DNA from: Gemmatimonadales bacterium
GTDB taxonomy: Bacteria; Gemmatimonadota; Gemmatimonadetes; Gemmatimonadales; GWC2-71-9
Direction of reading: 5' to 3'
DNA: 64,000 bases
Assembly (NCBI GenBank): GCA_041615815.1
Contig: JBFJCP010000003.1
Span: 32,001 to 96,000, forward strand
Part shown: piece by piece, positions 1-64,000 of the stretch
Numbering within the stretch: position 1 is the first letter of the stretch
Layout of the letters: each line of letters opens with the position of its first letter
Notes under the pieces: model-generated
What the model was told of the DNA's origin: nothing
What the model saw: the letters and a program-made list of their open reading frames with translations, nothing else
The model's database searches: none
Made by a program: the position numbers and the translations under genes

Positions 1-612
1 CATTCGAGCCTGTACGACGTGCCATGCATCGCGTTCGACATCGTCCGTTGGCTGGGTGGCGTCCAAATGCACGATGTCGGGACCATCGACGGCGGCAAAC
101 CACCGCGCCACCCGCTCGTGGAGCGCCCGATCCTCCCGCTCCATGCGATCCAACGGCTTGGCCTGCGCGGCCTGCCGCTGGATCCCCACCCGAGCGGGCG
201 CGTCCAGCACCAGCGTGAGATGGGGGCGCAGGCCACCGGTGGCCAACGCATTAGCGGCGATCACGGCATCGCGCGGTAGTCCGCGTCCCTCGACTTGATA
301 CGCCATGGTCGACAGATCATATCGATCGCTCAGGACGACCATGCCCGCTTCGAGCGCCGGCCGAATCACCTTTGCCACCAAATCCGCACGAGCTGCCAGA
401 ATCAAGAACAGCTCGGCGAGCGGGCTGGCCTCCAGCGTCGGGTCGAACGCCGCCCGCCGAGCTAGCTCTGCAACAGGCGTGCCTCCCGGCTCTCGGACGG
501 CTTCCACCGAGCGACCGGCGTCCCGCAGCCGCGCGGCCAGGCGACTGACCAGCGTCGTCTTGCCCACTCCATCAGGACCCTCAACGACAATGAACACGCC
601 GGTCACGAGCAC
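1..612 (-). CDS. tmk: Thymidylate kinase (partial; 3' end runs off the window)
   Basis: Not in the ORF track; translated manually from GTG 612 or 606: VFIVVEGPDGVGKTT (P-loop), REPGGT, LILAARA, SDRYDLSTMAYQ, which are canonical dTMP kinase motifs. Confidence 0.93.
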   Translation of the reverse strand, partial: MLVTGVFIVVEGPDGVGKTTLVSRLAARLRDAGRSVEAVREPGGTPVAELARRAAFDPTLEASPLAELFLILAARADLVAKVIRPALEAGMVVLSDRYDLSTMAYQVEGRGLPRDAVIAANALATGGLRPHLTLVLDAPARVGIQRQAAQAKPLDRMEREDRALHERVARWFAAVDGPDIVHLDATQPTDDVERDAWHVVQARM

Positions 613-616
613 CGAA

Positions 617-970
617 TCAACTGAGAGTGATGATCGGACTCGATGCTCCCTTCTTGAGACCCTCCATGATCTGCTGATTCACCCGCATCATCATTTTGTC
701 GAAGTTGGCTTGCGCCGCTACTAGACCCTGATATTGAGGATCGCCCTGAATCTGACCAATCATGCGCTCGTACTCTTGCGCATCGGCCTCCGAAGGCTCG
801 GTCCCCTGTTGCGCCCCCCGTTCGAACGACTCCACCAGTCGCTGCAGCCGGGTGAGCTGCTCGTTCAACTCGGGCGTTTCCTCCAGCCGCTGCCGAGCCC
901 GCTGCAGCGCTTTGTACTCGTCACTCTGCCCCAGCAATCTCCCAAGCTCCTGTGCCTTTTCTGCAATCAC
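617..970 (-). CDS. YlbF/YheA/YmcA (Com_YlbF) family protein
   Basis: C-terminal 117 aa of ORF 617..1525: [21 protein letters not shown]...LVAAQANFDKMMMRVNQQI, a helical YlbF-like pattern. The GTG start overlaps the prmC stop (GTGA). Confidence 0.75.
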   Translation of the reverse strand: MIAEKAQELGRLLGQSDEYKALQRARQRLEETPELNEQLTRLQRLVESFERGAQQGTEPSEADAQEYERMIGQIQGDPQYQGLVAAQANFDKMMMRVNQQIMEGLKKGASSPIITLS

Positions 971-1851
971 AACACCTCGCTCCTCGTGGCAAACAGATAT
1001 CGTGGACGACCAAACACATCGTCGTGGACCTGGACCTCCCCCCAACCACCCAGCTGCTCCGCGAGCGCCAGCACCGCCCCGGCGCGCCTGGAATCTACTT
1101 CCAGTGCCAGGAGACCGCCCCCAACCAGACAAGCAGCGGCTCCTCGTACCAACGCCCGCAGGTGGGCCAGACCATCCACACCACCCACCAGCGCCGCCCG
1201 CGGCTCGTACCCCCGCACGGAAAGATCCAGTTGGTCGAACTCCGCCGCTGTGAGATATGGCGGGTTCGAGACGATCACATCGAACGCACCCGCGCGACGA
1301 ACCATCGTCAGCAGGTCCCCACATACCAGGGATACCGGAATCCGCGGCCCGATGCGCACCCGATTCATCGCCGCCACGGCTAGGGCTGGGCGACTCCGAT
1401 CTGTTGCCACGATCTCCGCCACGGTGGCACATTCCACCGCCAAGCTGAGTGCGATACAACCGCTTCCCGTGCCCACGTCGGCTACGCGCAGCGCGCGCCT
1501 CCCCACGCCGCGCTTGGAGATCCACGCCAACACCCCATCGACCAACCCCTCCGTCTCCGGCCGCGGGATCAGGACCCGGTGATCCACCACCAGGTCGAGG
1601 GTGCGAAAGGCCGCCGTTCCCGCGGCGTACGCCGCCGGCTCACCCCCGGCTCGCCGCTCCACCGCTGCCTGGAACCGATGGCGGTCCGCCGCAGCGACGG
1701 GGTGACTTTCCGCCAACCACACCTCACCCAGCGTCATCCCGGTCAGACCCACCCAGAGGCCAATGGCCTCCCGTCGGGCATGACGGACACCGGTAGCCGC
1801 CAAGGCGGCCGCGCCATCGCGAATCGTGGCTGCCACGCTGATCGCCGTCAC
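967..1851 (-). CDS. prmC: Release factor glutamine methyltransferase (HemK)
   Basis: [19 protein letters not shown] (SAM binding) and SNPPY motifs; directly follows prfA. Confidence 0.96.
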
Positions 1852-2909
1852 GCCACTTCCGCCCGCTCCCCGGCATGGGCCGCGTGGAGCGCGTCGATGA
1901 TCTCGTCCAGATTCCCCGCCAGCACGTCCTCCAACTGGTGCGTCGTGAAGTTGATGCGGTGGTCGGTCACCCGATTCTGGGGGAAGTTGTAGGTCCGGAT
2001 CTTGGCAGACCGATCACCCGTCCCGACCATCGCCCGTCGCTCACGGGCCCGCGCGGCTTCCTGTTCGGCGATGCGTCGGTCCAGCAGGCGCGCCCGGAGA
2101 ACCTCCATCGCCTTCACCTTGTTCTGGAGTTGAGATTTTTGGTCCTGACAAGACACCACGAGACCCGTGGGGAGGTGGGTGAGGCGGACGGCGCTGTCCG
2201 TGGTATTCACACTCTGACCCCCCGGGCCCGAGGATCGAAACACATCGACTTTGAGGTCCTTCTCGTCAATCTGCACGTCCACCTCTTCCGCCTCGGGTAA
2301 CACGGCCACCGTCGCAGCGGAGGTGTGGATCCGCCCCTGCGCCTCCGTGGTGGGGACTCGCTGCACTCGGTGGACCCCCGATTCGTGACGCAACCGACCG
2401 TAGACCTCCGCTCCCGAGACCTTGAAGGTGGCCTCCTTCACACCGCCCACGTTGCCTTCGGAGAGCGTGACGACCTCAACCCGCCAGCCACGCCGCTCGG
2501 CGTAGCGGGTATACATCCTGAAGAGATCCGCGGCGAACAGGGCGGCTTCGTCGCCTCCGGTCCCGGCCCGGATCTCGACGATCGTATCACGGTCATCTAA
2601 CGGATCCGGCGGGATGAGGAGTCGGAAGAGCTCGGCGTCCATCGTCTCGAGGTCGGGTACCAATCGGTCCACATCGGCTTGGGCCAGCTCGGCGATCGCC
2701 GGATCGGCGTCGTGCAGCAGTTCGCGCGCCCCCGCGAGCTCACGCCGGGCCCTGTCACGACCGTCGGCCACTCGGCGGATACGCTCGAGGCGAGCGTACT
2801 CCCGCCCCAGGGCCTCCAGTTTCTTGGGATCCTGCGCCGTAGCTGGATCGGCCAGCGCCCGCTCGACCTCGCGGGCCCGCGCAAGCGCGGCTTCAAGCCG
2901 CGCCTGCAT
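1848..2909 (-). CDS. prfA: Peptide chain release factor 1
   Basis: [25 protein letters not shown] (PxT), SGPGGQSVN (GGQ), [14 protein letters not shown]. Confidence 0.98.
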
Positions 2910-2912
2910 GGG

Positions 2913-3134
2913 TTAGCTCTCCTGTTTGGCGCCGGCGGTGGCTTCGTAGCGCTGGCGGAACCGCTCCACGCGCCCTGCAGTGTCCACGAGCTTCTGCTTG
3001 CCCGTGAAGAACGGATGGCAGCGCGAACAGATCTCGACGTGGATGGAAGGCTGCGTCGAGCGCGTCTCGAAGGTATTCCCGCAGGCGCACTGGATGACGG
3101 CGCGCTGATAGGTGGGATGAATGCCTGATTTCAC
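2913..3134 (-). CDS. rpmE: 50S ribosomal protein L31 (zinc-binding type)
   Basis: [42 protein letters not shown] upstream of the GTG. Confidence 0.97.
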
Positions 3135-3261
3135 GAACTCCTCCGGAAGACTCTACTGCCCCTGCTGCCGTCGCCTGCCCCTGCCACCGATGATCGAGGG
3201 GCGGTTTTGGGGAGAGGAGCGGCAGAAGGGGCAGTGGTGAACTGTGTGCCCCAAGCGGCGA

Positions 3262-3291
3262 AATATAATCCCCACAGGCACTTGCGGACAA
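3262..3291 (-). promoter_or_regulatory. Putative sigma70 promoter of the rpmE-prfA-prmC-ylbF-tmk operon
   Basis: Minus strand TTGTCC (3291-3286), 18 nt spacer, TATATT (3267-3262). Confidence 0.5.
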
Positions 3292-3311
3292 GCGCCACCC
3301 GCCCTTACGAA

Positions 3312-3340
3312 TTGACACGATCCCCGCCGGACACTAAGCT
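3312..3340 (+). promoter_or_regulatory. sigma70 promoter of the crp-MBL-csgG-mlaEFD-HD-GYP run
   Basis: TTGACA (3312-3317), 17 nt spacer, TAAGCT (3335-3340); 37 nt upstream of ATG 3378. Confidence 0.7.
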
Positions 3341-3377
3341 AGGCGCATCCAACGCGCTGGAGCACCGAGAGAGCCGC

Positions 3378-4049
3378 ATGGCCGTCGCCGAGACCCTGAA
3401 GCGGATTCCCCTCTTTTCGCACCTGGGTGATGACGAGATCAGCCGGGTCGGCCACGCCGTGCGGGAAAAGAGCTATCCCAAAAACAGCGTCATTCTGTTC
3501 GAAGACGACCCCGGGGACGCCTTGTACGTCGTGGTCACCGGCGAGGTCAAGGTGGTGCGAATCGGGGAAGACGGACGGGAAGTGATCCTTTCGATTCTCC
3601 GTTCGGGCGATTTCTTCGGAGAGATGTCGCTCATCGACGATCAACCGCGATCGGCCCACGTCATCGCGATGCAGGATGCCAACCTCCTGGTGCTGCGCCG
3701 GGAGGACTTTCAGCAGTGCCTCGCCGAGCTGCCGAGCATTGCCCTGGGCCTGCTCAAGGCACTGTCTCGCCGACTCCGCCGGGCCGATGACAAGATCGGT
3801 GAGCTGGTGCTGCTCGACGTCAACGGCAGAGTCTCCCGGGTCCTACTCGAGCTGGCCGACGAAAACGACGGCACGATCATTTCTCGAACGGTCACGCACC
3901 ACACGATCGCCCAGATGATCGGCTCCAGCCGCGAGACCGTCTCCCGCACGATTCGCGAGCTGGCAGACCGAGGACTGATCGAGGTCTCCCGCAAGACCAT
4001 CGCTATCCGAGACCGAGCAGCGTTGGAGGCGGTGGCTGGGCTCCAGTGA
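3378..4049 (+). CDS. Crp/Fnr-family cNMP-binding transcriptional regulator
   Basis: Phosphate-binding cassette FGEMSLIDDQPRSA, C-helix SRRLRRADDKIGELVLLDV, HTH IAQMIGSSRETVSR (CRP-like RETV.R). Start set at ATG 3378, downstream of the promoter. Confidence 0.93.
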   Translation: MAVAETLKRIPLFSHLGDDEISRVGHAVREKSYPKNSVILFEDDPGDALYVVVTGEVKVVRIGEDGREVILSILRSGDFFGEMSLIDDQPRSAHVIAMQDANLLVLRREDFQQCLAELPSIALGLLKALSRRLRRADDKIGELVLLDVNGRVSRVLLELADENDGTIISRTVTHHTIAQMIGSSRETVSRTIRELADRGLIEVSRKTIAIRDRAALEAVAGLQ

Positions 4050-4138
4050 GAGGGGGCACCGATGGGACGTGAGCGTGGTCCTATCCCCTGGTGGAGCCGG
4101 CCATCTACGTTCGGACGGCACGTGGCGAGTCACCGTCG

Positions 4139-5014
4139 ATGACCTGCAAGATCACCTTTTGGGGCACGCGGGGATCCATCCCCACTCCCGGGGCGCCCAC
4201 CGCCCGGTACGGCGGCAATACGCCCTGCGTCTCCGTCGAGCGCACCGACCTCGACAGCACCCGGTTGGTGATTCTCGATGGCGGCACGGGGATTCGTCCG
4301 CTCGGTCGCCGACTCATCGAACAGCCGGAGCGGGACGTCGCCGTCGATCTGCTATTGAGTCATACCCACTGGGACCACATCCAGGGTCTCCCCTTCTTCG
4401 CGCCGTTCTTTCAGGAGGGAAACACGGTCCACATCTGGGGAGCCAAACAGGGCGAGGTGGAGTTGGCGGCGATCCTCCGCCGCCAGATGGATCCGGTCGT
4501 GTTCCCAGTTCCCATCGAGGAAGTAGCGGCCACGCTCGAAGTGCAGCACGTGGGCGAAGGCGAGTTCGAGATCGACGGCTTCGCGGTGGAGGCGGCGCGG
4601 CTCCGGCATCCCGGCACCACCCTGGGCTATCGCCTGACCCCAAAGGGGGGCGACGCCAGTGTGGCGTACGTCACCGATAACGAGCTCGGATTTGGTGGCG
4701 ATTATGACGTGGGACCCGACTGGCATCGCGAGTTTCTCCGCTTCCTGAACGGCGTCACGGTGCTGATCCACGATGCCATGTTCACCCCCTCGGAGCTTGA
4801 GCACCATCGCGGGTGGGGACACAGCTCGTATGGCGAGGCCGTGAAACTCGCGGCCGAAGCCGGGGTAGGGCGTCTGGTGCTGTTCCATCACCTCCCGGAG
4901 CACGACGACGCGGCGATGGATTTACTGGTCGGAAAGGCCCAGGAGGTGGCCGCGGGAACCGATTTTGCGGTAGAGGTGCTGGCGGCAACTGAGGGTATGG
5001 AACTCTGGCTCTGA
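4139..5014 (+). CDS. MBL-fold metallo-hydrolase, putative cyclic-nucleotide phosphodiesterase
   Basis: FWGTRGSIPTPG..YGGNTPC, LDGGTG, SHTHWDHIQG (HxHxDH), YVTDNE, HDA, GWGHSS, LFHH. The fold is secure; the substrate is inferred. Confidence 0.8.
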   Translation: MTCKITFWGTRGSIPTPGAPTARYGGNTPCVSVERTDLDSTRLVILDGGTGIRPLGRRLIEQPERDVAVDLLLSHTHWDHIQGLPFFAPFFQEGNTVHIWGAKQGEVELAAILRRQMDPVVFPVPIEEVAATLEVQHVGEGEFEIDGFAVEAARLRHPGTTLGYRLTPKGGDASVAYVTDNELGFGGDYDVGPDWHREFLRFLNGVTVLIHDAMFTPSELEHHRGWGHSSYGEAVKLAAEAGVGRLVLFHHLPEHDDAAMDLLVGKAQEVAAGTDFAVEVLAATEGMELWL

Positions 5015-5024
5015 GATTGGAGAG

Positions 5025-5720
5025 ATGGTTATGCAGTGGCGCTCATTGATTGGAGTAGTGCTCCTGGTCGGGCTCGCGGCCCCAGCGGCGGCTCAGGACT
5101 CGCGCCCGGGAGTGGCCGTACTCCCCTTCGAGAACGGCGGGTCCTATGGTCAGGACAAAGAGGACTTCGACGCGCTCGAGGTCGGCATTCAGCAGATGCT
5201 ACTCACCGAATTCGCGGTGAACTCAGCGCTCCGCGTTGTGGAGCGGAGCCGTCTACGGGCCCTTATGGACGAACAGGACCTCGGATCCTCCGGCCGGGTG
5301 GACCAGGGAACTGCCGCGCGCCTCGGTCGCTTGGTCGGCGCCCGGTACATGGTGCTGGGCGGCTTCGTGGACTTCTACGGCGATCTCCGCATCGACGCGC
5401 GCGTGGTGAACGTGGAAACGGGCGAGATCGTCAAGAGCGAGCGGGTGCGCGACAAACGGGAGAATCTCTACGACAACATCGTCGATCTGGCACAGAAGGT
5501 CAGCCAGGGCCTGGATCTCCCACCCCTGTCGCGTCAGGCCATGGAGGAACGCAAGAAGCGAGAGGTCCCAGCCGAGGCGGTCCGGCTCTACGTGAAGGGA
5601 TTGCTCTATCAGGACCGGGGAGATAATGAGCGGGCAGCCGAGCTCTTCCAGCAGGCCGTGGCGGAGTACCCGTCCTACACTGAGGCCGAGGTGGCTCTCC
5701 GTCAGATTGGGAGCTCCTAG
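5025..5720 (+). CDS. Secreted CsgG/HfaB/TolB-N-like domain protein with a C-terminal TPR
   Basis: Signal peptide (..AAPAAA-QD), VAVLPFEN, VVERSRL...EQDL...AARLGRLVGARYMVLG, DARVVNVETGEI; TPR-like tail YVKGL...AAELFQQAVAEYPSYTEA. Confidence 0.75.
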   Translation: MVMQWRSLIGVVLLVGLAAPAAAQDSRPGVAVLPFENGGSYGQDKEDFDALEVGIQQMLLTEFAVNSALRVVERSRLRALMDEQDLGSSGRVDQGTAARLGRLVGARYMVLGGFVDFYGDLRIDARVVNVETGEIVKSERVRDKRENLYDNIVDLAQKVSQGLDLPPLSRQAMEERKKREVPAEAVRLYVKGLLYQDRGDNERAAELFQQAVAEYPSYTEAEVALRQIGSS

Positions 5721-5729
5721 GCGGTAGCG

Positions 5730-6512
5730 GTGGCCGCGTCGATCGCGGCCCTTGGCCGGCGAGCGACCGACGCCGTCGCCTGGGTGGGCGCCCTCGCCCG
5801 ATTTTGCGTGCGCACGCTGGCCGCCGCGCGCGCGCTCCCCAGGGCCGGGCGCCGTGTCACCACACGCATCCTTCTGGATCAGGTGCGGTTCACGGCGCTC
5901 CAGGCCGTCCCGCTGATCATCCTCTTGTCCGGCATCCTCAGCTTTCTCCTCATCTCACAGGCGGTACGCGAGCTCGGGCGGTTGGGCGCGACCGAGCTCA
6001 TCGGCCGTCTCATGGTGATCGCGATCGTCCGTGAGTTGGGTCCCCTCCTGACCGCACTGGCCGTGGCCGGCCGCTCGGGCACGGCCATCGCTGCGGAGCT
6101 CGCCACCAATAAAGCGCTCGGTGAGGTCCATGCCCTCGAGGGCATGGGCATAGACCCGGTGCAATACCTCGTCCTCCCTCGGCTCGGCGGGGCCATCGTC
6201 TCCGTGCTCGGGCTGGTGGTGCTGTTCGATCTCGTCGCCATCGGCGCCGGGTTCTTAGCGGCCCTTGCCAACGGCATGAGTGGCGCCCGGTACGCCGAGA
6301 TTGTGACGGACAGCCTGAGCTTCCGCGACGTCTGGCTCACCCCGGCCAAGGGGCTGGCCTTCGGCATGATCATCGGGCTGGTTCCGAGCTTCCACGGACT
6401 CACCGTCGGCGGTCGGCCCACAACGGTACCGATTGCATCGAGCCAAGCCGTGGTCGCGAGCATCGTGGCCATCTTCCTCTGCGCCGGCCTTTTCGTCCTC
6501 GTGCTCTTGTGA
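5730..6512 (+). CDS. MlaE/YrbE-family ABC permease
   Basis: VRELGPLLTALAVAGRSGTAIAAEL...EVHALEGMGIDPVQYLVLPR, the signature of the MlaE family. Confidence 0.9.
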   Translation: MAASIAALGRRATDAVAWVGALARFCVRTLAAARALPRAGRRVTTRILLDQVRFTALQAVPLIILLSGILSFLLISQAVRELGRLGATELIGRLMVIAIVRELGPLLTALAVAGRSGTAIAAELATNKALGEVHALEGMGIDPVQYLVLPRLGGAIVSVLGLVVLFDLVAIGAGFLAALANGMSGARYAEIVTDSLSFRDVWLTPAKGLAFGMIIGLVPSFHGLTVGGRPTTVPIASSQAVVASIVAIFLCAGLFVLVLL

Positions 6513-7186
6513 ACGAGCATCCTCTCCGCTTCGAAGACATCGTGCTCCCCGGCTGGCCGGACGCACCGATGGCGCTCGATGTCACGGCGCACCAGGCCGT
6601 CGCCGTCCTGGGATCCGACGCCTCCGGAGTGGATCAGCTCGCCGCCTACGCCCTGGCCTTGCAGGCTCCACCGGCCGGCCGGGTGCTGGTGCACGGACGG
6701 GATCTCGCCACCCTGCCCTACCGGGAGGCGCTCGCGGCACGCCGCGCCGTGGGATATCTCCCGGCTGACGACGGCCTTCTGCATAACCTCACGCTCTCGG
6801 AGAACGTCGCCCTCCCTCTCAGGTTCGGCAGCCGGCTCACCGAGACCCAGATCCGCAGCCGTGTTGGCGTGATCCTCGCACAGCTCCGGTTGGCGGACGT
6901 GGGGGTGCGGCGGCCTGCGGACGCCACGGGCGAGCAGCGCCGCCGGGCCGCACTGGCGCGGGCCCTCGCCTTCGACCCCGATCTGGTGCTGCTCGAACAC
7001 CCCTTCGACGGTCTCACGGACCGAGATGCCGCTGAGCTTCTGGAACTTGCGCGGGGTGGCGAATCGGCCGCAGGTTCGAGGCGCACCGTGTTCATCATCG
7101 GGCCGTACCTTCCGCCGTCGCTCCGGGCTCGCGTGGAATCGCGCTTCCGGCTGCATCGAGGCCGGCTCGAGTCCGAGGAGGGATAG
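6509..7186 (+). CDS. MlaF-like ABC ATPase-fold protein with degenerate catalytic motifs
   Basis: ABC scaffold recognisable (P.AGRVLVHG.DL, NLTLSENVALPL, RAALARALAFDPDLVLL), but Walker A is GSDASGVD, signature is ATGEQ, Walker B is LLEHP, and there is no switch His. Confidence 0.8.
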   Translation: MNEHPLRFEDIVLPGWPDAPMALDVTAHQAVAVLGSDASGVDQLAAYALALQAPPAGRVLVHGRDLATLPYREALAARRAVGYLPADDGLLHNLTLSENVALPLRFGSRLTETQIRSRVGVILAQLRLADVGVRRPADATGEQRRRAALARALAFDPDLVLLEHPFDGLTDRDAAELLELARGGESAAGSRRTVFIIGPYLPPSLRARVESRFRLHRGRLESEEG

Positions 7187-7195
7187 CGTCAGCTC

Positions 7196-8092
7196 GTGGA
7201 CCTTCGTGGCTCGGATTTCCTGGTAGGATTGTTCGTGCTGGCCACGATCGGCGTCATTGTGGGCGCCATCATCGTGACCAGTGGCTTGGGCGTTCCCCGT
7301 TACGACCTCTATATGCGCGCCGCATCGGCGAACGATCTCACGCAGGATACGCGGGTCCTCCTCCAGGGGTTGCCGGTGGGACGCGTGCGGGCGATCTACC
7401 CCGCGGTGGATACGTTGAGCGGGCAAATGGCGGTGCTGGCAAAGCTCTCCATCGAGCGCCGATTCCGCGATGGCACGGAGCTCAGCCTGCCGTCCGGCAC
7501 CCGGGCCGTCATCGTGCAGCGCAACCCCATTGCCTCACCGGTGGTGGAGTTGGTGTTGCCCAACCGGCCCCCAGGGGCGCTGCTCCAACCCAACGACACG
7601 ATCGACTCCGACCGGCCAGCCAGCGTCATCGATGTCATGAGCGAGATGGCACTCGAGCTGAGAACCGAGCTCACGGCGACGCTCCAGGAGACCCGCACGC
7701 TGCTGACCCGCTCAACCACCGCGGTCGAGCAAACCAACGCAGTGCTCACGAGCGTCGGGCCGCCGCTGCAGGACGCGCTGCAGAATCTCGCGAGTGCGCT
7801 CGACCGCACGGACCAGCTCCTCGCCGACCTCGGGCCGCGAGTAGTCGACTTGAGCGACAGCGTGGCCGTCGCGCTCGCCGATGCGCGGCACATTCTTCAC
7901 ACGCTCGATAGTCTCACGCTCTTGGGACAACAAATGGCCAGCGAGAACCGCGACGCCATTCGAAACCTCGTGGATCACCTCCATCGGTCGGCGGCGGTCT
8001 TGGAGCACTTCACGGACAAGGTGAGCCGCCGCCCGCTGCGTCTGTTTACCGGCGTTACCCCACCACCTGATACAATGGATCTCCATCCGTGA
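7196..8092 (+). CDS. MlaD/MCE-domain protein with a helical C-terminal extension
   Basis: N-terminal TM (FLVGLFVLATIGVIVG), MCE motif L...TRVLLQGLPVGRV, long helical tail ending RRPLRLFTG. Confidence 0.85.
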   Translation: MDLRGSDFLVGLFVLATIGVIVGAIIVTSGLGVPRYDLYMRAASANDLTQDTRVLLQGLPVGRVRAIYPAVDTLSGQMAVLAKLSIERRFRDGTELSLPSGTRAVIVQRNPIASPVVELVLPNRPPGALLQPNDTIDSDRPASVIDVMSEMALELRTELTATLQETRTLLTRSTTAVEQTNAVLTSVGPPLQDALQNLASALDRTDQLLADLGPRVVDLSDSVAVALADARHILHTLDSLTLLGQQMASENRDAIRNLVDHLHRSAAVLEHFTDKVSRRPLRLFTGVTPPPDTMDLHP

Positions 8093-10044
8093 GGTATCTC
8101 CTTTTGCACACCAACGCCGTCGACCTCGGCCCTATCGCGGCCGCGCTGGCAGCGGAAGAGATCGAAACCTGCCTAGTGCATCCGAGCGAGGCCCTCCGGA
8201 TCGGAGAACGACCCACCGTCCTGGTTCTGGACGTGGCGGAATGGACCTCCTTCCATGCGGAGGATCTGCGCCGCTTCGTGGCGGCCGGAGGCTCGGTGCT
8301 GGCGATCGGCGCGCAACATAGCGACGACGTCCCGCCGGCGATCCCCGAAGACCTTCTGGCCGCGTTCGTCTCTCGACCGTACGGCCGCCGCCAGCTCCTG
8401 GTGGCCCTGCGGTCCGCCTACCGTGAAGCAGCAGCTCGACGGGACAGCCTGCGATCCCGCGAGGAAGCCGTGACCCGCACTCGAGAGCTCGGTGAGCTCA
8501 CCCGTATCGGTATGGCCCTGGCCACCGAGCGAGACTACAACACGCTGCTCGATCTCATTCTCTCCCAAGCGCTGGAGATCACGGGATCCGACGCCGGGAG
8601 CTTGTATCTGGTGGAGGGCGGCGAGGCGGACGATGAGGGTACCGAGACCGAGCGTACGCTCCACTTCAAGCTCGCCCAGAACCACTCGCGGCCGGAAATC
8701 CCGTTTATCACGCACACCATTGCCCTGGACCGTGCGAGCATCGCCGGGTACGTCGCGACCACCGGCGAACCGCTGGTGCTGGATGACGCCTATGTGCTGC
8801 CCGAGGGAGTCGAGTATTCCATCAACCGGTCCTTCGACGAGACCTACGGGTACCGGACGCGATCGATGCTGACGATTCCCATGAAGGACCACAAGGATGA
8901 GGTGATCGGCGTGCTTCAGCTCATCAACCGCAAGCGTCATCCCGACGCGAAGCTCCGATCACCCGAGGACTTCGATGCCGAGGTCATTCCGTACTCGGGC
9001 CGCCTGGTGGAGCTGGTGTCAGCGCTCGCCGGCCAGGCGGCAGTCTCCATCGAGAACAGCCAATTGTACGAGGACATCGAGCGCCTGTTCGAAGGATTCG
9101 TGCGGGCGGCCGTCACCGCCATCGAGCAACGGGACCCCACCACCTATGGCCATTCGGGGCGGGTGGCCTCCATGACGGTGGGGCTGGCCGAGGCTGTGGA
9201 TCGTGCTCCGGTTGGAACGTACCGCGATGTCGGTTTCACTCGGGAGGAGATCCGGGAAATCCGCTACGCAGGCCTGCTGCACGACTTCGGGAAGGTGGGC
9301 GTGCGGGAGCAGGTGCTGGTCAAGGCGAAGAAGCTCTACCCTCGCGAGCTCGCGCTGATCAAGCAGCGTCACGCCTTCATCCGGCGCACGGCCGAGCGGG
9401 AGTTCTACCGGCAGCGAACGGAGTACTTGGAACGGCACGGTCGGCAACAATACGATGAGTTCCGAGCCCAACTCGAGGACGAGCATCGGAAGCAGCTCGC
9501 CGAGCTGGACCACTTCATGCAAGTGGTGGCCGATGCCAATGAGCCGTCCCTCCTTCCGGCCGGCACCTTCGAGGAGCTAATCCAACTGGCCGAGCGCCAC
9601 TACGAGGACCTCGACGGACAAGAGCGCCCCTACCTCACCGACGACGAGATTCGGTTCCTGACGATTCGCAAGGGCAGCCTGGATGACGCTGAGCGCCTCG
9701 AGATCGAGAGTCACGTCACCCACACGTATCGTTTTCTCCGACAGATCCCGTGGACCAAGGAGCTCCGGGAGATCCCACGCATCGCCTACGGACACCACGA
9801 GAAGCTCGATGGGAGTGGGTATCCGCGTCGCGTGACGGGCACCCAGATTCCCATTCAGACGCGCATGATGACCGTTGCCGATATCTACGACGCCCTCACC
9901 GCATCGGACCGGCCGTACAAGCGCGCGGTACCGAGCGATCGCGCGCTGGCAATTATCGCGAGCGAGGTGGAAGGTGGGATGCTGGACGCGGACCTGGTGA
10001 AGCTCTTTATCGACGCAAAGGTGTTTCAGCGGACCGACGCGTAG
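8089..10044 (+). CDS. GAF + HD-GYP phosphodiesterase with a degenerate receiver-like N-terminus
   Basis: GAF domain (SIAGYVATTGEPL..DDAY, FDETYGYRTRSMLTIPM..VIGVLQLIN); HD-GYP motifs RDPTTYGHSGRV, LLHDFGKVG, HHEKLDGSGYP, ADIYDALTASDRPYK. Confidence 0.9.
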   Translation: MRYLLLHTNAVDLGPIAAALAAEEIETCLVHPSEALRIGERPTVLVLDVAEWTSFHAEDLRRFVAAGGSVLAIGAQHSDDVPPAIPEDLLAAFVSRPYGRRQLLVALRSAYREAAARRDSLRSREEAVTRTRELGELTRIGMALATERDYNTLLDLILSQALEITGSDAGSLYLVEGGEADDEGTETERTLHFKLAQNHSRPEIPFITHTIALDRASIAGYVATTGEPLVLDDAYVLPEGVEYSINRSFDETYGYRTRSMLTIPMKDHKDEVIGVLQLINRKRHPDAKLRSPEDFDAEVIPYSGRLVELVSALAGQAAVSIENSQLYEDIERLFEGFVRAAVTAIEQRDPTTYGHSGRVASMTVGLAEAVDRAPVGTYRDVGFTREEIREIRYAGLLHDFGKVGVREQVLVKAKKLYPRELALIKQRHAFIRRTAEREFYRQRTEYLERHGRQQYDEFRAQLEDEHRKQLAELDHFMQVVADANEPSLLPAGTFEELIQLAERHYEDLDGQERPYLTDDEIRFLTIRKGSLDDAERLEIESHVTHTYRFLRQIPWTKELREIPRIAYGHHEKLDGSGYPRRVTGTQIPIQTRMMTVADIYDALTASDRPYKRAVPSDRALAIIASEVEGGMLDADLVKLFIDAKVFQRTDA

Positions 10045-11569
10045 GAGCGCTACCCCACCCACCACCACCGGGTGTTTCGACCCGGAGCACATCCCCCGGA
10101 AGCAGGGTCACCGCCGCTCTGGCGCGCACGGCCTTCCCGTTCACGAGATTCCGCCCGACCTCCCCGTCGTCGCCCCCGTCCATTCCCCGCGGCGGATGGC
10201 GACGACGATCCGTGAGCAGACTCACCTCGACCTCTTGTAAGGCCTGGTATTCTCTGACCACTCCATCACCACCGGGATGCCGGCCGGCGCCGCCACTGCC
10301 CGGACGCAATCCGTACGTCCGCACGATGACCGGGTGTTCCAGCTCGAGAACCTCGATCGGCGTATTTCGAGTGTTGGACATTCCCACGTGCACCCCCGAC
10401 GGTCCCGGTCCCACCGCGGACGCCCCCTGCCCACCACCGAGGGTCTCGTAGTACGTCCACCCGGCACCACCCAAGACGATGTTATTCATCGTTCCCTGGC
10501 CCTGCGCCGGAACTGCCGCCCCGCGCGATAGCGCGAGGAACAGCACGTCGGCGATGCGCTGGGACGTTTCGACATTGCCGGCCACGACGGCCCTCGGCCA
10601 CGGCGCATTCACCACCGATCCCTCCGGTGCCACGACCTCCACGACCCGATGGAATCCTCCATTGGTGGGAAGCGCTTCGCCCACGAGACACCGGGCAACG
10701 AAGAGCGCCCCCGAACGCGTCACCGACAGCGGGCAGTTCACATTTCCACGGACCGCGTCATCGGATCCGGAGAAATCACACCGCAGCCCCCCATCTCGTA
10801 CCTCCACCGCCACCCGAATCGTGACATCGTCTTCGGTCACCCCATCCCCCTCCAATCGATCCTCCGCCGTGTAGACGCCTGCGCGCACGCGATCACGGAT
10901 GGCGGCCCGGGCCTGACGCTCGGCATAGTCGAAGAGATCCCGCACAGCCTGCTCGACCCCCAGCAGCCCGTACCGGGCCACCAGCTCCCGATACCGTTCC
11001 GCTCCACGCTCACAAGCGGCCAGCTGGGCCGCGAGGTCGCCTCGGCGCACCTCGGGTGTACGCACATTGGCGAGGATCAGGCGCTCGAGATCCACTTGCC
11101 GAACACCGCCCACCGTCCACCGTACTGGCGGGATGATCAGTCCCTCCTGAAAGATCTCCGTGGAGTGCGGCGGCATGCTGCCCGGCCGCACCCCACCCAC
11201 ATCCGAGTGGTGCGCCCGGACGACCGTGTAGCCGGCCACCGCGCGGTTCAGTTCGATCGCATGGACTAGCGTGATGTCCGGAAGGTGGGTTCCGCCCGCA
11301 TAGGGATCGTTAATGACATAGGTGTCGCCGGGCCCCGGAGCGAGCGAGCGCACGGCCGTCACCGCCTCCGGCATCGCCCCCAGGTGCACCGGAATGTGCG
11401 CGGCCTGCGCCACCATCTCGCCGTCTGCCGTAAACAGCGCCGCGGACGAGTCCCGTCGTTCCCGGATGTTGGGTGAAAGCGCGCTGGACACCAGGACCGC
11501 TCCCATCTCTTCGGCAATCCCGGCAAAGGCGTGGGCCATGACTCTCAGCCCGACGGCATCGAGCGTCAC
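10007..11569 (-). CDS. Hydantoinase B / 5-oxoprolinase subunit B
   Basis: SPNIRERRD.S, HIPVHLG, NDPYAGGTHLPD, HHSDVGG, GQGTMNN, ETPGGGGWG. The GTG start overlaps the upstream stop. Confidence 0.92.
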   Translation of the reverse strand: MTLDAVGLRVMAHAFAGIAEEMGAVLVSSALSPNIRERRDSSAALFTADGEMVAQAAHIPVHLGAMPEAVTAVRSLAPGPGDTYVINDPYAGGTHLPDITLVHAIELNRAVAGYTVVRAHHSDVGGVRPGSMPPHSTEIFQEGLIIPPVRWTVGGVRQVDLERLILANVRTPEVRRGDLAAQLAACERGAERYRELVARYGLLGVEQAVRDLFDYAERQARAAIRDRVRAGVYTAEDRLEGDGVTEDDVTIRVAVEVRDGGLRCDFSGSDDAVRGNVNCPLSVTRSGALFVARCLVGEALPTNGGFHRVVEVVAPEGSVVNAPWPRAVVAGNVETSQRIADVLFLALSRGAAVPAQGQGTMNNIVLGGAGWTYYETLGGGQGASAVGPGPSGVHVGMSNTRNTPIEVLELEHPVIVRTYGLRPGSGGAGRHPGGDGVVREYQALQEVEVSLLTDRRRHPPRGMDGGDDGEVGRNLVNGKAVRARAAVTLLPGDVLRVETPGGGGWGSAPTRRSAETPLRR

Positions 11570-13509
11570 GAACGCTCCACGACCAAGCTTCCACTCTCGT
11601 GCACGGTACCGGCCCACCCCGCCTCGATGCGCACCGTGGCGTCGCGACCGTCCAGCATGACCGGACCAGGGAAACGCGCCCCGGGCGTCAGGTCATCCAG
11701 CCCCGCGCGGCCCGATCCCGAACCGGCACTCCTGGCCCCATTGCTTGCGCGCAGCCGCACCGCCTCGGCATGACCGACAGAGACCAGCCGGAGGTTCACG
11801 ACTTCCACCGGCCGGTCCAGATCCGCATGGCCATACCGCGCTCGATGTACACGATGAAATGCCTCGGCAATGGATGCACCGGGTCCGGTCACGGGCACGG
11901 CGAGCTCGTAGCCTTGACCCGGGTAGCGACAATCGGCCATGCGCACGTGTCTCCCCTCGGGTAGCTCGCGACGGGCTTCGGCCTCGAGGTCGCGATACGC
12001 GGTATCCAAAGCTCGCGCCGTGAGGCCCGCCGCCGTGCGATGCAGCGACTCCACCCACTCGAGCTTCTCCGGAGCGGCAGCGAGCCCAAGGGCGGACAGC
12101 ACTCCCGGATGGGGAGGAATCAGTGTACGGGTGATGCCCAGTGATTCGGCCATGCGACACGCAAAGAGGGCGCCGGCACCCCCAAACGGGACCAATGTCA
12201 TGCGCCGAGGGTCAATGCCGCGTTCGACACTGACCCGCCGGAGGGCGCGAACCATGGCGGCGTTGGCGATCTCGATTATCCCTTCGGCACACCGCGCCAC
12301 CGTCAAACCCGCCGGCTTGGCCACACCGAGCAGCGCGGCATGGGCCAGCGACGGGTCGAGGGGGAGTTTGTCCGCGAGCGGTCGGTCGGGATCCAGCCAC
12401 CCGAGGACGAGTGCGGCATCGGTGACCGTGGGCTCCTCCCCACCCTGGCCGTAACAGGCGGGGCCCGGAACCGCTCCGGCGCTCCTGGGCCCAACCCGAA
12501 GTGCCCCCCCACGGTCCAGCCATGCGATGCTGCCCCCCCCAGCGCCGACGGTCTCGATCAGCACGTGTGGAAGGGCCACGGGAACGCCCCCCACAACACC
12601 ACCGGGTTCGGTGAGCGGATGGCCGCCCACGATGACACTCGCATCGGCACTGGTCCCGCCCATGTCGAGCGTGAGGAGATCACCGATTCCCACGGCGTCG
12701 CCGACGAGCCGCGCACCCTCCACGCCGCCGGCTGGCCCGGACAGCGCGAGACTCGCCGCTCGCACGCACGCCTGGTCCGACCGCATGGTCCCACCGTTCG
12801 AGGCCATGATGCGGAAATACGCAAACCCCTGGCTTTGGGCGTCACGACTCATGCGGTCGAGGTACGTCGATACCGCCGGACGGAGGTAGGCTTCCGCCGT
12901 GGTGGTACTCGCGCGTTCGTACTCGCGAAAGACGGGCAACACGGCATGACTGGCGGCGACAGGAACGGAGGGGAGCGCGCGCTGCAGCGCCGCGCACAGC
13001 GCCTGTTCGTGTCGCGCATCCCGAAACGAAAAGAGGAGACACACCGCGACCGCCATCGGTTCGCATGCGGCAACTGCAGCCACCACGCGATTGATCTCTC
13101 CGACGTCCAGGGGAACCAGCACATCCGTGGGCCCCATCCGCTCACGCACGCCCACGACATCGGACCGCGCGACGAGCGGCGGTGGGTGATCCTGCGAGAG
13201 GTCGTACAGGGCGGCTCGATCCTGCCGTCGCAGCCAGAGAAGGTCCTCGAAGCCGGCAGTGGTCACCAGGACCACTCGCCCGCCTGTCCGCTCCAGCAGG
13301 GCATTGGTGGCCACCGTGGTGCCGTGGATGAGCGCCGGCTCTCCGCGCTGTTCGGGGACGAGACCGCGGAGCCTGGTCCACAGGGTGGCTGGCACTCCAC
13401 CAGGCGCCGACCGCACTTTGTCCACGGCGATGGCGCCGGAGAGCGCAACGAGGTCGGTAAACGTGCCACCGACATCCACACCGTACCGAACTACGGACGG
13501 GGACGCCAC
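11566..13509 (-). CDS. Hydantoinase A / 5-oxoprolinase ATPase subunit
   Basis: GVDVGGTFTD, HGTTVATNALLER, EYERASTT, SGPAGG, DMGGTSAD, GAGGGSIA, PGPACYG, PTVTDA. Start approximate. Confidence 0.92.
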   Translation of the reverse strand: MASPSVVRYGVDVGGTFTDLVALSGAIAVDKVRSAPGGVPATLWTRLRGLVPEQRGEPALIHGTTVATNALLERTGGRVVLVTTAGFEDLLWLRRQDRAALYDLSQDHPPPLVARSDVVGVRERMGPTDVLVPLDVGEINRVVAAVAACEPMAVAVCLLFSFRDARHEQALCAALQRALPSVPVAASHAVLPVFREYERASTTTAEAYLRPAVSTYLDRMSRDAQSQGFAYFRIMASNGGTMRSDQACVRAASLALSGPAGGVEGARLVGDAVGIGDLLTLDMGGTSADASVIVGGHPLTEPGGVVGGVPVALPHVLIETVGAGGGSIAWLDRGGALRVGPRSAGAVPGPACYGQGGEEPTVTDAALVLGWLDPDRPLADKLPLDPSLAHAALLGVAKPAGLTVARCAEGIIEIANAAMVRALRRVSVERGIDPRRMTLVPFGGAGALFACRMAESLGITRTLIPPHPGVLSALGLAAAPEKLEWVESLHRTAAGLTARALDTAYRDLEAEARRELPEGRHVRMADCRYPGQGYELAVPVTGPGASIAEAFHRVHRARYGHADLDRPVEVVNLRLVSVGHAEAVRLRASNGARSAGSGSGRAGLDDLTPGARFPGPVMLDGRDATVRIEAGWAGTVHESGSLVVERS

Positions 13510-15023
13510 AGGGCCACTCCGGCGAGCAACGCCGAGAGGAGTACCACCCCCCACCCCACCCAGTCGCCGAGCCGTACGTACGGCGGGACCGCACTCGAGG
13601 TCACGAGATCGTCCACCACGAACGTCCGCTCCCCCAACCGGGTCACCGCGTACGTACGTCCAAGCGGATCCACGAACTCGGAGATCCCGGTGTTCCCAGC
13701 GCGGGCCACACCCATGCGATTCTCGATAGCACGCATCACCAAGTGAGCCGCATGCTGGTACGGTGCGCTCGTCTCCTCGAACCAGGCGTCGTTCGTGATG
13801 TTCACGATGAAATCGGCACCGCGCCGTCGATAGTCGCGGCTCAGGTCTTCGAACGCCGACTCGTAGCAGATAAGCACGCCGAATCGACCAATGGCAACCC
13901 TATAGACGGGCCCCGGCGCCCCCGCGCCGAAGCCGCCGAACCATCGCAGATCCAACCAGCGGGGATTGAAAAAGGGGACCCGCTCGACAATCGGGACCAG
14001 ATACCGCTTGTGATACACCGGCTGGGTGTCGTAGCGCCCCAGCGAATCGAAGAGGAACGCCGAGTTGTAGTACTCGTAATCCTCTCGCGTCTCGAAGATG
14101 ACGTCGTACCCGCCCACGACCAGGGGCGTCCGCGCCGACCGGGCATGCCCGCTGATCAGCTGCTTCCACGCGCGACGTCGGAAGAAGTAGTCTGGGACGG
14201 CCGCTTCGGGCCACACAACGAGATCGACGGCCTCTGTCGCAACGGCTTCGCGGGACAACCCAACGAGCGCCCGCACGATGGAGTCCTGTTGTTCACCCTC
14301 CCACTTTGCGTCGAACCCCACCGCCGGCTGCACGAGCGCCACGCGACCCAGAGTTTCCACGGGAAGGGTCCGCATCCGCCACATCCCATAGAGCCCCACC
14401 CCTGCCGTGGTGACCACTACGACGGCAGCCAACAGGCCGGCTCGCTTACGGTCGCGTCGCGCGAGCCACCCGAGGGCGAGGGTTACGTTGGCGAGGACGA
14501 GCAGCAATGTGACGCCGCGGGCACCGATCACATCGGCGATCTGGACCAAGACCGGGAACCCGGTGAGCGAGGTACCCAGACCCAGCCACGGGAAACGCAG
14601 GTCGCCCAAGTGCCCGATGAGCCACTCCAGCGTGGTCCACAGCACGGGGAACACGAGGGCCAGGGAGGCACCGGTGCGTGCGGGGATCCAGCCTGCGAGG
14701 GCAAACAGCACCGAAGTGAACAAGCCGAGGACCACAATCGTGGCGGCGTAGCCCAACGCCGAGAGCCAGGTGAAGTGCCAGAGCGCGATCACCATCCAAT
14801 ACAGCACGAGACCGTTGGTGGTGAGACCGAACCAGAAGCCCTGCACCAAGCGACGCCGGAGCGGTCGGGAATCGTCGGCTCCCGCCACCACCAGCAACAC
14901 CGCTGGGATCAGACAGGTAAACGAGGGAATGAGGGGGTGAAACGGTGGGTAGGCGAGCACCATGAGCAGGGCGCCGGCCAGGACCAGCCACCAATCCGTC
15001 CTCGGCAGCGCGAGGGATCTCAC
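13491..15023 (-). CDS. lnt: Apolipoprotein N-acyltransferase
   Basis: Multi-TM N-terminus, FPWLGLG, VWPEAA, YHKRYLVP, LICYES, NITNDAWF, RAIEN, NTGIS. Confidence 0.94.
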   Translation of the reverse strand: MRSLALPRTDWWLVLAGALLMVLAYPPFHPLIPSFTCLIPAVLLVVAGADDSRPLRRRLVQGFWFGLTTNGLVLYWMVIALWHFTWLSALGYAATIVVLGLFTSVLFALAGWIPARTGASLALVFPVLWTTLEWLIGHLGDLRFPWLGLGTSLTGFPVLVQIADVIGARGVTLLLVLANVTLALGWLARRDRKRAGLLAAVVVVTTAGVGLYGMWRMRTLPVETLGRVALVQPAVGFDAKWEGEQQDSIVRALVGLSREAVATEAVDLVVWPEAAVPDYFFRRRAWKQLISGHARSARTPLVVGGYDVIFETREDYEYYNSAFLFDSLGRYDTQPVYHKRYLVPIVERVPFFNPRWLDLRWFGGFGAGAPGPVYRVAIGRFGVLICYESAFEDLSRDYRRRGADFIVNITNDAWFEETSAPYQHAAHLVMRAIENRMGVARAGNTGISEFVDPLGRTYAVTRLGERTFVVDDLVTSSAVPPYVRLGDWVGWGVVLLSALLAGVALWRPRP

Positions 15024-16036
15024 AGCTCGATGGCGCGGCCTTCCGCGACGGATTCGCCAATAGCCTCCATCGTACGGTGGAGTACGATTTGTTCGTCCAA
15101 GCCTGGATGTTCCGTCTTGCCTCGGACGACATCCAAGAAGTGCGACCACTCGGCCCGATACGAGTGACTCAGAGCATCTTCCCGTGCCTGGGAACCCGTT
15201 GGGGTGACGTTCATCGGAGTCCCGTGAATCTCCTTGAACACCCGCAGGGGTCCGATGGTACCCGACCCATCGGACCCCATCACCTCGAACCAGAACCGTT
15301 CCTGCTGCCCGACGTGGTGCCAGGTCACATCGACGACGATCGAGAGGCCCTCTTCGCACAGAATCATGGCCCCGGCCGCATCCTCGACCGCGCTACCACG
15401 CCTCGGTTCGCTGTACCAACCTGTCACGAGCTTGGGCTTGGGACACGCTGCGATCCACAGGGCCAAGTCCACCAGCGGAAGACCCAAGTCGAACATGGCG
15501 CCTCCGCCCGATTGGGCGTGCCGGACCCGCCAGCCCGCCAGTTGGCCCGCCGGGCGCCAGATATACCAACCGGTGCGGATAGCCCGCAACGATCCCAGTT
15601 CGCCGCCCTTGATAAACTCCAATAGCCCCTGGACGTCGCTGCGAAACCGATAGTTCATCCCCACCATCACCACTCGCTTCGCGCGCTCCGATGCCGCGAT
15701 GACCTCTCGCACCCCCGCTGTGTGCAGCGCCAGGGGTCGCTCGCAGAACACGTGCGCTCCCGCCGACAACGCTGTCAGCACGTGCACGCGATGCAGGTGG
15801 TTGGGCGTGCAGACTACCACGACATCCGGGCGGCCGTACTCCAGCAGCGGTTCGATGTCGTCATACACATCCGGGATGTCAAAGCGTTTGGCCAAGGCTT
15901 GAGCCTTGGGCACATCGATATCCGCGAGGGCCACCAGCTCCACGTCCTCGAGACGGCTCAACACTCCCAGATGGGCAACCTGGGCAATGGCACCCGTGCC
16001 GATGACGCCGACGCGCACGGTGTTCCCCTCGCTCAT
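15020..16036 (-). CDS. Gfo/Idh/MocA-family oxidoreductase
   Basis: VGVIGTGAIA, CTPNHLH, HVFCERPLA, GGGAMFDLG. Confidence 0.9.
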   Translation of the reverse strand: MSEGNTVRVGVIGTGAIAQVAHLGVLSRLEDVELVALADIDVPKAQALAKRFDIPDVYDDIEPLLEYGRPDVVVVCTPNHLHRVHVLTALSAGAHVFCERPLALHTAGVREVIAASERAKRVVMVGMNYRFRSDVQGLLEFIKGGELGSLRAIRTGWYIWRPAGQLAGWRVRHAQSGGGAMFDLGLPLVDLALWIAACPKPKLVTGWYSEPRRGSAVEDAAGAMILCEEGLSIVVDVTWHHVGQQERFWFEVMGSDGSGTIGPLRVFKEIHGTPMNVTPTGSQAREDALSHSYRAEWSHFLDVVRGKTEHPGLDEQIVLHRTMEAIGESVAEGRAIEL

Positions 16037-16716
16037 GGAGTAGTGCGACGTGGAACTCGAATCATCAGGCCCCCGCGGCCGGTGAGGGTGCGGAGCTCGC
16101 TGGACAATGCCGCACGGAGATCAGCGGTCAGAAATACCGGACCAGCCAGTGCCAGATGCGTTCCCGCCGAGACCGTCCCGGCGGCGGCGATCGTGTCCAG
16201 CGCATCGTCTACGAAGGTACCGTCGATAGCCGTTCCGCTGCCGTTTCGGAAGTGTATGGCAATTCCCAAACCGATATAGGGAACCACCCGGTTGGTGAAC
16301 GGGGCAACGTACTGCAGATCGAGGCTTGCCTCCAGGTCCGCCAAGGAAATGGTGCCGACGTCGATGGCGAAGTCTCCCGTGGGGTCATCCACTACTCCAC
16401 GAAGCCGGGTCTCGAACTCGGCGATACTCTCGCTGTCGAAGTCACCCTTGAAGTACGCCAGCCCAAACAGCAAGCGGATGTTGGGCGCGATGTATCCGTA
16501 ATCCACGCGAACCGCGCCCGTGGGCTCTGCCGTCAACCGATTCGAGCCGACCGCACCGAATTCGACCCCGATCCCCGAGAACCGAAGCCCCTCGTAGCTG
16601 AATTGGTCGAAGATCTGCTGAGCCGAGAGCGGTGGGGCAAGAAATACGAGCCCCAACAGGATCCACCCGAGCCCTCGTCCGGTAGCAGAGGCGGCAGCAT
16701 GCGGAGGAGGAGTCAA
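16033..16716 (-). CDS. Hypothetical exported protein, probable small outer-membrane beta-barrel
   Basis: Signal peptide ending PLSA-QQ; alternating beta-strand patterns (PYIGLGIAIHF, terminal GGLMIRV). Start uncertain (TTG 16716 versus 16773). Confidence 0.55.
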   Translation of the reverse strand: MTPPPHAAASATGRGLGWILLGLVFLAPPLSAQQIFDQFSYEGLRFSGIGVEFGAVGSNRLTAEPTGAVRVDYGYIAPNIRLLFGLAYFKGDFDSESIAEFETRLRGVVDDPTGDFAIDVGTISLADLEASLDLQYVAPFTNRVVPYIGLGIAIHFRNGSGTAIDGTFVDDALDTIAAAGTVSAGTHLALAGPVFLTADLRAALSSELRTLTGRGGLMIRVPRRTTP

Positions 16717-16756
16717 CGCCTGCCGTCCGTGCCGCCTCTGCCTCTGCTGCGGTCCG

Positions 16757-18007
16757 TTAATACCACCGATCAAGTTTCGTCCCCGGGAAATAATTGGTCA
16801 AAATGGTCTCGCGATCCTGCCCCGCCCGAGCCCGACCGACGGCACCCCATTGGCACATCCCCACCCCATGTCCCCACCCCGCCCCCCGTGCTGTCAGCCG
16901 TTGGATCACCCCGTCGTTACCGTGGTTCGCGGTGAATTCCACCGCCGTGCTGCCGAGCAGACGTCCGGCTGGCTCGCGCAACACGGTCCGGAGGTCGGGA
17001 CCGAACACTGGAATCTCCCCCTTCCCCACACGGATCCTCAGCTCGGTCACCCGACCCGCATCGCTCCTCCGGCGGACGGTCACGTCCCGCACCGCATCGA
17101 CCACCTCCGCGTCCACGCCCATCACCGACGGCAACGTACGCCGTAATATATTGGCGAGTTCCGCACCGTCCCATTCGACCGTCCAGCGAAACCGGGGCGA
17201 GATGTCGCAGTAATACCCACCAGGACGACGATCCGACACTGAGCGGAGATAGCGACGTGGCCGTGCCGTGCGAAATGCCTCATCCGGTGCGGCCGTGGCG
17301 CCGCCACAGGTCGAATGGAAGAACGTGCTGATCAGCTCACCATCTTGGGTCAGCACGGTGCCGGCTGTTGCCCGCGTCGCGCGCCACGCCTGATCCGTCT
17401 CCGCCTTCACCCCCCCGTAGGCCTGGTCCGTCACCGTTGCCCGGAGGTCGAACCCTTCGCTCGCGAACTTCCCCAGGTTGTCGAGCGCATACGTCCGCGA
17501 TACGATCGCCTGTGCTTCGACCGCCGCTTGCTCCCCGGGTGCCCGTCGCCCCAGCTCCGCCGTTACCACCCCGGCCACATACGCCTCCAGCCCCACTTGG
17601 TTGACGGCGGTGACACCACCTTCGCGGGCGTAGACTTCGATGACACCTCGATACGCCACACCATCGACCTCGACAAATCGTCGATCGTCGAGACTCAGGA
17701 AGGTCAGCGATTCGAACCGACCGCTGGCGGCACCCGACACGACCAGCGTACGATCCGCCGCTTCGATACGGACAGCCTGGCCTTCAATGAGCCGAAACTC
17801 GGAGCCACCGCCACGCATGGCGGCCACCGCACCCTGCGCGGAGATCCGCACACCCTGGGCACGCACCACCACGCCCACGCGAACGTCTGGCTCATCGCCC
17901 GCCGTGCGGGCTGGCACTGTTGGCTTGGCGCAACCCGCCAGCGCCAGCAGGGCGCCGAGGCTAGGACCGACCGCTCTCGGCCAGAGCCTTCGCAAGCTTG
18001 TCAACAC
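16757..18007 (-). CDS. SpoIID/LytB-domain lipoprotein
   Basis: Lipobox LAGC; YVAGVVTAE, AQAIVSRTYA, DQAYGG, FHSTCGG, GWGHGVGMCQWGA, ILTNYFPG. Confidence 0.9.
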   Translation of the reverse strand: MLTSLRRLWPRAVGPSLGALLALAGCAKPTVPARTAGDEPDVRVGVVVRAQGVRISAQGAVAAMRGGGSEFRLIEGQAVRIEAADRTLVVSGAASGRFESLTFLSLDDRRFVEVDGVAYRGVIEVYAREGGVTAVNQVGLEAYVAGVVTAELGRRAPGEQAAVEAQAIVSRTYALDNLGKFASEGFDLRATVTDQAYGGVKAETDQAWRATRATAGTVLTQDGELISTFFHSTCGGATAAPDEAFRTARPRRYLRSVSDRRPGGYYCDISPRFRWTVEWDGAELANILRRTLPSVMGVDAEVVDAVRDVTVRRRSDAGRVTELRIRVGKGEIPVFGPDLRTVLREPAGRLLGSTAVEFTANHGNDGVIQRLTARGAGWGHGVGMCQWGAVGRARAGQDRETILTNYFPGTKLDRWY

Positions 18008-19265
18008 TGTCCTCGATGAGGTCGTCCGTGTGGGCCGCGGATACGAAGCACGCCTCGAATGGTGAAGGCGGAAGAAACACACCGTGCCGACGGGCGGCCC
18101 GATGAAAGCTCGTGAACCGCTTGGAGTCAGCAGCTTTGGCCTCCTCGAACGTGGATACGGGACCCTTCTGAAAGTAGAACCCCCACATCGCCCCGGCGTG
18201 CCCCACCGTCAGCGGTGCCCCGAGCGACTCGGCGGCCGTGGCTAGACCCTTGACCAGCGTCCGCGTCCGGTGCTCCAACACTTCATGGACGGGGTGCTCA
18301 TGAAGATGGCGCAGCGTGGCGAGCCCAGCGCTCATGGCCAGTGGATTGCCCGAGAGCGTGCCGCCTTGATAGACGGCACCGGCGGGGGCGACCATCTCCA
18401 TCAACTCGCGGCTGCCCCCATACGCGCCAACCGGTAATCCACCACCGATCACTTTGCCCAGCGTGGTCAGGTCGGGTCTGACCCCGGTGAGTCCCTGCGC
18501 CCCCTGCGGATGGACCCGAAACCCCGTCATCACCTCGTCGAAGATCAAAACCGCACCCCACGCTTTGGTGATCTCTCTGAGGCCTTCGAGGAATCCGGGA
18601 GTGGGCGGAATGAAGCCGGCGTTTCCGAGAAAGGGTTCGACGATCACCGCCGCAATGCGGTCGCCGAATTGGGTGAAGAGCGTCTCAACCCCACCAATGT
18701 CATTGAACGTCGCGGACAGGGTCAGCCTGGCCAGGCTCGTGGGGACGCCGGGGCTGTTGGGCAATCCCAGGGTCGCCACACCGCTTCCCGCCGAAACGAG
18801 GAAGCTGTCCGCATGGCCATGGTATGCACCGTCGAACTTGATGATGAGGTCTCGTCCGGTAGCGGCACGAGCCAGCCGGACCGCGGCCATGGTGGCCTCC
18901 GTGCCGCTGTTGACGAACCGAATCATCTCGATGGAGGGCATGATCTCGACCACGAGTTCGGCGAGCTCGATCTCGGCCGGACACGTGATCCCGTAGGAGA
19001 CGCCACGCGCCAGCGCTTCGGCAATGGCATTGTGGATGGTGGGATGGTCGTGACCGAGCAGCAACGCGCCCCAGGACATGACGTAATCGATGAGACGCTC
19101 CCCAGCCGTCGTCACCAAGTGGGCCCCATGCGCCTCTCGTACGAAGAACGGGTCGCCGCCCACGGCGCGAAACGCCCGCACCGGTGAGTTGACGCCGCCC
19201 GGCAACACCGCCAGCGCGCGGCTGTAGAGACCGGTGGCGTCCGTTACCGGACTGGCGTCGCCCAA
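17961..19265 (-). CDS. hemL: Glutamate-1-semialdehyde 2,1-aminomutase
   Basis: PGGVNSPVRAF, NSGTEATM, YHGHAD, FDEVMTGFR, LGKVIGGGLPVGAYGG, GTLSGNPLA. The nearest start upstream of the conserved N-terminus is TTG 19265. Confidence 0.96.
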   Translation of the reverse strand: MGDASPVTDATGLYSRALAVLPGGVNSPVRAFRAVGGDPFFVREAHGAHLVTTAGERLIDYVMSWGALLLGHDHPTIHNAIAEALARGVSYGITCPAEIELAELVVEIMPSIEMIRFVNSGTEATMAAVRLARAATGRDLIIKFDGAYHGHADSFLVSAGSGVATLGLPNSPGVPTSLARLTLSATFNDIGGVETLFTQFGDRIAAVIVEPFLGNAGFIPPTPGFLEGLREITKAWGAVLIFDEVMTGFRVHPQGAQGLTGVRPDLTTLGKVIGGGLPVGAYGGSRELMEMVAPAGAVYQGGTLSGNPLAMSAGLATLRHLHEHPVHEVLEHRTRTLVKGLATAAESLGAPLTVGHAGAMWGFYFQKGPVSTFEEAKAADSKRFTSFHRAARRHGVFLPPSPFEACFVSAAHTDDLIEDSVDKLAKALAESGRS

Positions 19266-20560
19266 AAGTCGTAGTCGTGGTTGCTGTCGACGCGCACGGA
19301 GAGGAGCTCGCCGGGACGGGCCCATCCGCCCGCGGTGACGAACGTCACCCCGTCCACATCGTCCGCCTGCCACGGCACCCGACCCACATGGGTGGCGCCC
19401 TGATCGGCCGGTTCGGCCAGCCCGTCGACCAGGAGGTCGATCTCACGCCCCACGAATCGACCCAGCCGCTCTTCCGAGATGGCTCGCCCAATTTCCGTGA
19501 GCTCGTCTTGGCGCTCGCGCTTCACCTCCGCCGGCACGTCGTCGGGGTAGACGTCTGCACGGGTTCCCTCTTGCGGCGAGTAGGTGAAGACGCCCAGCCG
19601 CTCGAACGCCATCTCTTCTACGAACTCGCACAGCGTCCGAAAATCAGCATCGGTCTCGCCTGGGAAGCCAACGATGACGGTGGTGCGGATCGCAAGGTCC
19701 GGAATCGTCTCGCGGAGCCAGGCCACCTTCTGCCGAATCGTGGCACGCCGCTCTGGGCGGCGCATCCGGTGCAGCATGACATCCGAGGCGTGTTGGATGG
19801 GGATGTCCAGATACGGCACGATCCGACGGTGCGAGGCGATCAAATCGACGAGCCGATCCGAGAGCCCGGCGGAGTAGACGTACAGAAGCCGGAACCATGG
19901 CACCGACGTCTCCTCAAGCAGCGATTCGAGCAGATCCGGGAGTTTCGGACCGGCACGCCCCAGATCTCGGCCGTAGTGTCCCAGATCCTGAGCCACCAGG
20001 TTGATCTCTTTGGCACCTTGGGCTTCGAGCAGCTGCGCTTCCCGAATCAGGCGGGTCAACGGTTCGGAGCGGTGCTTCCCCCGCATCAGGGGAATGGCGC
20101 AGAAGGCGCAGGTGTGATCGCATCCTTCGGAGATCTTGAGGTAGCGGACGTGAGCCCCCTCGCCAAAGAACGCACGCATGCCGGGATGCTGTGCCACGGG
20201 GTCACGGATAAGACCACGCTCCGCCAGGGCGGGCACCAACTTATGAAGATCGCCAAAGCCCAGAAACAGGTCCACTTCGGGGATCTCCTTGGACAGCTCC
20301 TCGCGGTAGCGTTGCACCAGACAGCCCACCGCCGCAACGGCCTTGACCTGTCCGGCGCTCTTCAGCGCGGCTGCCCCGAGCATCGCTTCGATCGACTCCT
20401 GCTTGGCGGCGTCGATGAATCCACACGTATTCACCAGAATGACGTCTGCCGTCGCGAGATCAGGAACGATGTGGGCTCCATGCCCCACGAGCTCGCCCAC
20501 CAGGCGTTCCGAGTCGACGGTAGCTTTGTCGCAACCGAGAGAAATGATGCCGAGCTTCAC
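19244..20560 (-). CDS. rimO: Ribosomal protein S12 methylthiotransferase
   Basis: SLGCDKA.VDSE, NTCGFIDAAKQES, GCLVQRY, radical-SAM CDHTCAFC, IVGFPGET, TRAM-like tail with DDVDG. Confidence 0.95.
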   Translation of the reverse strand: MKLGIISLGCDKATVDSERLVGELVGHGAHIVPDLATADVILVNTCGFIDAAKQESIEAMLGAAALKSAGQVKAVAAVGCLVQRYREELSKEIPEVDLFLGFGDLHKLVPALAERGLIRDPVAQHPGMRAFFGEGAHVRYLKISEGCDHTCAFCAIPLMRGKHRSEPLTRLIREAQLLEAQGAKEINLVAQDLGHYGRDLGRAGPKLPDLLESLLEETSVPWFRLLYVYSAGLSDRLVDLIASHRRIVPYLDIPIQHASDVMLHRMRRPERRATIRQKVAWLRETIPDLAIRTTVIVGFPGETDADFRTLCEFVEEMAFERLGVFTYSPQEGTRADVYPDDVPAEVKRERQDELTEIGRAISEERLGRFVGREIDLLVDGLAEPADQGATHVGRVPWQADDVDGVTFVTAGGWARPGELLSVRVDSNHDYDFWATPVR

Positions 20561-20619
20561 AATGGCGGAATATAGAGGGGGGACACCGGGAGCGGGGGCG
20601 GTGGGGCTTCCGGGGCAAC

Positions 20620-20649
20620 AAAAAAAAGGCCCCGGCCTCTGCCGGTGCC
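20620..20649 (-). terminator. Intrinsic terminator downstream of the sigma factor gene
   Basis: Minus strand GGCACCGG-CAGAGG-CCGGGGCC followed by T8. Confidence 0.75.
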
Positions 20650-20707
20650 ACGGGTAGACGCTTCGCTGCTCCTTACCGTGTCCCGCTCCCCACTCCCTAC
20701 TCCGGGT

Positions 20708-21562
20708 TCACGTGAGGAAACTCTCCAAGGCCCGGGCGCGACTCGCGTGGCGAAGTCGGGCCAACGCCTTCTCTTTGATCTGGCGGACGCGCTCTCGCGT
20801 GATCCCCATCATGCTCCCAATCTCCTCGAGCGTCATCGGGTCCTGTCCGTCGAGCCCGAAATACAGACGCAGGATTCTCGCCTCGCGCTCCTTGAGCGTG
20901 CCGAGGACCTCCTCCACGGATTCACTGAGCGCCCGCTCGAAGGTCTCGTCATCCGGCCCAGGATTCTGCGTGTCGGGCAGGTAGTCCAGCAGCTTGTTGT
21001 CTTCGCCCGGTGTCAGGGGTGCATCGAGGGAGAGGTGGCTCTGCGAGATCGAGAGGGTTTTGGCCACCTCGTCTTCTGAGATGTCCATACCTTCGGCGAT
21101 TTCTTCGACGGTCGGCTCGCGTCCCAGTTCTTGCTGAAGCGCGGAGGAACGCTTCCCGATCCGATGCAGCGTGCCCGCGCGGTTCAGCGGCACGCGAACG
21201 ATCCGACTCTGTTCGGCGAGCGCCTGGAGAATGGCCTGCCGGATCCACCAGACCGCGTATGAGATGAACTTGATACCTTTGGTTTCGTCGAACTTGTGGG
21301 CGGCGCGGATGAGGCCGAGGTTTCCCTCGTTGATGAGATCGGAGAGGCTCACACCTTGGTTTTGGTACTTCTTCGCCACGGACACCACGAAGCGGAGGTT
21401 GCTCCGGACGAGCTTGTCGAGCGACTCCTGACACCCCTGTTTGATCAGCTTGGCGAGATCAACCTCGTCCTCGCGCGTGATCAGGGGATACTGACTGATC
21501 TCCCTCAGATACTGGTCGAGCGATCCCTCATCGACCGACGTTCTCTTGGTTGGCGTTTGCAT
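20708..21562 (-). CDS. sigma70 factor, RpoD/SigA family, short form without region 1.1
   Basis: SLDQYLREI, NLRFVVSVAKKY, DLINEGNLGL, KFISYAVWWIRQ, SRIVRVP, TLEEIG...TRERVRQI; 284 aa. Confidence 0.95.
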   Translation of the reverse strand: MQTPTKRTSVDEGSLDQYLREISQYPLITREDEVDLAKLIKQGCQESLDKLVRSNLRFVVSVAKKYQNQGVSLSDLINEGNLGLIRAAHKFDETKGIKFISYAVWWIRQAILQALAEQSRIVRVPLNRAGTLHRIGKRSSALQQELGREPTVEEIAEGMDISEDEVAKTLSISQSHLSLDAPLTPGEDNKLLDYLPDTQNPGPDDETFERALSESVEEVLGTLKEREARILRLYFGLDGQDPMTLEEIGSMMGITRERVRQIKEKALARLRHASRARALESFLT

Positions 21563-21695
21563 CCAGTTGCATTCCTCCACCGAGACTGGTCGGGCAACGC
21601 TCCCCTCGGCGCGTTTGCCGGCACTGCTCGAGAGACCCACTTCAACCGATCAACACGAACGCCTGTGTACCGAGGAATCCAGGTCGATCTTTACG

Positions 21696-21947
21696 TTAGC
21701 GAGGCCCTACCAAGGGCGCAACTGTGATCGACCAGCCTCTGCCAGACGCCCAGGGCTTGAGCAGCGCTACGAGGTCCGCCGTCGAACACGCATGTTCCAA
21801 CGTGGCTGCCACACACGACGCACGTTCACCTCGAGCCACCTCCACGCGCACGACCCGTGCGTGTGGCAGATCCCGGAGCGCTTGGAGATCGAGCTGTGCG
21901 CCGCCCGTACTCAAGATCACCGCCACGGATGCAAACCGTTCTCGCAT
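21696..21947 (-). CDS. Small hypothetical protein (83 aa)
   Basis: Fills the gap between the ntrX-like gene and the sigma gene, is co-oriented, and has a TACCGT box 6 nt before its ATG. Confidence 0.5.
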   Translation of the reverse strand: MRERFASVAVILSTGGAQLDLQALRDLPHARVVRVEVARGERASCVAATLEHACSTADLVALLKPWASGRGWSITVAPLVGPR

Positions 21948-22109
21948 AGCGACACGGTAATCCCACCACCGCCCTCCCCCCATCCCATCCCATCGCACGG
22001 ACGATCAAATCCTCGCTGACCTCAGAGGACCGCCCGGCAGCCCGACCCTGCGTTCGCTCGCACCCAACCCTCGCGTCTCTCCTCCCCTCACCCCTGACTG
22101 CCCACACCG

Positions 22110-23465
22110 TCAGGTCCGCTCGAGTCCGTATTTCTCGATCTTTTTGTAGAGGTTACTCCGGGGCATGGAGAGTTTTCGAGCCGTCTCGCTGACGTTCCAC
22201 TCGTTTTCCTGCAATTTGGCCTGGAGAAACGCACGTTCGGCGGCCTGTTTGAAGGATTCGAAGGTCTCACAGTTAATGAGATCGCCTACCGCGGATTCTC
22301 CGCGAGCCCCGGTCAGACGCTCCACGTCCTCCGCCCTTACCGCATCGTCCCCCGAGAGGATCAACAGACGCTCCACCGTGTTACGGAGCTCCCGCACATT
22401 GCCCGGCCACTCCCGCTGTCCCAAGGCCTCGAGCGCACCGTCGTCGACTTTCTTGGGTTTCATCCCTCCGGCAGCAGCAAGGTCGTTGACGAATCGCTGT
22501 ACTAGCAACGGAATATCCTCGCGACGGCTTCGCAGGGGAGGCACGTCGATGGGTACGACATTCAAGCGATAGAACAGGTCCTCCCGGAAGCGGCCGGCCT
22601 CAATCTCCCCTTTCAGCTCCTTATTCGTGGCGGCGATCACGCGGACGTCTACCGTCACGGATTTCGCAGCGCCGATACGGGTAACTTCGCCTTCTTCGAG
22701 CGCCCTCAGGACTTTGGCCTGGGCAGCCAGACTCATATCCCCAACCTCATCGAGGAAGAGCGTTCCACCGTCCGCCTGCTCGAACTTGCCTGATCGGTCG
22801 GCAAAGGCACCGGTGAACGACCCCTTCATGTGACCGAACAGCTCGCTTTCGATCAATTCACCTGGTATGGCGGCGCAATTGACCTCTACAAAGGCCTTGT
22901 CAGCGCGCGGCGACTGTCGATGAACGGCACGCGCAACCAGCTCTTTCCCACTGCCGTTCTCCCCGGTGATCAGGACCCGTGCGGGCGTCGGAGCAACCTT
23001 GTTGATGACCTCGATGAGCTTCCGAATCACGCGACTCTTACCCACGATCTCGTATCGATCGCCAACGACCGACTTGAGCCGCTGGTTCTCGGATTCGAGT
23101 TCCACCTGCGCAAACACGTTCCGCAGCGTCACCAGAACGCGGTCCGTATCCAACGGCTTCTCGAGGAAATCGTACGCGCCGAGCTGGGTAGCCTCCACCG
23201 CGGTCTGAATGGTCCCATGTCCAGAGATCATTACGACCTGGGCCTGGGGATCCATCTCTCGCAATTTCCCAAGGGCTTCGAGCCCGTCCATCCCGGCCAT
23301 CTTGACGTCGAGGAACACCAAGTGGGGATGGAAATCCCCATACACTTTGAGCGCTTCGTTCCCGGAATCCACCGTTTGCACGTCGATGCCTTCGTACTCC
23401 AGCAGTTGGTGCATCGCGTCGCGCACACCCTTTTCGTCGTCTACCACCAACACACGCCTGCCCAT
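22110..23465 (-). CDS. sigma54-dependent response regulator, NtrX/NtrC-like (REC-AAA-Fis)
   Basis: VLVVDDE, FLDVKM, MISGHG, GENGSGKE, ESELFGH.KGSFTGA, LFLDEVGD, FREDLFYRLNV, WPGNVREL, Fis HTH. Confidence 0.94.
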   Translation of the reverse strand: MGRRVLVVDDEKGVRDAMHQLLEYEGIDVQTVDSGNEALKVYGDFHPHLVFLDVKMAGMDGLEALGKLREMDPQAQVVMISGHGTIQTAVEATQLGAYDFLEKPLDTDRVLVTLRNVFAQVELESENQRLKSVVGDRYEIVGKSRVIRKLIEVINKVAPTPARVLITGENGSGKELVARAVHRQSPRADKAFVEVNCAAIPGELIESELFGHMKGSFTGAFADRSGKFEQADGGTLFLDEVGDMSLAAQAKVLRALEEGEVTRIGAAKSVTVDVRVIAATNKELKGEIEAGRFREDLFYRLNVVPIDVPPLRSRREDIPLLVQRFVNDLAAAGGMKPKKVDDGALEALGQREWPGNVRELRNTVERLLILSGDDAVRAEDVERLTGARGESAVGDLINCETFESFKQAAERAFLQAKLQENEWNVSETARKLSMPRSNLYKKIEKYGLERT

Positions 23466-24142
23466 CACGGCACCCATCGGTAAAAAGTGACACCGTCAGG
23501 TCGAACCCGCACGTCGCCAACCGTTCGGGGGACGGCAATGTGAAACGCGCCGTCCGATCCGCCTGTCATCGAGTTGATCAATCCGGGGATCGCCACTTCC
23601 GGCAGCGGGAAGTTGCGAAGCGAGAGCTCATCGGGTCGCCAAGCGACCACCCCGGCTTGTTGCACCGTGACCGGACCGGTGGCGCGCAACGGTTCCCGAT
23701 CCGCCAGCAACCCCCCAAACGGACCCAGTGAACCCGCGACCCGCTCGGCGAGTACCTGGGCCTCCACCGTCAAGCGGTTGTCACCCAGCGACACCCGGAG
23801 GGAATCCAGGGACGATCGGGCACGCTCGTCCAACCGAGCATGAATGAGGGACGCCATTTCATTCGCCATGAGCGTCACGTACGGCGGTCCATCGCGCCGG
23901 GCGATGGCAGCTTCCTTGCGCTCCGCCGCTCGCAGCGCGGTCGTCGATGGAATGCCCGCGGCAGGAGCGGGGTCTCCACCCGAGCGCAGCTTGGCGAGTC
24001 GGCTCTGCACGTGCGTGTGGTAAAACCCGAGCATCTCACCCCGATACTGCCACGCGAGACCCGCCGACACGAGCAGAATGATCAGACACCCCACGAGGGC
24101 GACCAGCCGCTGCATACAGCTGCCAATCATTCGGCCGATCAT
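23465..24142 (-). CDS. Hypothetical membrane-anchored protein
   Basis: N-terminal TM (LVALVGCLIILLVSAGLAW); overlaps both neighbours (ATGA and TGATG). Confidence 0.7.
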   Translation of the reverse strand: MIGRMIGSCMQRLVALVGCLIILLVSAGLAWQYRGEMLGFYHTHVQSRLAKLRSGGDPAPAAGIPSTTALRAAERKEAAIARRDGPPYVTLMANEMASLIHARLDERARSSLDSLRVSLGDNRLTVEAQVLAERVAGSLGPFGGLLADREPLRATGPVTVQQAGVVAWRPDELSLRNFPLPEVAIPGLINSMTGGSDGAFHIAVPRTVGDVRVRPDGVTFYRWVP

Positions 24143-24699
24143 TCCACCAACTCCGCGCGGCATCGAACCGTGTACTTGGCACCGTCACGACGGAGCTCGC
24201 TCTCCATGAGATCGACGGTCCGGACCGAGACTTGGTCATCGAACTCCAGCTTCTCCAAGGCGACATCCAGCCCTTCCAGGGCACGGGCATGCGCATCACG
24301 CCGGGCGCGTCCGAGGGTCACGTGCGGCCGAAACGGGCGTCCTTCCAGAGGAAACCCCAACTGCTCCATCTCGAGCTCGAGTCGATGTTGGAGCAGCTCC
24401 AACGTCGGCACACCCTCGCAACCGACCCAGACGACGCGCGGACGGTGCACCGAGGGGAAGGCACCGAAACCGCTCACGGGCAACAGAAACGGCTTGGCTC
24501 CCCGGCATGCCGATCGCAGACCACTGGTGATCTCGGGCTCCTGAGCCGCCGCAACATCACCCAAGAATTTGAGCGTGAGATGCAGACCATCTGGACGGAC
24601 CCACCGAAAGGGCAACGCCGACTCCCGAAGCGGCGCCGTGGCTGCCCACACGCCCTCACGAATCTCGCGGGGGAAGTTGATCGCGATGAAGGCGCGCAT
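24139..24699 (-). CDS. thpR: RNA 2',3'-cyclic phosphodiesterase (2H family)
   Basis: MRAFIA, two HxT motifs (LHLTLKFLG, FRPHVTLGR), PRVVWVG. Confidence 0.93.
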   Translation of the reverse strand: MRAFIAINFPREIREGVWAATAPLRESALPFRWVRPDGLHLTLKFLGDVAAAQEPEITSGLRSACRGAKPFLLPVSGFGAFPSVHRPRVVWVGCEGVPTLELLQHRLELEMEQLGFPLEGRPFRPHVTLGRARRDAHARALEGLDVALEKLEFDDQVSVRTVDLMESELRRDGAKYTVRCRAELVE

Positions 24700-24701
24700 G
24701 C

Positions 24702-25532
24702 CTAGCGGCGCTCGGCCAGCAGCTCGAGACCTGCCTCACGCCTCCGCCGCAAGAGACTCCCGCGGCGATACCCGTCCAGATCCAATGTGACCCGGCGAAA
24801 GCCGATGCCCAACATCGCCTGACCGATGGCCCAGCGGTGCTGTCGAATTCGGGCAAACTCCGTCGGGGGCGCTTCGATCCGTGCTTCATCACCGCGGTGC
24901 CGGACCCGCAGGTCGCCCACCACACCCAGCGAGCGCAAGAGCGCTTCACTTTGCTCGATCTGCTCCAACCGCTCGGGCGTCACCTCGAGACCGTAGAGCA
25001 CGCGGCTCGAGAGACAGGGTGCCGCCGGCGCGTCCCATACCGGGATCGCGAGCGCCCGTGCCTCCGCGCGTACGTCCGACTTCGTGTAACCCGCCTCGGC
25101 GAGCGGCGAGCGGACGGCTCGCTCCGCGGCGGCGGCGAGCCCGGGTCGATGCTCGCCGAGATCATCGGCGTTGGTCCCATCGGCCACAACCGCAATGCCC
25201 CGATCGCGCGCCACCTGCCCGAGTCGATCCCAGAGCTCGCGCTTACAGAAATAGCAGCGATTCGTGGGGTTGGCGACGTAATTTGGATCCGACAGCTCCC
25301 GAGTTTCGACTTCCACCAGCGTCAGATCGAACCGTCGGGCAACGGCCCGAGCCCGGTCTCGCTGCTGCCTCGGGAGGGAATCACTCAGCCCCATCCCCGC
25401 GACCGCCCGATTCCGGCCCAACACGCGGCGCGCCACCACGGCTAACAATGCCGAGTCGACACCACCAGAATACCCAATCAGGACCGAGGGATACGTGGCA
25501 ATTAGTGCGGCGAGCTTCGAAGGGCGCGGCAT
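24702..25532 (-). CDS. larE: LarE-family ATP-dependent sulfur transferase
   Basis: PP-loop YSGGVDS, NRCYFCK, DGTNADD...RPG, PCLSSR, RVRH, LDGYRRGSL. Confidence 0.88.
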   Translation of the reverse strand: MPRPSKLAALIATYPSVLIGYSGGVDSALLAVVARRVLGRNRAVAGMGLSDSLPRQQRDRARAVARRFDLTLVEVETRELSDPNYVANPTNRCYFCKRELWDRLGQVARDRGIAVVADGTNADDLGEHRPGLAAAAERAVRSPLAEAGYTKSDVRAEARALAIPVWDAPAAPCLSSRVLYGLEVTPERLEQIEQSEALLRSLGVVGDLRVRHRGDEARIEAPPTEFARIRQHRWAIGQAMLGIGFRRVTLDLDGYRRGSLLRRRREAGLELLAERR

Positions 25533-25634
25533 CGCCAATTAATAACAGGTCGGCCGAACGATGGGCAGATGGCCAACGCAAAGGGCCGGCCCCCCCACGG
25601 CCGGCCCAGGCGCACGACGACGACGACCGACTCG

Positions 25635-26537
25635 TCACCCCGTGCGAGTCCAGATCGCAATCACTCCACACCCCACATCCGCATTGATGTATTCACCCGG
25701 CACCTCGAACTCCCCGTAGATCTCGATCAATTCAATGTCGTGTGGGAAAACGATGTCGTCCAACAGGGTCCCGGGCACGATCTGGAAGCGAATCCCGTCG
25801 AGATAGAGATTGGGCACGCAGCGTCGGGTGCCCCGTCCCATCAACACTTGAATCCCGGGGCGACGCTGGACCCAAGGACATGTCGACCCAGCCGTGGCGA
25901 TGCTCTGGTCCGACCCCACCGTCGTCGGATTCTGGGAACTCCCGCCCACGTCCGGGGCAGCGCCAAATAGCGCCTCGTCGAGACAGTCCCCCATGTTCAC
26001 CCAGTTGAGCGACACTTTCCTGGACCGAGAGAGCGCTGCGCTCGTATCCAGGGGCCGCATTTCGTCCAGGTCGGCCCGGGTGATGAAATCGCCCGATCCG
26101 TGCTGCATGCGCTCGAAGATCTCGCCGACTCGGTTCGGGGGGAGCCGCGGGGCCTGGATCGTCAGCGCCTCGAGGGCGAACGCGCCAGGCTGGATGGGCA
26201 CTTCGACCTCGTAGAGCTTGGTCGCGGCCAGATGCACGATCGCCTCGAACGGCTGGAACCCCACGGCGCGTACACCCAGTCGATACTCCCCGAGCGGCAC
26301 GCCGGTCACGAGGAAATGGCCGTTGACGTCGGTGACGCCCACCTCCGCTGAATCGAGGAAGATCCGCGCTCCGAGGACCGGTGCGCCCCGATCCTGATCC
26401 GTGATCACACCGCGAAGCAGGGCAGTCTCTTGAGCCCGGAGCGGACCGGTAGGCATCGTCGTTGTGATGGCGAGGAGCGCGCCGCAGGCGGCGCCCCACA
26501 TCCGACACCTGGCGATGAAAACCAGTGTGTGGCGCAT
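25635..26537 (-). CDS. Exported CarboxypepD_reg-like + TonB-plug-like protein with no beta-barrel
   Basis: Signal peptide, LRGVITD...PVLGA.I...TDVNGHF...VRAVGF, then plug-like FITRADL, LYLDG, DIELIEIY, CGVIAIWTR at the C-terminus. Confidence 0.7.
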   Translation of the reverse strand: MRHTLVFIARCRMWGAACGALLAITTTMPTGPLRAQETALLRGVITDQDRGAPVLGARIFLDSAEVGVTDVNGHFLVTGVPLGEYRLGVRAVGFQPFEAIVHLAATKLYEVEVPIQPGAFALEALTIQAPRLPPNRVGEIFERMQHGSGDFITRADLDEMRPLDTSAALSRSRKVSLNWVNMGDCLDEALFGAAPDVGGSSQNPTTVGSDQSIATAGSTCPWVQRRPGIQVLMGRGTRRCVPNLYLDGIRFQIVPGTLLDDIVFPHDIELIEIYGEFEVPGEYINADVGCGVIAIWTRTG

Positions 26538-26809
26538 GGGTGCCCTCCGACAGTCAACCGCCTCGCACCCGGCGCCACGGCGGGCGCGGGGAGGGGCGAG
26601 AGGATTACGGAACCGCAGATCTCGAGCGGAAGCCGACCGACATCACCACACTTCAAGGCCGATGCCAGAGGGGAGCCTCCGCTGCCTGACTAAAGTTAAG
26701 GCACCCCGTTCGCTTCGAAAAGTTTCCCAATTCCGGTGTCTGGTTGCTTCTTCCGCACCCGGCGGCACATTTTTGGCTAATAGGCTCTACGATGACTCGA
26801 GAGCGAACC

Positions 26810-28150
26810 ATGCCCAGACTGCCCATGCTCCGCACCGCTATCCCGGCGCTCCTCCTGGCCGTTTCCTTCCTCGGCTGTCGCGGCGACGCCACAGACCCCC
26901 GGGACCACGGGAGATTGACCTTTGCTGTGGCACCACTGTTTGAGAGTGCCGCCGCCGGCATCGTGGACATCGACCGCATCCAGATCGTGCTGGTTCGCTA
27001 CAGCGACGAATCGATCGTCCTGGACACGATCATCGACATCCCGGACGGGACCGACGAGGTCCAGCTGGATATCTCCGTCGAGCTGGAAAGCCCCGACGAG
27101 TTCTTCTTTTTGACGCTCACGCTGATCGATCCCCAGGGTCAGGTGGCGTTCATCGGCGGCCCCATCGACGTGTTCCCGGTCACCGGCGGCCAGCAACCGC
27201 CGACGATCGAGGTCCCCTTGCAATATGTCGGTGTGGGGGCCAATGCCGTGGCCGTCGTCGTGACACCGACCGACATGGTGGGACAGGTGGGCTTCGTCTT
27301 GCTGGACTTTGGCCAGTCGGTGACGTTGGAAGCGGTCGCCATCGATGCCAACCAGACGCCGATTCCGGGTACGCCGATTGGGTTTCGGTCGCTGGATCCC
27401 GCGTTGGTATCGGTGCCGGATGAAGGCGTTCCGACCATCGTGGGAGGCAGTACGCGAGGCTCGGCGGGGGTGGTGGCGGAGTTGTTGACCGGCCCGACCT
27501 TCACGATGCCGGTGGTAGTAGGAGCGGTCGACCCGCTGGGCGACACCTTCGAGACGACCGCCTCGGACGGACTCGTGGTACCGGACATCATCCAGTTCGG
27601 TGGGCTGAGCGACGGCACCCAGTTTCTGTTCATCGGCATCGAGTTCGAGGATGTCGTGAGTACCATTTTCGACGGCGGGACCAATACAGTGGTGGGGTTC
27701 ATCGACATCGACGTGGACCAAGATCCGGCAACCGGAGCGCAGCCCTTAACCGATGCATTCCGCCAGGACGGGGGCTCGGCGAATCTCGGTATCGAGTATT
27801 ACGTCAACCTCCAGACCACCGACGAATTCGGCCAATACCCGATCGAGCAGGTCAACCCGGACCAGACGACCACTATCGTGGGCTATGTGCCACCGGACCT
27901 CAGCGACCCGTTTACGCTCTTCTTGACGATTCCCCTGGCGCTGCTTGGGAATGACGACGGCAACGTGAACCTCGCAACCGTCCTGGGAACTCAGCCCGAA
28001 CCCACGGATATTTCACCCGATGGTTCGGGTAACTTCTCGGTGCGCGCCATCAATTCGGCGGCACCGATTTCGTCCCCCGCTCGCACGGTCACGATCACCC
28101 CAAGGCCCCTCGTGCGCCCCTGGGACCACGTAGCCAGACGTCAGCAATAG
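26810..28150 (+). CDS. Hypothetical acidic lipoprotein with Ig-like domains
   Basis: Lipobox SFLG-C, Ig-like segment (GQSVTLEAVAIDANQ...FRSLDPALVSV), Asp-rich C-terminal domain. Confidence 0.65.
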   Translation: MPRLPMLRTAIPALLLAVSFLGCRGDATDPRDHGRLTFAVAPLFESAAAGIVDIDRIQIVLVRYSDESIVLDTIIDIPDGTDEVQLDISVELESPDEFFFLTLTLIDPQGQVAFIGGPIDVFPVTGGQQPPTIEVPLQYVGVGANAVAVVVTPTDMVGQVGFVLLDFGQSVTLEAVAIDANQTPIPGTPIGFRSLDPALVSVPDEGVPTIVGGSTRGSAGVVAELLTGPTFTMPVVVGAVDPLGDTFETTASDGLVVPDIIQFGGLSDGTQFLFIGIEFEDVVSTIFDGGTNTVVGFIDIDVDQDPATGAQPLTDAFRQDGGSANLGIEYYVNLQTTDEFGQYPIEQVNPDQTTTIVGYVPPDLSDPFTLFLTIPLALLGNDDGNVNLATVLGTQPEPTDISPDGSGNFSVRAINSAAPISSPARTVTITPRPLVRPWDHVARRQQ

Positions 28151-28171
28151 GGCCCAGCCCGAGCGCGGGCG

Positions 28172-29278
28172 CTACGCGCGCCGATAGCTCATCGCCTCCA
28201 CCACCCGGGCCTTGGCCATGGCCACCGCCGCCACACGCGGCATCACGTGATCGGAGCGCGCACGCTCCAAGACCTCGGACGTGTTGTCCCGAATGCTGTC
28301 CTCGATCGTGACCATCGCCTGGCCCTCCGTCCCCCCACCGTACTCCACCGCTGCGCAGATCACGCCACCCGCATTCGCGATGAAATCGGGAACGCTCACG
28401 ATCCCCTGTTCGTGCATCCACCGCTCGGCACCTTCGGTGGCGGGAATGTTCGCACCCTGCAGCACCAGCCTCGCCTTGAGCCGACGTACGTTGTCCTCGT
28501 GCAGCACGTCGGGCCGCGCGGCGGGTATCCAAATGTCGCACTCCACGGCGATCAGCTCGTCCCGTTCCAACCCACGCCCGCCGGGAAACGTGTGGACGGG
28601 TGAGTCCGCATCCTTGTGGGCGATCAGCGCCGCGACATCCAGTCCCTCGGGATCCACGACGGCGCCCCGACTGTCCGAAGCGGCTACCAAGGTGGCCCCC
28701 CGCTTCATGAGGCATCGGGCGGCGTGTTTCCCCACGGCGCCAAAACCCTGAACCGCGACTCGCGCGCCTTGCAGCTCGATCCCGGCCACGGGGGCCGCCA
28801 CTTCGGCCGCCACCGCGAGCCCGAACCCCGTCGCTCCGATCTCATCCAAGGGAATGCCGCCGAGCACCTGCGGAAGCCCCACCACCCGGCCAATCTCATC
28901 CTGCACCCATGCCATGCACTCCTCATCCGTTCCCATGTCCGGGCCCGGGATGTAGTCCTCCAGATCCCGAATCGCGCGCGCAAACGTCCGCATCACCATC
29001 TCCTTGCACTCGCGCTCCACCGTCGGGTCTGCCAGGATCCCAGCCTTCCCGCCACCGTGGGCCAGCCCAGCGGCTGCATTCTTGAAGGTCATGGCGCGGG
29101 CCAGACGCCCTACCTCCTCCGCCGTCACGTCGGGCGCCATGCGGATGCCACCCACCGCCGGGCCGCAGGCGATGTTGTCGACCACCACCACCGCCTCGAG
29201 TCCCGAGCGGGGCTCCCGAACGGCGAGCACCTTGAATGGGCCGAACTCGTCTCTCGATCCGTGCATTGCCAGATCCAT
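28172..29278 (-). CDS. Glu/Leu/Phe/Val dehydrogenase
   Basis: GPAVGGIR, LARAMTFK, GGGKAG, PGPDMGT, ATGFG, VQGFGAVG, QGAN, PDFIANAGGV. Confidence 0.93.
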   Translation of the reverse strand: MDLAMHGSRDEFGPFKVLAVREPRSGLEAVVVVDNIACGPAVGGIRMAPDVTAEEVGRLARAMTFKNAAAGLAHGGGKAGILADPTVERECKEMVMRTFARAIRDLEDYIPGPDMGTDEECMAWVQDEIGRVVGLPQVLGGIPLDEIGATGFGLAVAAEVAAPVAGIELQGARVAVQGFGAVGKHAARCLMKRGATLVAASDSRGAVVDPEGLDVAALIAHKDADSPVHTFPGGRGLERDELIAVECDIWIPAARPDVLHEDNVRRLKARLVLQGANIPATEGAERWMHEQGIVSVPDFIANAGGVICAAVEYGGGTEGQAMVTIEDSIRDNTSEVLERARSDHVMPRVAAVAMAKARVVEAMSYRRA

Positions 29279-29513
29279 GGATGGCCTGCCTCCTCGAGAG
29301 CCAGCGCCTCGGGGTAGTTCGCGTTCAAACGCCCCACCCCGCTCCACATGTACCCCACGCTGCCTGCCGGTGGATGAAAGCACAGTGAAGTCCCCCACAG
29401 AAGATCATCCCCGGTCCCACGGAGGACCCTGCATTGGAGGACCACCTTCGACGTGCCGGTACGCGAGCAGTCCACGCGTGGTGCGCGCTTCGCGTGTTGG
29501 CCAGTCCGTCTCG

Positions 29514-31067
29514 TTACACAGGCCGATCCAGACTCCGATACTGCACGGCCTCGCTCAGGTGGGCGGATTCGATGGTCTCGCGGTCTGCGAGATCGGCAAT
29601 GGTGCGGGAGATCTTGAGGATACGATGATACGCTCGTGCCGAAAGCCGGAGGCGCCCGATAGCCATCTTGAGCAGTCCATCCGCTTCGTCCCCAAGTCCA
29701 CAAAACCGGCGGAGCTCACGGGGCGCCATGTGGGCGTTGGCAAAGAGACCCGGACGGCCCGCAAACCGGGCGAGCTGGCGCCGGCGGGCCCGGTTCACCC
29801 GCTCTCGAATCACGCTGCTTGTTTCGCCGCTCCGCTCGCACGAGAGCTCGCGATGGGGAACCGCCGGCACCTCTACGTGGATATCGATCCGGTCGAGGAG
29901 CGGCCCGGAGAGTCGTGAGAGATACCGACCCACTTCCAACGGATTGCACGAGCACGGGTGCCCTGGATCGGCGTGGTGCCCGCACGGACACGGGTTCATC
30001 GCGGCGGCGAGCATGAAGCGCGCGGGGTAGCAGAGCGTCGTGACGGCCCGGGAAATGGTGACGACGTGATCCTCGAGCGGCTGCCGTAGCACCTCCAGCA
30101 CGTGTTTGCGAAACTCGGGAAGCTCGTCGAGAAACAGCACGCCGCCATGGGCGAGGCTCACCTCGCCCGGCCGTGGGAACGAGCCGCCACCAATCAGTCC
30201 CGCGTCGCTGATCGTGTGATGAGGCGAGCGAAAGGGCCGCATGGTCACCAGTGGCTGCCCTGGCGGCAGCACTCCGGCCACGCTGTGGATCTTGGTCGTC
30301 TCCAACGCCTCTTCGAGCGTCATCTCGGGCAGAATCGTGGAGAGACGCCGGGCGAGCATCGTCTTTCCAGATCCCGGCGGGCCAATGAGCAGCACGTTGT
30401 GACCACCGGCTGCAGCGACTTCCAGCGCCCGCTTCGCGTGTTCCTGGCCGCGGACCTCCGCAAAGTCGACCGCATCCGGCGCCGCCCGGCCAAACAGGCT
30501 CGCGGTGTCGACCAGGGCGCGCCGCAACCTCCCACCTCGACCAAAGAACGCGACCGCATCAGCCAACGAGCCCGCCCCCAACACCTCGATGTCGGCAACC
30601 ACGCCCGCCTCCTCGAGATTGGGCTCGGGCACGATGACCCCCCGATACCCCGCGGCCTTGGCCCGGACCGCCACCGGCAACGCGCCGCGAACCGGACGGA
30701 CCGCCCCCTCCAGCCCCAACTCGCCCAGAACGAGATACTCCGCAAAGCGCTGTCGGGATGACCGCGCATCCGCCGGCCCACCGATCTGTCCCGTGGCCGC
30801 GAGAATACCCAGCGCAATCGGCAGATCGAACGCAGATCCGTCTTTCCGGACGTCGGCTGGGGCGAGATTGACGGTGATCCGCTTGAGGGGAAACTCGTAT
30901 CCGGAGTTGGCGATGGCGGCCCCCACACGTTCTCGCCCCTCTTTCACGGCTCCCTGCGGCAGACCGACCGTGGTGAACGAGGGGAGACCGTTGGCGATGT
31001 CCGCTTCGACATCGACCAGGTACGCGTCGATCCCGAGGACCGCCGCCGAGCGGACACGCGCCAGCAT
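29514..31067 (-). CDS. comM: YifB/ComM Mg-chelatase-like AAA+ ATPase
   Basis: VGLP, ITVNLAPAD..K.G..FDLPIA, GPPGSGKTMLA, RPFRSPHH, PGEVSLAH.GVLFLDE, AMNPCPCG, SGPLLDRID. Confidence 0.95.
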   Translation of the reverse strand: MLARVRSAAVLGIDAYLVDVEADIANGLPSFTTVGLPQGAVKEGRERVGAAIANSGYEFPLKRITVNLAPADVRKDGSAFDLPIALGILAATGQIGGPADARSSRQRFAEYLVLGELGLEGAVRPVRGALPVAVRAKAAGYRGVIVPEPNLEEAGVVADIEVLGAGSLADAVAFFGRGGRLRRALVDTASLFGRAAPDAVDFAEVRGQEHAKRALEVAAAGGHNVLLIGPPGSGKTMLARRLSTILPEMTLEEALETTKIHSVAGVLPPGQPLVTMRPFRSPHHTISDAGLIGGGSFPRPGEVSLAHGGVLFLDELPEFRKHVLEVLRQPLEDHVVTISRAVTTLCYPARFMLAAAMNPCPCGHHADPGHPCSCNPLEVGRYLSRLSGPLLDRIDIHVEVPAVPHRELSCERSGETSSVIRERVNRARRRQLARFAGRPGLFANAHMAPRELRRFCGLGDEADGLLKMAIGRLRLSARAYHRILKISRTIADLADRETIESAHLSEAVQYRSLDRPV

Positions 31068-31151
31068 GTCGATAGGCTAGCGGCATCTCGCCTTCGGGCG
31101 GAATCCGCCTGACGCAGCCTGGGCCTCATTCACGCGGTGCCAGGGCAGGCA

Positions 31152-31709
31152 TCACCAATCCCGAGCGGCAACGAAATCGACCAACGCCGTAACGCGCCGA
31201 TCGACCGACCCCCGGAGCTCCAGCACGTGCACTCCGTATTCGTCCATCAAGGTCCGCAAGCGGTCCGAGACGGCTGCCTGATAGACCGGGTCGATTGCCC
31301 GCTCGCCGTCCGGCACCGGTCGAAACTCCACGGGCAGGAAACCATAGGCATCGAAGAAGCGCGTCTCATGCCGAACGATCTCGGCCAACAGGTCCACGAG
31401 CTCGACCGGAATGGCGGGGTCGTCGTTGACCAGAACGTAGGCCAAGAGGTCGATCAGCGACCGATCCGACAGCAGGAGCGGCGCTTCAAACGCGCTTCGC
31501 TCGGCCGCGAGCTGTTGGCGGATGTACAAGAGGTAGGATGAGACCGTCGCACCACGATCCAGGGCATATCCCGCCGCCAGGACCTGACGGGCAACCTCCC
31601 CGATCATGGTGGGCTGACGGCCGGCCGCCCGGAGACGCGGGATGGCGGCCTCGATCAGCGTCGTCTTCCCGGTGGAAAAGGCGCCGGAGATGGAAAGGCG
31701 GACGGTCAT
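31152..31709 (-). CDS. AAA_28 (NadR/Ttd14-like) P-loop nucleotide kinase-fold protein
   Basis: ISGAFSTGKTTL, EVARQV, SDRSLIDLLAY, DGER, LRGSVDRRV. Confidence 0.75.
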   Translation of the reverse strand: MTVRLSISGAFSTGKTTLIEAAIPRLRAAGRQPTMIGEVARQVLAAGYALDRGATVSSYLLYIRQQLAAERSAFEAPLLLSDRSLIDLLAYVLVNDDPAIPVELVDLLAEIVRHETRFFDAYGFLPVEFRPVPDGERAIDPVYQAAVSDRLRTLMDEYGVHVLELRGSVDRRVTALVDFVAARDW

Positions 31710-31839
31710 GGTCGATGACGCGTTCGCGCGCGCACAGCACCAGGAACCATGCACGAAAGTGCGCTCGGGGCCACCCTCGGGACAACCCACCTGCCGCGGC
31801 CGGTAGCGCGGCGACACGGAGCGTTGTATCGATCAGGGC

Positions 31840-32286
31840 ATGACCGACATCCCGCTGAAGCGCCTGCACGACGATGCCACGCTCCCGACGCGCGCCACCG
31901 CCGGAGCTTACGGGTATGACCTCGCGACGGCGGACGAGGTCGCCATCGGCCCCCGCGAAACGACGATCGTGGAATGCGGTTTTCAGCTAGCTCACGACCT
32001 GCCCATCGGCGAAGCGGCCGGTTTGGCCATGATGATTCTGCCGCGGTCGAGCTTGCCCCTGAAACACGGACTCATCCTGCCCAACGCACCTGGATTGGTG
32101 GACGCCGATTACAGTGGCCCCATCGGTATCATTGTGCACAACCTCCGTGAACAGCCGGTCCGGTTAGCAGCGGGCACGCGTATCGCGCAGGCAGTCTTCG
32201 TCCAGCTCCACCTGCCCACGCTGCGAGAGGTCGATGAGGCCACCCCGGGGCGCGCCCGCGGCGGCTTCGGCTCCACGGGAAGCTGA
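31840..32286 (+). CDS. dut: Trimeric dUTP diphosphatase
   Basis: All five motifs present: GYDL, PRSSL, GLVDADYSG, RIAQ, RGGFGSTG. Confidence 0.93.
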   Translation: MTDIPLKRLHDDATLPTRATAGAYGYDLATADEVAIGPRETTIVECGFQLAHDLPIGEAAGLAMMILPRSSLPLKHGLILPNAPGLVDADYSGPIGIIVHNLREQPVRLAAGTRIAQAVFVQLHLPTLREVDEATPGRARGGFGSTGS

Positions 32287-32345
32287 CCAGGGCCTTCTTC
32301 GGCCTCACGCCGCCCGTCCCGGCTGCCTCCGTTGCCTCCGTTCAG

Positions 32346-32783
32346 TTATTCATTTGGCGGCGGCGGTTCTCCCGGAGGCTGTGTTGCCGGTCCATAGTTG
32401 TAGATCGCGTCCTTGTGCTCGCCGCACGCTTCGGTAAATGTCGGGTCCGCGGGCGGGTCTGGATGACGTTCGCTGAACCGCCGGTTCCCTTCCGCCCAGG
32501 CTGAGAAGAAAGCCTCTTTGCTCTCCGCCAACCACCAGAACACGAGATTCCATTCGTCCGCCCAGTCGTGGGTCAGGACACCGGCACTCGTCAGCATTCC
32601 CTCGTCTACCAACTCCTGATTGATCGGCACGCTGAGCGAGTCATAGCGCTGTACCAGCGTCCCCATGTGCGCCCAATCGCACTTCCAGTACGCCACCACC
32701 AAGGTCTGCGCCGGTGCCTGCTGGGCTTGAGCGCCGGGCACGACGGCCGCTGCCACGAACAGCACCCCCAACATCGATCGCAT
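32346..32783 (-). CDS. Hypothetical secreted protein
   Basis: Signal peptide (..VPGAQA-QQ); GGAGG SD upstream. Confidence 0.7.
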   Translation of the reverse strand: MRSMLGVLFVAAAVVPGAQAQQAPAQTLVVAYWKCDWAHMGTLVQRYDSLSVPINQELVDEGMLTSAGVLTHDWADEWNLVFWWLAESKEAFFSAWAEGNRRFSERHPDPPADPTFTEACGEHKDAIYNYGPATQPPGEPPPPNE

Positions 32784-32890
32784 GCAATTCCTCCGAAGGT
32801 TGGGTAGCGCCGTGAGCTACGTTCGGTAGCTTACTCTTGCCTTACCGTGTTTGCAGCCACTCGACACGCAGACTCTGCCGCGAGGATTCC

Positions 32891-35401
32891 ATGCCGACCC
32901 GATCGTTGCTTGCTGGTGTCGCGCGCACGTTGCTGGCGTTCACGCTCATGGTGGCCGTCACCGCGGCCCCGGTTGAACCGCAGGAACAGGCCGCCCCCCC
33001 TCCGTCGATCCAGGACAAGACCAAAGGAATGACCCACTTCGAGGGCTTCTTCGACCTCTTTTGGGATGAAGGCGCAGGAAAACTCTATTGGGCCATCGAC
33101 CGGTGGGACACCGAGTTTCTCTATCAGGTGTCACTCCCGAGCGGCCTCGGCAGCAATCCCGTGGGATTGGACCGCGGTCAACTCGGTTGGACGGCGATTC
33201 TCGAGGCGCGGCGTGTGGGTCCCACCGTTCTACTCGTCGAGCCCAATTACCGCTACCGCGCCACGAGCACCAATCCGGACGAAGTGCGGGCCGTGCGCGA
33301 CGCCTTCGCCCCATCGACCCACTGGGGATTCCCGGTCGCGGCCGCGACCGGTACCCGTGTGCTCGTGGACGCTACGGAGTTCTTTCTCCGCGACGCCCAC
33401 GGCATCGTGAAGCGTCTCCAGGACACCGGACAGGGCTCCTTCGAGCTCGACCGCAGTCGGAGCGTGGTCCATCTCCCACGAACCAAGGCGTTTCCCCGAA
33501 ACACCGAGGTGGAAGCGTCGCTGACGTTCACCAGTGAGGAACCGGGCCCCCTCGTCCGAAGCACGGCGGCGAGCGGCGAGGCCGTGACGCTCCGCGTGCG
33601 CCACTCACTCGTGGAGCTCCCCGAGCCTGGGTACACACCGCGACGCGCCGATCCGCGTGTCGGCTCTTTTGGCATCACATTCTACGACTATGCGACGGCC
33701 ATCGATGAGCCACTGGCAGTTCGCTGGATCGCACGGCATCGACTCGAGAAACGCGAGCCCACGGCGGCCCAGTCCCAGGCCGTCGAGCCCATCGTGTACT
33801 ACCTCGACCCGGGAACGCCAGAACCGATCCGCAGCGCCCTCATCGAGGGGGGTGCCTGGTGGAACGAGGCGTTCGCTGAGGCGGGTTTCATCGATGCCTT
33901 TCGCGTCGAAGTCCTCCCCGAGGGCGCCGATCCCATGGACCTGCGGTACAACATGATTCACTGGACGCACCGCTCGACTCGCGGGTGGTCGTACGGATCC
34001 AACGTCACCGACCCGCGCACCGGCGAGATCCTCAAGGGCAATGTGAATCTCGGCAGTCTCCGTCTTCGGCAGGACTATCTCTTGGGCGTGGGACTCGCCC
34101 AGCCCACGGCCGCGGAATTCGGGATGTGCGATCTCGGTGGCGGACCCACATTCTCGTATCTGGCCGATGTGGCCGATGGCGCCGATCCCGTGGCCATGGC
34201 GCTGGCTCGGGTTCGTCAGCTCTCGGCCCATGAGATCGGTCACACCTTGGGTTTGGCGCACAACTACATCGCCAGCACCTACGGGCGCGCGAGCGTGATG
34301 GACTACCCCGCCCCACTCGTCCAAATCACCGCGGACCGAACGCTCGATCTCTCGAACGCCTACGGCGTGGGTATCGGGGAGTACGACAAGTTCGCGGTCA
34401 AGTGGGCCTATAGCGTACCGCCGGGCGGTGTGGACGAAGCCGCCTTTCTCGAGGGGATCGTGCAAGACGGTTTGCGCAGAGGAATCCGGTTTCTCACGGA
34501 CCAGGATGCGCGGCCGGCCGGCGGCGCCCATCCGCTCGCCGGCTTGTGGGACAACGGGGACGACCCGATCGCCATGCTCCGCCACGAGATGGAGGTGAGA
34601 CGCATCGGGCTCGAGAGATTCTCCGATCGCTCGATCCGGCCCGGCGATCCCCTGGCGAGTCTGGAAGAAGTGCTGGTTCCCCTCTTCTTCCACCACCGCT
34701 ACCAAGTCGAGGCAGCGGCCAAGAGTATCGGCGGAGTAGACTATAGCTTCGCTCTGCGAGGGGATGGACAAACACCGCTGACCATCGTGGCACCCGACCG
34801 CCAGCTCGCCGCGCTCGACGCTGTATTGCAGACCGTGACGCCACAGGCGTTGGCCATTCCCGAACGCATTCTGCAGCAAATTCCCCCGCGCGCGTTCTTC
34901 ATGGCGTCAGGCGAGACCTTCGCCACTCGCACCGCCCCCACGTTTGATCCGCTAGGGGCCGCCGCCACGGCTGCCGAGTTGTCGCTGGGATTCGTATTCC
35001 AGCCACAGCGCATGGCACGGGTGGTGGAGCATCACAGCCGGGACGCGCGGTACCCGTCTCTCGAGACGGTCGTGGACCGTGTTCTTCGCGCCACTTGGCG
35101 CAGTCCCCGACCGACGAACGCGTACCACGCCGAGGTTGGGCGCACCGTCGAGCGCGTCGTTCTGGACCTCATGATGCAGCAGGCTGGAAACGGTAATAAC
35201 ACGACGCAGGTTCGGGCGATTCTCGAGAGCAAGCTCGCGGAGCTCGGCGAGTGGATCGATACCCAAGCCCGCGTGTCACCTCACCAGCAGCTGGCTCGCG
35301 ATGACATCACGCGCTGGCAGTCGCGCCCCGAGGGTATCACCTCCCCCAGCGCGCCCCCCGAGGCGCCACCGGGAAGCCCCATCGGCGTCCGACCGAACTG
35401 A
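32891..35401 (+). CDS. Secreted zinc-dependent metalloprotease (DUF5117/DUF4953-type metzincin)
   Basis: Signal peptide, R.ADPRVG.F, PIVYYLD, DPRTGEILK, HEIGHTLGLAHN, Met-turn SVMDY. Confidence 0.9.
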   Translation: MPTRSLLAGVARTLLAFTLMVAVTAAPVEPQEQAAPPPSIQDKTKGMTHFEGFFDLFWDEGAGKLYWAIDRWDTEFLYQVSLPSGLGSNPVGLDRGQLGWTAILEARRVGPTVLLVEPNYRYRATSTNPDEVRAVRDAFAPSTHWGFPVAAATGTRVLVDATEFFLRDAHGIVKRLQDTGQGSFELDRSRSVVHLPRTKAFPRNTEVEASLTFTSEEPGPLVRSTAASGEAVTLRVRHSLVELPEPGYTPRRADPRVGSFGITFYDYATAIDEPLAVRWIARHRLEKREPTAAQSQAVEPIVYYLDPGTPEPIRSALIEGGAWWNEAFAEAGFIDAFRVEVLPEGADPMDLRYNMIHWTHRSTRGWSYGSNVTDPRTGEILKGNVNLGSLRLRQDYLLGVGLAQPTAAEFGMCDLGGGPTFSYLADVADGADPVAMALARVRQLSAHEIGHTLGLAHNYIASTYGRASVMDYPAPLVQITADRTLDLSNAYGVGIGEYDKFAVKWAYSVPPGGVDEAAFLEGIVQDGLRRGIRFLTDQDARPAGGAHPLAGLWDNGDDPIAMLRHEMEVRRIGLERFSDRSIRPGDPLASLEEVLVPLFFHHRYQVEAAAKSIGGVDYSFALRGDGQTPLTIVAPDRQLAALDAVLQTVTPQALAIPERILQQIPPRAFFMASGETFATRTAPTFDPLGAAATAAELSLGFVFQPQRMARVVEHHSRDARYPSLETVVDRVLRATWRSPRPTNAYHAEVGRTVERVVLDLMMQQAGNGNNTTQVRAILESKLAELGEWIDTQARVSPHQQLARDDITRWQSRPEGITSPSAPPEAPPGSPIGVRPN

Positions 35402-35404
35402 CGC

Positions 35405-36424
35405 ATGCCATCGGCCTCGTCTCCCACGGCAGGATCGTCCGGCCAGGGAAGTGCCAGCTGGCCGGACGGATTCCCGCGTCCGGTCGTCGTCATCAGCAAG
35501 TGTCTCGAGCTCGATGCCTGCCGCTATAACGGCCAGGCGATCCGCGCCCCGTTCATCCTGCAACTCGAGCCGTTTGTCGAGCTCAAGCCAACATGTCCGG
35601 AGGTCGAGATTGGACTGGGAATTCCACGGGATCCCATTCGGCTGGTGACGCTCGAGGGAAAGCTCGAGCTCGTGCAACCCTCGACGGGAAAGAATCTCAC
35701 GCGGTCCATGCGGTCCTTCAGCACCGATTATCTGGCCTCGGTGGGCGAGGTCGATGGATTCGTGTTGAAGAGTCGGTCACCGTCGTGTGGTATCAAAGAC
35801 ACCAAGGTCCATTCAGGAGGCGAGACGCCCAACCCCATCGGCAAGGGCGCCGGCATGTTTGGCGCCGCCGTCCTCGAGCGGTTCCCAAATGCGGCGGTCG
35901 AGGACGAGGGACGCCTTACGAATCTCCGGATACGGCACCATTGGTTGACCAAGCTGTTCGCCAGGGCCGCGTTCCGGGAGGTGCAGCGCCGACGCTCCAT
36001 GGCCGAGCTGGTCCGTTTCCAAACGGCCAACAAGTTCGTTTTGATGGCCTACCACCAAACCGAGCTGCGCCACCTCGGCCGCATCGTTGCCAACCCGGAT
36101 AAGCGCCCCATCGACGATGTGCTGGCGGCGTACGACGAACATTTCAGTCATGCGCTCGCGCACCCGGCCCGACGCAAGTCACATATCAACGTCTTGATGC
36201 ATGCGATGGGATACTTTTCGGATGGGCTCTCTCGAGACGAGAAGGCGTTCTTTTTGGATGCGTTGGAGGTGTACCGCGAGGGAAGGGAGACGCTCACGGG
36301 TCCGCTCGCCGTCATGCAGGCGTGGATAACCCGATTCGGACAGGATTACCTGGCCGGCCAGCGATATTTCGCTCCCTATCCTCGCGAGCTGCGTGATCTC
36401 CGCGATTCCGGCCGCGGCAGCTGA
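35405..36424 (+). CDS. DUF523 (TudS-like) + DUF1722 (YbgA) fusion protein
   Basis: ISKCL...CRYNG, CPEVEIGLGIPR, LKSRSPSCG, EDEGRL, HINVLMHAMGYF, QRYFAPYP. Confidence 0.88.
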   Translation: MPSASSPTAGSSGQGSASWPDGFPRPVVVISKCLELDACRYNGQAIRAPFILQLEPFVELKPTCPEVEIGLGIPRDPIRLVTLEGKLELVQPSTGKNLTRSMRSFSTDYLASVGEVDGFVLKSRSPSCGIKDTKVHSGGETPNPIGKGAGMFGAAVLERFPNAAVEDEGRLTNLRIRHHWLTKLFARAAFREVQRRRSMAELVRFQTANKFVLMAYHQTELRHLGRIVANPDKRPIDDVLAAYDEHFSHALAHPARRKSHINVLMHAMGYFSDGLSRDEKAFFLDALEVYREGRETLTGPLAVMQAWITRFGQDYLAGQRYFAPYPRELRDLRDSGRGS

Positions 36425-36479
36425 GTCCGTCCTCGTACCCTCGTAGCCCCTGTCCCCCAAAAACCCCTGATTCCAACTC

Positions 36480-37298
36480 CTAGCCCCGCCCCGCTTCCCG
36501 CTCCATCAGCGTCGTCCACGATTCTCGTACTAGCCCTGCGTCGCGACTCACGACCGGTTTCAAGTCGACGTCGCCGTCCACGATCTCCACGTAGTGCGGT
36601 CGGAACATCCAGCTCCCCGTGTTCAGGTACATCGCAGCCTTTCCGATCCGCGCCGACCCGATCTTGTGGGTATGTCCGAAGATGACATAATCGAACCCCC
36701 GCCGGGACACTCGCTCCGCCGCATCACGAAACGCCGGAGCTTCCCCAGGAATGAAATCCGCTTCGTTCCCCTCGACGGTAGCCTTGGCGCTGCGTCTGAG
36801 ACTCAGCAGGAACTCCTTCGAGCGGTCCAACGCATGATAGACCCGGGGGTGGATCCGAAGTGCCAACCCACCCAGCAACGTGAGGGCCTCGTAGATCCGC
36901 GGGAATCGCACAAACATGTCGTCGTACAGGTGCCCATGCTCGATCCGAATCCGGGAATCACCAGAGACGACGTTGAGAAACGGCACCACGCGAATGATCT
37001 CCCAATCGTCCAGAAAGTGCTCCAGCACGATATCGTGGTTGCCCACGACGTAGTACACTTTGAGACCCTGACGTACGAACTTCTGCAGGAGAATGGTGCT
37101 CGCGGCGAGATCGCGGGAGATTTGCATGATCGACGTCTGCATGATGTCCACGCCGTCGCCGTTGATACAGAGGCTGAAACGGTGCTCCAGCGCGTATTTG
37201 AGAAACTCGATGAACGGTTGGCGCGCCCGAAACAGGCGATTCCCCAGGTGCACGTCCGAGACGACCAGGAGGCGGGATTCCGAGATGGTTGTCTTCAT
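36480..37298 (-). CDS. Calcineurin-like metallophosphoesterase (LpxH-like scaffold, GNHD variant)
   Basis: SDVHLG, NGDGVD, VGNHD, EHGH, FGHTH, YLNTGSW. Confidence 0.85.
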   Translation of the reverse strand: MKTTISESRLLVVSDVHLGNRLFRARQPFIEFLKYALEHRFSLCINGDGVDIMQTSIMQISRDLAASTILLQKFVRQGLKVYYVVGNHDIVLEHFLDDWEIIRVVPFLNVVSGDSRIRIEHGHLYDDMFVRFPRIYEALTLLGGLALRIHPRVYHALDRSKEFLLSLRRSAKATVEGNEADFIPGEAPAFRDAAERVSRRGFDYVIFGHTHKIGSARIGKAAMYLNTGSWMFRPHYVEIVDGDVDLKPVVSRDAGLVRESWTTLMEREAGRG

Positions 37299-37750
37299 TC
37301 ATCGACACCGTCGAGTGTCCGGTACTCGGAGGTAGCGCGGAGTCGCTCGATCCGATCGGACATCTCCTTGGGCATCTTCCCGCTCGTCATCAGCTCGACC
37401 AACCGCTCGTCGATGTCCCGGATGCGCCGGCTCATGTGCTGGAGCATTTCGAAGGCGAACGTGGGGTCGCGGCGAATGGTCAGGAGGAGCGACCCCGGCT
37501 TGATCACCAGGAGCTTGGTCTTGATCGCTGCCCGGACCGTCGCGTTCCTCGGCATCGACTCCAGCAACGACATCTCGCCGAAAAAACTGCCTCTTCCCAA
37601 TCGAGCGAACTCGATGTCCTCACCCCCGACCTCCTTCGTCACCACGACTTCGCCTTCTTGGATGACGAACATCTCCCGGCTTTCGTCACCCTCACGAACG
37701 ATGATATCTCCGGGATCGTATGTCTCTTCGTAGTCGGTCGGGCTCCGCAT
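37295..37750 (-). CDS. Stand-alone cyclic nucleotide-binding domain protein (no HTH)
   Basis: YDPGDIIVREGD, FFGEMSLLESMPRNATVRA, C-helix MSRRIRDIDERL. Confidence 0.88.
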   Translation of the reverse strand: MRSPTDYEETYDPGDIIVREGDESREMFVIQEGEVVVTKEVGGEDIEFARLGRGSFFGEMSLLESMPRNATVRAAIKTKLLVIKPGSLLLTIRRDPTFAFEMLQHMSRRIRDIDERLVELMTSGKMPKEMSDRIERLRATSEYRTLDGVDE

Positions 37751-37853
37751 GCGCAGGTCCTCGGCCCAGTGAATCGTGCCGCCGACGACGCAGGGGCGTC
37801 GGCCAGTGACGAGTGAAGATTACCGAACCCCGAGGGGCGTCAAGGGTCGCCGA

Positions 37854-38375
37854 TCACCGGGAACGGTGCGCGCGCACCGCCTCCTCGACGATCGCATGAG
37901 CATGCGCGGCGGCTTGCCAGCCCAGAATGGCAGTTTCTTTTCCCTCGAGATCCTTGTACACCTCGAAGAAGTACTCCAGCTCCTTCAAGAGATGTTGCGG
38001 AAGGTCGGCCAGCTCCTGGGTCTCCGCAAAACGCGGATCCCCTTCGGGCACGGCGAGGATCTTCTCATCGATTCCAGCCTCGTCCCGCATTTCCAGGACC
38101 CCGATCACGCGGGCCGAGAGCACACATCCCGTAAACGTGGGATCTGTGACCAGGACGACGACGTCCAGCGCATCGCCATCCGGAGAGAGCGTCCCGGGTA
38201 CGAATCCGTAGTCTCCCGGATACTGCATGGGAGAATAGAGGACCCGATCGAGCCGAAACACCCCGAGCTCGGGATCGAACTCGATCTTGTTGCGCGTCCC
38301 CTTCGGGATCTCGACGACCACGTTGACGATCCGCGGCGCCTCATCGCCAGGTGGTAAGCGGTAGTACTCCATCAT
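37854..38375 (-). CDS. ppa: Inorganic pyrophosphatase, family I
   Basis: VEIPKG..NK.E, LDRVLYS...YP.DYGFVP, DGDALDV, DEAGIDEKILAV, FFEVYKDLEGK. Confidence 0.96.
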   Translation of the reverse strand: MMEYYRLPPGDEAPRIVNVVVEIPKGTRNKIEFDPELGVFRLDRVLYSPMQYPGDYGFVPGTLSPDGDALDVVVLVTDPTFTGCVLSARVIGVLEMRDEAGIDEKILAVPEGDPRFAETQELADLPQHLLKELEYFFEVYKDLEGKETAILGWQAAAHAHAIVEEAVRAHRSR

Positions 38376-38452
38376 GTGCTCTCCTGCCGCCCTGTCCTGC
38401 CCATGCCGCCAATTCCACCCATCCCTCCCGTCCTGTAATTTTCTATCACGCT

Positions 38453-39112
38453 ATGCCATACGCCGCCATGTCCAGCGGTGGAAAGGACTCCACCCTGGCA
38501 CTCGCACGCGCCTCCGAGCGCGGTCTCGATGTACGACTGCTCCTCAACGTCTACGATCGGGCCAGCGCCCGGGTGCGCTTCCACGGCGTGCGCCAAGAGC
38601 TGATCGTCCAGCAGTCCGTTGCCCTCGGGATCGAGCTCCTCAGCGCCCCGAGTACCCCCGAGGCCTTCGAAGCCGTGTTTCTGAGCCTGCTGACCCGGGC
38701 CCGAGGGCGGGGACTCACAGGGATCGTGTTCGGGAACATCCATCTCGAGGATGTTCGTGGTTGGTATGAGCAGCGGGTTCGTGCGGCCGGCCTCGAGCAC
38801 GTGGAGCCGTTGTGGGGTGAAGATCCCGCGGTCCTGGCGTGGGAGTTCGTCGAGCAAGGGTATCGCGCCATCATCACGAGCGCGGATCTCTCGCTGGGCG
38901 TCAGCGACCTCGTCGGAAGGGAATTGGCGCCACCGACACTCCGCACGATTGCCTGTCGCGAGGACGTCGACCTCTGTGGAGAACGTGGAGAGTACCATAC
39001 GTTCGTCTCGGACGGCCCCATCTTCCGGCATCCGGTGGAATTCACGATAGGTGAGCTGGTCGAGCTCGACGGCCACCGATTCGTCGATTTGCTGTCCCGC
39101 GCGTCGGCATGA
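38453..39112 (+). CDS. DUF71/Dph6-like PP-loop ATP pyrophosphatase
   Basis: SSGGKDS, RFHG, FGNIHL, PLWG, DLCGERGEYHTFV.DGPIF. Confidence 0.85.
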   Translation: MPYAAMSSGGKDSTLALARASERGLDVRLLLNVYDRASARVRFHGVRQELIVQQSVALGIELLSAPSTPEAFEAVFLSLLTRARGRGLTGIVFGNIHLEDVRGWYEQRVRAAGLEHVEPLWGEDPAVLAWEFVEQGYRAIITSADLSLGVSDLVGRELAPPTLRTIACREDVDLCGERGEYHTFVSDGPIFRHPVEFTIGELVELDGHRFVDLLSRASA

Positions 39113-39122
39113 GCGTTCAGAC

Positions 39123-39731
39123 CTACCGGGTGGGAGCGGCCGCCACGACCTGCGCGATTTCGTCCAGTGCCTCGACGAACTCCTGTCCGAAATAGTACAG
39201 CAACTCCTCCCGCAGCCCTTCAAAGAGCGTCGGGCCCGTCCCCAAGCACACCAAAGTGTCGTCATCCACATCTTCCGCGGGCCCGAGAATCCCCTCATAG
39301 AACGTAATCGGGAATAGGCAGTCGACCATCGACTTGAGCTCGTGATAATCAATGCCCCGATCGAGGCAATAGGCGTGCAACAGACAGCCCCGGTTCGTTC
39401 GGTTCAAGAAGACACAATGCCCGTCTTCCACACGGGTACGGACCGTGATGCCGCCGGGGACTTCCGGATCCTCTTCCCACTGACCGGTGAACCACCGCTC
39501 CCGGGGGATGCCGGTGTAGACCTCCAGGTCATCCGCGTGGGCGCGAATTCGTTCGGCGTGTACGAGATCGACGTCGACGCCGTGATCGCAACACGCATCC
39601 TGACAGAATGTGCAGTCGAGACAGTGTGTGAAGTATCGCCGCCGGAAAATGGCCGGATCGACGCGCTCGATAACGGGTGCGCCATAACGACTCGGAAAGG
39701 CGCGGCCGAGAGGCACGGGGGCAGGTGGCAT
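39123..39731 (-). CDS. Cys-rich putative Fe-S/Zn-binding protein (DUF3109/YkgJ-like)
   Basis: CLDCTFCQDACC, HCVFL, GCLLH, LK....CLFP. Confidence 0.65.
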   Translation of the reverse strand: MPPAPVPLGRAFPSRYGAPVIERVDPAIFRRRYFTHCLDCTFCQDACCDHGVDVDLVHAERIRAHADDLEVYTGIPRERWFTGQWEEDPEVPGGITVRTRVEDGHCVFLNRTNRGCLLHAYCLDRGIDYHELKSMVDCLFPITFYEGILGPAEDVDDDTLVCLGTGPTLFEGLREELLYYFGQEFVEALDEIAQVVAAAPTR

Positions 39732-40038
39732 CCGGCGAATGTAACCGAATCGAACGGTCGAGGCCGCCTCGGGTCCCCAATTGATCGCCACCAGGGCCCG
39801 ATCGAAGCGCCCGCTCTTGCCACTATAATGAAAAGGCTCGGGCACGAAGCCAGGTGGGCGTCGCTTCTGTTCTGGACCCACCCGACATTTCGGTCGATTC
39901 GCGATGGATGTTTTTCTCTAGACAACACCGAGACACGATGGTGATTTCCAGCATTCGGATCTGGGCCCGCTGCACTGATCGAGCCCTCGTCCAGATCTGG
40001 AGGCCGGTCGCGCCGGCGATCTGTTTATACTGAGAGCC

Positions 40039-41454
40039 ATGCCGAAACGTTCAACGGAACCGCGCCTCTTCGTGGTCAGCAATCGGTTACCCGTGACCAT
40101 CAAGCGGGGGCCGCGCGGACCGGAGAGCTTTCGCTCTACCGGTGGCCTGGTCACGGCCTTCGAGCCCACCCTTCGTCGGCACGGTGGGGTGTGGGTTGGA
40201 TGGCCGGGATCGGACTTGCCGCCGGATGTCGAGCTGACTCGACCCAACGATCCGTACGCCATTGCGGCCGTCCCGATCTCGCGGGGCGAGCTCAAGCACT
40301 ACTATTATGGGTTCGCCAACCGCACGCTGTGGCCGCTGTGCCATTCCCTCCCCACGCAGACCATCTTCCACCTGGCGGACTGGCGGGCGTACCAGACGAT
40401 CAACGATCGTTTTGCGGAGCACATCGCCCGACTCGCGGGATCTCACGATCTCGTCTGGGTCAATGATTACCACCTCTTCTTACTCCCGTCGCTGCTACGC
40501 GAACGACGTCTAGACGTGGCAATCGGTTTCTTCTTGCACATACCCTTCCCCCCATACGACATCTTCCGGCTATTGCCCTGGGCCACCGAAATCCTCGAAG
40601 GTCTCTTGGCCGCCAACCTCGTCGGGCTCCACGTCTCGGGCTATGTACGCAACTTCATGGGGTGTGCTGAGCGGCTCCTCGACGCTCGCACCGATCTCCG
40701 AAAAGGCACGATCGTCCATCGAGGGCACACCACCCGGGTCGCGGCCTTCCCCCTCGGTATCGACTTCGAGCATTTCCAGACGTTGGCGACCAAGGCACCG
40801 CCCGCACCACTGGGTGCCGAGAAGATCATCATCGGGGTCGATCGTCTGGATTACACCAAAGGCATCCCGCATCGGATCCACGCGCTCGCACACCTGCTCG
40901 AAAAGCATCCTGAGCACCGGGAGCATGTGACCTTGCTCCAGATCGCCGTGCCTAGCCGATCCGAAGTGGCGGAGTATCGGGAGCTCAAGCGCGAGATCGA
41001 CGAGCTGGTGGGTCGGATAAACGGACGATTCGCGACGTCCACGTGGAGCCCGATTCGATACCTCTATCGATCGGTCCCCCAAACCCGGCTGGCCGGCATG
41101 TATCGGGACGCCGACGTCGCCATCGTCACCCCACTCCGGGACGGCATGAACTTGGTGGCGAAGGAATACGTGGCATGTCAGGTCAAGGAACCCGGCGTCC
41201 TCATCCTCTCCATCTTGGCGGGCGCCGCCGAGACCATGCGGGAGGCCGTGCTCGTCAATCCGTACGATCTGGAAGGAATGGTCGACCGTCTCCATGATGC
41301 TCTCACCATGCCGCGAGCCGAGCGGGTGAAGCGGCTCGAGGCCCTCAGGATGCGGGAGCGTACATCCAACGTCCACGTCTGGGCGGCAGACTTCCTGGAA
41401 AACCTGACGCTGGCGGTCGAGGGCACGGCCCGCCTGCGACGGGCCGGTACCTGA
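40039..41454 (+). CDS. otsA: Trehalose-6-phosphate synthase (GT20)
   Basis: VSNRLP, GGLV, WVGWPG, YYGFAN.TLWP, FFLHIPFP, DRLDYTKGI, RDGMNLVAKEY, VNPYD. Confidence 0.9.
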   Translation: MPKRSTEPRLFVVSNRLPVTIKRGPRGPESFRSTGGLVTAFEPTLRRHGGVWVGWPGSDLPPDVELTRPNDPYAIAAVPISRGELKHYYYGFANRTLWPLCHSLPTQTIFHLADWRAYQTINDRFAEHIARLAGSHDLVWVNDYHLFLLPSLLRERRLDVAIGFFLHIPFPPYDIFRLLPWATEILEGLLAANLVGLHVSGYVRNFMGCAERLLDARTDLRKGTIVHRGHTTRVAAFPLGIDFEHFQTLATKAPPAPLGAEKIIIGVDRLDYTKGIPHRIHALAHLLEKHPEHREHVTLLQIAVPSRSEVAEYRELKREIDELVGRINGRFATSTWSPIRYLYRSVPQTRLAGMYRDADVAIVTPLRDGMNLVAKEYVACQVKEPGVLILSILAGAAETMREAVLVNPYDLEGMVDRLHDALTMPRAERVKRLEALRMRERTSNVHVWAADFLENLTLAVEGTARLRRAGT

Positions 41455-41467
41455 CCACCGCTCAGTC

Positions 41468-42694
41468 GTGACCTCCAAGTGGCGCACCCTCTCGGCGCTG
41501 TCCGTCGCCGAGCTGTTGGCAATGAGTCTGTGGTTTTCCGCCACGGCGGTGGCTCCCGCCCTGATCACGCACTGGAACCTCACTCCCGGCCGCGCCGCGT
41601 GGCTCACCATGTCGGTACAGGTGGGGTTCGTAGCTGGCGCCCTCTTGAGCGCGATGCTCAACATCCCCGACCTCTGGGCTCCACGAAAGGTCTTCGCCGT
41701 GGGCGCCGCCGTCGGGGCACTGCTCAACCTCCTCATCCCGGCTCTTCAGGTCGACTTCGGCGTGGCGGTGGCACTTCGCTTTGGGACCGGGATGGCGCTT
41801 GCTGCCGTCTACCCCGTTGGCATGAAGATCATGGCTACCTGGACACGCGAAGATCGCGGACTGGGTATTGGACTGCTGGTGGGGGCACTCACGGTGGGCT
41901 CCGCCTCGCCGCATCTGGTCAAGGCTTTCGGCGGGATCGCCGCCTGGGAACCTGTCCTCTACATCGTCTCGGCTCTCGCGCTCGTCGGCGCAGCGCTGGG
42001 GTGGCAGTACGGGACGGTGGGACCGTACGGCGCGTCCACGCCGCGCTTCCAATGGCGTCATATGGGGAGAGCACTCTCGCGCAAGCCGCTCCGCTTGGCC
42101 AACTTCGGCTACCTCGGACACATGTGGGAGCTGTATGCCATGTGGACCTGGATACCGCTCTTTCTCCTAGAGTCGTATCGCACCTCTTCTCAGGTCGGCG
42201 CCCTGGGCGCGGACCGGGTGGCGATCCTCGCGGCTGGGGCGGCGTTTGCGGTCATCGGAATTGGGGGACTTGGGTCACTGCTGGCCGGACACCTGGCGGA
42301 TCGTTGGGGACGCACCAAGACGACGATCCTGAGCATGGTGATGAGCGGCACGTGCGCGATCGTGATTGGCTTGTTCTTTCACGACCACGTGCTGATGGTG
42401 ACCGCGATCGCCTTGGTGTGGGGATTTGCCATCGTCGCGGATTCCGCACAGTTCAGCAGTTGCATCAGCGAGCTCGCGGAATCCGAATACATGGGGACCC
42501 ACCTCACGACCCAAACGTCCATGGGATTCCTCTTGACGTTGGCAACCATCCAGCTGGTCCCGCAGGCTGTGGACTGGATCGGCTGGCGGTGGGCGTTCGC
42601 ACCGCTTGCGCTGGGGCCGGCATTCGGGGTGTGGGCCATGTGGCGATTGGGAGGGTCGCCCGAGGCCGCGAAGCTGGCGGGAGGCAGAGGATAG
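41468..42694 (+). CDS. MFS transporter
   Basis: About 12 hydrophobic segments, AMSLWFS, VYPVGMK, GYLGHMWELYAMW, LADRWGR, ADSAQFS. Confidence 0.9.
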   Translation: MTSKWRTLSALSVAELLAMSLWFSATAVAPALITHWNLTPGRAAWLTMSVQVGFVAGALLSAMLNIPDLWAPRKVFAVGAAVGALLNLLIPALQVDFGVAVALRFGTGMALAAVYPVGMKIMATWTREDRGLGIGLLVGALTVGSASPHLVKAFGGIAAWEPVLYIVSALALVGAALGWQYGTVGPYGASTPRFQWRHMGRALSRKPLRLANFGYLGHMWELYAMWTWIPLFLLESYRTSSQVGALGADRVAILAAGAAFAVIGIGGLGSLLAGHLADRWGRTKTTILSMVMSGTCAIVIGLFFHDHVLMVTAIALVWGFAIVADSAQFSSCISELAESEYMGTHLTTQTSMGFLLTLATIQLVPQAVDWIGWRWAFAPLALGPAFGVWAMWRLGGSPEAAKLAGGRG

Positions 42695-42904
42695 AGCGGT
42701 CAGAGGGCCGATGGCAAAACCAGGCGTGGGATGCAGGCTGGTTTGAAGTCGAGCCCTGACGGACCGTCCCGCCGAAGGGGGCGAGGACGGGCTATACGTC
42801 ATGCGGTGGCGGTGAACAACAAGACAAGATCGAGGGCCAAGAGTAGCGAGGCAGAACAACGAATGCGGATCGCCGCATGGCGAACACGTATGGAGGCACA
42901 ACCC

Positions 42905-43444
42905 ATGACCGACACCCATCTGCCGCAGGTGTTGATCAGCGAAGCGGACATTGAAGCGCGGGTTCGGGAGTTGGCCGCGCAGATCGACCATGACTACCGA
43001 AACCGGACCCCCATCATTCTCATTGGCGTGCTCAAGGGGGCGTTCGTCTTTCTCGCCGACCTCGCGCGGCGCCTCACGGTACCGCGAGAAATCGAATTCA
43101 TGGCGCTGTCGAGCTATGAGCACGGAAGCGTGTCGGGCGCCGTACGCCTCGTCATGGATCTCCGCCGGTCCGTGGAGGGGAAGCACATTCTCATCGTGGA
43201 GGACATCGTCGACACGGGTCGTACGCTGCATTACCTGATGGAGCTCCTCCACACGCGGGAACCGGCATCCATGCGGTCGTGCGCGCTCGTGCGCAAGAAG
43301 AGTCGTCACGAGGTGGAAGTGCAGCTCGACTACCTCGGGTTCGACATCCCCGATGTCTGGGTCGTGGGGTACGGGCTGGATTTCGCCGAGCAGCACCGGA
43401 CACTCCCGTATATCGGGGTGGTCGGGCAGGAGGGTTCGAGATGA
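42905..43444 (+). CDS. hpt: Hypoxanthine phosphoribosyltransferase
   Basis: GVLKGAF.FLADL, LSSY, IVEDIVDTGRTL, VVGYGLD, RTLPYI; GGAGG 8 nt upstream of ATG 42905. Confidence 0.95.
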   Translation: MTDTHLPQVLISEADIEARVRELAAQIDHDYRNRTPIILIGVLKGAFVFLADLARRLTVPREIEFMALSSYEHGSVSGAVRLVMDLRRSVEGKHILIVEDIVDTGRTLHYLMELLHTREPASMRSCALVRKKSRHEVEVQLDYLGFDIPDVWVVGYGLDFAEQHRTLPYIGVVGQEGSR

Positions 43445-43459
43445 TGCTGAGGAGGGGCG

Positions 43460-44215
43460 TTACCTGGTCCGGACCGCGTCGATCGCCATTTGGGTTTCCG
43501 GCGCCGGCGTGAGGTCGTGCTCGCGCTGCAGCCGCTTGGCAAAATCCTCGTACGCTCGCACGGCGGCAATGCGATTGCCCATCTGATCGAGGACATGGAT
43601 CAAGCGTCGGAGCGACCGTTCGTCGGTGGGAGAGATCGAGAGTGCCAGACGAAGCCAGTGCGCGGCGCGCTCCGGCTGGCCGCCTCGCGCGGTGCGGTCC
43701 GCCAAAGACCATGCGGCTTCGAGGGCCCGGCGGCGGATGCGATCACGCTCGCGACCCTGCCAATCGTCGAATTCGGGCGCCCGGGAGACGTGGAGCCCTT
43801 CTAAGAACTCACCGCGATAGAGTTGGAGCGCGTCGGCGTATCGTCCGCTCTCGATGGCGTCTTCGAACGCGGCAACGTCGCACCAGAGCTGCGAGTCGAC
43901 ACCGAGGTCTTCCGCACCACGTCCAACCACGACGTCCTTCCCGAGAAACCGCCGAAGCATGTGGATGGCCTGGCAGAGTGCGTTGCGCGCGTGTGCGTGG
44001 TCCAGATCGGGCCAGAAGAGCGCCACCAGCGAATCGCGGCGATGAAATCCCCGCGGAGCGGCGACGGTGAGATACACGAGCAACGCGAGGCGTTTGGCCT
44101 GGGACAGCACCGGCACACACACGTCCCCACTGCTGTCTCGCAAGTCGACGACGCCCAAGGTGTGGAGCTCGAGGGTTTGGAGCGATATGCGTGGGACGGG
44201 GAAAGCGGGTGACAT
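43460..44215 (-). CDS. SARP/BTAD-domain transcriptional activator (wHTH + BTAD only)
   Basis: LHTLG, KRLALLVYL, RRDSLVALFWP, LWCDVAAFE, LYRGEFLEG, FDDW...ER, PAPET. Confidence 0.85.
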   Translation of the reverse strand: MSPAFPVPRISLQTLELHTLGVVDLRDSSGDVCVPVLSQAKRLALLVYLTVAAPRGFHRRDSLVALFWPDLDHAHARNALCQAIHMLRRFLGKDVVVGRGAEDLGVDSQLWCDVAAFEDAIESGRYADALQLYRGEFLEGLHVSRAPEFDDWQGRERDRIRRRALEAAWSLADRTARGGQPERAAHWLRLALSISPTDERSLRRLIHVLDQMGNRIAAVRAYEDFAKRLQREHDLTPAPETQMAIDAVRTR

Positions 44216-44601
44216 CCGTGTCCTCCGAGCCCCCTGGCGGGGGGCGTGACAGGGCTGCGAACCTAACTCTTATCTCAACCTTACTTAGTCCTCTTCTAGA
44301 GGACGGTTGAGTCGTCAATCCGGTCTCGGAGGCGCCATCACGAGTAAGGCTCACGTGAAGCGCTTTCGCTATAGTATGGCGCGGTACGTGGTTTCGGAAG
44401 AAGCAGCGCCGCGGTGCGCGGGGCACCTTGCCGCCCGGCAAGGACACACGGGGGGAACGACCGGGATTACCGATCCCGGGCAGCCTAGCGCACCGCGGCC
44501 CTTTTCTGCGTCCCTCCTGTACACATCACCATGCCGCAGCAGTGTATCCTCGATTCTGCCATCGACACTCTGCATTCGTGCTGCCCTCTGCCCCTGCCCT
44601 C

Positions 44602-46257
44602 TTATTCCATCCCCATCATCCGATCGCGCGTGGCTCGGAATTCGGTCCCCGGCCGCCAGTTGGGGAACGTGGACTCGCCTGCGAGTCGATAGCCGACCTG
44701 CAACAGCAGACGGAGATCGTCGACGGCCCCACTCAAGTCCCAGGTGGGATCATATTCGTCCGACGGCTTGTGATATCGCTCCGCCGTGTATTCGTCGCGC
44801 TGCGCGCGCCCGTAGTCCTCGCCGCGCTCCACGTGATCGATTCCCGCATCGGTGTACAGCGCAGGCACGCCCACCTTGGCGAAGTTGAAATGATCTGAGC
44901 GATAGTAAAACCCCTTTGCGGGCTCCGGATCCGGGCGTAAGACCCGTCCCTGCATCTCCGCCGCCGCCCGCAAGTAGTCATCTAGGTCCGACATCCCGAA
45001 CCCGACGATCGTGATGTCCTTCATTGGACCCCAGATGTTGAGGCCATCCATGTTGATGGCCGCCACCGTCTTGTCCAACGGGTACACGGGGTTGGCAGCG
45101 TAGTACGCCGAGCCCAAAAGACCCTGTTCCTCCGCTGCCACTGCGAGAAAGAGGAGGGATCTTGCGGGCGCGGGCTCGAGGGCGGCGAACGCCTCGGCCA
45201 ACAGCAGGAGCCCCGCCGTGCCCGTCGCGTTATCCAACGCACCATTGTAGATCTGGTCGCCCGGCAAGTTGGGATCCCGCCCGAGGTGATCCCAGTGCGC
45301 CATGTACACGACATACTCGTCGGGCCGCTCCGAGCCGGGTAGCACAGCCAGCACGTTGTTGGATGTCGACCGCTCGATGCGGTTCCTGATCGTGACGGAC
45401 GCGGTGAGGCCCAGGGAGACCCCGCGAAACCCACGGCGCGCCGCCCGTGTCTTGAGCGAGTCGTAGTCCATCCCCGCCTGTCTAAAGACGCGGCGCGCGC
45501 TCTCCAACGTGAGCCAACCCTCTGCCGCCACGCGCGACATATTGTTGTCCTCCCGGACCAGATCGAACTGCGGACCGGACCAACTCCCGCTGACCACCTC
45601 CCACGGATACCCGGCTGGTGCAGTCTCGTGGACGATCAACGCCCCCGCGGCCCCCTGGCGCGCTGCCTCCTCGTACTTGTAGGTCCACCGCCCGTAATAC
45701 GTCATGGCATTGCCGTTGAACAGCGACGTGTCGCTGGTGGCGAAGCCGGGATCGTTGACGAGGATCACGACCGTCTTGCCGCGGACATCGAGGCCGTCAT
45801 AGTCATTCCACTGATATTCGGGTGCCACGACGCCATAGCCCACGAACACCATCTCCGAGTTTGCCACCTGAGCACGGTCCACGACCCGGGTCGTCCACGC
45901 CATGAACTGGGTTCCGTACCCAAAACCGTTACGCGCTCCTCTTCCCTGCACCGTGAGCCGCATGGTGGGGTCCGCCGTGATGGAAACCAGCGGCACCTCC
46001 TGAACGTAGCTCTGGCCATTTCCGGGCTGGAGACCTAGCCGTTGGAACTCTCCCTCGAGGTATGCAACCGTCATCTCCTCTCCAGGAGACGATGGCCCCC
46101 GACCTTCGAACTCGTCCGACGCGAGGGTCTCGATGTGCGATCCGAGGTCCTCGGCGTTGATGACATCGAGCGCACCCTGGAGTCGCGGATCACCTCGCTC
46201 GCAGGATGCCAGCACGAGCAGTCCGGCACCGCAGAGCGGTACGATGAATGACCTCAT
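44602..46257 (-). CDS. M28-family peptidase with PA domain, lipoprotein
   Basis: Lipobox LAS-C, LASDEFEGR, YYGRWTYK.EEA, AHWDHLG, NGALDNATG, AEEQGLLGS, RSDHFNF, YHKPSD. Confidence 0.92.
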   Translation of the reverse strand: MRSFIVPLCGAGLLVLASCERGDPRLQGALDVINAEDLGSHIETLASDEFEGRGPSSPGEEMTVAYLEGEFQRLGLQPGNGQSYVQEVPLVSITADPTMRLTVQGRGARNGFGYGTQFMAWTTRVVDRAQVANSEMVFVGYGVVAPEYQWNDYDGLDVRGKTVVILVNDPGFATSDTSLFNGNAMTYYGRWTYKYEEAARQGAAGALIVHETAPAGYPWEVVSGSWSGPQFDLVREDNNMSRVAAEGWLTLESARRVFRQAGMDYDSLKTRAARRGFRGVSLGLTASVTIRNRIERSTSNNVLAVLPGSERPDEYVVYMAHWDHLGRDPNLPGDQIYNGALDNATGTAGLLLLAEAFAALEPAPARSLLFLAVAAEEQGLLGSAYYAANPVYPLDKTVAAINMDGLNIWGPMKDITIVGFGMSDLDDYLRAAAEMQGRVLRPDPEPAKGFYYRSDHFNFAKVGVPALYTDAGIDHVERGEDYGRAQRDEYTAERYHKPSDEYDPTWDLSGAVDDLRLLLQVGYRLAGESTFPNWRPGTEFRATRDRMMGME

Positions 46258-46292
46258 GATGTCCTCACGATTGTTGCTTGTTTGCAGACAAT

Positions 46293-46949
46293 CTACTCGC
46301 TTCGGGCGGGCGAGGGGGCCGGGGAACGCACTCGCACCGGCGGCCGCCCCCGGCGGGTGGATGCGCGCCGCAGGGTCCACAGCCGGAAGGCGAGCAGCGC
46401 CACCAGCACGAGTCCGTAAACCACCGGTCGCTGCTCCTCAGCCTTGACCTTCCACAAGAAGTGCAGCACACCACCGCCCGCGGCGAGGTAGACGAGGCGG
46501 TGGAGTTGCTGCCACCGTTTCCCACCCAGGCGTTTGACCCACCCGTTGGTGGACGTGATGGCCAGCGGGATGAGCAGCACAAAGCTGGTGAACCCCACGG
46601 TGACGTACGGACGTTCCAGAATATCCTCGAGAATGAACTCGAGTGAGAAGAACTGATCGAACAGGTAGATGCAGAAATGGCAGAAGACGTAGAAGAAGGC
46701 GAACAGCCCCAGCATCCGACGCACCAGCACCAGCGACGGAATGCCCAGCAACGTGCGGACGGGTGTGACCGCCAGGGTGACCATGAGAAGCGTGATGGTC
46801 GTGATGCCGGTTCGATGCGTGACTTCCTCGATGGGATTGGCACCGAGACCTCCGGTGAACCCATCCCACACCATCAGACCGGCTGGCAGAAGACAGACAA
46901 CGAACGTGACGGGTTTGAGGACGTGCCGCACCCAGGACGCTGCAGTCAT
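46293..46949 (-). CDS. msrQ: Methionine sulfoxide reductase heme-binding subunit
   Basis: GLGANPIE...H.TG, RRMLGLFAFFY...H, PLAITS, WQQLHRLVY, LHFLW. Confidence 0.93.
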   Translation of the reverse strand: MTAASWVRHVLKPVTFVVCLLPAGLMVWDGFTGGLGANPIEEVTHRTGITTITLLMVTLAVTPVRTLLGIPSLVLVRRMLGLFAFFYVFCHFCIYLFDQFFSLEFILEDILERPYVTVGFTSFVLLIPLAITSTNGWVKRLGGKRWQQLHRLVYLAAGGGVLHFLWKVKAEEQRPVVYGLVLVALLAFRLWTLRRASTRRGRPPVRVRSPAPSPARSE

Positions 46950-47066
46950 CGGGCAAGCAATGGGTGAACCGAGGTGGGATCCGCCGCCGCTACCGGCGCC
47001 TCTGCCCCACGTCGGCAGGAGCGGCAGCGGAGGGAGCCGAAGGACGCCTCACGGCTCCAGCCTCCA

Positions 47067-48011
47067 CTAGTAATTCCGCGCCAAGTCCATACCGGCGTAG
47101 AGCCGCGCCACTTGCTCACCATAGCCGTTGAACTTGAGCGTGGGCCGGCGACGCAGCTCACCGATCCGCCGTTCCCGTCGCTGGCTCCATCGTGGGTGGT
47201 CCACGTCCGGGTTCACGTTGGCGTAGAAACCGTACTCGCGCGGCGCGACGACGCTCCAGGTGTTTTTGGGTTGCTCCCGCGTCAGCCGAATCCGAACGAT
47301 GGATTTGATGCTCTTGAATCCGTACTTCCACGGCACGACGAGCCTGATCGGCGCTCCATTCTGATTCGGTAGCATCTTCCCGTAGAGACCCACCGAGAGG
47401 ATGGCGAGCGGATGCATCGCCTCGTCCAACCGCAGTCCCTCCACGTACGGCCACGGGAGGAGCGGACGTTTCTGCCCCGGCATCTGCTCGGGATCGTACA
47501 GAGTCGTGAATTCGACGTATTGGGCAAACGAGCTGGGCTCGACTCGGTTCAGCAACTTCCCAAGGGGAAAACCCATCCACGGAATGACCATTGACCACGC
47601 CTCGACGCAGCGGAGCCGGTAGATGCGCTCCTCGGCCGGGAACGTCGTGAGGAGGTCATCGATGTCGAAAACCTGGGGCTTCTGGACCTCTCCGTCGACG
47701 CGGACCGTCCACGGCCGAGGCCGAAGCGAGTGGGCGTGCTTCTTGGGATCAGCCTTGTCGGTTCCGAACTCGTAGAAGTTGTTGTAGCTGGTGACCTTGT
47801 CGAGTGGTGTCAGCTCCTCGTCGGCCCCGGCCGCCGCCCGGCCATCGGCTTCCGCCTCGGCGCATCCCACCAACCACGGGAGTGACATCCCCGTGGCGGC
47901 CACCGCCCCGATCCCCACCGCCGTCCGCAAGAAGTCCCGGCGCCGGAGATAGAGCCCTTCGTCCGTGATTTCCGATGATCGAATGTCGCTCGGTCGCTTG
48001 ATGAGCATCAT
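47067..48011 (-). CDS. msrP: Methionine sulfoxide reductase molybdopterin catalytic subunit
   Basis: SSEIT, Tat motif [55 protein letters not shown]. Confidence 0.96.
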
Positions 48012-48132
48012 ACCTCGCATGTTAGCCGCCAGCCTCAACCCGTACAAATACCATCTCGGCGGCAAAGGTTCCGCTCGTGAGAGGATTCTAATGGAGGCGG
48101 CAGATGGAACCCACCCACTCCCATCGGCATCT

Positions 48133-51100
48133 CTATAAATGAATTCTCACCTCGGTGCCCCGGCCCACCACGCTCTGGACCTCGATGGTGCCACCCCACG
48201 ACTCGACCAGCCGCTTGCAGATGGCCAGTCCGAGTCCGGTCCCGCTCGTAGTGGTGGAGAACTGAGGCTCAAAAATCCGCGGCAGCACGTCCGGGGCAAT
48301 CCCGCGCCCATCGTCGCGTACACGGACGGCCACGCCATCTCCCTCCTGCGGCTCCACCGCGATCGTGATTTCCGAGGCCCCGGCATCCCGCGCGTTTTCC
48401 ACCAGATTGATCAGGACCTCTTTCACCTCGTCCCGCCGGACCAACGCCGGCACCGGACGGTCTGCCTCGACACGCACGTTCGCGCCACCACCCAGCTCGT
48501 AGAGCTCCGCCGCGTCGTGGGCGATGGCCACTAGATCATGGGTGTCCAGCGGAGCGTCTTCGGCCGGAGGGGCACCGAAGCGTGAGAAGGCTCTTGCGAT
48601 CGCATCGAGCCGCTCGATCTCCGCAAGGATTTGTCTGGACGTCCGCTCGAGCGCGGCGTCAAAGTCGGTGCGCCGGTCGCGCCGCGCACGCTGGAGGTGC
48701 TGTACACCCAACCGAATGGGTGTCAGCGGGTTCTTGATCTCGTGGGCAATCTGCCGAGCGAGCTCACCCCATGCGAGCACCCTGAGCGCTCGCGCCGACT
48801 CCGTGACGTCGTCCAACGCCACGACACACCCTCGGGGGTCAGACCGCAAGGTGGCGACCTGCGCGCGAATGCGACGGTCGGCCACACTGAATTCTCTCAG
48901 GTCGAGCTCCCTGTCTCGCTCCAAGAACGTCTCCACCCACTCCCAGAGAGGGGCCCAATCTCCTCCTGTGTCGCTGCAGATATCCGTGCCTGCCGCCAGT
49001 TCCGCGCCCAACAACTCCCCCGCGCTGGGGTTGGCGATCGTGACTCGCATATCCCGATCTAGCGCGACGACCCCGGTCGCGACGGTTTTGAGTACGGTGG
49101 CCGTGCGTCGTCGCGCGGCTTCCAGCGCGGTCTGGCTCGCCTCGACGTCCTGGGCCATGCGCTCGAAGGCATCCACCACGGAGGCGAATTCCGTAGGAAT
49201 CTCCGCGGTGTCGAACGGGGGGAGCGGTTCGCCCCGGCCCACGGCGAGTGCCGCCGAACGCAACGACTCCACGGGTCGAGAGAGGGACCGGGCCGCTACC
49301 GTGGCCAACCCCACGGCACCGCCCAACCCAATGATGGTCACCAGGAGCAGCGCAAACGCGAGATCCTCCTGCTCCCGTCGGAGGTCTTGCACGTCGACGA
49401 GTCGCGGCGCCGCGAGGACCGCCTGGGACTCTCGGATCTCCCCCAGCGACCGGTATCCCACCCGCGTCGCCTGTCCGCCAATCAACTCGTCTGCCGTGAC
49501 CTCGAGTTCGTCGCCCACCGTGAGGGCCCAGTGGGCCGGCGGCGACATGTAGGCGTCGAGTAACCCAAGCTCCGTGAGGACCGGAACACTCGCGTCTTGG
49601 AGGACGCCGCGCTCGTACCAGAGCAGGTCCGCGCCCAGACGGTCTCCGAGCTCCGCCAACCGTTCGCGGACTTCCAGGTCTTCCAGACCTACTAACCGCC
49701 GCGCGCTGCCGGCGGCATCGCTGAGGGTCTGTTGAATCAAGAGATCGCGACTGCGCTCCGCATCGGCCCGGAGACGTCCTGCCGACCACGTCGCGAAGCC
49801 CAACGTGGGGACGATGAAGAACCCAGCGAGGGCCACCGCCAACCGACTCTGATAGGATTGGAATCTCACGAGTTTCCGCGGGCGCACTGGAATCGCCACG
49901 CCGCCGCTCAACGCGATTCCCAAGCCCCACGACAGAGCGACAATCACCCCATTCGCCAACAGTACGAGCGTCCCCCGTACCAGCAGCGGCACCGCGCCAC
50001 TCAAGGGAACGCCGATGTGCAGATGACGCGATCCCTCCACCACATCCAGCACGCGCGTGCCGCGGACGGTCCATCGTTCGTCGCGTCGCCAGGCGATCAC
50101 CTGCGAGAGCGAGGTATCCGACACCGTCTCGCCCAGGGACATCTCATACGGGGCGAATAGCCGGCGTTCCCCGCGCAAGAATCGGGCGACGCGCACGGGA
50201 GGGATGAGTCGTGACCGCGGCGCCACCCCAGCGGTCACCACGATGCTGTCCGGAAACGGCACGGCGATGATGTAGTGAATACCCGGTGCAAGATCCACTT
50301 GCTGAATGACGGGCGTCTCCACATTCGTCGCGAACCGAGCGAGCGAAAAGAACAGGGGGGCAGAGAGCTCCAACTGTGCGAGCTCGAGCGAGGCCAGCAG
50401 GGCGCCGTCACCGCGCCAGGTCGCCAACACGGCCGGGTAGTCGTCCGCGCTCAGCGGCGAACGCCGCCAATGAGCGTACAGGTCCGCGGCGGTGCGCGGT
50501 GGAGCACCGGCACTGATGTCGCCGGCGAATCGCTCCAACATACTGATGGCCACCGGATCTCCCCCGGTCAGGCGGCGGGCATCGCGTTCGGCGAGCAAGA
50601 GACGGCTCCGAACCGTGGCGTTCCATGTGAGGAGCACAGCCGCCATTCCCGCCACGGCCGTCACGGCAATCGCCAGCCGAGGTCGGGGCCGACTCAGCAC
50701 GGCGAGAAATGCCGTGGGAAGCCAAAGAACGACGTACCACATCGGCCAGGCTCGCACCGGCGACCAAGCGAGCATGCCTACGGCCCCCAACCCGACGGCC
50801 CCACCCACCGCCAGCCAGGGAGCCCATCGCACTGTAAACTGCCCACCCCGCCCTCCCATCAAGGCGGCGCTCACAAACCCGATAGCGACGCCCGCCATGG
50901 CGAGACTCAACTCCCAGCTCAGCCACAGCCCAACCCCAATTTCGGAAACCGGTGGGGTGATGGGATCCGCCAGCGCCGCCAGCGCAAGAGGAGCTACCAG
51001 CACGAGCAGACTCCCCAGTGCCACGCCCCAAGGGCGGCGACGGGGGATCCGGGTGAGCCACGGAACGACGAGCAGCACCACGAACGCCGACGACACGAAG

Positions 51101-52146
51101 AGGGCACCCGCCGACGCCGTGAGAGGACCGAGTGCACTCAGGTAATACGAGGCCGAGGTAAACGGCGTGCCGAGACCAACGTGGAGCCCGGCCGGCGTCA
51201 GCACAAAGACCGCGGCCAGCCCGACCACCGCCAGCCACCGTCCGAGGGTGCCGGCGACCAGCGCCAGAAACACGAGCTGGAGCATCAGCAGGGCGGAGAC
51301 CCACCGGCTGCCCGCCGCGAGCTGCGCGAGCTTGGCTGAACCTTGCGTTGGTGGAACGATCCGAACGCTGAAGAGCGTGTCGGGAATGACGGAATCGTCC
51401 GCGGCACATTCGGGGAGACAATAGTCGAATACATCGGACCCCGCTGGCGCCCGCCCCGGGGCGTAGAACTCGAGCGCCGTACCCGTCTCACGAACGAAGA
51501 GAGCGGCCACACTCCCCTCCCGATCCGGGACCGCACTGTCCGCCGCCAGCAGCACGTGGCTGACGGCGGATCCGTCCTCCGCCTGGCGTCGCGCCTCGAG
51601 CAGGACGTAGAATGCGTTGATGCGTGCGGTGAGCTTCGGACTATCGGCCGTGGGCGGTGCCATGCGGAGCCGGTGGCGGCCGGCCCACGCCCTGGGAACC
51701 CCTGCGGAATCGAAGGCGACGACGCCGCTCTCCGGTCCGCGTTGGCGGGCGGCATCGCCTAGAGCGGCAAAGGCCTCCGTTGCGGAGCTGGCACTGTGGC
51801 GGGCCCCCACGGTGGCGAGTTCCTGGGCCCGATCCACCGCCGCCCCCAACGTCTGGCTCAGCTGGCCGCTAGCCTGGCTGATGAAGGTCTCTCGGGTGTC
51901 CGGCCAGGAGCGCTCGATCGCTCGCACCCTCCCAGAGGTGTCGAGCGCAAACGCTGTGGCCACGAGTCCCGCGATGGCCACGAGCACAGGTCCGACCCGC
52001 GCCGCCCAAGCCGCGGCGATCGCGAGCCACGCCCCGAAGACGCCGGCCACGATCGCGCCCGGGAGTCCGGGAGAGACCAACCAGAAACCCAGGGCACTGA
52101 CCATCCCGACTACGGGGAGCACCCAATGACGGATCTTGAGCCTCAA
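48133..52146 (-). CDS. Large multi-TM sensor histidine kinase, NtrY-like (HAMP-PAS-HisKA-HATPase)
   Basis: Many TM segments, HAMP (LSRPVESL...AFERMAQD), [50 protein letters not shown]. Start uncertain (TTG 52146 or GTG 52122). Confidence 0.88.
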
Positions 52147-52878
52147 CGGGATCCCCTTATCCTCAAACGCCTCACTCCGGAACGGGTACGCAGCCATCTG
52201 GCCCGTGATGCCCGACTCATCGTCCCCGTGGGCACGACCGAGCAGCACGGGCCCCACCTACCGCTGGGGTGTGATACCCTTATCGTGGAGCGCCTGGCTG
52301 ACGACCTCTCGGCCGAGTTCAACGTGTTACGGGCCCCAACCATAGAATATGGGGTGAATGCCGCCACTCCCACTCCCTACCCCGGAAGTGCCTCGGTGCG
52401 TCGGAAGACATTGCATCGATTCCTCAACGATCTGGTGGGCTCATGGGAGGACGGGGGAGTGAAGCAGTTCATCATCCTCACGGCGCACGGGCAGGATCCC
52501 CATCAGGAGGCCCTCAGCACGCTCCGCACGCTCAGAGCGTCGGTTCGCACGGTCGATATCTTCGCGGTGCCACTCACCGACGAGGAAGCAGCGAGTGGGA
52601 TTCCAGTCCATGGCGGCGCGTTGGATACGTCGCTCCTCTTGTACGTGAATGGCGACCTCGTGGATCTGGAGCGCGCCGAGGACTACGTGCCGTCGCGCTG
52701 GGCCGCCCGGCGCTACCACCGTGGTTCCTCCGGCGCGATTCCCAAAGGGAGCCCCGGGTCCATGGGTCGCCCGAGCCTCGCCTCGATGGAGCGTGGCGAA
52801 TTGCTGTATCATTTTATATTCCAACGGATTGCAACGAGGATTCTGGCAGGCGTCGAGGTCACGGATCGAGGCTCATGA
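52126..52878 (+). CDS. Creatininase/MftE-family amidohydrolase
   Basis: PVGTTEQHGPHLPLGCD, YPG, HGG..DTS; GGGGAG SD before ATG 52126. Confidence 0.85.
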   Translation: MTDLEPQRDPLILKRLTPERVRSHLARDARLIVPVGTTEQHGPHLPLGCDTLIVERLADDLSAEFNVLRAPTIEYGVNAATPTPYPGSASVRRKTLHRFLNDLVGSWEDGGVKQFIILTAHGQDPHQEALSTLRTLRASVRTVDIFAVPLTDEEAASGIPVHGGALDTSLLLYVNGDLVDLERAEDYVPSRWAARRYHRGSSGAIPKGSPGSMGRPSLASMERGELLYHFIFQRIATRILAGVEVTDRGS

Positions 52879-53573
52879 GACCAGCAGCCAAACAGCTCGC
52901 GATAGGGACCGCCGTCCTTGCCCTCCTGGGCACGACCCCGCATCCGGGAAACGCCCAGGGGGGTCCAGTGCTCGACGAGGGCGCGTTCACGATCGTGGAG
53001 GGCACTACCGTTATTGGCCGGGAGGAGTTCACCGTCCGGCGAGGACGCTCGGGGGCGCCGTCGGAAGGCTTCACGATCACGGCCACGGCTGGGTACCCAC
53101 CCACCCAGCCGACGCGCACCGTGACGGTGCGCCTCGAGCTGGGCGCGGACTCGCAACCCGTCGCGGCCGAAATCCAGGAGCGCAGCCAGCAGCGCCGCGC
53201 AATCGTGATGCGTTTCGCCCCCCGCCGGATCACCGTCCGCCTCGTCAGCGCGGCGGGCGAATCCGTCCGCGAGCACCCCAAACGTGCCCGCACTCTGCTG
53301 CACGTCGAGGCCGTGTTCGCCGTCTTTGCCATCCTCCCGAGCCCAGGGAGCCCCTTGGCCGCGATCACGGACGAGGGCGATCGACCGGTGGACGTGTCCC
53401 TGACCGACCACGGCCTCGAACGGGTACGCGTGAAAGGGATCGAGCGGGCACTCCACCACTACTCGCTGGGTCTCGGCAGCGACGAGCACCACGTGTGGTT
53501 CGACGAGCAGGGCCGGTTGATCCAGGTCTCGATTCCGGCTCGGAATGTCAAAGCGGTGCGCGAGGCGTCGTGA
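52875..53573 (+). CDS. Hypothetical exported beta-rich protein
   Basis: ATGA overlap with the creatininase gene, signal peptide, DEGAF.I...IGREEF, C-terminal VWFDEQGRLIQV.IP. Confidence 0.65.
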   Translation: MRPAAKQLAIGTAVLALLGTTPHPGNAQGGPVLDEGAFTIVEGTTVIGREEFTVRRGRSGAPSEGFTITATAGYPPTQPTRTVTVRLELGADSQPVAAEIQERSQQRRAIVMRFAPRRITVRLVSAAGESVREHPKRARTLLHVEAVFAVFAILPSPGSPLAAITDEGDRPVDVSLTDHGLERVRVKGIERALHHYSLGLGSDEHHVWFDEQGRLIQVSIPARNVKAVREAS

Positions 53574-53827
53574 CGAAACCCACGCGGTCACTGATTGCGA
53601 GGCGCCCTCCGGCGGCCCGTCGTCCCAGTTGGGACGAAGACGGGTGGTGAGAACACGCGCGGAGGGTCTCAAAAACGGCGCCGCCCATTCCGGCCCCGTC
53701 ACCGTCAACGCCCCCCTACACCCGAGGATGCCCGTCCACAGCGCCGGTTTCCCCGTTCGCCCGGCTCCGTCTTCATAGACCGCGCTCGCGCCCATAGCTT
53801 TCATCCGGCCGCCTGTCTCTCTCGCCG

Positions 53828-53854
53828 TGAAACCGGCTCCATGGAGGATCCGTA
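53828..53854 (+). promoter_or_regulatory. Putative ECF-sigma promoter of the TolC-exporter operon
   Basis: TGAAAC (53828-53833), 17 nt spacer, CGTA (53851-53854); 43 nt before ATG 53898. Confidence 0.5.
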
Positions 53855-53897
53855 CGGCTATGCGGCTCACTCACCAAGTAAAGGCAAGGCAACGATC

Positions 53898-55415
53898 ATG
53901 AACGGCTATCGCATCTCGCTGGTCCTGATGGCGCTGGCCGCCGTGCCGGGGTGCGCGTTCGCGCAGCGTCCGGTCGTACCAACGATTCCCACTTCCCTTT
54001 CGCTGCGCGAGGCCGTGGACTTCGCGCTCCGATACAACCCCACCTATCGCCAGGCCGCCAACGATCGTTCGCCGGCGGCTTGGGGGGTGCGAAACGCCTA
54101 TGCGTCGTTTCTGCCCAACTTGACGGCCGGCTACGGCGTCAACTATACCGGATCCGGGACGCAGACGTTTCTCACTGACGAGTTCGTGCAACCCTCAGCC
54201 ACCATCGGTTCCGACTATTCGCTGAGTTTGTCCATGAGCTTCTCGGGTCGCACCTTGATGCAACCCGGACTGGCCAAGGCCCAGTTGCGAGCAGCGGACG
54301 CGGGCGTGGTGGGCGCGGAGGTCGCCATCGAGACGGCGGTGCGGCGCCAGTACCTCGGGGTCCTCCGCGCCGAGGCGCAGGTGGGCCTGGCCGAGTTGCA
54401 GCTAGAGCGCAACGAGGAATTCCTGCGACTCGCCAACGCGCGCTTCCAGGTGGGACAGAACACGATGCTCGACGTTCGCCAGGCTCAGGTCGCCCGCGGA
54501 CAATCCGAGGTCGCGTTACTACAAGCCCGTCAGCTCGTCACCGTGGAGAAGCTCCGGTTGTTCGAGCAGATGGGGGTCTTGGCGCCTGAGGATCCAGCGC
54601 TCGTGGCACTGTCCGACTCGTTCCCCATCGTGGAGCCCACCTGGCAGCTCGGGTCACTCCTCGGCGAAGCCGAGCAACGGAATCCGGACCTTTTGGCGTT
54701 GCGAGCCCGCGAGCACGCGGCTCACGCGGGCGAGCGGGCCGCAAAGTCATCGTGGCTCCCGACCCTCTCGTTGTCAGCCGGCTGGTCGGGCTTTACGCAG
54801 CAGTTCACCAACGACGCGTTTCTGGTCCAGCAAGCCCAGACCGGAGCCGGGCTGCAATTCCAGTCGTGTCAGCAGCAAAATCTGATCGTGGGCGATGTGA
54901 ATACCCGCTTGGCGGCGAACGAGCAGATCCCGCTGAGCGATTGTAGTCTCTTCATGTTCACTGATGCGGATGCAGCGGCGCTTCGCGCGGACAACGATGT
55001 CTTTCCGTTCAGCTTTCAGACTCAGCCGTTTCAGGCCCGCGTGTCCGTCTCGCTTCCGATTTTCAATCAGTTCAGTCGATCCTTGGAGATCGCGCAGGCG
55101 TCCGCCCAGACGGACGATGCCCAGGAAGCCGTGCGCCAGCGCGAGCTACAAGTTCGCACGGCCGTGAGCGAAGCCTATTACGGGCTCCTCACGGCGTACC
55201 AAACGATCGCGATCCAAGAGGACAATCGGGTGGCCGCGCAGGAACAGCTGCGGTTGGCCACCGAACGGTACCGCGTTGGATCGGGAACGTTTTTCGAGCT
55301 GCTCGATGCCCAAGTGGCCGCGCAGCAAGCCGAGGCGGACTACATTAATGCGATCTATAGCTACCATCAGGCGATCGCCATCTTGGAGTCCGCCGTTGGT
55401 CGTTCCCTTCGCTAG
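53898..55415 (+). CDS. TolC-family outer membrane efflux protein
   Basis: Signal peptide, LSLREAV..AL..NP, two OEP repeats (FLPNL, WLPTL, SLPIF, ERYRVGSGT..ELLDAQ). Confidence 0.92.
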   Translation: MNGYRISLVLMALAAVPGCAFAQRPVVPTIPTSLSLREAVDFALRYNPTYRQAANDRSPAAWGVRNAYASFLPNLTAGYGVNYTGSGTQTFLTDEFVQPSATIGSDYSLSLSMSFSGRTLMQPGLAKAQLRAADAGVVGAEVAIETAVRRQYLGVLRAEAQVGLAELQLERNEEFLRLANARFQVGQNTMLDVRQAQVARGQSEVALLQARQLVTVEKLRLFEQMGVLAPEDPALVALSDSFPIVEPTWQLGSLLGEAEQRNPDLLALRAREHAAHAGERAAKSSWLPTLSLSAGWSGFTQQFTNDAFLVQQAQTGAGLQFQSCQQQNLIVGDVNTRLAANEQIPLSDCSLFMFTDADAAALRADNDVFPFSFQTQPFQARVSVSLPIFNQFSRSLEIAQASAQTDDAQEAVRQRELQVRTAVSEAYYGLLTAYQTIAIQEDNRVAAQEQLRLATERYRVGSGTFFELLDAQVAAQQAEADYINAIYSYHQAIAILESAVGRSLR

Positions 55416-55427
55416 CACGGATGCGAT

Positions 55428-56699
55428 ATGGCACGTCGTAATAAGATCCTCATCTTCGTTGGCCTGATCGTCCTTATCGGAGGATTCATCACCGTCAATG
55501 CGGTCGCCCGCGGTGACCGTGGTGTCGAGGTACGGCTCGAGACCGTAGGTCGGCGCGACCTCGTGGCCACCGTGACCGCCAGCGGACAGATCGCTCCCAA
55601 ACGCTCCGTGGACGTGAGCGCCGACATCACAGGGCGGATCATCGAGATTCCGTTTGCCGAAGGCGACACGGTCAGCCAAGGTGATCTGTTGATCCGAATC
55701 GACCCGTCGCAGTACAATGCGGCCGTCGCCCGGGCACAGGCCACACTCTCGTCCTCTCAGGCGTCCGCCCTCCAGACGCAGGCCAATCGCGACCAAGCCA
55801 AGCGGGCGCTGGATCGCACCATCGAGCTCTGGCGCACGGATAGCACCCTCGTATCCGAGGAACAACTGGATCAGGCGGAGACGTCATTCCAGGTCGCGAA
55901 CGCGCTCGCCAACTCCGCCGAACACCAGGTGGATCAGGCGCGCGCGGCGCTCCAGGAAGCTCGCGAGCAGCTCGCCAAGACGGTGCTCCGCTCCCCGATG
56001 AGTGGACAGGTCACCCGGATGGCGGTGGAAGTGGGCGAGGTCGCGGTACCCGGGACGTTCTCTCGCGAAACCGGTCTCTTGCTCACGGTGAGCGACCTGT
56101 CGGTGATCCAAGTCAACGTGAAGGTCGACGAGACAGATGTGGTGCGACTCCATCACGGAGACTCTGCGGAGATCACCATCGACGCGTTTCCAGACACGAC
56201 GTTCACGGGCCGGGTGACCAAGATCTCCCAGAGCGCGATCCGGCTCGGGGCGGGCGCCACGAGTGCCGGTAGCGACCAGGCGGTGGATTACGATGTGGAG
56301 ATCACGCTGGACGATCCCCCCGTGGAGATCCGCCCGGATCTCTCCGCCACCGCCAAGGTGATCACGGCCATGCGCGACAGCGTGTTGAGCATTCCCATCA
56401 TCGCGCTCACCGTGCGTGAACATACGCCGATACAAATGGAAACGGCCGGAACCGCGCGCAGAGACACCAGTGGCGCCAAGCGCGATACGGAGGGCGTGTT
56501 CGTGGTGGCCGAAGGTCTGGCCCAGTTCCGCCCCGTCAAGGTGGGCATTGCCGGAGAAGAGTACTTCGAGGTCGTGGACGGGCTGACGGAAGGTGACAGT
56601 ATCGTCGCGGGGCCGTATCAGACCATCCGCGATCTTCGCGATGGCGCCAAAGTGCGGGCGGCCGAGGAGCGTGACGATCAGTCCGGAGCGGCCCGATGA
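55428..56699 (+). CDS. MacA-like periplasmic adaptor subunit
   Basis: TM anchor, VTASG.I.P...VDVSA.I.GRI, coiled-coil hairpin, SPMSG.V, VDETDV, GLTEGD.IV.G. Confidence 0.93.
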
Positions 56700-57397
56700 T
56701 GGGGAACGGCGCACTCATACGGGTTCGTGCGCTCACCCGCGAGTATCACATGGACGCGGAGACGGTCCGAGCTCTGCGAGGCGTCGACCTGGACATCCCG
56801 CGCAACGAGTATGTGGCCATCATGGGTCCCTCGGGGTCGGGGAAATCCACCCTCATGAATCTCATCGGATGCCTCGACACGCCCACGTCCGGCGAGTATT
56901 GGCTGAACGGGGTCGAAGTGTCACGCATGGAGGACGATGAGCTCGCTCGGGTTCGGAACCGCGAAATCGGGTTCGTCTTTCAGACCTTCAACCTGCTCCC
57001 TCGAGCGACGGCGCTCCACAACGTGGAACTGCCCCTGATCTATGCCGGAGTACGCGCGGCGGATCGTCGCGCCCGGGCCGCAAGAGCGCTCGAGCGCGTG
57101 GGTCTGGCGGATCGGATGGAGCACAAGCCCAACGAGCTCTCCGGCGGGCAGCGCCAGCGCGTGGCCATTGCTCGCGCCCTCGTCAACGACCCGAGCATTC
57201 TCCTCGCCGACGAGCCCACCGGTAACCTAGACTCCGTCACCAGTAACGAGATTCTCGCCGTCTTCGACGAACTACACCGCGAGGGACAGACCGTCGTCAT
57301 GGTGACTCACGAGGAGGGCGTCGCCGCGCAGGCACGGCGGACCGTGACCCTGCGAGACGGCATGGTGCACAGCGACCGACTGCGCGAAGCGGCCTGA
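56696..57397 (+). CDS. ABC transporter ATP-binding protein (MacB/LolD type)
   Basis: Intact [35 protein letters not shown]. Confidence 0.96.
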
Positions 57398-57403
57398 GGC
57401 ACC

Positions 57404-58648
57404 GTGCCCTTCCGCGAGGCGATTCGCCTGGCTCTCCAGACCCTCTGGGCGAACAAGATGAAGAGCGTCTTCTCGCTCATCGGCGTCTTCATCGGCGTCA
57501 CGTTCCTGATCGCCGTGATCTCCGTCATCGAGGGCATGAACGAATACATGACGGAGCGGTTTGCCGGCACCATCCTCGGTGTGAACACGTTCTCCCTGCG
57601 GCGCTATCCCAACGTCCAATTGGGGAACGTGTCGGCAGAGACCTGGCGAAAGTGGGTCCGGCGTCCCCGCATCGACTACGAGGATGCGCGGGCCGTGGAA
57701 GCCGCCATTTCCGTTCCGGTCATCACGGCTTGGGAATCCGAGGCCGACATCGACGTGGAGTACCGCGGCAAAGTCGCGCGAGAGATCCGGGTCATCGGCG
57801 CCACGGACAGCTACTTCGACATCAAGGGATGGACGATCGAGGAGGGACGGCCCTTCAGCACCCAAGAGGCCCGAGCGGGACGGCCGGTGCTCGTGATCGG
57901 GCACGAAGTGGCAGCGCGTCTCTTCGACAACGTCGATCCCATTGGCCGGGAAGTAAAGATTCGAGACATGCCGTACCGCATCATTGGCATCGTCGAGGCC
58001 CAGGGGAACCTTTTCGGGCTGTCGTTGGACAAGTTCGCCGTGGCCCCCGCGCTCTCCCCGGTCAAGAAGTTCGTGGCACCTCCGGGCCGGATCGATGCCT
58101 TCGTGGTCAAAGCGGCAACGCCTGCCGAGCTGGAGACGGCCATGGCGGAGGCAGAGGCCGCCATGCGGAGCCGTCGCCACTTGAGACCGGGTGAGGAGAA
58201 CACGTTCGTCCTCGAAACGGCGGATGACGTCCTCGACTTTTGGGGGAAGATCAACGCGGTGTTGATCACCGCCCTGCCGCTCCTCGTGGGCATCTCCCTA
58301 CTCGTGGGCGGGATCGTGATCATGAACATCATGCTCATGGCCGTCGCGGAGCGCACCCGAGAAATCGGGATCCGTAAGTCTCTCGGCGCGCGCCGCGGGG
58401 ATATTCTCAAGCAGTTTCTAGTGGAATCTGGCACCCTCGCCACACTGGGAGCCGGACTGGGCATTGTGACCGGGTTCACCCTGGCCGGTGCAGTGGATGC
58501 TGCCACCCCTCTGCCCACGAGCGTGGCCCCGTGGTCCATTCTCCTCGGCGTCCTCCTGGGAGGCGGCGTCGGTATCGCGGCCGGTCTCTACCCGGCCAGC
58601 CGAGCCGCGCGCCTGGATCCCATCACCGCCATCAGGCATGAGACATGA
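57404..58648 (+). CDS. MacB/FtsX-type ABC permease 1
   Basis: 4-TM layout with periplasmic domain; [27 protein letters not shown]-terminus LDPITAIRHE. Confidence 0.93.
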   Translation: MPFREAIRLALQTLWANKMKSVFSLIGVFIGVTFLIAVISVIEGMNEYMTERFAGTILGVNTFSLRRYPNVQLGNVSAETWRKWVRRPRIDYEDARAVEAAISVPVITAWESEADIDVEYRGKVAREIRVIGATDSYFDIKGWTIEEGRPFSTQEARAGRPVLVIGHEVAARLFDNVDPIGREVKIRDMPYRIIGIVEAQGNLFGLSLDKFAVAPALSPVKKFVAPPGRIDAFVVKAATPAELETAMAEAEAAMRSRRHLRPGEENTFVLETADDVLDFWGKINAVLITALPLLVGISLLVGGIVIMNIMLMAVAERTREIGIRKSLGARRGDILKQFLVESGTLATLGAGLGIVTGFTLAGAVDAATPLPTSVAPWSILLGVLLGGGVGIAAGLYPASRAARLDPITAIRHET

Positions 58649-59880
58649 CGCAGCTGTTCGAGGGTGTAGGAATCGCGCTCGATTCGCTGCGTGCCAACAA
58701 GGTGCGAGCGGCCCTGACCATCGTCGGCGTGGCTATCGGCGTCATGGTGGTCATGGTGATTGGGTCGATGATCTCGGGGATCAACCGCGGCGTGGAGGAC
58801 ATCTTCAACCAGCTGGGGCCCCGCACGTTCTTCGTGTTTCGGTTCTTCCAAGGCGGGGTGGTCGTATCCGACGGAACGGACGAGACGAGCCCATGGCGTC
58901 GGAACCCGCCACTCACCATCGATGAGGCCGCACGCCTCGTCGAGCTGTCCAGCATCGCCGCGGTGGTGGTGGACGAGCAGTCCAGCACCGAAGTGCAATT
59001 CGCCAACAACGAGCTCGATAACGTCACGGTCCTCGGGCGCGGACCCCGGTGGCTCGAAGTCTCCGGTGGTGACGTCTTCCCAGGCCGCTCGTTCACCAAT
59101 CTGGAGTTCCAGGCGCGCACTCGGGTCGTCGTGATCAATGACAAGATGGCTGAAGAGCTGTTCGCCTTGCGAGATCCGCTTGGGCAACGGATCACGATTG
59201 CTGGTGTACCGTACGAAGTCATCGGTGTCTACACCCCACCCCCCGACATCTTTGGCTCGGGAAATCGACCCCAAGCCCTCCTGCCCCACAGCACGTTTCA
59301 AAAACACGTGCCCCACTTCCGGGGATGGATGAACTTCCTGGTGCTCCCAGCGGGCGACGTTGCTGTGCAGGACGCCATCGATGATGCCACGGCGGTGCTC
59401 CGGGGGATGCGGGGACTCCGGCCTGCAGAAGAGAACACGTTCTCCATCGTGACGCAGGACAAGCTCCTCGAAAACTGGAACCAAGTCACCGGCATTTTCT
59501 TCTTCGTGATGATCATCCTGTCCAGCGTCGGTCTCATGGTCGGGGGCGTGGGCGTCGTCGCCATCATGATGATCTCGGTGACCGAGCGCACGCGGGAGAT
59601 CGGGATCCGCAAGGCCCTCGGCGCCAAACGGCGCGAGATCCTGTGGCAGTTCCTCGTGGAAGCAGCCACCCTCACAGCCCTCGGTGGCATCATCGGTATG
59701 GCCTTGGGTGGGCTGGCCAGCACGATCGTCAGGGCGGCGACTCCCCTCCCGGCCAATGTCCCCATGGCATCCATCGTGGCCGCACTCGGCGTGTCCGTCC
59801 TCACCGGGGTGGCCTTCGGTCTCTACCCTGCCGCCAAGGCGGCGCGGCTCGATCCGGTAGAGGCGTTGCGATATGAGTAG
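58645..59880 (+). CDS. MacB/FtsX-type ABC permease 2
   Basis: [30 protein letters not shown]-terminus LDPVEALRYE. Confidence 0.93.
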   Translation: MTQLFEGVGIALDSLRANKVRAALTIVGVAIGVMVVMVIGSMISGINRGVEDIFNQLGPRTFFVFRFFQGGVVVSDGTDETSPWRRNPPLTIDEAARLVELSSIAAVVVDEQSSTEVQFANNELDNVTVLGRGPRWLEVSGGDVFPGRSFTNLEFQARTRVVVINDKMAEELFALRDPLGQRITIAGVPYEVIGVYTPPPDIFGSGNRPQALLPHSTFQKHVPHFRGWMNFLVLPAGDVAVQDAIDDATAVLRGMRGLRPAEENTFSIVTQDKLLENWNQVTGIFFFVMIILSSVGLMVGGVGVVAIMMISVTERTREIGIRKALGAKRREILWQFLVEAATLTALGGIIGMALGGLASTIVRAATPLPANVPMASIVAALGVSVLTGVAFGLYPAAKAARLDPVEALRYE

Positions 59881-60032
59881 AGGGGGCCGAAGGGGCAAAG
59901 GGAGCAGAAGCACGGGACGATAGACCAGTCCGCCGCCTCGTCTACCTCTGCTGGCTCCCCTCCACTGACCCCAACCACCCATTCACCGAAGCGGCGCTTT
60001 GGTCTCCCGGTCCGCTGCCGTAACTTTTCCCC

Positions 60033-61277
60033 ATGCCAGTCCGCGAAGGTCTCCGTCTCGCGCTGCAGGCGATCTTCAGCCATCGGCTACGGTCGTCGTT
60101 CACGATCCTTGGCATCCTCGTCTCCGTCGCGTTCCTCGTGACGGTCGTCGCGGTGATCCAGGGGATGAACGCTTACGTCCAGGAACGGCTGGCCGGCGCC
60201 ATCGTTGGCACTAACGCTTTTCAGGTCCGTCGCACGCCGATCGCCGTGGGGCAGATCGACGACGAGGAATGGCGACAGATTCAACAGCGGCCCCGCATCA
60301 ACCAGCGCGACTACGAGTTTGTGCAGCGGGCACTCCAGGACGCCAGAGCGGTCGCCCTCCAGTCGGGGTGGCCCACCCCGCAAACCGACGTGCACTGGCG
60401 CAATCGAACGGTGGGCGACGTCCTCGCGTTCGGCATTACGGCACCGTATCAAGTCGTGCAGGATTACGCCTTTGCTGCGGGGGAGCCGCTCACCGACATC
60501 GACATTCGGGAGCGCCGGTATCTCGTGGTGCTGGGATGGGACGTCGCCGATAAGCTGTTTGGCGAGCCTGCCATGGCCATCGACCAGCGCATCCGCCTGG
60601 GGCGGATGCCACTGACGGTCAAAGGCGTGACCGCCAAGAAAGGCACGATCCTGGGGCAGTCGTGGGATGGCTTCGTCATGCTGCCCCTCACGACCTTCGA
60701 GAGCATCTACGGGAGGCGCCAGACTCTCACCATCTCCGTGAAGATGCCCACACCGCAGGCATTGCCAGACGCGATGTCGCGCGCCGAAGAAGCGATGCGC
60801 GTGGCGAGGCGCCTCCGGCCCTCGGATCCCAACGACTTCGTGGTGGACAAAGCGGATGCCCTCGTCACGTTTTGGGCCAATCTCACTGGCGTGCTCTTCG
60901 CCATCATCCCCGCGGTCGTGGGCATCGGGCTCATCGTCGGCGGCATCGTGATCATGAACATCATGCTCATGTCCGTTCGTGAACGAACCCGAGAAATCGG
61001 AATCCGAAAGTCCCTCGGTGCCCGGCGCATCGACATCCGCCGCCAGTTCCTGGCTGAAGCGGTCACCCTCGCCAGCCTCGGTGGACTCATCGGCATCCTC
61101 GCGGGCTGGGGGCTGGCGCTCCTCGTGGCGACCGCCACACCGCTTCCCGCCCGGGTCACACTCTGGTCGGTCGCGATCGCCCTGGCGCTCGGCGCGACCA
61201 TCGGCGTCATCTTTGGCGTCTATCCCGCGCACCGGGCCGCCAAACTCGACCCAATCGTCGCCCTGCGCTACGAATGA
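60033..61277 (+). CDS. MacB/FtsX-type ABC permease 3
   Basis: [30 protein letters not shown]-terminus [10 protein letters not shown]. Confidence 0.93.
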
Positions 61278-62515
61278 AGCTGCATACGGTTTCCGAGGGA
61301 GCAGGCATCGCCTTGGGTGCCATCCGCGACAATAAGCTGCGGTCGGCCCTGACGATCCTGGGCGTGGTCATTGGCGTATCGACCGTGATGGCCATGGCCT
61401 CCATCGTGAGCGGGCTTCGCCATCAGATCATCAATACCCTCGAAGTCGCCGGCCCGACCACGTTCTACGTGGTGCGGTTCTTCTCACAAACCCCACTCAA
61501 CCCGGACGCGTTGCCGCGAGAAGTCCGCATCCGGCCTGTCCTGAAACGCGAAGAGGCTGACGTCATTGGACGCCTGCCGGAGGTTTCGTACAGCGGGATC
61601 TGGATTCAGATGCTCCAGAAACTGGAGTACGGTGGTGTGAGTACGCAGCTGGCCACCATTTACGCCGCGGATGATCGCTACATGGAGATCGGCGGCGGCA
61701 CGCTTCCGCGTGGACGCTTCTTTAGTGTGAGCGAGGTGCGCGGCGGTGACCCGGTGGTGGTGCTCGAAGAAAACTTTGCGCAGCGGTTGTTTGGGCGCGC
61801 CGATCCCCTGGGACGGGACGTCCGCATCGGCGGTCGGCCGCTCCGGGTCATCGGAATCTACCGTACGCCCGAGAACATCTTTCAACCGCCAAGTCAGGAG
61901 ATCGCCGCCATCATACCCTTTGAGACTGGTGACAAATACTTTCGGTACGACGAAACCAACGCACTGTGGATCGCCGTCAAGCCTCACGCCGGCGTGACGG
62001 TGAATGCCGCACAAGATGCCGTGACCATCGCCCTCCGCCGTGCCCGGGGGCTCCGACCCGGCGATCCGAACACGTTCGACATGATCACCCAGGATCAGAT
62101 CCTCGACATCTTCAACCAGCTCACCTCGGTGTTCTTCTTGGTCATGATCGCCCTGTCGAGCGTGGCGCTCATGGTGGGCGGCATCGGGGTGATGGGCATC
62201 ATGATGGTCTCGGTCACCGACCGCACACGAGAGATCGGCGTGCGCAAGGCCCTGGGAGCCACTCGCAAAGAGATTCTGTGGCAGTTCCTGGTGGAAGCCG
62301 CAACGCTGACATTGGTGGGCGGCGGGATCGGAGTCCTCCTGGGTCTCACCGCCGGCGAGGGGCTCAAGAGCGCCCTCGGCTTCGAGAGCGGCGTGCCCAT
62401 GTGGAGCGCGGCCATCGCCGTGGCGGTCTCGATCATCATCGGACTCGTCTTTGGGCTCCTCCCCGCGAGCCGCGCCGCTCGGCTGGACCCGATCGCGGCC
62501 TTGCGGTACGAGTGA
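61274..62515 (+). CDS. MacB/FtsX-type ABC permease 4
   Basis: [30 protein letters not shown]-terminus [10 protein letters not shown]. Confidence 0.93.
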
Positions 62516-62551
62516 GACAGGGAGCCGGTTGCCCGTATATCTTCCTTCCCC

Positions 62552-63274
62552 ATGATCACGACCGTCGATCTGCTCGCCATCGCCGCGCATCCCGATGACG
62601 TGGAGCTCACGTGTGGCGGCACGCTCCTCAAAGCCGCCCGGGCCGGCTACCACACGGGGATCATCGACCTCACGCGGGGTGAGACTGGGACCCGGGGATC
62701 TCCCGAGCGACGAGCACAAGAAGCCGCGGACGCCGCGAAAATCTTGGGGGTGAGGCGCCGTGAGAACGCGGAGCTTCCCGATGCCCATCTCCACAATACG
62801 GATGCCACGCGTCGAGTGGTCGTGGAGCTGCTTCGATCGTTCAGACCCAAAGTGGTGATTCTCCCGTTCCCAGTGGGACGACACCCCGATCACCGAGAGG
62901 CCTCCGAGGTCGGACGGGACGCCTGCTACCTCGCCGGGCTCGAGAAATACGACGCGGAGGGCGAGCCGCACCGACCCACGAAGATCCTCTACGCGTTGGC
63001 CTACCGCGAGGACCCCGTGAAGCCGAGTTTCGTCGTCGACATCTCTGACGAATTCGACGACAAGCTCTCGGCCATCCGCTGCTACGCCTCGCAGTTCGAC
63101 GGCGCCAAGGCCGCCGGTGAGATCTTCCCCACCGGCCAAGACCTCTACGACCTGGTCCGAGTACAGAACGCCCACTATGGCAGCCTCATACGCACTCGGT
63201 TCGGCGAGCCCTTCCTGACATTCGAAACGGTTCGGGTGGATGACGTCGTGGCCATGGGGGTTCACAGTATGTGA
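62552..63274 (+). CDS. bshB1: Bacillithiol biosynthesis deacetylase (PIG-L family)
   Basis: AHPDDVEL.CGGT, DLTRGETGTRG, RHPDH, VVDIS, KL.AI.CY.SQF, GSLI...FGEPF. Confidence 0.85.
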   Translation: MITTVDLLAIAAHPDDVELTCGGTLLKAARAGYHTGIIDLTRGETGTRGSPERRAQEAADAAKILGVRRRENAELPDAHLHNTDATRRVVVELLRSFRPKVVILPFPVGRHPDHREASEVGRDACYLAGLEKYDAEGEPHRPTKILYALAYREDPVKPSFVVDISDEFDDKLSAIRCYASQFDGAKAAGEIFPTGQDLYDLVRVQNAHYGSLIRTRFGEPFLTFETVRVDDVVAMGVHSM

Positions 63275-63358
63275 GGACAGGGGAGCAGGAATCGGGAGGC
63301 GGTCTCAGAGCGATCTGGGGTGGCGGGGGGAAGAAGGGGGCCACGGGGCCACGACCGC

Positions 63359-63385
63359 GCCCCGCTCCCCGCTCCCCGCTCCCCC
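63359..63385. repeat. Heptamer tandem repeat (CCCCGCT) x3+
   Basis: gccccgctccccgctccccgctccccc in the bshB1-desulfurase gap, preceded by (GGGGCCAC)x2. Confidence 0.7.
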
Positions 63386-63404
63386 TCAGTACTTTTCACA
63401 CATC

Positions 63405-64000
63405 ATGACCACGGAATACGTCTACCTCGACAACGCCGCGACGACGCCGATCAAGCCGCAGGTGCGGAAGGCGATGCTTCCCTACCTCACGGAGGAGGCG
63501 TTTGGCAATCCCAGCTCGGCGCACCGGGTGGGGCGACGTGCCCGGAGTGGGCTGGAGCGGGCACGCCGCAGCGTCGCCCATGCCCTGGGCGCCGAGCCTC
63601 GGGACGTTTATTTCACCTCCGGTGGCACCGAGGCGGACAACCTCGCCGTTATCGGGACCGCGCTCGCCTCCAAGGCTCGCGGTGGGCCGTTCCGGGTGGC
63701 CGTGAGCGGCTTGGAGCACAAGGCGGTGCTCGACGCCGCCCACGCCGTGGAAGGATTGGGCGGCGAAGCCGTCGTCCTCCCCGTCGACCGCGGAGGCCGG
63801 GTGGACCTGACTGCCCTGGACGCTGCCCTGGCGCGTGGACTCGCAGTTGTGAGTGTCATGTGGGTCAACAACGAGACGGGACTGATCCCGAACGCCGCGG
63901 ATGTCGCGAGGCGATGCGAGGCGGCGGCCGTGCCATTCCATACGGATGCGGTCCAAGCAGTGGGCAAAGTGCCTTGCAACGTCACCCTGATGCCCATTTC
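63405..64000 (+). CDS. iscS: Cysteine desulfurase, IscS/NifS type (partial; runs off the window)
   Basis: Manual translation: YLDNAATTP, FGNPSS.H, FTSGGTEADN, LEHKAV, VSVMWVNNETG, FHTDAVQAVGK. Confidence 0.92.
   Translation, partial: MTTEYVYLDNAATTPIKPQVRKAMLPYLTEEAFGNPSSAHRVGRRARSGLERARRSVAHALGAEPRDVYFTSGGTEADNLAVIGTALASKARGGPFRVAVSGLEHKAVLDAAHAVEGLGGEAVVLPVDRGGRVDLTALDAALARGLAVVSVMWVNNETGLIPNAADVARRCEAAAVPFHTDAVQAVGKVPCNVTLMPI

Follow-up and report, generated by a model that had tools for sequence, protein, structure and literature searches.

A predicted cAMP-Crp output operon in Gemmatimonadota carrying an optional MCE cassette with a degenerate ATPase

The window (the whole 64,000-nucleotide stretch of a Gemmatimonadales genome analysed here) contains seven co-directional ORFs on the plus strand between positions 3378 and 10044, encoding in order a Crp-family receptor, an MBL-fold protein, a CsgG/TolB-N-like TPR protein, MlaE, an MlaF-like protein, MlaD and a GAF-HD-GYP protein (Table 1). 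On balance, comparative analysis tips towards this locus being a cAMP-Crp feedback and output operon, with cross-talk from cAMP to c-di-GMP, that carries a dispensable and non-energised MCE cassette. Judged by its distribution, the core is Crp-MBL-(CsgG-like)-HD-GYP and the MlaE/F/D triad is optional. A sequence-only reading of this DNA knew of no described system of this composition, and our literature searches likewise found no description of the operon.

Table 1. Coordinates of the genes and regulatory elements of the locus, numbered from the first letter of the window.
Feature	Position	Strand	Basis or remark
Sigma70-type crp promoter, TTGACA-N17-TAAGCT	3312..3340 (TTGACA 3312-3317, TAAGCT 3335-3340)	+	sequence
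Crp-family cNMP receptor, 223 aa	3378..4049	+	Pfam PF00027, PF13545
CRP box GTGA-N6-[T/G]CAC, overlapping the crp stop codon	4046..4059	+	one mismatch in this genome
Second GTGA half-site (4069-4072) and -10-like TACGTT (4106-4111)	4069..4111	+	conserved spacing
MBL-fold metallo-phosphodiesterase (RNase Z/YhfI/PhnP-like fold)	4139..5014	+	PF12706, only Pfam match
Secreted TolB-N/LpoB-fold and TPR protein (CsgG/TolB-N-like)	5025..5720	+	PF03783, at residues 5-101 of 210 only
MlaE-type permease, distinct subfamily	5730..6512	+	PF02405, E 7.7e-55, 186 bits
MlaF-derived pseudo-ATPase, ABC fold	6509..7186	+	PF00005
Long MlaD, 298 aa	7196..8092	+	PF02470, 33 bits vs cut-off 25
N-terminal domain, GAF and HD-GYP phosphodiesterase	8089..10044	+	PF01590, PF13487

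The gene arrangement described by the sequence-only reading is present in full. The crp and MBL genes are 89 nt apart. Further on, 10 nt separate MBL from the CsgG-like gene, 9 nt lie before mlaE and 9 nt before mlaD, while GTGA overlaps join mlaE to the mlaF-like gene and mlaD to the HD-GYP gene; at the mlaD/HD-GYP junction this overlap is both the median and the maximum in 33 complete loci. The seven genes look co-transcribed. The neighbourhood search that had been proposed recovered the seven-gene order in 27/27 close loci mapped (23 complete, four interrupted by contig ends). The rpmE-prfA-prmC operon, which is divergent from crp and back to back with its promoter, is equally syntenic in these 27 loci, and gene-order conservation in this family is therefore cheap. 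As had been noted, no cyclase, MlaA or MlaC was found among the scanned proteins of the window. A search for a linked class III cyclase had also been suggested; the single one in the genome lies on another contig. MlaA has no match in the genome (assembly 95.7% complete) and a single weak MlaC-like match lies elsewhere in it. Outside Proteobacteria, absence of MlaA/B/C is ordinary, according to passages of PMC10665443.

The proposed crp promoter withstood comparison. The pattern TTGAC[AT]-N16-18-TAnnnT was found 5' of crp in 39/41 loci (the window and 40 orthologous loci, used for all promoter and CRP-box counts) against a shuffle mean of 0.06, so it is not a chance occurrence; a consensus scanner leaves the window's own copy unlisted because its -10 matches just 3 of 6 positions. 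In an alignment of 21 sequences, the phosphate-binding cassette of Crp (G81 E82 R91 S92) and its recognition helix (R185 E186 T187 V188 S189 R190) are invariant in 21/21. The best full-length PDB relatives are 4EV0 and 3D0S, and the NCBIfam CRP equivalog score is 131, under the cut-off of 266.

A second, CRP-box promoter between crp and MBL went unremarked in the sequence-only reading. Exact GTGA-N6-TCAC sites occur at the 3' end of crp in 35/41 loci (shuffle mean 0.05) and in 0/41 loci in a control region upstream of crp; the TGA of the box differs from the crp stop codon in 5 of the 35. A tandem pattern is found in 36/41 loci, the second GTGA lying exactly 23 nt past the first in 36/36, and the -10-like element at +37 has A at +38 and T at +42 in 30/36 loci each. 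This region is predicted to be a Crp-dependent internal promoter and, because the tandem box and its fixed-distance -10 are conserved, the genes from MBL to HD-GYP are likely to form a Crp-controlled operon. The CRP box is absent in three loci that keep crp-MBL alone (L101, L104, L105). Genome-wide there are 21 copies of TGTGA-N6-TCACA, some of them upstream of pilus-like genes, whereas spacers of 3-5 and 7-10 give 0-3. The window's own box has, besides its mismatch, a poor -35. The genome also encodes at least one further cNMP-domain protein about as large as Crp, and the boxes could thus be read by a different regulator.

The MBL protein has the MBL fold and an HxHxDH binuclear centre, with H75 H77 D79 H80, H157, D180, D212, H228 and H251 invariant. 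The structures closest to it, those of RNase Z, YhfI and PhnP, share 17-20% identity with it, and the cyclic-nucleotide phosphodiesterase model NF041851 scores 44.7 bits, far under its cut-off of 400; the substrate is thus not fixed. It is genomic context, through cyclase co-occurrence and domain fusions, that ties the protein to cyclic-nucleotide signalling. Across 151 genomes, whose kin are not independent, a class III cyclase accompanies the MBL orthologue in 58/58 and is found in 27/93 without it; within the window's order, MBL and cyclase agree in 37/38 genomes, kin again not being independent. Among the 120 longer homologues listed, 117 carry GAF, REC, cNMP-binding or GGDEF domains, with a cNMP-binding domain in 34 of these. 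A cNMP phosphodiesterase is the likely identity of this protein.

By its residues, the HD-GYP domain is catalytically intact. D349, H355, H398 D399, K402, H542, H569 H570, G577 Y578 P579, D598, D601 and R608 are invariant in 28/28, and mapping on 4MCW shows the GYP motif together with the metal-binding H, HD, H, HH and D residues. R608 belongs to the RxxK motif, in which K611 is kept in 27/28; residue roles in HD-GYP enzymes, including guanine reading by RxxK, follow passages of PMC4159591 and bioRxiv 10.1101/2021.11.05.467447. T351 stands at the position of E185, the third-metal ligand of PmGH, placing the protein in the binuclear and not the trinuclear subgroup. The domain has an insertion of ~100 aa, and the extra N-terminal domain is without family assignment. 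The protein is predicted to be a c-di-GMP phosphodiesterase. Its GAF domain matches those of PDE5 and cyclases; Tlr0485 is a cAMP-dependent GAF-HD-GYP protein, as cited in a passage of bioRxiv 10.1101/2021.11.05.467447.

The TolB-N/TPR protein has a signal peptide and, compared over its whole length, is nearest in fold to the CadC periplasmic domain. The window's protein contains no cysteine and hence no lipobox of the CsgG or PqiC-like lipoprotein kind; signal peptides of its orthologues end at an AQD-type site with no conserved Cys. The missing Cys and the lack of co-inheritance with the MCE genes speak against a CsgG secretion pore or a PqiC-like outer-membrane lipoprotein of MCE systems. 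In the tree set, whose rows were selected for carrying this gene, all 24 rows without the triad keep it, as do 11/20 triad-less loci of a separate set. Because it is kept in loci without the triad, it is on this distribution part of the signalling core and outside the MCE triad.

Within the triad, MlaE retains the conserved ELGP, GRxG and coupling-helix columns and falls in a subfamily clade with SH-aLRT 100 (24 of 34 tree rows). MlaD has an N-terminal membrane anchor (one hydrophobic segment by hydropathy), an MCE domain and a C-terminal extension; its match to TIGR00996 is under cut-off. The MlaF-like protein, whose loss of catalytic motifs had also gone unremarked, has V41 for the Walker A Lys, P85 for the Q-loop Gln, ATGEQ for the signature LSGGM and EH for the Walker B DE, and lacks the H-switch. 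Among 46 orthologues the Walker A Lys is kept in none, and Q-loop Pro and Glu for the second signature Gly are found in all. The best PDB matches of its profile are 7D06 and 6Z5U, which we take to be Acinetobacter MlaF. The protein ends at ~225 aa, ahead of the C-terminal extension of canonical rows, and conserves an ARGGExxxGxRR segment seen in the operon-linked group only. With dN/dS of 0.10-0.25 (5 pairs), pseudo-MlaF is, by this measure, under purifying selection. K47A and E170Q abolish the activity of E. coli MlaF, of which the C-terminal handshake extension is a feature (PMC7367683). Since its ATPase subunit lacks any catalytic motif, the triad, judged by its sequence, is unable to pump on its own. 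Two intact ordinary MlaEFD sets lie elsewhere in the same genome. The MlaE/F/D subfamily spans phyla, with a progressively degenerate ATPase, fully dead yet conserved in this family, which is new as far as our literature searches reach.

In the reading we favour, Crp would be made from its own promoter and bind cAMP from the unlinked cyclase. Loaded Crp would then switch on the internal promoter at the 3' end of crp, giving MBL, the secreted TolB-N/TPR protein and HD-GYP, plus the MlaE/F/D cassette where present. MBL, a probable cAMP phosphodiesterase, would lower cAMP as negative feedback, and GAF-HD-GYP would lower c-di-GMP, its GAF domain perhaps switched on by cAMP. The triad would most likely be a cAMP-induced envelope accessory, either a passive lipid conduit or a modulator of the two ordinary MlaEFD complexes. 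It is likely co-regulated with the signalling enzymes and dispensable to them, and it fits an optional output of cAMP signalling better than a signal input. The function of the dead-ATPase complex is the weakest step of this explanation. The sequence-only reading had the MCE apparatus relaying a cue to Crp; the conserved CRP boxes argue instead for control running from Crp to the operon. Of that reading, the conserved composition, the genomic context of MBL and the intact HD-GYP find support; the idea of a single obligatory seven-part unit is weakened, as the triad is missing or decayed in many relatives that keep Crp-MBL-CsgG-HD-GYP.

That reading also had the apparatus importing or exporting a signal. 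An ATP-driven transporter of a cyclic nucleotide or lipid signal might be argued from the intact MlaE and MlaD beside signalling genes, and either of the two other loci might in principle supply an active MlaF. However, the operon-linked MlaF orthologues examined lack the Walker A Lys, Q-loop Gln, LSGG, Walker B DE and H-switch, and because ABC sites are composite, pairing with a normal MlaF would leave both sites of the dimer crippled. Moreover, the known cargoes of characterised MCE systems are lipids and other hydrophobic compounds rather than nucleotides (compare passages of PMC10665443), and we consider such a transporter very improbable. Alternatively, the triad could be a stand-alone cassette that moved once into the operon of the family's ancestor, is transcribed merely by position and serves the envelope in a way that has nothing to do with cyclic nucleotides. 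Members of this triad subfamily do stand alone in G089, a distant relative, and in other phyla, and the triad is absent from 10/10 sister-family genomes sampled. On a tree of 49 rows, presence of the triad switches at least 11 times, with about ten independent losses in which the signalling genes are kept; G220, of the same genus as the source, has a remnant only, and G196 is likewise decayed or partial. Such frequent clean loss and decay suits a passenger, as does the cheapness of order conservation. Against it, the CRP-box promoter 5' of the triad is strongly conserved, the genes are tightly coupled in translation, and the triad was never found away from this operon in the family's genomes. 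That Crp control has lasted for the age of the family suggests regulation that does no harm at the least and is probably of use, and we hold this alternative to be unlikely.

The MCE complex may, conversely, have become a receptor or modulator that works across the envelope independently of ATP. A cue from the envelope or of hydrophobic nature would reach MlaD, MlaE would shift shape, and dead MlaF, as a docking surface on the cytoplasmic side, would control MBL or HD-GYP, linking envelope lipid state to cAMP/c-di-GMP turnover. In the distant relatives G041 and G089, MBL and HD-GYP flank a caspase/CHASE2-cyclase module in the triad's slot. Pseudo-MlaF is found in 51/121 family genomes, always with HD-GYP (51/51; on the same contig within ~2 kb in 50), and in 0/37 family genomes without HD-GYP. 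The mlaD-HD-GYP overlap, the purifying selection on pseudo-MlaF and its operon-specific segment point the same way. Furthermore, in one deltaproteobacterial lineage (5/80 metagenome loci), MlaE is followed by MBL, then by MlaF and MlaD where the contig extends, so that an MBL of the same family has independently come to share an operon with an MlaE of this subfamily. This would be a second instance if the receptor reading were true, and an optional-output role leaves it unexplained. However, the signalling genes outlast the triad in the losses above, and linkage inside one family is a single ancestral event. Nor do the neighbours (Crp, MBL, CsgG-like and HD-GYP) carry a triad footprint, with 3 columns conserved only with the triad against 5 conserved only without it. 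Equally dead or degenerate triads stand without adjoining signalling genes in other lineages (L044, L065/L108, L067, L079, L112, L159, L178), which also indicates that the dead ATPase predates this operon. Both the receptor function and the docking of MlaF on a phosphodiesterase therefore strike us as doubtful, and the optional-output reading is preferred.

With the dead-ATPase subfamily it can be tested if an MCE machine whose own ATPase is inactive still functions, be it as a conduit, a modulator or a receptor, and genomes with and without the triad, even inside one genus, are a built-in comparison. Through the operon, the widespread WGxRGS MBL family can also be tested directly for a role as cAMP phosphodiesterase subject to Crp feedback. 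The locus may offer a compact switch from cAMP to c-di-GMP in a phylum that has been little studied, new as far as literature searches reach.

Compared with CRP/Vfr/GlxR-type receptors (4EV0, 3D0S, 4BYY, E. coli CRP), Crp here has the same cNMP cassette and RETVSR helix and likewise TGTGA-N6-TCACA sites, enriched in this genome. It has Ala-Asp where E. coli CRP has Thr127-Ser128, as does 4EV0, and here a box at crp's own 3' end would drive the downstream operon. The MBL protein shares the HxHxDH site and fold with RNase Z, YhfI, PhnP, yeast PDE1 (class II) and Apyc1 (TM-score 0.57-0.71 to known MBL-fold phosphodiesterases). It belongs, however, to a separate WGxRGS family, at 14-20% identity to these, which unlike them is usually fused to GAF, REC, cNMP or GGDEF domains; our searches found no characterised member. 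The CHASE2 cyclase/caspase-like/TPR clusters of G041 and G089, on which literature searches found no paper, have the same MBL first and the same GAF-HD-GYP last, with the CsgG-like TPR orthologue (34-35% identity) in a convergent operon nearby. In place of the triad they have a membrane cyclase, a caspase-like protein and a secreted protein without family assignment, and unlike the window locus they have no clear CRP box.

With the GAF-HD-GYP protein PmGH (4MCW; passages of PMC4159591), the window's protein shares both domains and all metal ligands except E185, and with PmGH and Tlr0485 the catalytic D/K pair, GYP and the guanine-reading RxxK motif, as far as these sources describe them. Unlike PmGH, it has Thr at E185, the two-metal type, expected to stop at pGpG, and its insertion lies where KPG normally sits, in addition to the extra N-terminal domain. 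The triad shares the mlaE-mlaF-mlaD order with overlapping frames, a long MlaD and the lack of MlaA/B/C in the operon with minimal MlaEFD systems such as that of Veillonella parvula (passages of PMC10665443). Set beside that system and E. coli MlaFEDB (PMC7367683), as described in passages of these sources, MlaF here is without catalytic motifs and handshake extension. Unlike in either system, the triad lies amid second-messenger genes inside a CRP-box operon, in a genome that also has two ordinary MlaEFD sets.

The sequence-only reading had claimed seven co-directional genes, and all seven ORFs are present in the position claimed. Pfam matches were PF00027 and PF13545 for Crp, Lactamase_B_2 for the MBL protein, a CsgG N-terminal half followed by TPR for the secreted protein, then MlaE, ABC_tran and MlaD, with GAF and HD_5 for the last gene. 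Crp and MBL genes are separated by 89 nt, and from the MBL gene onward the junctions are 10 nt, 9 nt, GTGA, 9 nt and GTGA. Forty-eight loci were mapped, the nearest named ones being Gemmatimonadales or Gemmatimonadota metagenome-assembled genomes. Among the 27 with MlaE at ≥58% identity, the proposed gene order held: 23 have all seven genes in order, four stop at contig ends but are in order as far as they go, and none depart. The other 21, more distant MlaE loci, lack the signalling genes. The best 80 of 504 metagenome loci, in classes that we assigned, comprise 60 of the operon type, five of a second, deltaproteobacterial type and 15 stand-alone. Order alone proves little, because the flanking rpmE-prfA-prmC genes are equally syntenic.

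The core of the operon is smaller than seven genes. The class was searched (151 genomes) with MBL and HD-GYP, and 20 loci without an MlaE orthologue were fetched. Crp-MBL-CsgG-HD-GYP with nothing in between was found in 11; in two, the stretch between MBL and HD-GYP encodes a CHASE2 adenylate cyclase flanked by a caspase-like protein and a secreted one; in two MBL adjoins HD-GYP, and five are more reduced. The CHASE2-cyclase operons (L097, L098; with L106, L107) face a convergent operon that encodes another caspase-like protein and an orthologue of the CsgG-like TPR protein, and one of these genomes (G089) has a divergent cNMP-binding/SpoIIE phosphatase gene. The secreted CsgG-like protein travels with the signalling genes.

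Across 121 genomes of the window's family, HD-GYP was found in 84 and the MlaF-like gene in 51, all of which also have HD-GYP (50/51 on the same contig). Twenty loci were fetched from 19 of the 33 family genomes with HD-GYP but no MlaF match. Triad genes (MlaE/F/D) are absent from 16. Of the other four, one has an intact triad whose MlaF carries a frameshift and was missed by the MlaF search, and one is an unlinked second HD-GYP. In G220, which shares its genus with the window's genome, a decayed triad remnant is left, and in G196 only a fragment of MlaD. These last two are triad losses caught in progress, with assembly error possible. On a FastTree phylogeny of Crp+MBL+CsgG+HD-GYP (49 rows, 25 with the triad), triad presence changes at least 11 times, a count blind to gain versus loss. 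Because the outgroup has no triad and remnants are visible, we infer one gain and about ten losses.

Crp retains the cNMP cassette and RETVSR helix; among full-length structures, 4EV0 and 3D0S are closest to it. The crp promoter was not listed by a consensus scanner, yet its pattern recurs in 39/41 loci (shuffle mean 0.06). At the 3′ end of crp, GTGA-N6-TCAC is found in 35/41 loci (control region 0/41, shuffle mean 0.05), and its TGA is not the stop codon in five of the 35. The window's box has one mismatch, as do those of two other loci, and the three loci without the box retain crp-MBL only. In 36/36 loci with the tandem pattern the distance to a second GTGA is exactly 23 nt, and past this second GTGA are a TTG/TAG-like -35 at +13 and TAnnnT at about +37. 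By established CRP promoter geometry we take the second half-site to be at the class II position, so Crp is likely to activate the operon promoter. TGTGA-N6-TCACA occurs 21 times in the window's genome versus 0-3 for other spacers. Some sites are found upstream of atpA and of genes whose N-termini, on visual inspection, resemble pilin, PilM and PilB/GspE. A Vfr-like pilus regulon is suggested in this genome.

HD-GYP retains all PmGH metal ligands but E185, together with the D/K catalytic pair, GYP and RxxK (residue roles from excerpts of PMC4159591 and bioRxiv 10.1101/2021.11.05.467447); from this residue set, the expected reaction is c-di-GMP to pGpG. The protein's GAF domain is similar to GAFs that bind cNMP, and the preprint cites a GAF-HD-GYP that is cAMP-dependent. 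The MBL binuclear site is intact and the predicted structure (pLDDT 89.8) is RNase Z/YhfI/PhnP-like; Pfam and NCBIfam searches assigned it to no named family. A class III cyclase is present in 58/58 genomes with the MBL versus 27/93 without (151 genomes, not independent of one another where they are kin). Of the 120 longer MBL homologues listed, 117 carry GAF, REC, cNMP-binding or GGDEF fusions by our count. This co-occurrence and these fusions point to a probable tie of the MBL to cNMP. The only class III cyclase match in the window's genome lies on a different contig and is a soluble protein with FHA and GAF domains and with Lys and Thr specificity positions that are presumably adenylate-type; GGDEF matches number 14. 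The CsgG-like protein combines a TolB-N/LpoB fold with TPR helices, has no lipobox and, compared over its whole length, most resembles the periplasmic domain of CadC (TM 0.50-0.53).

The MlaF-like protein departs from canonical MlaF. The Walker A lysine is kept in 0/46 orthologues, with V/I/L instead; the Q-loop Gln is Pro and the second signature Gly is Glu in 46/46; Walker B D-E has become E-Q or E-H, and the H-switch and C-terminal extension are missing. E. coli MlaF is non-functional with K47A, with E170Q or without the extension (excerpt of PMC7367683). Elsewhere in the window's genome, two MlaE loci have ATPases that are intact. The operon MlaE falls in a separate clade (SH-aLRT 100), with members also in Latescibacterota-like, Acidobacteriota, Fibrobacterota and deltaproteobacterial records; relatives in those phyla already have a degenerate ATPase and a mostly stand-alone triad. 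Among 13 MlaF rows extracted from stand-alone triads, LSGG was found in none and the Walker A lysine is also missing in four. The absence of MlaABC here is ordinary, since MlaEFD without MlaABC and with a long MlaD is the common state in bacteria according to an excerpt of PMC10665443. A TPR protein gene follows several stand-alone triads. In Fibrimonas-like genomes (L069-L076, L085), the subfamily MlaE has no adjacent MlaF or MlaD match; the gene next to it looks, by eye, like that of an EngB-type GTPase.

Loci and coordinates of the features discussed
Feature	Location	Strand
MlaE - MBL - MlaF - MlaD, deltaproteobacterial	L148:3340-7268; also L149, L166, L168, L173	
MBL - caspase-like/DUF4384 - CHASE2 adenylate cyclase - unassigned secreted protein - GAF-HD-GYP	L097:269-8253; L098:5034-14439	
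FHA-GAF-cyclase, class III cyclase match	G000 (window's genome):C19:58408-58929; L045:9382-11346	minus
Stand-alone triads, same MlaE subfamily, several phyla	L044, L065, L067, L079, L108-L112, L159	
Stand-alone triads, same MlaE subfamily, several phyla (continued)	L171, L175, L177, L178, L181, L184, L187	
Decayed triad remnant (G220)	L188:7190-7823	
MlaD-only fragment (G196)	L189:6874-7533	
Perfect TGTGA-N6-TCACA examples, G000	C11:23765, C42:24163, C18:32883, C7:107000	
Second small cyclic-nucleotide-related pair: stand-alone 151-aa cNMP-binding protein, then directly a calcineurin-like metallophosphoesterase	window 36480-37750	minus
Efflux cluster: outer-membrane factor, membrane-fusion protein, one ABC ATPase, four tandem MacB/FtsX permeases	window 53595-62515	plus

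We lean slightly towards a reading in which cAMP-Crp would switch the operon on, the MBL would damp cAMP, GAF-HD-GYP would lower c-di-GMP, and the triad, likewise controlled by Crp, would serve as an envelope accessory that is optional and not energised. The sequence-only reading had coupled the MCE apparatus itself to second-messenger turnover, with signal import or export as one option. The operon MlaF is, as judged from its motifs, dead but kept (dN/dS 0.10-0.25 in 5/5 pairs); that the triad is an active signal transporter is highly improbable, and that it is a passenger is doubtful. It is likewise rather unlikely that the triad acts as a receptor on which the enzymes dock. In its favour, a deltaproteobacterial lineage (5 of the best 80 metagenome loci, taxon taken from cluster names) carries an MBL of the same family (34% identity) with a same-subfamily MlaE on one side and MlaF on the other, this MlaF having an intact Walker A, the signature LSLGM and no H-switch. 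This MBL-MlaE adjacency is independent of the window's operon and is the best evidence against the triad being an optional accessory, albeit suggestive only, because a single lineage, spotted post hoc, shows it. However, the four neighbours show no sign of an obligatory triad interface, since only three columns are conserved solely with the triad versus five solely without it.

Searches of open-access text listed no description of either the Crp-box operon or the conserved dead-ATPase MCE cassette; each component of the operon can be assigned to a fold or family already known.
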